A stretch of 31,016 bases of DNA from Nanobdellota archaeon (GTDB lineage: Archaea > Nanobdellota > Nanobdellia > Woesearchaeales > JAHWHD01): NCBI GenBank assembly GCA_034722435.1, contig JAYENX010000045.1, forward strand, positions 1 through 31,016, given 5' to 3'. The notes under the pieces were generated by a model. That model was given only the letters and a program-made list of their open reading frames with translations, ran no database searches and was not told where the DNA came from. How positions within the stretch are numbered: position 1 is the first letter of the stretch; the number at the start of each line of letters is the position of its first letter. A program made the position numbers and the translations under genes. This document shows positions 1 to 31,016 of this stretch, in pieces.

Positions 1-233
1 TTTGATTGTCGTAGTACATTAAAATATATTTGAAAGTTTGTAAGAATTTTAGAAATAAATGCTATGCAGATTGCTAAAAATGATAATCCGAAATATAAAC
101 AATGCCGATCTTTAGTGTATTTATAGATTTTATAACTAAAAAATGCAATTAGAAGAGCTGCTATAACGTTGATAGATTCAAACAAGATGTCAATACCATA
201 AAACCATTGCGGACTATAGACTAACTCTAACAT
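1..233 (-). CDS. Hypothetical multi-pass membrane protein, 5' part only (runs off the left edge)
   Basis: Manual translation from ATG at 233: MLELVYSPQWFYGIDILFESINVIAALLIAFFSYKIYKYTKDRHCLYFGLSFLAICIAFISKILTNFQIYFNVLRQS. It has two hydrophobic segments and no stop before base 1. Not in the ORF track. Confidence 0.75.
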   Translation of the reverse strand, partial: MLELVYSPQWFYGIDILFESINVIAALLIAFFSYKIYKYTKDRHCLYFGLSFLAICIAFISKILTNFQIYFNVLRQS

Positions 234-348
234 TATATATGAAAATAAGTTTCAGGATTTATATATTTTATGAAACTGTAGTATAGAAGTACTTTGCACA
301 AGGTATATTTAAAGGCAGCGACATACTATATGATATGAGGTGACAAAC

Positions 349-462
349 ATGGATGCTTATGAACTTCAACTACTCCAAGATTGTAATTGCCTTAAAGATT
401 ACGAATTCGAATATCTGGAGTTTGTGAAAAATAAACAAAATAAATTAAAACATTGGAAATAA
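349..462 (+). CDS. Small hypothetical protein, 37 aa (MDAYELQLLQDCNCLKDYEFEYLEFVKNKQNKLKHWK)
   Basis: Archaeal SD GAGGTGA at 337-343, 5 nt before the ATG at 349. TATA-like TTTAAA at 308-313. TAA at 460-462. Confidence 0.6.
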   Translation: MDAYELQLLQDCNCLKDYEFEYLEFVKNKQNKLKHWK

Positions 463-507
463 AATTTTAATTTGATATTCATCTACCTCCGTTTTTATGA
501 TGAAGTC

Positions 508-568
508 GGCTAGGCGCAGGAATGGTTTCCGCCTCTTTTTCCGTTCCTGTTACCCTGGCTTCTTTTTC
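508..568 (+). other. GC-rich intergenic stem-loop followed by a T-rich tract (terminator or structured RNA candidate)
   Basis: GCAGGAATGG (516-525) pairs with CCGTTCCTGT (541-550), and GGCTAGG (508-514) with CCTGGCT (554-560). All mismatches are G-U type on the + strand. TCTTTTTC follows at 561-568. Confidence 0.35.
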
Positions 569-594
569 TAATTTTTTATTATGTTATATTATTG

Positions 595-615
595 TTATTA
601 TTATTATTATTATTA
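595..615. repeat. (TTA)7 trinucleotide microsatellite
   Basis: Seven consecutive TTA units read directly, just downstream of the lhr stop. Confidence 0.9.
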
Positions 616-638
616 TGCCGATGATGAAAAAACAATCA

Positions 639-3248
639 TTATTTTTTCTTTCCCCTATCGAGCTCAATCTTTGCTCTCACCATTTGATGCATACGTTTTA
701 AGAATTCGAGTTTATCACCGGCTTTTAAAATATCAGAATAACCTTGTACAATAAGGTTAAAAGCGAACGGACTTGGAACTTTAGAATCTATCAGATGAAC
801 TTTAAGAGTTTTATTTTCAACCCATTTAAGTACTTGTATTGCGTTAGCTATATCCATTAAATCTTCCAGAACTTCGCGCTTTGCCTCTTTAAGAATACAA
901 AAATCTTCAGAGATTCTTTTTACAGCATTTAACAAGATCATTGAAGATACTTGTTGCCTTCCGACATGTTTTTTTCTACCTTTGTAAATGCGAAGAATCA
1001 TCAACGCTCTCCCTGCACAATGTCTAAACCGTCTCTTAAGAACCTCGGAACCGTCAAGAGCTTTGATTAGTATTTGTTTAAGTTCATCTGCTTTTAAAAG
1101 TTCAAAAGCTTTAACAGCATTAATAGGTTTAGCACATCCAACATAGAACCCATTATCACTCATCCCTATCTCAACATCCCTGTGCTGAGTTCTAGAAATT
1201 GCATAAGCAACAGCTCTTGAAAGGGCATCATTAACGCGCCTACCAAAATTAGAATGAAAAATGTAATAAGTTTTTTTACCGTCGTTATATTTTTCAACAA
1301 TCATCCATCGAAGATTAGGAATGCCTATGTAATCGTATTGTTCTTTCATATAATTGTAGATAGCAATAGCAGCATTATCATCAACATATAGATGTTTGTT
1401 AATAAATTTGAGAATATCTTCTTTTGATACATCATTATTAAATTTGTCTTGTACAAGATATTTGAATCTTGATATTGCAACACCTAAGTCAAAAGAAAGA
1501 GGTAACATTTCTGAAAACCAGGAAGGGACAGTAGGCTTTTTGCCTAAAGCAGACATAACCTGGGCGACCATTCCTTTTGCGTACTTAAAAATATAAGTAT
1601 CTCCACCTAAAACGAATATATCGCCCTTTTTTAATCGTTCAAGAAAACCTTCGTCAATAGTTCCAATCATTTGGGTACCGATTTTAATAGTTACACCATG
1701 TTGATCAGGGATTGTACCTATATTAGTCATGTAAATAACTCTTGCCAATCTGCCGCGTTTCCCAATTCTGCCATCTTCATGCCAGATTTTTGCATAGATG
1801 TTCCGGTCTTCTAATTTGGAGAATTCTCCTGCAAGATAATCAATAACTTCATCGAAATCTTTCCGAGTTAAATCTTTATAGCAGTAACTTTGTTTAATTA
1901 ATTTGTAAAGTTCTTTTATTTCAATAATTTGATTAATAGCTATACCATAGATTTGCTGAGCCAGAACATCAAGACAATTAGTAGGTATATGTAAACGATC
2001 AATCTTTTTTTCGAGAGCGTTTTTTAGTAAAACTGAACACTCTATAAGATCGTCTCTGTTCATCACAATAAGTCTTCCTTTTACAGTTTCATGAAGCTTG
2101 TGTCCTGCTCGACCAGCTCTTTGAAGAAATCTAGCTACGCTTTTTGGTGAACCAAGACAAATGACAAGATCCACATAACCAATATCAATACCAAGCTCTA
2201 AAGATGTAGAACAAACTACTGCTTTAAGTTTTCCTTGTCTTAATGATTCTTCAATCTTGAATCGATGAGTTTTTGAAAGTGAACCGTGATGTGCACCTAT
2301 AAGCGAAGATATTTTAGTAGGCGGACCTTCTTCAATCTCATAATATTTGTTAGGAAATTTTTGTTTAAGATGATGAACAACTCGTTCAGTTCCGGAACGA
2401 GTATTAGTGAAAATTAAAGTAGTTTTGTGTTCATGAATTAATTTGTCAATGAGTTCATAAGTCTTTTTGTTTAACTCTTCGTAATCAGTATCTATAAGAT
2501 TAGGAACAGGACTCATAACTTGCAAGTCAGTTTGTTTAATAAATTGAACATCAATAATTTTACAAGATCTTTCTGAACCAACAAGAAAACTAGCGACATC
2601 TTCAAGCGGAGAAACTGTTGCAGAAAGTCCAACACGACAAAGTGCAGGAGAGAACCTTTGTAAACGTTCCATAGATAAAGAAAGATGTACTCCACGTTTA
2701 TTTTCTGCTAAAGCATGAATCTCGTCAATAATGCACCAGTCAACATGAGAAATATGAAATTTAAATTTGGGAGAGTTTATGAGTATTGCTAAAGATTCGG
2801 GAGTAGTTATTAAAATATGAGGCGGAATCTTGGTCATCTTAGAACGTTCATATTGAGTTGTATCACCTGTTCTTACACCGACTCTTATACCCAAAGGAGA
2901 ACCGTGCAGCACTTCCATCTCTTGTAAAGGTTCGATAAGATTTTTGTAAATATCGTTACTTAAAGCTTTTAATGGACTAATGTATATACAGTAAGTACGA
3001 TCTTCAAGAATGCCTTTCAAACTAGAGTCAACAAGCTCGTTAAGTATGGATAAGAATCCTGTCAAAGTTTTAGTCGCACCAGTAGGGGCAGACACAAGAA
3101 TATTGTTTCTTGAATGAATCTCCATAACACCAAATAATTGTGGTTGTGAGAAAGATTTAAACCTATGAAAAAACCATTTAGAAACTAATGGGTGGAGTAT
3201 TTTTTTTAATTGCTTTTCTGTATTAGGTTTTGTTTTATAAGAGATCAT
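639..3248 (-). CDS. lhr: ATP-dependent SF2 helicase Lhr (archaeal Lhr-core), 869 aa
   Basis: Q-motif region FSQPQ, motif I APTGATKT (atypical), Ia YISPLKAL, Ib ITTPES, II DEIH, III SAT, V TSSLELG-like STSLELGID, VI QRAGRAGH, plus the Lhr-type C-terminus (PSWFSE, HSNFGRRVN, FRHCAGRAL). Confidence 0.95.
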   Translation of the reverse strand: MISYKTKPNTEKQLKKILHPLVSKWFFHRFKSFSQPQLFGVMEIHSRNNILVSAPTGATKTLTGFLSILNELVDSSLKGILEDRTYCIYISPLKALSNDIYKNLIEPLQEMEVLHGSPLGIRVGVRTGDTTQYERSKMTKIPPHILITTPESLAILINSPKFKFHISHVDWCIIDEIHALAENKRGVHLSLSMERLQRFSPALCRVGLSATVSPLEDVASFLVGSERSCKIIDVQFIKQTDLQVMSPVPNLIDTDYEELNKKTYELIDKLIHEHKTTLIFTNTRSGTERVVHHLKQKFPNKYYEIEEGPPTKISSLIGAHHGSLSKTHRFKIEESLRQGKLKAVVCSTSLELGIDIGYVDLVICLGSPKSVARFLQRAGRAGHKLHETVKGRLIVMNRDDLIECSVLLKNALEKKIDRLHIPTNCLDVLAQQIYGIAINQIIEIKELYKLIKQSYCYKDLTRKDFDEVIDYLAGEFSKLEDRNIYAKIWHEDGRIGKRGRLARVIYMTNIGTIPDQHGVTIKIGTQMIGTIDEGFLERLKKGDIFVLGGDTYIFKYAKGMVAQVMSALGKKPTVPSWFSEMLPLSFDLGVAISRFKYLVQDKFNNDVSKEDILKFINKHLYVDDNAAIAIYNYMKEQYDYIGIPNLRWMIVEKYNDGKKTYYIFHSNFGRRVNDALSRAVAYAISRTQHRDVEIGMSDNGFYVGCAKPINAVKAFELLKADELKQILIKALDGSEVLKRRFRHCAGRALMILRIYKGRKKHVGRQQVSSMILLNAVKRISEDFCILKEAKREVLEDLMDIANAIQVLKWVENKTLKVHLIDSKVPSPFAFNLIVQGYSDILKAGDKLEFLKRMHQMVRAKIELDRGKKK

Positions 3249-3270
3249 TGAATATAACCTCTCTAGAATG

Positions 3271-3308
3271 TATATAAAGCTTTACAGGACATGTCTAGTG
3301 TCCAGTGG
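3271..3308 (-). promoter_or_regulatory. lhr promoter: TATA box TTTATATA with BRE-like AAAG and conserved upstream motif CCACTGGACACTAGACATGTCC (copy 1)
   Basis: The TATA ends 23 nt before the lhr ATG, as expected for a leaderless transcript. 31/38 ungapped identity to 11989-12026. Confidence 0.75.
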
Positions 3309-3329
3309 CTATATGTATGAATATATAAA

Positions 3330-3350
3330 AAGCATATAGTATATATGCTT
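3330..3350. promoter_or_regulatory. Palindrome AAGCATATA-GTA-TATATGCTT (operator-like)
   Basis: Perfect 9-bp inverted repeat with a 3-nt spacer, immediately after TATATAAAA (3322-3330) in the lhr/kinase divergent intergenic region. Confidence 0.45.
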
Positions 3351-3413
3351 CAGGATTTGGAGTTTATAAGCGTTTCGTAATTTTTTTATAAAAAACGAAT
3401 ATTCTACATAATT

Positions 3414-4382
3414 ATGGTAAATAGAAATTTCAAAAGGAAAAAAAAGATTTGTAGCGATGCGCAAAGAGTTAAGCGTATGGGCGTTGAAGATCTTGCAAGA
3501 TATTATGTTATCGATGTTCATCCGGAACAAAAAGCTGTTTTAGGCGACTTAGTATTGATGAAGATTGCAAGTGGTAAGTCTAACAGATTCACAAGGGCAG
3601 CAGATAGATCCGATCCTAATAAAAAAACTACATCAAGTCAAAGAAAGAGTGCAAAATTTATGTTAAGAAGAGAAAATCTTGCATACGCACATCTTCAACT
3701 TAATCATCCCGCATTTCTACAAGCATTCCCGCAAGTAGGTAAAGATTCTGTTCTTGTAACAGAATTTAGGCCAGGAATAAGTTTAAGGTCTTACGTCAAT
3801 AATAATATAGAAAGGGCTTTGGTTACAGGGGGGAAAGCTATGTTTGAATACATCAGAGATGTGTTGACAACTTCGATAGCTGCTGCACAAGGTGTTGAAT
3901 ACTTTCAAGAGATACCAAATGAGGGTAGTTTAGTATATAGAAATATTAGACCTGAAAAAATATTTATATGCGGAAGAACAAAACAGGGTCGCACAATTTT
4001 GAAAAGACATATTAAATTAGAGGACCTTAGTAGATCTTGCACAGAGGGACCAATTGACCCGAGATTAAATTCAAAAGGATATTCTGAGTACGATGCACCC
4101 GAAACAATAGGAAGAAACGCTTTTGCAGTTCCTAAAAGTGATGTGTACTCTTTGGGAATAGTTTTAAGAGAATCTCTAGGCTTAAGAAATATCAGCATGA
4201 ATGATTTGTTACAGGGAGCAGTTCCAAAATTTAATCTGTTCCCTTCTACAGTCTTCGCATATGATTTTACAAGAGATATGACAGATACAAATCCGAGAAA
4301 CAGACCGACAATGGCTGAAACAGTTTTTGAATTGGACGATATCAGAAATATGCATCTTGCAGATGCCCCTAAATATTTGTAA
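3414..4382 (+). CDS. Hanks-type protein kinase-like protein, probable pseudokinase, 322 aa
   Basis: Kinase subdomains recognisable: E..L..LNHP, LVTEFRPG, YRNIRPEK (HRDxKPxN position), KLEDLS (DFG position), YDAPE, SDVYSLG, RNRPT. TTTATAAA lies about 25 nt upstream of the ATG. Confidence 0.8.
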   Translation: MVNRNFKRKKKICSDAQRVKRMGVEDLARYYVIDVHPEQKAVLGDLVLMKIASGKSNRFTRAADRSDPNKKTTSSQRKSAKFMLRRENLAYAHLQLNHPAFLQAFPQVGKDSVLVTEFRPGISLRSYVNNNIERALVTGGKAMFEYIRDVLTTSIAAAQGVEYFQEIPNEGSLVYRNIRPEKIFICGRTKQGRTILKRHIKLEDLSRSCTEGPIDPRLNSKGYSEYDAPETIGRNAFAVPKSDVYSLGIVLRESLGLRNISMNDLLQGAVPKFNLFPSTVFAYDFTRDMTDTNPRNRPTMAETVFELDDIRNMHLADAPKYL

Positions 4383-4392
4383 AGTGATTAAC

Positions 4393-5208
4393 ATGAAAAA
4401 AATTATTGGAGAAGGATCATATAAACGAGTATTTCTTGAAGAAGAAAGTGGTATAGAAGTTGCTGCAATGTATCCTAAAAGGAAAAATTGTAGAGCCCAA
4501 GTTATTAGAGAAGGAGAAATATTGGCTCAATTTGAACATCGAAATATTCCTCAACTTAGAAATATATCTAAAGGAAAACATGTAAGAATTTCTACAGAAT
4601 ACATCCCAGGCGTTACTTGGAAAAAAAGGCTTGAACAGACTGCCGCGCACCAGAATTATCAAACAAGGATGCATCATTCTTTACACATCATGCGAGAAGT
4701 ATCACAAGCGTTAGTACATGCCCAGGAAAAAGGTTATGTACATCTAGATTTAAATCCAAATAATGTGTTAGTTGTTTTCGAAGAAGGGAAATTAGTCCGA
4801 GCATCAGTTATAGATTGGGCAGGTTCGAGAAAATTGAAAGGAGAAACTGAAGAGGGATACTTTTTCACTCCAGAATTCTCAGCACCAGAAATAATATATA
4901 GTGATTGTACAGATACTAGCGATGTGTATTCTTTAGGAGTTAATTTTTTATATGCTATTGAAGGAAATGCAATTTTTGGTGATTTAAAGTTTGATATGAA
5001 AAATAAAGCGAAATATCCTTTTCAGATGGGAAAAAGAATTCCTCAAGAGGCAGACAGATTGGCAAGGAAAGTTGATGAAGAGCAAGACGGATTAGGAAGT
5101 ATAGTGAATAAAATCGGTCGGCTGTCAATAAATATGGTTCCTGGAAACAGAGTTGATATTGAAGAATTTCATAACGGGATTAATGATTGTATTAGGCAAT
5201 TCTTATGA
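4393..5208 (+). CDS. Hanks-type Ser/Thr protein kinase, 271 aa
   Basis: Gly loop IGEGSYKRV, alphaC REGEIL, HRNIPQL, catalytic loop HLDLNPNN, IDWAG (DFG variant), APE, SDVYSLG. Start re-called to ATG 4393 (preceded by GTGAT). The track start at 4327 overlaps the upstream gene. Confidence 0.85.
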   Translation: MKKIIGEGSYKRVFLEEESGIEVAAMYPKRKNCRAQVIREGEILAQFEHRNIPQLRNISKGKHVRISTEYIPGVTWKKRLEQTAAHQNYQTRMHHSLHIMREVSQALVHAQEKGYVHLDLNPNNVLVVFEEGKLVRASVIDWAGSRKLKGETEEGYFFTPEFSAPEIIYSDCTDTSDVYSLGVNFLYAIEGNAIFGDLKFDMKNKAKYPFQMGKRIPQEADRLARKVDEEQDGLGSIVNKIGRLSINMVPGNRVDIEEFHNGINDCIRQFL

Positions 5209-5240
5209 TTATTTTTATTTTCAATCAAAATTAAAATAAA

Positions 5241-6722
5241 TTATAATTTATCACTTATTTTTTCACCAACAACTTCTACATATTTTAAGTTATTATCAAG
5301 AATAAGCGCTGTTGCTCTATCTACATCTTCAGGAGTGGTCACTCTACAATTATTGTATAAAGAACGTTCGTGAGCAGCAAGTTCTTTTATACCCCATAGA
5401 ACATCAATTTCAGGATTTATTTTTCTTGCGGCATCAATAATTCCGTATAATGAAGGCGATCTAACGTGGCCAGCCCTTACAAGAGAGCCATTAGATTCAA
5501 CACAACAATATGCTTCCAAAGCTTTCTTTGCCGCATCCATAGCACCGTATACATCAAAAGGTCCGACGAAACAATCAGTGAATGCAGTATATCCTACAAA
5601 ATGTTCAGGATTAAAATGTTCATTTAATGCAATTAATGGATCTAAACTTACTTTTTTTGCATTAGCAATTTGATCAGGTGTTGCCCGTGACGCAGGAAAG
5701 CCTACATCTCCAAATGCAGTTGAATAAAGAATAGTAGCTATTTCAGACGTAGGAATGATTCCATCATCATGTAATTTTTTCACGTAATCATCAATATCTT
5801 GAACAAAGGTTTGTGAAATGACATTTGAAGCTTTAAATCCACCATTCATTTGAGTAGGGATAAAAGGAACAGCTTTATCTACCAAGATAATATTGTAATC
5901 GCGCATGAAATGTCGCATTGCTGAATAACCTATTGAACCTGCACCACCAACTATAAGCATTGTTTTATCTTTTATTCTAAATTCATTTTCAATCGACTTA
6001 GCTCTACGGTCGTTTGCGAAAGGCATAAGACCTTTTGCAAGTAAAAGTGACTCTGGCATGTATTCGATTGCCATTTCAGTGTTTAGAAGCAATTTACCAT
6101 TGTGCCAAGTCTCAGTTCTAAAAGTTCCAGTATAAGAAAGTCTACCAAGCTCAGGCATCTGAACATCTCCGACCCTGAAATCAAGGTTTCCAGTAATAGG
6201 TTCACCTGAATGAAAAGCTACACTAATTGATTTGTAAACAGGTGTAAAACCTTCTTGCAAAAGTTCATTAACTCTGCGAACTGCAGAGTTATCTTTAACA
6301 ACATCAGGGTCTCGAACAACATCGAAATTAAAGTTAGAAGTTCTTGCAAGAGGGCCATGCATTATTGTTTCTAGCCCTGAAGAAGTTATAGGGTTTGGAT
6401 AAGTTTTAACCGCTATACATTTTTTAATTGGCTTAGGCTTAGAACTATTAAGTTCAAATGTTACCTTTCTTCTTAAAGTAATAGAATCGTCGTCTTCTTT
6501 GGTCCGTGCAGATACCCCTATAAAATGAGGCATCTGAAAATCTTTAGCTGTGATGGTTTCTGGATCTTTTTCATGCTTTATATCTCCAAGCATCATCATT
6601 GCAGGTGCAACCGCCCTAGAAATACCTTTTTTTTGTAAATCTTTAGTAGCGTGAGGAAGGTTATGATCTCCTGAATCTCGAACAAAGTCGTTATTTTGTT
6701 TTTTAGTATAATTAAAATCCAT
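5241..6722 (-). CDS. Fusion protein: N-terminal MaoC-like (hot-dog) dehydratase/hydratase region plus C-terminal FabI-like enoyl reductase (SDR), 493 aa
   Basis: N-terminal FVRDSGDHNLPH matches the hydratase-2 motif. C-terminal Rossmann GGAGSIG, ILYSTAFG, YGAMDAAKKALE (FabI-type Y-x6-K), RAGHVRS and TPEDV. SD GGTGAT lies upstream. Confidence 0.7.
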   Translation of the reverse strand: MDFNYTKKQNNDFVRDSGDHNLPHATKDLQKKGISRAVAPAMMMLGDIKHEKDPETITAKDFQMPHFIGVSARTKEDDDSITLRRKVTFELNSSKPKPIKKCIAVKTYPNPITSSGLETIMHGPLARTSNFNFDVVRDPDVVKDNSAVRRVNELLQEGFTPVYKSISVAFHSGEPITGNLDFRVGDVQMPELGRLSYTGTFRTETWHNGKLLLNTEMAIEYMPESLLLAKGLMPFANDRRAKSIENEFRIKDKTMLIVGGAGSIGYSAMRHFMRDYNIILVDKAVPFIPTQMNGGFKASNVISQTFVQDIDDYVKKLHDDGIIPTSEIATILYSTAFGDVGFPASRATPDQIANAKKVSLDPLIALNEHFNPEHFVGYTAFTDCFVGPFDVYGAMDAAKKALEAYCCVESNGSLVRAGHVRSPSLYGIIDAARKINPEIDVLWGIKELAAHERSLYNNCRVTTPEDVDRATALILDNNLKYVEVVGEKISDKL

Positions 6723-6786
6723 CTTATCACCAAAAGTAGATACAAATGGGAAATATATAAAGAATTACATATTCTAGAATATAGTT

Positions 6787-7419
6787 TTATCTATGTTTTT
6801 CAATGCCGACCTTTTTACAATGTTTAGATATGGGACATTTAGAACAAAAAGGTGATATGGGTCTACAGATTGTTTGGCCGTGACGTACCATGAGTTCATT
6901 AAAATCGAACCAATATTTTTTAGGAAGTTGTTTTCTTAGAATGAATTCAGTTTCTTCAGGGTTCTTTGTTTTAATCCAACCAATACGATTAGGGATTCTA
7001 TGTGCATGAGTGTCAATAGCCATTGCAAGTTTATTATGGCCGTAGACCATCACTATGTTTGCAGTTTTTCTTCCCACTCCTTTAAATTTAAGGAGTTCTT
7101 CAATAGTGTTAGGAACTTGATTATTGTGATCTTTATGTATGAGTCTAGCAATTTCTTTAATTCTCTTTGATTTAGTTATGTAGAACCCAACTGGATATAT
7201 AAGTTTTTCAATCTGCTTAGTAGAAAGCTTAGAGAGTTTTAATGGAGTCTTTGCAACATTGAACAGACGTTTTGAAGCAAGATAAGTTACTTCATCTTTA
7301 GTTCTTAGACTTAATATACAAGATATTAAAACTTGAAAAGGGTTTTGGTCACCGTGTTCAGACCATTGAGTAACTAAATAATAATCTTTCAGCTTTTTAA
7401 ATATTATTGCAAAGTTCAT
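6787..7419 (-). CDS. nth: Endonuclease III (HhH-GPD DNA glycosylase/AP lyase), 210 aa
   Basis: ILSLRTKD, HhH FKGVGRKTANIV, catalytic IDTH, and the C-terminal 4Fe-4S motif CRPISPFCSKCPISKHC. Confidence 0.95.
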   Translation of the reverse strand: MNFAIIFKKLKDYYLVTQWSEHGDQNPFQVLISCILSLRTKDEVTYLASKRLFNVAKTPLKLSKLSTKQIEKLIYPVGFYITKSKRIKEIARLIHKDHNNQVPNTIEELLKFKGVGRKTANIVMVYGHNKLAMAIDTHAHRIPNRIGWIKTKNPEETEFILRKQLPKKYWFDFNELMVRHGQTICRPISPFCSKCPISKHCKKVGIEKHR

Positions 7420-7450
7420 GTTAATTTATTTATGAAAAAAATGAAAAAAA

Positions 7451-8989
7451 TTATTCTTCGTAACCCCATTTAAAAGATACGCTTGTGATGTCATCACCCG
7501 ATGTATCGAGGTCAGTAATTTCAAGTTTTGCATAATCACCTTCAAGAGTCTTGACCCAATACTTTTTGCCATCTTCTATACCCTCTGCATAACCTTCATA
7601 ACCTGAAGAAGGTGCGTCAGTCATTTCATCAAAAGAATCTGATGTTTCTTCTTTTATTTCGGCACAAGTAGCTCCCTGGTCAATACATTCGCCCATGATG
7701 TCTCCGAAAGAATTAAAAAATATATCTCCATCGTTGAAGTCAGCAGTGTTATCACCAACGCTGAAATCGAAAAAGTCGTGATCTTCCCCAACACTCAAAG
7801 TATCTGAACCAGTAGTCCAACCATCTACAGAAGCACTAGCGGAATCGTCTCCATCTCCACAATCATTATCATTATCTTCTGTACAATCATCAGGACAATA
7901 TCCATCATCATCTTTACAACGTTTAATAGTAGAATGTTCGCATTTTGCAAAAGCTTTGCCAGGATATTCGCAAACGTCTTTAGTTGAATCTCGAGAATCG
8001 TCACAATCAGTATTTTCAAAACATTTAGGTAAATAACATTTTCTATTAAAACAAACTTCCGCGTCGACACAACCGCAATCTTCCATGCACGATTCGCAAT
8101 TTTCAGTTTCCTGACAGACCGAATCTCCACATACAACATCCAATGTTTTATTTTCCAGATTTTGAACAGGTTCGAGAGGTTTATCTTCTTGAGTTTGTTG
8201 TTCTTGCTTTTGTTCTTCTTGATTTTCTTGTTTTTGTTTATTATCTCCAGGTGTTGAAACAATTAATTCAGGTTCTTTACAATCTTGAACGCAGGATGCA
8301 AAAGTTTCATCAGCCTCGCAAATATAGTTACCGCAATTAGATTCAACTTTAACGACAGTTTCTTGAACAATTTTAGGACAGTCCCTTTCACAAGTTTCAG
8401 AGGTTTCACCAGAATCGCAAACTTTGTTTCCGCAAGTGCCTCCGCGAATTACTTTATTAACTAAACCTGAAAAGAAATTTTTAATTTTAGCAAAGAAACC
8501 TGGTTCTTCATCTTCAATATCACAATCTTCCAGGCAAGTTTCGTCTAAGTTAAAAGAGTACATATGCATCTTAAGATCGAAGTTTGCCTTAGACATCACT
8601 GCCCACACTTTCCAATTACCTTCGTCAAATAAAATAGCAGTCATCTTACTCTTATAAGAAGTAGATTCCCCACTTATATGAGAAATTGTTGCTTCGATAT
8701 CGTATTCTGCAGTTGCAATATCATCTTGTACATTTATAATTATGTCGGATAATGCATACGATAAAGTATCATAATTCTGCCAGATAATTTTAGTGTTAGC
8801 TTTTTTCTCTTCTAATTTTGTAGAAGAATAACCTTCTTCAGATATAACCGAATAATAAAGGTTAAAATCTTCCGATGCAGATGCAGAATAATATGTGCCA
8901 ATCACATCTAAAACGTCAGCTTTATCATCAGCAAGGGCTGAAGATACCAGCATTAAAAATATTAGTCCGAAAATTATTGTCTTTTTCAT
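7451..8989 (-). CDS. Secreted acidic Cys-rich protein with an N-terminal NTF2/SnoaL-like region, 512 aa
   Basis: Signal peptide MKKTIIFGLIFLMLVSSALA. Three CGxxxCxxxE(x4)CxxDC repeats, a Q/E-rich linker, further Cys/Asp-rich motifs and no C-terminal TM. ATGA overlap with the upstream gene. Confidence 0.85.
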   Translation of the reverse strand: MKKTIIFGLIFLMLVSSALADDKADVLDVIGTYYSASASEDFNLYYSVISEEGYSSTKLEEKKANTKIIWQNYDTLSYALSDIIINVQDDIATAEYDIEATISHISGESTSYKSKMTAILFDEGNWKVWAVMSKANFDLKMHMYSFNLDETCLEDCDIEDEEPGFFAKIKNFFSGLVNKVIRGGTCGNKVCDSGETSETCERDCPKIVQETVVKVESNCGNYICEADETFASCVQDCKEPELIVSTPGDNKQKQENQEEQKQEQQTQEDKPLEPVQNLENKTLDVVCGDSVCQETENCESCMEDCGCVDAEVCFNRKCYLPKCFENTDCDDSRDSTKDVCEYPGKAFAKCEHSTIKRCKDDDGYCPDDCTEDNDNDCGDGDDSASASVDGWTTGSDTLSVGEDHDFFDFSVGDNTADFNDGDIFFNSFGDIMGECIDQGATCAEIKEETSDSFDEMTDAPSSGYEGYAEGIEDGKKYWVKTLEGDYAKLEITDLDTSGDDITSVSFKWGYEE

Positions 8990-10989
8990 TTTCCAGTATA
9001 TTTAACCTCTAACCCCTTTGCAGGAACAGAGTGCGTGATCGAGTCAGTGGCACCTCCCGCCTTTACAGTTACACGAATATTATAAGATTTCATCCATTCT
9101 CTACCCTTTGCAGCGTCAACGATTTCGAGTTCATTACTTAAGTAATCCTTAAGTGCGTCAATACCTTTACTCTGTGCAATTCCTTTTATATCTTCATCAT
9201 CACCCATAACAAGACCCACAGCACCATCAACAACCTCTTTTGAACCAATAGCCATTAATGCGCCACGTCCAATATATTCCGCAGGATTATTTACATCGTG
9301 TTCAAATAACTTGAAATATTGACCTTCCATATCGTTTAAAGTTTTAATAGAACCGTCAAGATATTTTACAAGATCATCTTTTTTACTTATCTTATCATTT
9401 GCGTTCTCAACCATTTGTAATACATTTTGAACAGATTCTGGAAGATCCTCTACAAAACGTTCAGTTATTGAATCAGTTAATTTTTCATCGTAATGTTTAA
9501 GAGCTTTCTCTTTCAAATCCATTAAATGTTTTTTGAATGTTTTAAGTTGGTTTATCCTAAGATTTCTAGTCATATCAGGAGGAGCCCATCCAAAGTTGAC
9601 GATATTGTCAGTAGTTTTAATAGTCATCTTGTTTCCTTTAGTTATCTTGTCACCGTACTTCAAAGTACCTGCACCAGCAGTAATATAATAAGTCTTTTTA
9701 AGATTTGAGGGATCGTCGACTTCAATAGTTAACGCATTATAAGCTCCAGCAGATGCAGATTGTCGATTAGGTTTGTAAACTCTTTTAATTTTTATAGGTG
9801 GAACTTCTAAACCAAACGAAACCTTTTTTTGTTCAGATTCTTGAGCATTAACACCATAAACATAGATTTTAACCTCTCCCAATTTATCAGATGCAGGACC
9901 AAGGTTCGTTTTTGTTGCTATAATTTTAGTATTAATAATACCATTTTTATCAGTTACTTGTTTTTGTCCACGAACAAGTGCAAAATCAAGATCTCCAACA
10001 ATTTCTCCAATATAAGCATTGTTTTCATGTTCAATCATCACAGTTGGAAGAAGTTCATTTGCTGCAGGCACGACTTTACCTTTTTCAGTTTTCTTAGTCA
10101 TCTTAATAGTAACAGGAATATAATCTTCGCCATCAAGGTTAAGTTTATTCTTTTTAAGGTCGAATTCAAGTTTGTAATCGTAATCTCCAACAGGTTCGTC
10201 TAAAGTTTTACCTGTAACACCAGACCACCATTCTTCGTCCCAGGCCCATTCATAAGCACTCCTACAACCTTCAAGTAACCAGTTTCTAGTGCTGATATGG
10301 TATCGTAAATAGCATTGTTCTCTCATTTCGGCCTTCATACAAATACCGTAATCAGTCAAGAGAGTTTTATCATTTGTACCGCACCTTTCTATTAAATTTA
10401 TAGAACCTACACAATTTTCAAATGCTTGGGCCATTACATCAGGTTCAGAAAAATATTCTGTAGTAAGGCTTTGATCTCTTAAAGAATTAAAAACATTAGG
10501 AATATATTCACCACGATTTTCCCATAGTTCAATTCGATCTACAGTTCCAGCCATACCGTATGATGAACCAGTTTTTGTTCGTTCCTTCATTTCTGCAACT
10601 TTTTCGTTTAATTTATCACGTTTAATAGATTTAGTTTTACAATCATAATAGTATAAACCTATTTCAAAAGAAGCTCTAGGTTTGAGCTCGTTACAAAAAG
10701 CAATTCCACTTTCATATTGTTTTTGTGCGCTACCCGCATGAGCTTGGCAAGAATCAATATAATATTTTGCACCATTAGCAAAACTTTCGGCCGCACTTTG
10801 AGCACGTTCTTCTTTTACTTCATTAGAATAACCAGGATATCGTTCGTTCATATGCTCTAAATATGATACGTACGCTGCACCAGAGTTGAAAGTTGAAGGG
10901 CAGCAATCGGGCAAGGGTTCAGGGCTTGCCAGAACTAAAGGTAATGAAAATAAAGTTATTATAATTAAGATAGGAATTAGTTTTTTCAT
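8986..10989 (-). CDS. Secreted protein with a Cys-rich N-terminus and beta-rich (Ig-like) domains, 667 aa
   Basis: Signal peptide MKKLIPILIIITLFSLPLVLA. SD GAGGT lies upstream. Long ORF, no family recognised. Confidence 0.85.
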   Translation of the reverse strand: MKKLIPILIIITLFSLPLVLASPEPLPDCCPSTFNSGAAYVSYLEHMNERYPGYSNEVKEERAQSAAESFANGAKYYIDSCQAHAGSAQKQYESGIAFCNELKPRASFEIGLYYYDCKTKSIKRDKLNEKVAEMKERTKTGSSYGMAGTVDRIELWENRGEYIPNVFNSLRDQSLTTEYFSEPDVMAQAFENCVGSINLIERCGTNDKTLLTDYGICMKAEMREQCYLRYHISTRNWLLEGCRSAYEWAWDEEWWSGVTGKTLDEPVGDYDYKLEFDLKKNKLNLDGEDYIPVTIKMTKKTEKGKVVPAANELLPTVMIEHENNAYIGEIVGDLDFALVRGQKQVTDKNGIINTKIIATKTNLGPASDKLGEVKIYVYGVNAQESEQKKVSFGLEVPPIKIKRVYKPNRQSASAGAYNALTIEVDDPSNLKKTYYITAGAGTLKYGDKITKGNKMTIKTTDNIVNFGWAPPDMTRNLRINQLKTFKKHLMDLKEKALKHYDEKLTDSITERFVEDLPESVQNVLQMVENANDKISKKDDLVKYLDGSIKTLNDMEGQYFKLFEHDVNNPAEYIGRGALMAIGSKEVVDGAVGLVMGDDEDIKGIAQSKGIDALKDYLSNELEIVDAAKGREWMKSYNIRVTVKAGGATDSITHSVPAKGLEVKYTGK

Positions 10990-10990
10990 A

Positions 10991-11131
10991 TTATTTACCT
11001 CTTTTTATTTTTTTGAATTTTGATTTTATCCAGTTAATTAAATCTCCCCAGGAAAATACATTGTAAATACCTGTTGATTGGATGACAGGGGTTGTAGAAC
11101 TTAGTTTTATACTAGATTTCTCTTTTTTCAT
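10991..11131 (-). CDS. Small basic hypothetical protein, 46 aa (MKKEKSSIKLSSTTPVIQSTGIYNVFSWGDLINWIKSKFKKIKRGK)
   Basis: Manual translation. The stop ends 1 nt before the next ATG (10989). TATATAAA-like box about 25 nt upstream on the minus strand. Confidence 0.6.
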   Translation of the reverse strand: MKKEKSSIKLSSTTPVIQSTGIYNVFSWGDLINWIKSKFKKIKRGK

Positions 11132-11225
11132 GAATGAAGAATATAAATAATGGTTTATATATTTTACTAAATGTATCGAACTACATGAATTCTATAAAGA
11201 AAAATGTTAGGCATATTTGTGAATC

Positions 11226-11966
11226 TTAAGTTTTGTTAAAATATTTATGTTTTAGTTTTTTGTAACAGAATTCCATTATAGGTTTCAAATTGATAGTGTC
11301 CTCTTCGTTATATTGTATTAATAAATCAAGATACTCTTTATCACCTGAAGCGTGATAAGCTTTCCATAAATCAACAGGTGAGCCTCTTAAGTTACGGGGA
11401 CGATTTATGTTAAGTTTTGGTTCAATATCCTTTAACGAACCTTTCAAACCAACCTTACTACAAAGAAATCTTAAATCAATATGAGGTATTTTAGGAATTA
11501 TGTCTGAAAAATACTTTTTCATCACAGGGATGTCGAAGACAGAGCCGTTAAATGTAACAATAAGTTTGTATTTGTTAAGTTCTTGTTTTAGCCTCTTCAA
11601 GTCAAGATTAAAACCGTAAACCATTACTTTTGTATTAATGCCGTCAAACATACCGATTACATTGATATCTCCTTTCTTGTTAGCTATTTCAATATCTAAG
11701 AACAGGGTTTCGTCTTTGAAGAATTCGTATAGACGCCAAGTTTCGGTGCTGGGAAGAAGTTTCGTGAAGTAGTGCGAATTTAAGTTGTACAGAGCTTTCT
11801 GCGCTTCCATAATCTTTCTATTAAAAAAATGTTTTCGTTTATTTGAAATGCCTTTAATTTTTTCAGTCTTTATGAAACAGTGCCAATCTTTAATACCTTG
11901 TTTTAGGATATTCTGTTCAGTTTTCTTGTGTACTTTATCCAAAAATATGAATGAATTTCTTATCAT
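11226..11966 (-). CDS. YprB/RNase H-like DEDD 3'-5' exonuclease (copy 1), 246 aa
   Basis: ExoI FLDIEI, ExoII TFNGSVFDIP, HIDL, GSLKDIE, ExoIII YNEED. N-terminal degenerate HhH-like segment. Confidence 0.9.
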   Translation of the reverse strand: MIRNSFIFLDKVHKKTEQNILKQGIKDWHCFIKTEKIKGISNKRKHFFNRKIMEAQKALYNLNSHYFTKLLPSTETWRLYEFFKDETLFLDIEIANKKGDINVIGMFDGINTKVMVYGFNLDLKRLKQELNKYKLIVTFNGSVFDIPVMKKYFSDIIPKIPHIDLRFLCSKVGLKGSLKDIEPKLNINRPRNLRGSPVDLWKAYHASGDKEYLDLLIQYNEEDTINLKPIMEFCYKKLKHKYFNKT

Positions 11967-11988
11967 GAATAAAAGTTAGAAAAATAAA

Positions 11989-12026
11989 TATATAAACTTT
12001 TAGCGGAGTTGTCCAGTGTCCAGTGG
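11989..12026 (-). promoter_or_regulatory. Exonuclease promoter: TATA TTTATATA with BRE-like AAAAG and conserved upstream motif CCACTGGACACTGGACAACTCC (copy 2)
   Basis: The TATA ends 23 nt before the ATG at 11966, the same geometry as 3271-3308. Confidence 0.75.
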
Positions 12027-12097
12027 GTTAAAACTAGATTTAAATTAAATATAAGAAAATTAAATATAAGAAAAAAATACGAAAAAATAAAGAAAAC

Positions 12098-12334
12098 TTA
12101 CCTTTTACTCTTCTCTCTTCTTCTAATAATCTCTTTAGTAGGAGAGTTTTTGCTAAATCGTAAGTATTTGTTAATCTTTAATTCGTCATTCTGCTTCTGT
12201 TTCTGCTCGTCTTGACTTAGATCAGGCATAGAAATATCTGGAGCTGCAGGCTTTTCTTTCCTGAACTTGGCATATTTTTCCTTTTTAGCGCTTATTTTCT
12301 TTTTTTTGTTCTTATTCTTTTTCTTCTTAGCCAT
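12098..12334 (-). CDS. Small Lys-rich basic hypothetical protein, 78 aa
   Basis: Start re-called to ATG 12334 (MAKKKKNKNKKKK...), preceded by SD GGTGAT. Confidence 0.65.
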   Translation of the reverse strand: MAKKKKNKNKKKKISAKKEKYAKFRKEKPAAPDISMPDLSQDEQKQKQNDELKINKYLRFSKNSPTKEIIRRREKSKR

Positions 12335-12569
12335 TAATATCACCAGTTAATTTTATAGAGTTATTTAAGGTTATTTATAAATGTTTTTTATTTAGATGAA
12401 GGGGTTTTTAAAACTTTCTCATCAATATTCTCCAAATATGCTCATCAAGGAGGTAATTGTCTTCATATAACGCATTATTTGAGTTTAATCATCTTTTTAA
12501 ACCGTTGATTTCCTGGATTAGTAAAAGATATAAATGAATTCTTTCAAAAAAAAATAAAAGAGGAGTTAA

Positions 12570-13322
12570 ATGCTAAAAAGTACATTTGTACATATCCCTA
12601 GAGTAAGTAGGGATTTTGAAAAGAGGCTATGGACAAGCAATATCCTAGATTGGGATGGATTTCTGAATAGCAGTAACACCGAACTTAATAATAGTAAAAG
12701 ACAGATAATCACAGAACATGTGTTAAAGTCTATGCAAGCCCTGGAAAATCAAGATTTCGATTTCTTTCTTGAAAATATCCCGAGTAACCAACATTGGAGA
12801 TTGTATCCTGAACTAAAAGATAACTGCTGTTTTCTAGATATTGAAACAACAGGATTGAGTAAACGCAGAGATGATGTTACGGTTATTGGGTTATATAATG
12901 GCAACGAAAGTAAAATATATGTTAAAGGGCAGAATCTTGATGAGTTTCAAAATGAAATAAAAAAATATAAAATGATTATTACGTATAATGGGAAATGTTT
13001 TGATGTGCCATTTCTAAAAGCAAAATTTCCTGAAGTGGACTTTAATAAGTTTCATATCGACCTAAGGTTTGTGATGAGAGAGATAGGATATTCAGGAGGG
13101 TTAAAATATATTGAAAAAGCTGTAGGAATAAAACGAAATGATGAACTGCAAGACATAGATGGTTTCGAAGCTGTACGTTTATGGTATAAACACTTGAGAG
13201 GGGATGAAGAAGCTTTAAGATTACTCATAGAATATAACAAAGCAGATATTGAAAATCTTAAATTTTTAATGGATTTTACCTTTGATAAATTAAAAAAGAA
13301 ATATCTATTTAATGAGATCTAG
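12570..13322 (+). CDS. YprB/RNase H-like DEDD 3'-5' exonuclease (copy 2), 250 aa
   Basis: FLDIETTGL, TYNGKCFDVPFL, HIDL, GGLKYIE, YNKAD. SD GAGGAG lies upstream. Confidence 0.92.
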   Translation: MLKSTFVHIPRVSRDFEKRLWTSNILDWDGFLNSSNTELNNSKRQIITEHVLKSMQALENQDFDFFLENIPSNQHWRLYPELKDNCCFLDIETTGLSKRRDDVTVIGLYNGNESKIYVKGQNLDEFQNEIKKYKMIITYNGKCFDVPFLKAKFPEVDFNKFHIDLRFVMREIGYSGGLKYIEKAVGIKRNDELQDIDGFEAVRLWYKHLRGDEEALRLLIEYNKADIENLKFLMDFTFDKLKKKYLFNEI

Positions 13323-13982
13323 TTCTTTTTTTGTTAACTCGCGATACTCTCCAGGTTTAAGATTAGACAGTTCAAGTTTCCCAATCCTAACCCTTTCTAA
13401 AGAAATTACCTTGAAATCAAGTTTTTGAAATATCCTTCGGATTATTCTATTTTTTCCTTCATGAATAGTAATCTCTAAAAGAAGAGGGGTGTGTTTTTTT
13501 ATTTTGGCAGGAGCAGTTTCTCCATCATCAAGTTTAATGCCGGATTCAATTGTTTTTATCTGTCTGTTAATTATAGGTTTATGTAGTTCAACAAGATAGG
13601 TTTTTTCAACTTCGTACCTGGGATGCATTACTCGATTAGCAAAATCTCCATCGTTAGTTAATATGAGTAAACCAGACGTATTAAAATCAAGACGTCCAAT
13701 TGGAAAAATACGTTCCTCAATTTTTACATAATCAAGCACAGTCTTATAATATTCATCTTTGACAGCAGTTACGCAACCAATAGGTTTGTTGAAAATTATG
13801 TAAACCTTTTTCTCTTTTTTCACTAACTTATTATCTACATAAATCTTATCTTTTTCAGAAGCTTTATCACCTATAGTGATAACTTTATCATTAACTTTCA
13901 CTCTGCCTGCTTTAATTATTTCTTCAGCTTTACGTCTAGAACAATATCCGTAATTGCTTAATAACTTTTGAACTCTATGCAT
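13305..13982 (-). CDS. RsuA/RluB/E/F-family rRNA pseudouridine synthase with S4 domain, 225 aa
   Basis: S4 domain RVQKLLSNYGYCSRRKAE, FNKPIG, catalytic GRLDFNTSGLL, HPRYEVEKTY, EGKNRIIRR. Confidence 0.93.
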   Translation of the reverse strand: MHRVQKLLSNYGYCSRRKAEEIIKAGRVKVNDKVITIGDKASEKDKIYVDNKLVKKEKKVYIIFNKPIGCVTAVKDEYYKTVLDYVKIEERIFPIGRLDFNTSGLLILTNDGDFANRVMHPRYEVEKTYLVELHKPIINRQIKTIESGIKLDDGETAPAKIKKHTPLLLEITIHEGKNRIIRRIFQKLDFKVISLERVRIGKLELSNLKPGEYRELTKKELDLIK

Positions 13983-14206
13983 AAAACTTAATTATACTAA
14001 GAAGAATATAAAGTTAACTAAAATTAAAAAACGTTATGGGTCATATAAAACATCAAGGTATGAGCACCATTAGAAATCCAAACATTTAAATATTACTTTT
14101 GTTAATCTTTTCTGATAAAAAAAGAGATAAAAGATGACAGAGCAATTTTTTATCATTAACAAAACAGATTCTTATTTTAGCTCTACAAAAAAGGAGGTTG
14201 ATAACT

Positions 14207-14317
14207 ATGCCTAGAGATGTAAGATTAGAGTGTCCTTTATGTGGCGGAAATATCAGCGACGGCGACGAATATTGCGAGGGGTGCGGGGCAGACCTCAACG
14301 AAGAATACAACCTATAA
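14207..14317 (+). CDS. Small zinc-ribbon protein, 36 aa (MPRDVRLECPLCGGNISDGDEYCEGCGADLNEEYNL)
   Basis: SD AGGAGGT at 14192-14198, CxxC-x10-CxxCG motif and a downstream oligo-T tract. Confidence 0.85.
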   Translation: MPRDVRLECPLCGGNISDGDEYCEGCGADLNEEYNL

Positions 14318-14335
14318 TTTTTTTATTTTATTTTT
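14318..14335 (+). terminator. Archaeal oligo-T terminator
   Basis: TTTTTTTATTTTATTTTT directly after the zinc-ribbon stop codon. Confidence 0.5.
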
Positions 14336-14496
14336 ACAATATTAAATTAATAATTCTTATGTTTAGAGAAAGACCAAAATAGATTATAATTTGTTTGTCT
14401 TTCTATGTTTAGTTGTAAAAAGTTATTATAACGTGATATTGTCCGCAACTAATTTTACGAAGGTTTTATAAAAAACCTCAAGCATGTATCAAGTAT

Positions 14497-15447
14497 ATGG
14501 CAAAGATTAATGATGCGCTTAAATCGTTATTAGAAAAACAACAATATAGATTTGTTGGGAAGCATAGTGCTGTGAAAATATGTACCTGGACAAAGAAATC
14601 ACTCAGGGATGAAGATGTTTGTTATAAAGAGAAGTTTTATGGAATCAGAGCACATCTTTGCTGTCAAATGACTCCTACTGTCAATTTCTGTCCGAACTCG
14701 TGTATATTCTGTTGGAGACCTTTGGAATATAATATGGGAACTGAAATAAAAGATGAAGATGATCCCGAAAAAATAATTACAAATAGTATTTCCGGACAAA
14801 GAGGTCTTTTAAGTGGATTCGGCGGGAATAAAAAAGTAAATGAAGCAAAACTTAAAGAAGCCCAAGAGCCTATGCATTTTGCACTATCCCTATCCGGAGA
14901 ACCTACAATTTATACCAAAATAAGCGAACTTATCAAAGGAATTCATGCATTGGGAAAAACCACATTTGTCGTTACGAATGGTATGTACCCTGAAAGATTA
15001 GAAAATATGGAGCTTCCAACACAACTTTATCTTTCTGTTGATGCACCAAATAAAGAATTATTTATAAAAATTGATCGACCCGCACTTAAAGATGGATGGG
15101 AGAGATTAAACAAGAGTTTAGAATTTTTAAAGTCAGTAAAAGATAAAACCAGGACAATTATTAGAATTACATTAATCAAAGGTTTGAATGATACAGATTT
15201 GGAGGGATATGTAAACCTTTTAAAGAAATCAGACCCGGACTATATTGAACTTAAAGCGTATATGTGGGTGGGTTTTTCTCGAGATAGAATGGACATAGAA
15301 AATATGCCAGATCATGATGAAGTTATAGAATTTGCTGAAAAGATAATACAACACTATCCTGAACTAAAAATAATTGATAATAAAAAAGAAAGTAGAGTTG
15401 TTCTTCTAGGAAAAGAAGATAAAGAAGATAGAATTATGAAATTCTGA
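14497..15447 (+). CDS. tyw1: 4-demethylwyosine synthase Tyw1/Taw1 (radical SAM), 316 aa
   Basis: HSAVKICTWTKKSL, CYKEKFYGI, radical-SAM CPNSCIFCWR, ALSLSGEPT, FVVTNG, YLSVDAP, IELKAYMWVG. Confidence 0.95.
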   Translation: MAKINDALKSLLEKQQYRFVGKHSAVKICTWTKKSLRDEDVCYKEKFYGIRAHLCCQMTPTVNFCPNSCIFCWRPLEYNMGTEIKDEDDPEKIITNSISGQRGLLSGFGGNKKVNEAKLKEAQEPMHFALSLSGEPTIYTKISELIKGIHALGKTTFVVTNGMYPERLENMELPTQLYLSVDAPNKELFIKIDRPALKDGWERLNKSLEFLKSVKDKTRTIIRITLIKGLNDTDLEGYVNLLKKSDPDYIELKAYMWVGFSRDRMDIENMPDHDEVIEFAEKIIQHYPELKIIDNKKESRVVLLGKEDKEDRIMKF

Positions 15448-15456
15448 AATTAAGTT

Positions 15457-16065
15457 CTAAAATTCTATAATGGTTCCTTTAGGTCCGAGATTAATGAGAA
15501 CTGATTTTTTGATTCTTTGTATAGCACCATGAGCTTCGTGAATATGGCCGCAAAGTGCGTAAGTAGGTTGATACTGCCTTATAAAATCAGTTATAGATTT
15601 ATTGCCTACATGAGATTTCACCACTACATCTAACCTAGTACCGTGAGGAGGGGCATGAGTGATAAGAACTGTTTTTTCGTATTTTCTCATTAACTTTGAA
15701 GCTTTTCTTCCAAACTTTTCGAAAGATGAATCTCTTGTTGAAAATCCGCCGCCACCCCAACCTATAATAAGTATATCGTGGAAAGGTTTCAAAGATTTGT
15801 GGATGTTAATCAAATTCTCGAAATTAGATTCTGCTTCTTTGATTGAACTATTCATCTCATGGTTTCCATGAATTAAGAAAATAGGTTTTCCTATAGAGTT
15901 AAGTCTTTTGAAAGCAAGGTCGATGTCTGAACCAAAATCTGAAAGGTCGCCAGCACATAGGACTGCTTGAATATCTGGTTTTTTTGCTCTAGTAACTAAT
16001 TTATCGTAAATTTTAGAAACATATTTAGTGCTTCCATGTACATCTGAAAAACAGAGTAGCTTCAT
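15457..16065 (-). CDS. Calcineurin-like metallophosphoesterase, 202 aa
   Basis: SDVHG, AGD, GNHE, THAPP and GHIHE metal-binding motifs. Confidence 0.93.
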   Translation of the reverse strand: MKLLCFSDVHGSTKYVSKIYDKLVTRAKKPDIQAVLCAGDLSDFGSDIDLAFKRLNSIGKPIFLIHGNHEMNSSIKEAESNFENLINIHKSLKPFHDILIIGWGGGGFSTRDSSFEKFGRKASKLMRKYEKTVLITHAPPHGTRLDVVVKSHVGNKSITDFIRQYQPTYALCGHIHEAHGAIQRIKKSVLINLGPKGTIIEF

Positions 16066-16107
16066 TATATCATAAATATATTAAAAAGATTTTATAAACT
16101 TTACTAA

Positions 16108-17286
16108 TTACACCAATTCATAATAATCTTCAAGAATGATCTTATCAAGATTATTAAGATCTTTCACAGTGTAAAGTCGACCATCACCATGTTCAACGAT
16201 CTTTTTTGCAAGAGCTTCTCCTTTGTTATCCAACCTTATACCTATCAATGAAACAGTAATTCCTGCAGCTCTCATCTTACCAAGCACGCCTAATATCTGT
16301 TCTTCGGTGCCCACCGTAGGAACAGCATCTGTTAAAAGTATTAAATGTCTCGTGACTCCTTGCTCAGGAAAAAGGTCAATAGATTTTTCTAAAACATTGA
16401 TTATATTTGTTTCCCCAGATGCACGAGCATTAGTTATGTCTTTCAGTAACGAAACAAAATCTGTGCTCGGTTCTAAAGATGATTTAATTTCTGAACCAAA
16501 AGAGATTAATCCTACATGATTTCTACTTTCAATTGCTTTGAAAGAAAGTGCTATACCCGCTTTTTTTGCAGTTTCTATCTTTTTACCTTTCATTGAACCT
16601 GAACAGTCCATTGCATAAATTACATAGATCATACCTTTACTCTGCCTTTCAAATACCTTAAGGTCATCAACCATAACAGATTTATGTTTTCTACGAATAG
16701 AAGTTTTGATAGTTCTTTTGATTGCAATATCTCTGTAACGATCACCCTTCTTGAAAGTTTTAATGTCTTCTTTTTCGCCGTAATGAGATAATTTTTTATG
16801 ATGGCGCTCACCAGAAATTCCTTTAGGCATAATGTTGTCAAGTTCTTCTATGTACAATATTACTGATGCCAGTTCAAGACCTTTATCAGTAGGGATGCCA
16901 TCATCGTCAAGTAATTTTAAATCTTTAAGTTTTTCAATATTATCATTTATTTTTTCTTTTAATTCACGTTGAAACTCCGGAATACGAATATTTCTATCTA
17001 CATAACTAGGGTCGTATCCAGTAAGAAAACGAATAATCTTTTCACCATAAAGTTGTTCGGCATTTTTATAATCTTTAACTATATTTTCAAACATTAAATC
17101 AGGCGTAAATGAACCTATACTCATGTTAATAGATTCATTGAGAACTTTGCCTTGATCAATAGTTTCTTCATCATTCTCAAGAACAGAATGCATAAGTGCG
17201 TCATCTTTTGAGATTGAAAGTGAACCTTGAATCTCTTCTACATCAGAAAGTTCTTTGACGTCAACAACGGCGTCAGGGTGAATCAC
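16108..17286 (-). CDS. VWA-domain protein (ChlD/CoxE-like partner of the adjacent AAA+ ATPase)
   Basis: C-terminal MIDAS DCSGSM...GETN...LTDA and DIAIKRTIK segment. Start uncertain: GTG 17286 chosen because the track start (17397) overlaps the ATPase by 125 nt. Confidence 0.85.
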   Translation of the reverse strand: MIHPDAVVDVKELSDVEEIQGSLSISKDDALMHSVLENDEETIDQGKVLNESINMSIGSFTPDLMFENIVKDYKNAEQLYGEKIIRFLTGYDPSYVDRNIRIPEFQRELKEKINDNIEKLKDLKLLDDDGIPTDKGLELASVILYIEELDNIMPKGISGERHHKKLSHYGEKEDIKTFKKGDRYRDIAIKRTIKTSIRRKHKSVMVDDLKVFERQSKGMIYVIYAMDCSGSMKGKKIETAKKAGIALSFKAIESRNHVGLISFGSEIKSSLEPSTDFVSLLKDITNARASGETNIINVLEKSIDLFPEQGVTRHLILLTDAVPTVGTEEQILGVLGKMRAAGITVSLIGIRLDNKGEALAKKIVEHGDGRLYTVKDLNNLDKIILEDYYELV

Positions 17287-18316
17287 CCTTTTCAGTCTTT
17301 TTAATATCTTTATCAAGGGATCTACCGTAATCAGAGTCCATAAGTCCCTGGAACTGATCTTGAATAAAATCTGAAGGGGAAGTGAGATATTTCGCACTTG
17401 GTTTCAATCCGATTCTGTGAGCAATAACAGATATAAGTACATCTTTAATATCTTGAAATATAACAGTCTTACGCTTGTTAAGCAAAGCGTTACTTTGGCT
17501 TCTCTCATATAAGCCTATAGATGCTCTTACACTAGGCTTTTTTTCAAGATCTTTTGATTCTCTTAGAGTTCTTACAAAATATACCATCATATCAAGAAGA
17601 TGAAGGGGAACGGCTACAACAGATTTACCACGGTCAACAACGATCTTTTTTTCTATATCTAAATCTTCAGGGTAAGACATGTATATGACATCGAACCGGT
17701 CTAAAAGTACATCGCTTAATTTTTCTGTTGAAGAATCTTCAGGGTTCATAGTAGCAATAAAAATGAAATCAGCAGGAATGTCTACATCGTAAGAACCGAT
17801 AGTTGCTTTCTTTTCTTGTAATACTTGAAGTAAAGCGTTTTGTAACTTCTCAGGACATCTATTAAGTTCGTCAAAAAATAATACACCTTTATTTGCTTTA
17901 AATATTTTACCAGGAGTGAATGCTTCAAGGCTTAAAGGTCCAAATTTAAGAGCTTTTATAGGGTCTATATCTCCAAGAAGATCTTCAACTGTTAAATCAG
18001 GTGAGCCTTGAATTCTTATGAAACGTTCATTACCAGGAATTTTAACGGATTTTAAAGATTTTGAGGATTTGCAAGAAGGACAAATAGGATTTTTCGGGTC
18101 ACAATGAAATTCACATCCTGCGACAACTTCAATCTCGGGAAGGATTTTTGCAATATTCTTGGCAAGGGTTGTTTTTCCGATACCTGGAGAACCTATAACT
18201 ATAACATGTCTGTTTACTAGAATTGCAGACTTTAACTGTTTTTTAATAGATTCCTGTCCAAGAATGTCTGTAAATATATTTTTTTCAAGAAGTTTTTTTG
18301 ATAGTTCGTTTTTCAT
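17273..18316 (-). CDS. MoxR/ChlI-like AAA+ ATPase, 347 aa
   Basis: Walker A GSPGIGKT, Cys-rich insert CEFHCDPKNPICPSC, Walker B FFDELNR, ATMNP, LLDRF, SVRA. Confidence 0.92.
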   Translation of the reverse strand: MKNELSKKLLEKNIFTDILGQESIKKQLKSAILVNRHVIVIGSPGIGKTTLAKNIAKILPEIEVVAGCEFHCDPKNPICPSCKSSKSLKSVKIPGNERFIRIQGSPDLTVEDLLGDIDPIKALKFGPLSLEAFTPGKIFKANKGVLFFDELNRCPEKLQNALLQVLQEKKATIGSYDVDIPADFIFIATMNPEDSSTEKLSDVLLDRFDVIYMSYPEDLDIEKKIVVDRGKSVVAVPLHLLDMMVYFVRTLRESKDLEKKPSVRASIGLYERSQSNALLNKRKTVIFQDIKDVLISVIAHRIGLKPSAKYLTSPSDFIQDQFQGLMDSDYGRSLDKDIKKTEKGDSP

Positions 18317-18404
18317 GGTTCAATATTAAGGGTTTAGGTTGTTTATAAAGTTTATCATACGCGTAACAAAAGAATTAAATAAACAAATAAAGGAAATTTG
18401 TAAT

Positions 18405-19589
18405 ATGTATGAAGTAATAATCATAGGTGCGGGACCTGCAGGGTTGATGGCTGCAAGGACTCTCAAAGAATGTGGGATAGAGGATTTTATTCTGATTGAT
18501 TCAAAAAAAAAGATTGGAATGCCACTTAGATGTGGAGAGGGAATCGGAACTCACGAGTTTCATGAGTTATTTTCTAAAAGAGAATATGAATTTATTGCTA
18601 ATAAAGTTATAAAACACGACATCATATATGAAGATCTCACAAGAACTTTCAGTTCTGATTTCTATCAATTAAACAGGCCAGAATTTGAAAAGTGGTTAGC
18701 TAAAGACATTGAAAACAAGATAATGTTGAATACTAAAATGCTAAACTTGAACGTACACAAAGGATATGCAGAAGTGACAACCGAAAAAAAAATTCTAAAA
18801 ACGAAAATAGTTCTACTTTGTAATGGATGTAATTTTAAAGTACAACAAAAATTAGGTATGTTAAAAAAAGAGCCAGTTGTTGTTCCCTGTTATGGAGGGT
18901 TATATAAAAAACATAATCTTGACGAAAATAAGTTCTTTTTCATATTCGATAAATATCCAGGAGCTATGTGGGTTTTTCCAAAATCAAAAAATATTGCGAA
19001 TATAGGCATAGGAATATTCAAGTATGATGTAAATATCAAAAAATTTCTTTCTGAATTAAATATAAAATATAAAATAAATGCTGAACAAATATCTGAATTT
19101 TCGGGAACTTTCCCTGCATTTGGACCCATAGATAAAACTTATCATGACAGGTTACTTGTGTGCGGAAATGCTGCAGGATTTGTATTCGCGGGGACTGGTG
19201 AAGGAATATATTTTGCACTTAAATCTGGCAAAATTGCAGCTAATGTATGTGTTAAATCCTTAAAAAAGAATGTTTTCGATAAAAGTGAATTAAAAAATTA
19301 TGAAAAATTATGGAAAAAAGCGTTTGGAAAACAACTTAAAGCAGGAGTAATATTTTTAGATCTACTTGAAATAGGATATAAATTCAATAAAATGCGGTCA
19401 ATGTTTAGCAGTCCTAGCGAAGAAGAATTGAGAGGAATGGTTTTAATAGGAAATATTCCTAAAAGAGCGATGATTCTTTGGAGATTATCGAAACTTTTTA
19501 ATCTGAAAAATAAGAAAAAGATTCCTAAATTATTTAAAATAATGTATAATATATTTAGAAAAGAAAGAAAAAAAAGAAATAAAATTTAA
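18405..19589 (+). CDS. Geranylgeranyl reductase-family FAD-dependent oxidoreductase, 394 aa
   Basis: IIGAGPAG, PLRCGEGI, PGAMWVFP (PxxYxWxFP-like), CGNAAG...GEGIYFA. Start re-called to ATG 18405 (MYEVIIIGAG). Confidence 0.88.
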   Translation: MYEVIIIGAGPAGLMAARTLKECGIEDFILIDSKKKIGMPLRCGEGIGTHEFHELFSKREYEFIANKVIKHDIIYEDLTRTFSSDFYQLNRPEFEKWLAKDIENKIMLNTKMLNLNVHKGYAEVTTEKKILKTKIVLLCNGCNFKVQQKLGMLKKEPVVVPCYGGLYKKHNLDENKFFFIFDKYPGAMWVFPKSKNIANIGIGIFKYDVNIKKFLSELNIKYKINAEQISEFSGTFPAFGPIDKTYHDRLLVCGNAAGFVFAGTGEGIYFALKSGKIAANVCVKSLKKNVFDKSELKNYEKLWKKAFGKQLKAGVIFLDLLEIGYKFNKMRSMFSSPSEEELRGMVLIGNIPKRAMILWRLSKLFNLKNKKKIPKLFKIMYNIFRKERKKRNKI

Positions 19590-19606
19590 AATAAGAAATT
19601 AAAACA

Positions 19607-20011
19607 TTAACGTCGTTTTCTTTTAACAGAACTTCGTTTAGCGGTTTTCTTTTTTGCTGTCCTTTTCTTTACTGTCTTCTTCTTTGTTGCTTTTTTCTTC
19701 ACTACTTTTTTTTTAGTACTTTTAGACTTTTTCTTAGGGGATTTAGATTTTTTCTTGACAGCTTTTTTCTTATAAATTTTAGATTTAATAGATTTTGCTA
19801 TCTTTACCCTTTTCTTCAACGAAGCCTTAAGCTTGTTCTCTAATTTTCGACCTTCTGAAAGAAACTCTTTAGCTAGCTTTTTGCCTTCTTTAGCGTCGAG
19901 ATATCCCTCTTTTTTAAGATCCTTAACATATTTTTCTACTTTGGACTTGGTGAGAACTCCTAGTCCGATTCCAATTAAAACACTTTTCTTAAGCAAATCT
20001 TTTTTTGACAT
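19607..20011 (-). CDS. Phasin-like protein with a C-terminal Lys-rich histone-like tail, 134 aa
   Basis: N-terminal LLKKSVLIGIGLGVLTKSKVEKYVKDLKKEG...EGKK is typical of phasin-family proteins encoded beside UbiB kinases. The tail is KKK-repeat rich. Start re-called to ATG 20011 after SD GAGGTGAT. Confidence 0.75.
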   Translation of the reverse strand: MSKKDLLKKSVLIGIGLGVLTKSKVEKYVKDLKKEGYLDAKEGKKLAKEFLSEGRKLENKLKASLKKRVKIAKSIKSKIYKKKAVKKKSKSPKKKSKSTKKKVVKKKATKKKTVKKRTAKKKTAKRSSVKRKRR

Positions 20012-20016
20012 ATATA

Positions 20017-21684
20017 TCACCTCAAAAATTTTATAAAAATTGTCCTATGAACTACCCAGAGACCTAATATTGCTGCGAATACTAAGCCAGTGATAGGTAT
20101 AAGTGGAAAAGTTTTGAAAGTAAAAGGTTGAGGTTCAATCTGCCAGATTAAAGCAGAACCTACAATTAATGCTGCAACAATAAAACCAAGTGCAATGTTG
20201 CCTGCAGATTTCTCTAATTCTTTACCAATGCTGTTCACATCGGTATCTTCAATATCGATTGAGATTTGGCCTTTACCAATAGTATCAAGAAAACGCGATG
20301 CTTTCTCAGGAATGTCAGATGCTAGTTCAGAATATGCCAATGTATTTCGTTTAAGAAGTTCTTCAATATGTTTTGTAGAATATTTATGTTTCATGATTTT
20401 TTTCAGAATTGGTTTTGTCATACTAATGAAATTATACCCTGGATCGTACTTAAGCGCGATACCTTCCAAAGTTACAAGAGTTTTACCAAAAAGTACATAG
20501 TCCCTAGGAACATGAATATTGTAATGGGAAGCTAGACTGATTGCGTGTTCTAAAAGTAGGCTTACCTCAACATCTTCAGCTCTTGAATAAATTAGGGGGT
20601 CAAATAAATCACGAAGTTCTTGCTTAAAGTCAAACTCGTTTATGTTTTTTGAAGTTCCAAATTTCATGAAAGCGTTTGCAACTTTATCAATATCGTTATC
20701 AAGAACTCCGTAAAAAATTTCAGAAGAGATACGTTTTAACTTGTTATCAAATGAACCTACAATCCCGAAGTCAAGAAATGCAATGTTTCCACCTTTAGTT
20801 ACAAGAATATTTCCGGGATGAGGGTCGGCATGATAAAAACCGTCTTCAAATACTTGCTTAATAATTGCAGAGTAACCTTTATGAAGGATTTTATGAGTAT
20901 CTTTATACTTTTTCTTTATAGTAGAAAAATCGTGCAAAGGAATTCCTTCAACATAATCCATCAATAAAACATTTTTTGTTGCATCGTAAGTTTTAGGAAT
21001 GAATATGTCTTTTCTGTTTCGAAAGTTATGCCTAAACTTAGTTGCATTTGTGGATTCTATTTTGAAATTTAACTCTTTATTAGTCCATCGTTCAAACTCT
21101 GCTATAATCTTAGGTAATTTGTATTGTTTTAATCCGGAGTGATGTTTATCAATGAGTTCTGCAATGTGTTGCATTATTCGTATATCAGTCTTCATAAGAT
21201 TGTCAACTTTAGGTCTTTTTATTTTTACTGCAACAGTTTTACCATTCTTGAGAATTGCTTTATGTACTTGGGAAATTGAAGCTGAAGCGATAGGTTTTTT
21301 TTCAAACCTTTTGAATATCTTGTTCAAAGGTTTTCCTAGTTCTAATTCTACAATAGTTTTTACTTTTTCATAAGAAAAACTAGGAACTTTATCCTGCATC
21401 TTTTCAAATTCAAGAACAAAATCAAAAGGAACTAAATCAGGTCTTAAAGAAAGTAGTTGTCCAAGTTTTATGAACGTTGGCCCCAATCTCTCAAATGCTT
21501 TTCTTAGACTTTTAGCAGTATTGTTTACAGGTTTTTTAATTTTTAATCGTTTGTGAAAAGGTATATGTTTGTTTAACTTTATTTTATCGATGACCACACC
21601 GAAACCCTCTTCAGCAAAAACTAGGAGAATTTCTTCTAATCTTTTTAAATCGTGAAAGTTACGAATTAAGTCTATAACTGACAT
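20017..21684 (-). CDS. ubiB: UbiB/AarF/ABC1-family atypical kinase, 555 aa
   Basis: LGPTFIKLGQ (KxGQ), ASASISQVH, VAVKIKRP, HADPHPGN, LDFG and two C-terminal TM helices. Family-level call only; a role in quinone synthesis is not implied. Confidence 0.92.
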   Translation of the reverse strand: MSVIDLIRNFHDLKRLEEILLVFAEEGFGVVIDKIKLNKHIPFHKRLKIKKPVNNTAKSLRKAFERLGPTFIKLGQLLSLRPDLVPFDFVLEFEKMQDKVPSFSYEKVKTIVELELGKPLNKIFKRFEKKPIASASISQVHKAILKNGKTVAVKIKRPKVDNLMKTDIRIMQHIAELIDKHHSGLKQYKLPKIIAEFERWTNKELNFKIESTNATKFRHNFRNRKDIFIPKTYDATKNVLLMDYVEGIPLHDFSTIKKKYKDTHKILHKGYSAIIKQVFEDGFYHADPHPGNILVTKGGNIAFLDFGIVGSFDNKLKRISSEIFYGVLDNDIDKVANAFMKFGTSKNINEFDFKQELRDLFDPLIYSRAEDVEVSLLLEHAISLASHYNIHVPRDYVLFGKTLVTLEGIALKYDPGYNFISMTKPILKKIMKHKYSTKHIEELLKRNTLAYSELASDIPEKASRFLDTIGKGQISIDIEDTDVNSIGKELEKSAGNIALGFIVAALIVGSALIWQIEPQPFTFKTFPLIPITGLVFAAILGLWVVHRTIFIKFLR

Positions 21685-21816
21685 TTTACCTCTTTTTTAT
21701 GTAATATAACACTATAATAATATTATAATAATACTATATAGAAAAAGTAGAGGTTTTAATTTATAAACCTTTCTTAAAGGAAAGCTTTTTAAATATTAAT
21801 AAGAATTAAAATTTTT

Positions 21817-24015
21817 ATGTCTTATGAACTTATTATTGCAGAGAAACCAGCGGCAGCAAATAAAATTGCAACCGCATTAGCAGATGGTAAAGCAATTAAA
21901 AAAAATGAGAAAGGAGTTCCATACTATGAGGTTACACATGGAAATAAAGATATTGTTGTTGTATGTGCGGTAGGACATTTATATGGATTAACACAGAAAG
22001 AAGGTAAAAAAGGTCAAGTACCCGTATTTGATATTGAATGGAAACCGACTCATGAAACATCAAAAACTGCAAAATTCTCAAAAAAATATTTAATGGTAAT
22101 CAAAAAGTTAAGTAAAAATGCTAAAGAAATAACAGTCGCAACGGACTTTGATATTGAAGGAGAAGTTATTGGATTAAATATAGTAAGGTATGCTTGCAAG
22201 AAAAAAGATGCACGAAGAATGAAGTTTTCAACTTTAACTAAACCTGACTTAATCAAAGCTTATGAAAATGTTTCAAAACATCTTGATTGGGGACAAGCTA
22301 ATGCGGGTGAAACTCGACATAAATTGGACTGGTTCTATGGTATAAATACAAGTAGATCGCTTATGAGAGCTATCAAAAAAGCGGGAATGTTCAAGTTATT
22401 GTCAACAGGAAGGGTGCAAGGACCTGCACTAAAGTTCATAGTTGATAGAGAAAAAGATATTGCTGCTTTCAAACCTGTTCCGTTCTGGCAAATTGAATTA
22501 AAAGGTAAAGTTAAAAAAAATAGTATTATTGCATCACATGAAAAAGATAAATTCTGGGATAAGGATGAAGCTAAAAAAGCATTAAAAAATACAAAAAAGA
22601 AAGACGGCATCATTGATAAAGTTGAAAGAAGAAAGATGAATCAAAAACCGCCACATCCTTTTGATCTTACCAGTTTACAAGTTGAAGCGCATAAATGTTT
22701 ACATATATCACCAAAAGAAACTCTTTCAATAGGTCAAGAACTTTATACTGCAGGATATATGTCATATCCGAGAACATCGTCACAAAAATTACCAGAGTCT
22801 ATAGAATATAAAAAGATTCTTAAAAGTTTAGCAAAGCAAACTAATTATAAAAAAGGTTGCAACTTTCTTCTAAAAAAATCATCTCTTAAACCTAATGAAG
22901 GTAAAAAAAATGATGCAGCACATCCTGCAATATATCCAACAGGGGTACAACCTAAATCGCTTAAACCAAGAGAAGCAAAAGTTTACGATTTAGTTGTTAG
23001 AAGATTCCTTGCGACTTTTGGTGATGACGCTGTAAGAGAAACTATGAAAGTCGTAATTGATGTAAACAAAGAAATGTTTATTTCAAAAGGTACTCGAACA
23101 GTTGAAAAAGGTTGGCACGAATTATATGGAAAATATACAATGCTTAAAGAAGAAGAACTTCCGGCAGTCTCAGAAGGAGAAGCTGTAAAAGTTGATAAAA
23201 TAGTTATGCACGATAAAGAAACTCAACCTCCTAAAAGGTTTACTGAATCTTCTATAATAAAAGAATTAGAAAGAAGAGGACTTGGAACGAAAGCTACTAG
23301 AGCATCAATAGTTGACACATTGTTCCATAGAGCTTATGTTGAAGGTAAACCTATTAAAGCGACTGAGCTAGGCATTAAAACTTCAGATACATTATCCAAG
23401 TATTCTCCAACGATTGTTGATGAAGAACTTACTCGACATTTTGAAGATGAGATGGAAAGTATTAGAGATGGTAAAAGTAAATCCGAGAACATTATAGAAA
23501 AAGCTAAAAAATCAGTCACTAAAATTGTGAATGATTTTAAAAAACATGAGGCTAAAGTTGGTAAAGAATTAATGGATGCTCAGATTGAAACAAGGGATGA
23601 GCTTAGCATGGTGGGCAAATGTCCTACATGCAAAGAAGGAGAACTTCACATAAGAAAAGGTAAATTTGGAAGATTTATTGCATGTAACAAGTATCCAGAT
23701 TGTAAAACTACCTTTAGTTTACCTAAAGGAGGATTGATTAAAGGGGCTGACAAAATCTGCGAGAAGTGTGGATATCCTATGATTCTAGTAATTAAAAAAG
23801 GTAAAAGACCGCAAGAAATATGTTTTAACAAAGATTGTGAATCAAAAAAGTTAGATAAAGCTGAAGCTAAAGAAGTAAAGGCAATTGAAAGTGGTAAACT
23901 TGAAAAGAAATGTCCCAAGTGTGGAGCAGATTTAGTTTTAAGAAGTTCAATATACGGCAAGTTTTTAGGTTGTTCAAAGTATCCTAAATGTAGGTATACT
24001 GAGAAGTTAGGTTAA
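21817..24015 (+). CDS. topA: Type IA DNA topoisomerase with C-terminal zinc ribbons, 732 aa
   Basis: TOPRIM IAEKP...GHL...ATDFDIEGE, STGRVQGP, active-site SYPRT, DAAHPAIYPT, LGTKATR, and three C-terminal Cys4-type ribbons. Confidence 0.97.
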   Translation: MSYELIIAEKPAAANKIATALADGKAIKKNEKGVPYYEVTHGNKDIVVVCAVGHLYGLTQKEGKKGQVPVFDIEWKPTHETSKTAKFSKKYLMVIKKLSKNAKEITVATDFDIEGEVIGLNIVRYACKKKDARRMKFSTLTKPDLIKAYENVSKHLDWGQANAGETRHKLDWFYGINTSRSLMRAIKKAGMFKLLSTGRVQGPALKFIVDREKDIAAFKPVPFWQIELKGKVKKNSIIASHEKDKFWDKDEAKKALKNTKKKDGIIDKVERRKMNQKPPHPFDLTSLQVEAHKCLHISPKETLSIGQELYTAGYMSYPRTSSQKLPESIEYKKILKSLAKQTNYKKGCNFLLKKSSLKPNEGKKNDAAHPAIYPTGVQPKSLKPREAKVYDLVVRRFLATFGDDAVRETMKVVIDVNKEMFISKGTRTVEKGWHELYGKYTMLKEEELPAVSEGEAVKVDKIVMHDKETQPPKRFTESSIIKELERRGLGTKATRASIVDTLFHRAYVEGKPIKATELGIKTSDTLSKYSPTIVDEELTRHFEDEMESIRDGKSKSENIIEKAKKSVTKIVNDFKKHEAKVGKELMDAQIETRDELSMVGKCPTCKEGELHIRKGKFGRFIACNKYPDCKTTFSLPKGGLIKGADKICEKCGYPMILVIKKGKRPQEICFNKDCESKKLDKAEAKEVKAIESGKLEKKCPKCGADLVLRSSIYGKFLGCSKYPKCRYTEKLG

Positions 24016-25251
24016 TTATTCTAGTTTTATAGTTTTAACTTTTTCTTTCACATAAGCTTCTTTTATCAAATTTTTAGCCAGGTCTTTAGGTTTTCTAAAT
24101 ATTCGTTTCGTAATAGCAAATATTCTTGATTCTCCAACTATTGTCCGCTTATGCTTGCTTAAAAATTTTTTTACATGAAAATCCGAAGAATAGACTAAAG
24201 GTCCAGAGTGTTTTTTATATTTAGGTAAGAGTTTTGGATAAGTTAAGAACCAAAGGTGGACTTTGTCGTTCCAGTTCCAACCAGAGTCCATGATAGAAAA
24301 TTCAGATAAAATAAATTGTTTTTTAAAATAATTATAAACTTTCAAAATCTTGCTCCCTACAACATCTTCTTTACCGTTAAGAGGGTTTATTTTAACAAGA
24401 ATTAAATCAACATCATAAGACTTAGATTTTTCTTTTAAAGAAGTTATTGAGAAAATAGATTTGTCAAAAAATATGTTAGAAGGTTTCTGAAGATATCTTC
24501 TTGCGGCAAGCACAAATTTACTAAAAGTTTCAAGATTAAGAGCTGCAGCAGCATTACGATTTTTCTGTACAGGGTCTATTACTATTAAAGGGCTGTCAAG
24601 CTTAGACTTATTTAATTTCTTAAATACTTGTTTTTTAGATGAATAATAATTCGCAGTGTCAATCACTTGTTCAGGTTTCCATTTACTTACCGCTTTTAAG
24701 AGTTTAGTAAAACCCCCATAGTGGATAACTAAAATTTCAAGAATGTAGCCTGAAAAGCCATTAATATAAGATTCAGCACCATAAACTCCTTGCGCTTTAC
24801 AAAAACGTTTAGCAAGCCGTACATGATCAGAAAGGTTCTTAATATTTTTTTTAACCCATATTGCATGAAGGGGACTTACATCCGTAACATTCAAAGCCCG
24901 AGATGATTTTTTAATATCTATAACAGGTACAATCTCAAAATGTGCACCTTTATACTTAAACTGAAAATAGTCCCTGCTTCCATGCACTCGTGCAGGTTTA
25001 AATATTTTTAATATTGGTTCAAGAATATCTGAGAGATTTTTATTCTTATAAGACATATGAAACCTTACAAAAATATCAATATCAAAATCGCCTTTCAAAT
25101 TAGTACCTTTTGCAAGAGAACCACCAATTACAGGAGAAGCTTTGATACCTTTTTTCTCAAGCTTTTCACAAATCAAACTAACAACTTTATCTGCGGTACC
25201 TAGCAGAGATTTACCTGGTTTAATCTTTTTAACAACATCTTTTAAAATCAT
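24016..25251 (-). CDS. cca: Archaeal class I CCA-adding enzyme, 411 aa
   Basis: GGSLAKGTNLKGDFDIDIF, HGSRDY, EIVPV, DVSPLH, GVYGAESYINGFSGY, IDPVQKNRNAAAA. Confidence 0.96.
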   Translation of the reverse strand: MILKDVVKKIKPGKSLLGTADKVVSLICEKLEKKGIKASPVIGGSLAKGTNLKGDFDIDIFVRFHMSYKNKNLSDILEPILKIFKPARVHGSRDYFQFKYKGAHFEIVPVIDIKKSSRALNVTDVSPLHAIWVKKNIKNLSDHVRLAKRFCKAQGVYGAESYINGFSGYILEILVIHYGGFTKLLKAVSKWKPEQVIDTANYYSSKKQVFKKLNKSKLDSPLIVIDPVQKNRNAAAALNLETFSKFVLAARRYLQKPSNIFFDKSIFSITSLKEKSKSYDVDLILVKINPLNGKEDVVGSKILKVYNYFKKQFILSEFSIMDSGWNWNDKVHLWFLTYPKLLPKYKKHSGPLVYSSDFHVKKFLSKHKRTIVGESRIFAITKRIFRKPKDLAKNLIKEAYVKEKVKTIKLE

Positions 25252-28200
25252 TTTTGTTTTGTTTTAAAAAGTTTGTAAACTTTTCGATATAATTTAATAA
25301 TCTGCGTTCTAAGTAAAGGCCTTTGTTCTTTAGGAAGACTTTCATATAGATGTTTAATCTGGATATACGTGTGTCTTAAAAGTTTGAACCTGTGAGAGTG
25401 TACGTATTTTCTTGCCTTGATAATAAGGTTGTCAGTATGTATTATCAATTTAATTGTCTTGTAAAGTTTAATAATATCTTTCCTTATCACTTTACGTTGT
25501 CTCTTATTAAGTGATGCATATAGAGGAGTTATTAAAGCGTATTCTTCTTTAAGACTATAATAATTCCTTTCTTTCAGGTATCTATAGGATTTTCCAATAT
25601 GAATTCTAATTCTTCTAATTTTTCTTGCCAACCATAAGATAAATAAGATGAATGAGATTATGATAATGATAATAATTAATATAATCCACATAGGGAATTT
25701 GTATGGCGCTGCAAGACAAGGGGCACACACTCCACCACAATCTACACCTGTTTCTGTCTGATCCTTTATACCGTTGCTACAACCATGGTCAATAAATGGA
25801 CATCTTTCACGTTCAGATGGTTTAGCAAGTGTTGTACCGCAATTACTACTATCTTTACAAGTTCTGGTTCTGAAACCTGTTTCGTCCCAAGATCCCCAAT
25901 CTGAACAAGTCCAACTTTCATCACAAACAACAGCACCTCCGGTTATAGATCTAAACATTCGCGCAATTCTTGCGAAAAATCCAACAGGAGCCTCCTCTAC
26001 AGAACAACTTCCACAATCGTCTTGACAATTCGAACAAAGTTCTCCATAATTACATATACCATCACCACAATTTCTTGTAATAGGGCTAGGACCGATACCT
26101 AAGCCGGGATCTCCTTTATCAAGATGTACAGTATATTTTTGGAGACCTGGAGTCATCTCAAGTATTGTCTTCCAAGGTTTATCCTCGCAAGTTCCGACAC
26201 TATCACCTTGAGCTAAGTGCGCATCTAGAGCATTACAAGATATTGTAATGGTTTCTTCTTTTGAAGGATCATCTGCAGGAACATGACATACGTCAATTTT
26301 TCCTTCTTCATTACAGTTATAATTCTCATCTCTACAAATTCCAGTTTCAAAGTCCCAGTTAGTACATTTATACAAATTGTAATCGAAACCCACACAAAGA
26401 TATTCAGTTTCAAAATCTATTGTACAATGCTCTCCTACTTCATCGTTGATCCCTAATAAATAATCGAATTCTGTAAATTGTGAATTAGTAGGGGACTCTT
26501 CTTTGAATCTAAGCAAACTATCAATACGTTCTTTTAGTTCACTACTAATATCATTACAAATAATTTTCACGTCAGTTATCCAACCAGCATCAGGAGTGAA
26601 AGATTCGTCGTAATCTACAACCTCTTCTTCAATCACTTCTTCTTCAGGAAGAATGTAGATACAAGTACGACTTTCGGATGGTTTGAAGTATGAAGTTCCG
26701 CATAAATTTGAATCTACGCATTCTCTAGTTTGTATCCCTGAAGGAGGACACTCCGAAGGTGTCCAAGAACCACAAGACCAACTTTCAGTACAAGTCGTAG
26801 CACCTCCTCCGCCACCAGTGGAAGGAGTCGTTGTTTCAAGTATTGAGTAAGCTTCAAGAGTATCTACGTGGAAATAAAAGGTTTTATCAGTCGTATTTTG
26901 CGAAGCTGTGATTACTGACCAAGTGCCTTCGCATATTTGTTCAGTAAAGTTCCAATTATCGCAACCGTGCACTAATAGATTTGATTCTGTGCCGTATGAT
27001 AAGTCAGTATAGTTAATAGTAATGTTGGCACCACCTATAGATATTAAAGTGTCGTTTAAACCATAAGTTACCAAGTATCCTGTAACAGGAGTTTCTAGTT
27101 TGTCAAGACCTAACTCCGTAGGATTGTTTAAGTCCAAGATTAAATGTAAAAGTTTTACATCAATTGAGTCGTAAGAATATACAGATAAATCATATGTTCC
27201 GTTAGGTAGTGTGATTAATGCATTTCCTTCAAAAGACTCTTGATGTACTTGACTCGAAGTATTAAGGCTATAAAATGTTGCTGTGACATTCTGACCAGTT
27301 AAATTAAAATCAATTACGCTGAGGTTAAATGCGAATGCTTGCGCAACATTAAAAGTTCCGGTTGCGTTTACTAAATTTCCAGAAGTATCATTAGCGTAGA
27401 ATGTTACGTTGTGTTCACCAGTTATATTTGTAGTGTAGTTATTATCATTGTTTGAAAGATACCTAGTTTTAATGCTATTATTAGGAAGAGAAATATCTGC
27501 CCAAATCATATCAACAAGGAAATTATCTGATGCTGAAGCGTTAATGAAAACGTCGTTGTCTACGATAACTAAACTAGGATCGATTGTTGTTGTTAAGATT
27601 ACAGGAGGTTCTTGATCAACAACTGTAAAATTCGTTGTTTCAGTATCATTAATATTATTCGAAGTGTCATTAGCAATGATTGTTACATTATAATTTCCTA
27701 AATTATTAGTATTAGTAAAAATACCTGTGAAAAAATCATCATAATCAGGGTCTGTCAGAGTTATTATTTGATAAGTTGAATCCCAAGTAATATTTGCTAA
27801 AACAGTATCCAAGGCCGTCTCATCTAATACTGAAGCATTAATGGTTACTGAAGCACTATAATTAATTAAAGTATCAAGAACAGGGAGGATTATATTCACA
27901 GTTGGAGGGGTAATATCAAGAACAGTAAATGTTGTTGTTTCTGTATCGTTTACGTTGCTATAAATATCTGTTGCCATGATTGTCACATTGTGGATTCCTG
28001 CAGGTTCGTAAGCTGATGGGGTGAATTCGTAGAACCATACATCGCCACCGTTTTGTTGCATAGAGAAATCTTTAACAGAACCATTAACTGCATAAATTCT
28101 TGCGATGGCTGTGCTTACTCCACTTGCGTCAGTTATAGTTGCAGTTATATTTGTTACCTCTGTTTGGTTCACTGGAGAGGTAGCCGAAACACTAACTACT

Positions 28201-31016
28201 GAAGGAGGTGTTAAATCAGTTACATCAATATAATGAGTTTCTTCTGTTGAACTGTAATTTTCAGTTTCAAAGTAATAAAGAGTAATATTATGTGAAGCGA
28301 TTGAAGCGTAATTGGTTATATTAAATAAAGGACTAGAACCCGAATTAATTAAACTTGTATTTTCATATAACGATATATCTCCCTGACCAGTTACAAGATA
28401 ACCAGTAATATTAACATTATCGCCTGTTTCAACAGTGTAGTTCGCATCAGTTCCGTTCAATAGAAGATTTACTTCTGATTGTGCTTTGTTGATAGTATAA
28501 TTTGAACTGTTTGAAGCTGAAGTATAATTTGTAGTTGCTGAAACGTTACATATATATTCCCAATTACCAGCTGCAATATTAGTATAATTAATTTGGTTTT
28601 CTGTAGAGGATACATCCGTGTTGTTTCTATAAAGAGTTTCAGAAATTTCAACATTAGTACAGGAACAAGTAGCATTGACTCCTTCGTTATATACAGTTGA
28701 GGATTCAGGGTCAAAAGTTAAATAGCAAATTGATGTTGCTTGAGTTATACTTAAAGTGTTTGAGTATGTAACGTTCATATTGCCGGCAGTGTCGTTAGCG
28801 TACCAGAAGTAAGTATATGTTCCGACAGCTAAATCGAAAATAGTAATATTGAAATCATTTCCTAATTGTTCTATATTAGTATAGTTAACTCCATTGAATT
28901 CAAAAATAACATCATCTAACTGATAGTTATCTATCCAAGTTATATTGAAATGGTATGTTGCGTCAGAGGTGTATGTTACAGGAGTTGTAGGTGATTCGTT
29001 GTTTGAATAAGCAGGTGCGGATAAGTCAATAGTCAAAGTTCTTGTTTCAGCCTGGTTTTGGTTTCCAGCAGTGTCGTTACAATAACCAGTGTAAGTGTAA
29101 ATACCTTCAGTTAAAGGACCATAATTCCACCAGTAAAAAATATCTTTAGAACCGTCTTCAACGGAATTATTTACATTGTCGAATTCTATCCATTGCGTAT
29201 CAGGGAAGGATTCGTTACAAGTCAAGTTAAGAGTATGTGATTGTATATTAGTATAAATTGCATCAACGGGAGTTGGAAGAACCCAACCAGTATCTGAAAT
29301 CTCAGTCACATTTGGAGGAGTGCCATCCACATAGAACCAAGTGGATTTATTGTTTGAGTTTCCAACTTTATCAACTGCGTACGTTGTAATAGTATAATTT
29401 CCGTCAGGAAGTGATGAGACAGATATTAAATCATTCCAAACATATTGATTAGTCGCTAAGTTTACTGAGTTATGTAGTACTTGAGTTCCCGATTCATTAG
29501 TTATATTGTACTCGGAAAAATTTAACCAAGTATTGGAAACGTGAATATCAAGGTTAAAATCAGAGTTGTAGTGTGCCCCTGTTTGAGGAGGAGTTATGTG
29601 TTGTATTCCCGGAACAGTATTATCCAAAGTCCAATAAGTAAGATCATTGCCAATGTTGCCCTCTGTGTCATTTGCGTACACGACAAGAGTTAAATTAGTA
29701 AAGTTTTGTAAAGATATGGGGTATGGCCAAGTGTCGTTAGTGTATAGAGTACCATTGTAAATTTCTCCACCTAAGGAATTCATAATATTAGTGTCAAGCA
29801 GATTTCCTGCAAGAGTTCCATTATACGCTTCATACCATACAGAGTCCAAGTTAATGTCCGTGGCGTTACCTCTTAAGACTACTGTCCATCCTACTAAATC
29901 GTCATCTATAGGAGTTATTACAGTTACAACAGGATCAGTAGTATCTAAAATAGTTAAGTTATGTTCTTCGTATGAAGAGGTGTAATTTTCAGTTTCAGGA
30001 TAGTACGCAGAGATATTATGAGTATTAGGAGTTATGTAAATGCCGCTGTTACTTAGAGGAGACTGGCCTGAAATAAACATAACAGAATCATTGTAAACTT
30101 CAATATAACCTGATGAAGGAGTTACTAGGTGTGAATATATGTTAGCTAATTCTCCTGCTTCTATTGTAATGTTGTTATCGATTCCATTAAGGCTTAAATT
30201 TATTTCTGATGTTGCTTTGTTAATAGTATAATTAGAACTATTAGATGCAGAGGTATAGTTTGTGGTTGTTGAGACGTTACACACATATTCCCAGTTACCA
30301 GCAGCAATACCATAAGTTATGTTAATATTATTTTCAGTAGAGGTTACATCTGTATCATTTCTGTATAAGTTTTCGCCACCATTACTACAATAACAGCTAG
30401 CGTTTAGTCCATATCCGTAAGTTGTGCTTCCGGACGGGTCAAATTCTAAATAACAAACAGAGGTTCCTTGAGCAACTGTAAATGCTAATGCGTCTGTTAC
30501 GTTAAGATTTCCAGCTGTATCGTTGGCATACCAATAATAAGTGTAAGATGTAGCACTTAAGTCAGAGATAGTTATATTGAAATCGTTGCCAGTATTTTCT
30601 ATTTCGCCATCGTTAAAAGTATAATTGACCCCATTAAATTCAAAAATAACATTATCAACCGCCACATTATCTATCCAAGTTATATTGAAATGATAAAGAG
30701 TATCAGGAGAGTATTCGACACCTGAAGCAGGGCTAGAGTCGTTGTTTGACCATGCAGGTGCGTCTGTGTCTAAAGTAAATGTGAAGTTTGCAGTAGCACT
30801 TGCATTTAAACTATCGTTATCATAACATTCAACATTCCAAATATAATTACCATTATTGGTGAACCCAGAAACATTTATTTCAGATATTGAACCCTCATAT
30901 ATTTCTGAATCGTAAATTGTTTTATTTGCTACGAATGTTCCTGTACCATTATGGTATAAAGTACAGTTAGTGGCGTTATCGTCTGTTACTGTGAATTTAA
31001 ATGAAATGTTTTCTGT
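25248..31016 (-). CDS. Giant membrane-anchored surface glycoprotein (at least 1922 aa, 5'-truncated) with tandem Ig-like domains, TSP1-like and Cys-rich modules, a TM helix and a basic cytoplasmic tail
   Basis: Manual translation shows the frame is open from 30665 to the window edge (TENISFKFTVTDDNATNC...), so the track start is internal. Very many N-x-S/T sequons, repeated D.TPP / YANDT.GN Ig-like signatures, TM WIILIIIIIIISFILFILWL. ATGA overlap with cca. Confidence 0.92.
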   Translation of the reverse strand, partial: TENISFKFTVTDDNATNCTLYHNGTGTFVANKTIYDSEIYEGSISEINVSGFTNNGNYIWNVECYDNDSLNASATANFTFTLDTDAPAWSNNDSSPASGVEYSPDTLYHFNITWIDNVAVDNVIFEFNGVNYTFNDGEIENTGNDFNITISDLSATSYTYYWYANDTAGNLNVTDALAFTVAQGTSVCYLEFDPSGSTTYGYGLNASCYCSNGGENLYRNDTDVTSTENNINITYGIAAGNWEYVCNVSTTTNYTSASNSSNYTINKATSEINLSLNGIDNNITIEAGELANIYSHLVTPSSGYIEVYNDSVMFISGQSPLSNSGIYITPNTHNISAYYPETENYTSSYEEHNLTILDTTDPVVTVITPIDDDLVGWTVVLRGNATDINLDSVWYEAYNGTLAGNLLDTNIMNSLGGEIYNGTLYTNDTWPYPISLQNFTNLTLVVYANDTEGNIGNDLTYWTLDNTVPGIQHITPPQTGAHYNSDFNLDIHVSNTWLNFSEYNITNESGTQVLHNSVNLATNQYVWNDLISVSSLPDGNYTITTYAVDKVGNSNNKSTWFYVDGTPPNVTEISDTGWVLPTPVDAIYTNIQSHTLNLTCNESFPDTQWIEFDNVNNSVEDGSKDIFYWWNYGPLTEGIYTYTGYCNDTAGNQNQAETRTLTIDLSAPAYSNNESPTTPVTYTSDATYHFNITWIDNYQLDDVIFEFNGVNYTNIEQLGNDFNITIFDLAVGTYTYFWYANDTAGNMNVTYSNTLSITQATSICYLTFDPESSTVYNEGVNATCSCTNVEISETLYRNNTDVSSTENQINYTNIAAGNWEYICNVSATTNYTSASNSSNYTINKAQSEVNLLLNGTDANYTVETGDNVNITGYLVTGQGDISLYENTSLINSGSSPLFNITNYASIASHNITLYYFETENYSSTEETHYIDVTDLTPPSVVSVSATSPVNQTEVTNITATITDASGVSTAIARIYAVNGSVKDFSMQQNGGDVWFYEFTPSAYEPAGIHNVTIMATDIYSNVNDTETTTFTVLDITPPTVNIILPVLDTLINYSASVTINASVLDETALDTVLANITWDSTYQIITLTDPDYDDFFTGIFTNTNNLGNYNVTIIANDTSNNINDTETTNFTVVDQEPPVILTTTIDPSLVIVDNDVFINASASDNFLVDMIWADISLPNNSIKTRYLSNNDNNYTTNITGEHNVTFYANDTSGNLVNATGTFNVAQAFAFNLSVIDFNLTGQNVTATFYSLNTSSQVHQESFEGNALITLPNGTYDLSVYSYDSIDVKLLHLILDLNNPTELGLDKLETPVTGYLVTYGLNDTLISIGGANITINYTDLSYGTESNLLVHGCDNWNFTEQICEGTWSVITASQNTTDKTFYFHVDTLEAYSILETTTPSTGGGGGATTCTESWSCGSWTPSECPPSGIQTRECVDSNLCGTSYFKPSESRTCIYILPEEEVIEEEVVDYDESFTPDAGWITDVKIICNDISSELKERIDSLLRFKEESPTNSQFTEFDYLLGINDEVGEHCTIDFETEYLCVGFDYNLYKCTNWDFETGICRDENYNCNEEGKIDVCHVPADDPSKEETITISCNALDAHLAQGDSVGTCEDKPWKTILEMTPGLQKYTVHLDKGDPGLGIGPSPITRNCGDGICNYGELCSNCQDDCGSCSVEEAPVGFFARIARMFRSITGGAVVCDESWTCSDWGSWDETGFRTRTCKDSSNCGTTLAKPSERERCPFIDHGCSNGIKDQTETGVDCGGVCAPCLAAPYKFPMWIILIIIIIIISFILFILWLARKIRRIRIHIGKSYRYLKERNYYSLKEEYALITPLYASLNKRQRKVIRKDIIKLYKTIKLIIHTDNLIIKARKYVHSHRFKLLRHTYIQIKHLYESLPKEQRPLLRTQIIKLYRKVYKLFKTKQK
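28205..29027 (-). repeat. Internal duplication unit B of the giant protein (about 275 aa)
   Basis: Aligns by eye with 29935-30770, e.g. YHFNITWIDN..DxVIFEFNGVNYT and AAGNWEYxCNVSxTTNYTSASNSSNYTINKA. Boundaries approximate. Confidence 0.85.
29935..30770 (-). repeat. Internal duplication unit A of the giant protein (about 280 aa)
   Basis: Partner of 28205-29027, offset 1743 nt at the APAxSNN anchor. Boundaries approximate. Confidence 0.85.

What the first reader, a model, noticed from the sequence alone, without database searches (positions are those of the whole stretch)
3271..12026. Shared 38-bp promoter element upstream of two DNA-repair genes: candidate DPANN damage-response regulon box
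3271-3308 (TATATAAAGCTTTACAGGACATGTCTAGTGTCCAGTGG) and 11989-12026 (TATATAAACTTTTAGCGGAGTTGTCCAGTGTCCAGTGG) match at 31/38 positions without gaps. Each begins exactly 23 nt from the ATG of a minus-strand gene (lhr and the YprB-like exonuclease). On the coding strand the order is CCACTGGACACT(A/G)GACA, then a BRE-like AAAG, then TTTATATA, then ATG. The motif contains a tandem CACTGGA-type heptamer and sits upstream of BRE/TATA, where archaeal activators usually bind. The TATA-to-ATG spacers are unrelated, so conservation is confined to the regulatory part. The second exonuclease paralog and the other promoters in the window lack it. A role in a DNA-damage response is an inference from the two target genes.
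Basis: partly seen in the sequence, partly recalled or inferred. Interest (0 to 1): 0.8.

Follow-up and report, generated by a model that had tools for sequence, protein, structure and literature searches.

The report
Repair-gene promoter box read by Orc1 paralog
The two repeats are copies of a promoter box that tiny uncultured (Woesearchaeota-type) archaea place before radA and other DNA-repair and selfish-nuclease genes, and the evidence here points to a second Orc1/Cdc6 replication-initiator paralog as the protein that reads it, much like the DNA-damage regulator of Sulfolobus.

Summary
The two sites match at 31 of 38 positions, and each starts 23 nt from the ATG of lhr or of a YprB-like exonuclease gene.

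The conserved part is a tandem heptamer, CACTGGA-CACTGGACA, followed by 13 or 15 nt and then the TATA box. This 1.3-Mb genome has 10 such promoters. They precede:
- the radA operon
- lhr
- the exonuclease gene
- a Cas4/Dna2-like nuclease gene
- a 57-aa protein gene
- three Bro-N/DinD-like genes, one of them decayed
- two LAGLIDADG genes

The exact 9-mer plus TATA occurs in 97 of 117 genomes of the same order and in 2 of 34 from other orders of the class. Those other genomes use CAC-NN-GACA variants.

This scan had already found the regulon in at least 8 other genomes, with the regulator unknown. Here a second Orc1/Cdc6 paralog ("Orc1-B") emerges as the likely reader, on three grounds:
- Box promoters lie beside its gene in 11 of 30 loci, against 1 of 30 for the origin-linked paralog.
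- The box resembles the genome's own origin recognition box.
- One residue of its winged-helix recognition helix (Q317) is Q in 38 of 43 genomes with TG boxes. It is never Q in the 9 genomes whose boxes carry another central dinucleotide.

Induction by DNA damage and activation versus repression remain inferred. I found no paper describing this.

The parts
3292..3308 (-). Box copy 1 (CCACTGGACACTAGACA on the coding strand), upstream element of the lhr promoter
3271..3291 (-). 13-nt spacer with a BRE-like purine stretch, then the TATA box TTTATATA (3271-3278). There are 22 nt between the TATA box and the ATG, so the mRNA is probably leaderless.
639..3248 (-). lhr (large helicase-related; DEAD, Helicase_C, WH_Lhr, DEAD_assoc domains)
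12010..12026 (-). Box copy 2 (CCACTGGACACTGGACA), upstream element of the exonuclease promoter
11989..12009 (-). 13-nt spacer and TATA box TTTATATA (11989-11996), with 22 nt to the ATG
11226..11966 (-). YprB-like RNase H-fold exonuclease (PF13482). Orthologs in two relatives also carry the box.

Best explanation
The repeat is the upstream element of a specialised archaeal promoter. It consists of one or two head-to-tail copies of CACTGGA ending in CA, then 13 or 15 nt including a BRE-like stretch, then the TATA box. In this genome and across its order (Woesearchaeales-type Nanoarchaeia) this promoter marks a regulon of recombination and repair genes. Members include the radA operon, lhr, hef, nreA, nucleases, tag and radC. 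It also marks selfish or mobile genes (LAGLIDADG, Bro-N, Xer-type recombinases). The most likely reader is the second Orc1/Cdc6 paralog, Orc1-B (G000 contig C3:44910-45977). It would bind as a polar monomer through its C-terminal winged helix, with residue 317 of the recognition helix reading the central dinucleotide of the box. Because the box lies just upstream of BRE/TATA at a rigid distance, I infer that bound Orc1-B helps TFB/TBP recruitment, i.e. activates. I also infer that the signal is DNA damage or replication stress, as for Orc1-2 of Sulfolobales. Shown here: the element, its genome-wide and order-wide distribution, its gene content, the linkage to orc1-B and the residue-box covariation. 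Inferred: physical binding, the sign of regulation and the inducing signal.
For: The element:
- G000 holds 10 copies and no degenerate ones.
- All 10 sit at a fixed distance from a TATA box. In an ungapped alignment of 119 sites the TATA core is in register, with T at +31 in 117 of 119.
- The 17-mer occurs in 26 of 41 relatives with near-zero controls.
- The 9-mer plus TATA occurs in 97 of 117 same-order genomes and in 2 of 34 genomes of other orders, with 0 control hits.

Gene content:
- Targets in G000 are listed.
- In relatives, the first genes after the box cluster as the 92-aa/radA operon (22), LAGLIDADG (9-11), Bro-N (6-8), the 57-aa protein (6), Xer-type recombinase (5), RNase H-fold exonuclease (3-4) and RadA (2). 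Single cases include Hef, NreA, Tag, RadC, DUF763 and a radical-SAM HhH protein.

Orc1-B as reader:
- It is a full Orc1/Cdc6 by sequence and fold (2QBY_A: E 4.8e-25 by sequence, E 1.4e-24 by Foldseek).
- A box plus TATA lies within 1.5 kb in 11 of 30 Orc1-B loci against 1 of 30 Orc1-A loci (Fisher p = 0.0025). In 3 of those loci it lies directly upstream of orc1-B.
- Genomes use their own box variant regulon-wide (TA, TC, TT, AA or AG).
- Residue 317 is Q in 38 of 43 TG-dominant in-order genomes and in 0 of 9 variant-dominant ones (p = 5e-7).
- Of 88 conserved Orc1-B columns, only column 317 differs in all 7 variant genomes of the first set.
- No such column exists in Orc1-A (171 conserved columns) or in the 92-aa protein.
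- Residue 317 lies in helix 313-325, the third helix of the predicted winged helix.
- The box shares 9 of 11 positions with the genome's own ORB, GTTCCACAGGAAAC (ORB consensus from PMC4153887).
- An Orc1/Cdc6 paralog is the DNA-damage regulator of Sulfolobus (PMC6061795).
Against: - No binding or expression data exist. No RNA run holds this DNA.
- Four in-order genomes with boxes gave no Orc1-B-type match (G151 with 9 hits and 100% completeness, plus G106, G160, G169).
- The residue-to-dinucleotide map is not one-to-one. K, N and V occur with TG-dominant boxes (G083, G126, G123, G173). Q occurs with GC boxes in two genomes of other orders (G138, G166).
- In the prospective test, 14 of 20 genomes had the predicted Q. 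Of the 6 others, only 3 proved to have altered or mixed boxes.
- Related genomes are not independent, so the p-values overstate.
- The similarity between box and ORB is modest (10 of 17) and was noticed after the fact.
- A 7-bp repeat is short for two full Orc1 monomers.
- The TATA boxes are near-consensus, which does not particularly call for an activator.
Confidence: 0.6

Rival explanations
1. The box is a real regulon element, but another, still unidentified transcription factor reads it. On this view Orc1-B is only a frequent neighbour or target, and its residue 317 tracks the box for an indirect reason.
For: Orc1-B-type matches are missing in 4 genomes that have boxes. The residue map is imperfect. 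orc1-B itself carries a box promoter in 3 of 30 genomes, as a plain target would.
Against: The covariation is specific to one recognition-helix residue of Orc1-B. It is absent from Orc1-A and from the 92-aa protein. The other candidates tested failed: a second TFB and the 154-aa winged-helix family. LexA S24, WYL and IrrE domains were not found.
Confidence: 0.27
2. The regulon is tied to the cell cycle or to replication rather than to DNA damage. Orc1-B would switch on recombination and repair genes at replication initiation or during replication stress as a normal part of each cycle.
For: The proposed reader is a paralog of the replication initiator. The box-driven 57-aa gene lies next to orc1-B in many genomes. 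A box precedes a Cas4-like gene that is followed on the same strand by a PRC-barrel gene and then the RFC small-subunit gene.
Against: Core replication genes (PolD, MCM, PCNA) were not among the first genes after boxes in the 81 scanned. Gene content is dominated by recombination, repair and selfish nucleases, as in SOS-type regulons.
Confidence: 0.3
3. The protein bound at the box is a repressor, LexA-like in logic, that blocks TFB/TBP access until it is removed. It is not an activator.
For: The TATA boxes are near-consensus. The radA promoters carry auxiliary single boxes about 65 nt upstream, as in looped repressor systems. SOS-type systems are usually repressed.
Against: The box ends 13-15 nt upstream of the TATA box and does not overlap BRE/TATA or the start site, where characterised archaeal repressors usually bind (general knowledge of archaeal regulators such as TrmBL1, Ptr2 and GvpE). 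The rigid spacing fits a contact with the pre-initiation complex.
Confidence: 0.3
4. The two copies are att-like ends of an 8.7-kb mobile element, or chance remnants of a promoter duplication with no shared regulator.
For: They form a direct repeat flanking 8.7 kb.
Against: There are 10 unlinked copies on 8 contigs, always in the same orientation and register with a TATA box and a gene start. The element is conserved across 97 of 117 genomes of the order. The interval encodes kinases, a glycosylase and secreted proteins, but no recombinase.
Confidence: 0.01

Closest known systems
Orc1-2 / DNA-damage-responsive element regulon of Sulfolobales (Sun et al. 2018, PMC6061795)
   Same: In both cases an Orc1/Cdc6 paralog, distinct from the origin-bound initiator, is the (here proposed) master regulator. 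It acts through a short promoter motif on a set of DNA-damage-related genes. The regulator gene itself can belong to the regulon.
   Different: The motif is a hexanucleotide in Sulfolobus and a 9-nt CACTGGACA box (often doubled) at a rigid distance from the TATA box here. By recalled knowledge, the Sulfolobus regulon is dominated by pili, DNA import, tfb3 and cell-cycle genes rather than radA. Here radA, lhr, hef and nucleases are central. The lineage is DPANN, not Thermoproteota. Binding and induction are experimentally shown there and only inferred here.
Bacterial SOS regulon (LexA box, RecA-dependent LexA cleavage)
   Same: One shared operator sits before the recombinase gene, other repair genes, a DinD-like gene, integrase-type recombinases and selfish elements. 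The gene content is very similar in spirit.
   Different: No LexA-type S24 peptidase was found in this genome. The operator is a polar direct repeat upstream of the TATA box, not a palindrome over the promoter. The transcription machinery is archaeal.
Archaeal origin recognition boxes bound by Orc1/Cdc6 (consensus CTTCCAGTGGAAACGAAAGGGGT, cited in PMC4153887)
   Same: The box core CCACTGGA(C)A(C) matches 9 of 11 positions of this genome's ORB, GTTCCACAGGAAAC, upstream of orc1-A. Recognition is polar, as for monomeric Orc1 on an ORB.
   Different: The box lacks the GGAAAC half and the G-string. It is coupled to a TATA box and a gene start rather than clustered at an origin. It is associated with the other paralog.
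PafBC / RecA-NDp promoters of Actinobacteria (recalled knowledge, not checked in a paper here)
   Same: A LexA-independent activator motif lies directly upstream of the core promoter element of recA, lhr and other repair genes.
   Different: That regulator is a WYL-domain protein. No WYL domain was found in this genome.

Membership tests
Orc1-2-type DNA-damage regulon (Sulfolobales) | A second Orc1/Cdc6 paralog, distinct from the origin-linked initiator, is present | tested here: met
   Orc1-A lies at C28:230-1444, next to PolD and an ORB. Orc1-B lies at C3:44910-45977 and is 27% identical to Orc1-A. Orc1-B has the full Orc1/Cdc6 fold.
Orc1-2-type DNA-damage regulon (Sulfolobales) | The paralog binds the promoter motif of the regulon genes | tested here: inconclusive
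   The evidence is indirect only: gene linkage (11 of 30 loci against 1 of 30) and covariation of recognition-helix residue 317 with the box. There is no binding assay.
Orc1-2-type DNA-damage regulon (Sulfolobales) | The cis element is the conserved hexanucleotide motif of Sulfolobus DDR promoters | tested here: not met
   The element here is CACTGGACA, single or as a tandem heptamer, 13 or 15 nt upstream of the TATA box.
Orc1-2-type DNA-damage regulon (Sulfolobales) | Regulon genes are induced by DNA damage | not testable with these tools
   No RNA run holds this DNA and the organism is uncultured.
Bacterial SOS regulon | LexA-type repressor with an S24 self-cleaving peptidase domain | tested here: not met
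   PF00717 was not found in G000, which is 94.5% complete.
Bacterial SOS regulon | A shared operator precedes the recombinase gene and other repair genes | tested here: met
   The box precedes the radA operon, lhr and nuclease genes here, and hef, nreA, tag and radC in relatives.
Origin recognition box (ORB) | Dyad TCCA-N-TGGAAA plus a downstream G-string, clustered next to orc1/cdc6 at an origin | tested here: not met
   True ORBs (TTCCAnAGGAAAT..GGGGT) lie about 100 nt upstream of orc1-A. The box shares only the core (9 of 11), lacks the G-string and is dispersed at promoters.

The most novel reading that the evidence does not exclude
Across Nanoarchaeia (DPANN), an Orc1/Cdc6 paralog is the sequence-specific master regulator of a homologous-recombination and repair regulon. 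Its DNA specificity is tuned by a single residue of the winged-helix recognition helix, and that residue has co-evolved with every promoter of the regulon. If so, Orc1-based control of the DNA-damage response is an old and widespread archaeal solution rather than a peculiarity of Sulfolobales, and selfish nucleases and Xer-type cassette recombinases have plugged into it as prophages and integrons plug into SOS.
Probability: 0.5. Interest if true: 0.85.

Novelty: new variant of a known kind. Interest (0 to 1): 0.8.

Why it matters
Outside Sulfolobales, no transcriptional network for DNA damage or recombination genes is established in Archaea, and nothing is known about gene regulation in DPANN archaea, which cannot yet be grown alone. 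This element gives three things:
- A clean promoter signature, easy to recognise, that annotates a repair regulon in hundreds of uncultured genomes.
- A concrete, testable regulator with a predicted specificity residue.
- A natural series of regulator and operator variants that can be tested with purified protein alone.

It also shows that homing endonucleases, Bro-N genes and Xer-type recombinases use the host's repair switch.

Tried and rejected
- **Second TFB as reader.** Most genomes with boxes have a single TFB, although G000 has two.
- **154-aa winged-helix family (C6:6220-6675).** It is a regulon member in about 6 genomes. It was not found in at least 8 high-completeness genomes that have boxes, and it is common in orders without the box.
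- **92-aa first gene of the radA operon as reader.** No column covaries with the box. Its PC4-like look (four strands and a helix) got no significant structural match: Foldseek E above 0.2, VIA Z at most 5.1. It has no Pfam or NCBIfam hit and no PDB sequence hit.
- **Known SOS-type regulators.** LexA S24 and WYL domains were not found in G000, and M78/IrrE gave only a sub-threshold match at E 0.07.
- **Weak Cdc6_C hit on C30.** It is an unrelated 80-aa ORF.
- **57-aa protein as a ribbon-helix-helix factor.** Its conserved ends do not look like one. This was not pursued further.
- **Phyletic profiles.** Profiles of Orc1-B, the 92-aa protein and the 154-aa protein are all near-universal, so they cannot discriminate on their own.
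- **Rfam.** No family was found downstream of the boxes that lack an ORF.
- **Expression.** No RNA holder is listed for the radA operon DNA, so no reads were laid.
- **Literature.** Searches for Woesearchaeota or DPANN with promoter, regulon, radA, and for the motif string, found no description of this element.
- **Bacterial hits to the 16-mer.** These are tandem repeats without a TATA box and are chance or unrelated.
Full report
**1. Observation**

The two stretches are as described. Window 3271-3308 and 11989-12026 align without gaps at 31 of 38 positions. Each lies 23 nt from the ATG of a minus-strand gene. One gene is lhr (639-3248; DEAD, Helicase_C, WH_Lhr and DEAD_assoc domains). The other is an RNase H-fold, YprB-like exonuclease gene (11226-11966).

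Read on the coding strand, the order is CCACTGGACACT(A/G)GACA, a 13-nt spacer ending in a purine-rich BRE-like stretch, TTTATATA, 22 unrelated nucleotides, then ATG. That distance implies leaderless mRNAs.

The 17-mer occurs twice in the window at up to 3 mismatches, against 0.07 expected. The paralogous exonuclease gene at 12570-13322 has no copy.

**2. The element in this genome**

The window is contig C45 of a 1.3-Mb, 33% G+C assembly of 60 contigs, 94.5% complete. The 17-mer has 10 copies at up to 2 mismatches and no further copy at 3 mismatches, so the set is sharply bounded.

All 10 copies have the same orientation toward a TATA box, 13 nt (8 sites) or 15 nt (2 sites) downstream. Their downstream genes are:
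- a 92-aa protein followed by radA (C41)
- lhr and the exonuclease gene (C45)
- a Cas4/Dna2-like PD-(D/E)XK nuclease gene, followed by a PRC-barrel gene and the RFC small-subunit gene (C58)
- a conserved 57-aa protein gene (C20)
- two Bro-N proteins whose C-terminal part weakly resembles DinD (C23, C36)
- a third Bro-N gene broken by in-frame stops (C15, read directly)
- two LAGLIDADG-type genes (C23, C39)

The 8.7-kb interval between the two window copies encodes two Ser/Thr kinases, an HhH-GPD glycosylase and secreted proteins without family hits. It encodes no recombinase. The att-site reading is therefore excluded.

**3. The element in relatives**

The 17-mer (up to 2 mismatches) occurs in 26 of 41 relatives spanning many families. 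The reversed control pattern gave 2 hits in all. Counts for G001 and G002 rest on unpublished genomes and are not needed for any conclusion.

A scan of 185,579 species genomes returned mostly Woesearchaeota/Nanoarchaeota MAGs. Some are labelled Methanosarcinales in third-party assemblies. The bacterial hits are tandem repeats without a TATA box.

In an ungapped alignment of 119 archaeal sites, the 16 box positions are almost invariant. Only position 7 of the first heptamer varies (A or T). The TATA core stays in register, with T at +31 in 117 of 119 sites. This hides two spacing classes, 13 and 15 nt.

A composite pattern, CACTGGACA-N13-15-TWTWTAWA, matched 97 of 117 genomes of the same order and 2 of 34 from other orders of the class. 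The control pattern matched none.

Genomes that lacked the exact pattern proved to carry a single box or a variant of the form CAC-NN-GACA at the same place before the 92-aa/radA operon. This includes genomes of other orders. In variant form the system is therefore class-wide.

**4. Gene content**

I took the first ORF after each box. BLAST clustering used all such ORFs. Pfam was run on the 81 that were at least 60 aa long and non-redundant. Searches supplied the ORF table and single-protein Pfam results. Counts:
- the 92-aa family, 22 (radA follows in 25 loci)
- LAGLIDADG, 9-11
- Bro-N, 6-8
- the 57-aa protein, 6
- Xer-type tyrosine recombinases, 5
- a 154-aa winged-helix family, 4
- RNase H-fold exonucleases, 3-4
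- RadA directly, 2
- DUF763, 2
- single cases of Lhr, Hef, NreA, Tag glycosylase, RadC, a Cas4-like nuclease, a radical-SAM HhH protein and HsdM

This is a recombination and repair regulon with selfish nucleases and recombinases attached. That the physiological signal is DNA damage is an inference from this content.

**5. Who reads the box: candidates that failed**

Earlier notes of this scan describe the same regulon in at least 8 other genomes with the regulator unknown, so I concentrated on that question.
- A second TFB: most genomes with boxes have only one.
- The 154-aa winged-helix protein: it was not found in at least 8 high-completeness genomes with boxes, and it is common in orders without the box.
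- LexA S24 and WYL domains were not found; M78/IrrE gave only a sub-threshold match.
- The 92-aa protein has no recognisable family or significant fold match. None of its conserved columns changes with the box.

**6. Who reads the box: Orc1-B**

The box core resembles the archaeal origin recognition box. The published consensus is CTTCCAGTGGAAACGAAAGGGGT (PMC4153887).

G000 has a canonical ORB, GTTCCACAGGAAACTTAGGGGT, about 95 nt upstream of orc1-A. That gene lies next to the PolD small-subunit gene. Relatives have the same arrangement. The box matches this ORB at 9 of 11 core positions, or 10 of 17 overall. This is a modest similarity and only a lead.

G000 also has a second paralog, Orc1-B (C3:44910-45977, 356 aa), which is 27% identical to Orc1-A. 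It has the full Orc1/Cdc6 fold, with best matches to the DNA-bound Sulfolobus and Aeropyrum structures.

Three lines of evidence link Orc1-B to the box.

(a) *Gene linkage.* A box plus TATA lies within 1.5 kb in 11 of 30 Orc1-B loci (14 by a looser count). It does so in 1 of 30 Orc1-A loci (p = 0.0025). In three genomes the box drives orc1-B itself. In many others it drives the 57-aa gene or the radA operon just downstream.

(b) *Covariation.* Some genomes have changed the central dinucleotide of the box in all their promoters:

| Dinucleotide | Genomes |
|---|---|
| TA | G147, G054, G163 |
| TC | G056, G130 |
| TT | G143 |
| AA | G043 |
| AG | G049, G027 |

Residue 317 of Orc1-B is Q in 38 of 43 in-order genomes whose boxes are TG-dominant. 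In these nine genomes it is H, H, S, T, T, F, M, S and T, in the order of the table (p = 5e-7, not corrected for relatedness). Of 88 columns conserved in the TG group, only column 317 differs in all seven variant genomes of the first set. The runner-up (I297, 4 of 7) is also in the winged helix.

(c) *Controls.* Orc1-A (171 conserved columns) and the 92-aa protein have no such column.

In the AlphaFold model, residue 317 lies in helix 313-325. This is the third helix of the C-terminal winged helix and is followed by a beta-hairpin wing. By established knowledge of the Orc1-DNA crystal structures, this helix enters the major groove.

**7. Weaknesses**

- A prospective test gave Q in 14 of 20 further genomes. 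Of the six exceptions, two had variant-dominant boxes, one had mixed boxes and three (K, N, V) were TG-dominant. Leaving Q seems necessary but not sufficient for a changed box.
- Two genomes of other orders pair Q with GC boxes.
- Four in-order genomes with boxes gave no Orc1-B-type match.
- There is no binding or expression evidence, because no RNA run holds this DNA.

**8. Mechanism proposed**

Orc1-B binds the box as a polar monomer. This fits the direct-repeat, one-orientation architecture better than a dimeric palindrome-binding factor would.

The box ends 13 or 15 nt before the TATA box, roughly positions -60 to -44 from the transcription start. Characterised archaeal activators usually sit there (general knowledge). 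The rigid spacing suggests contact with TFB/TBP. I therefore favour activation (about 55%) over repression (about 30%).

The radA promoters also carry one or two single boxes about 65 nt further upstream in several families. These could allow cooperative binding.

The signal is probably DNA damage or replication stress, by analogy with Orc1-2 of Sulfolobus (PMC6061795). A cell-cycle signal is a serious alternative.

**9. Novelty**

Full-text searches found no description of this element or regulon. The kind of system is known: a damage or repair regulon with a shared promoter motif, and an Orc1 paralog as regulator in one crenarchaeal order. The motif, the lineage, the radA-centred content and the specificity residue are new. 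Within this scan the regulon itself had been seen before on other DNA.

Noticed in passing
L007:5560-5690 (G000 C41:18560-18690), and the same place in about 45 relatives: The leader of the 92-aa/radA operon ends in a highly conserved stretch, GTTGAAATAAAATGCGAAAGCAAGGAGG, preceded by a variable hairpin. In several genomes of other orders the TGAAAYAAAAWSCGAAAGG word occurs twice in tandem. It looks like a conserved RNA regulatory element around the ribosome-binding site. Rfam gave no match.
   Followed up: partly
G000 C41:18438-18466 (L007:5439-5467): Two extra single CACTGGACA boxes lie 65 and 79 nt upstream of the main box of the radA promoter. A single box at about 65 nt recurs in other families (G002, G040, G025; G001 has two, as here). 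These may be auxiliary operator sites.
   Followed up: partly
L001:5846-6100 (G000 C15:23845-24100): A box promoter is followed by a decayed Bro-N gene (in-frame TAG and TAA, truncated). The promoter has outlived its gene.
   Followed up: partly
L002:1404-1574 (G000 C20): A conserved 52-70-aa protein family has an N-terminal VDLSxKTIxxLF motif and a C-terminal TFDxQFSDxW motif. It is always behind a box and usually lies between orc1-B and a YrdC/Sua5-like gene. It has no family hit. It could be a small damage-induced regulator.
   Followed up: partly
L253:134-156 (G000 C28): A canonical origin recognition box, GTTCCACAGGAAACTTAGGGGT, lies about 95 nt upstream of orc1-A, which is followed by the PolD small-subunit gene. 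This is probably the replication origin, at a contig start.
   Followed up: partly
window 3414-5208: Two adjacent Ser/Thr protein kinase genes are transcribed divergently from the lhr box promoter.
   Followed up: no
L178:1501-1956 (G000 C6:6220-6675): A 154-aa winged-helix protein is nearly universal and highly conserved across the class (E about 1e-60) and has no family assignment. It is behind a box in about 6 genomes but not in this one.
   Followed up: partly
window 25248-31016: A giant ORF of more than 1,900 aa runs off the window end and contains internal repeats of about 1.73 kb at 72-76% identity.
   Followed up: no
L018, L034, L070, L107, L126: Xer-type tyrosine recombinase genes sit directly behind box promoters in five relatives. 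This recalls SOS control of integron integrases, and earlier scan notes describe Xer-type cassette arrays in this genome.
   Followed up: no
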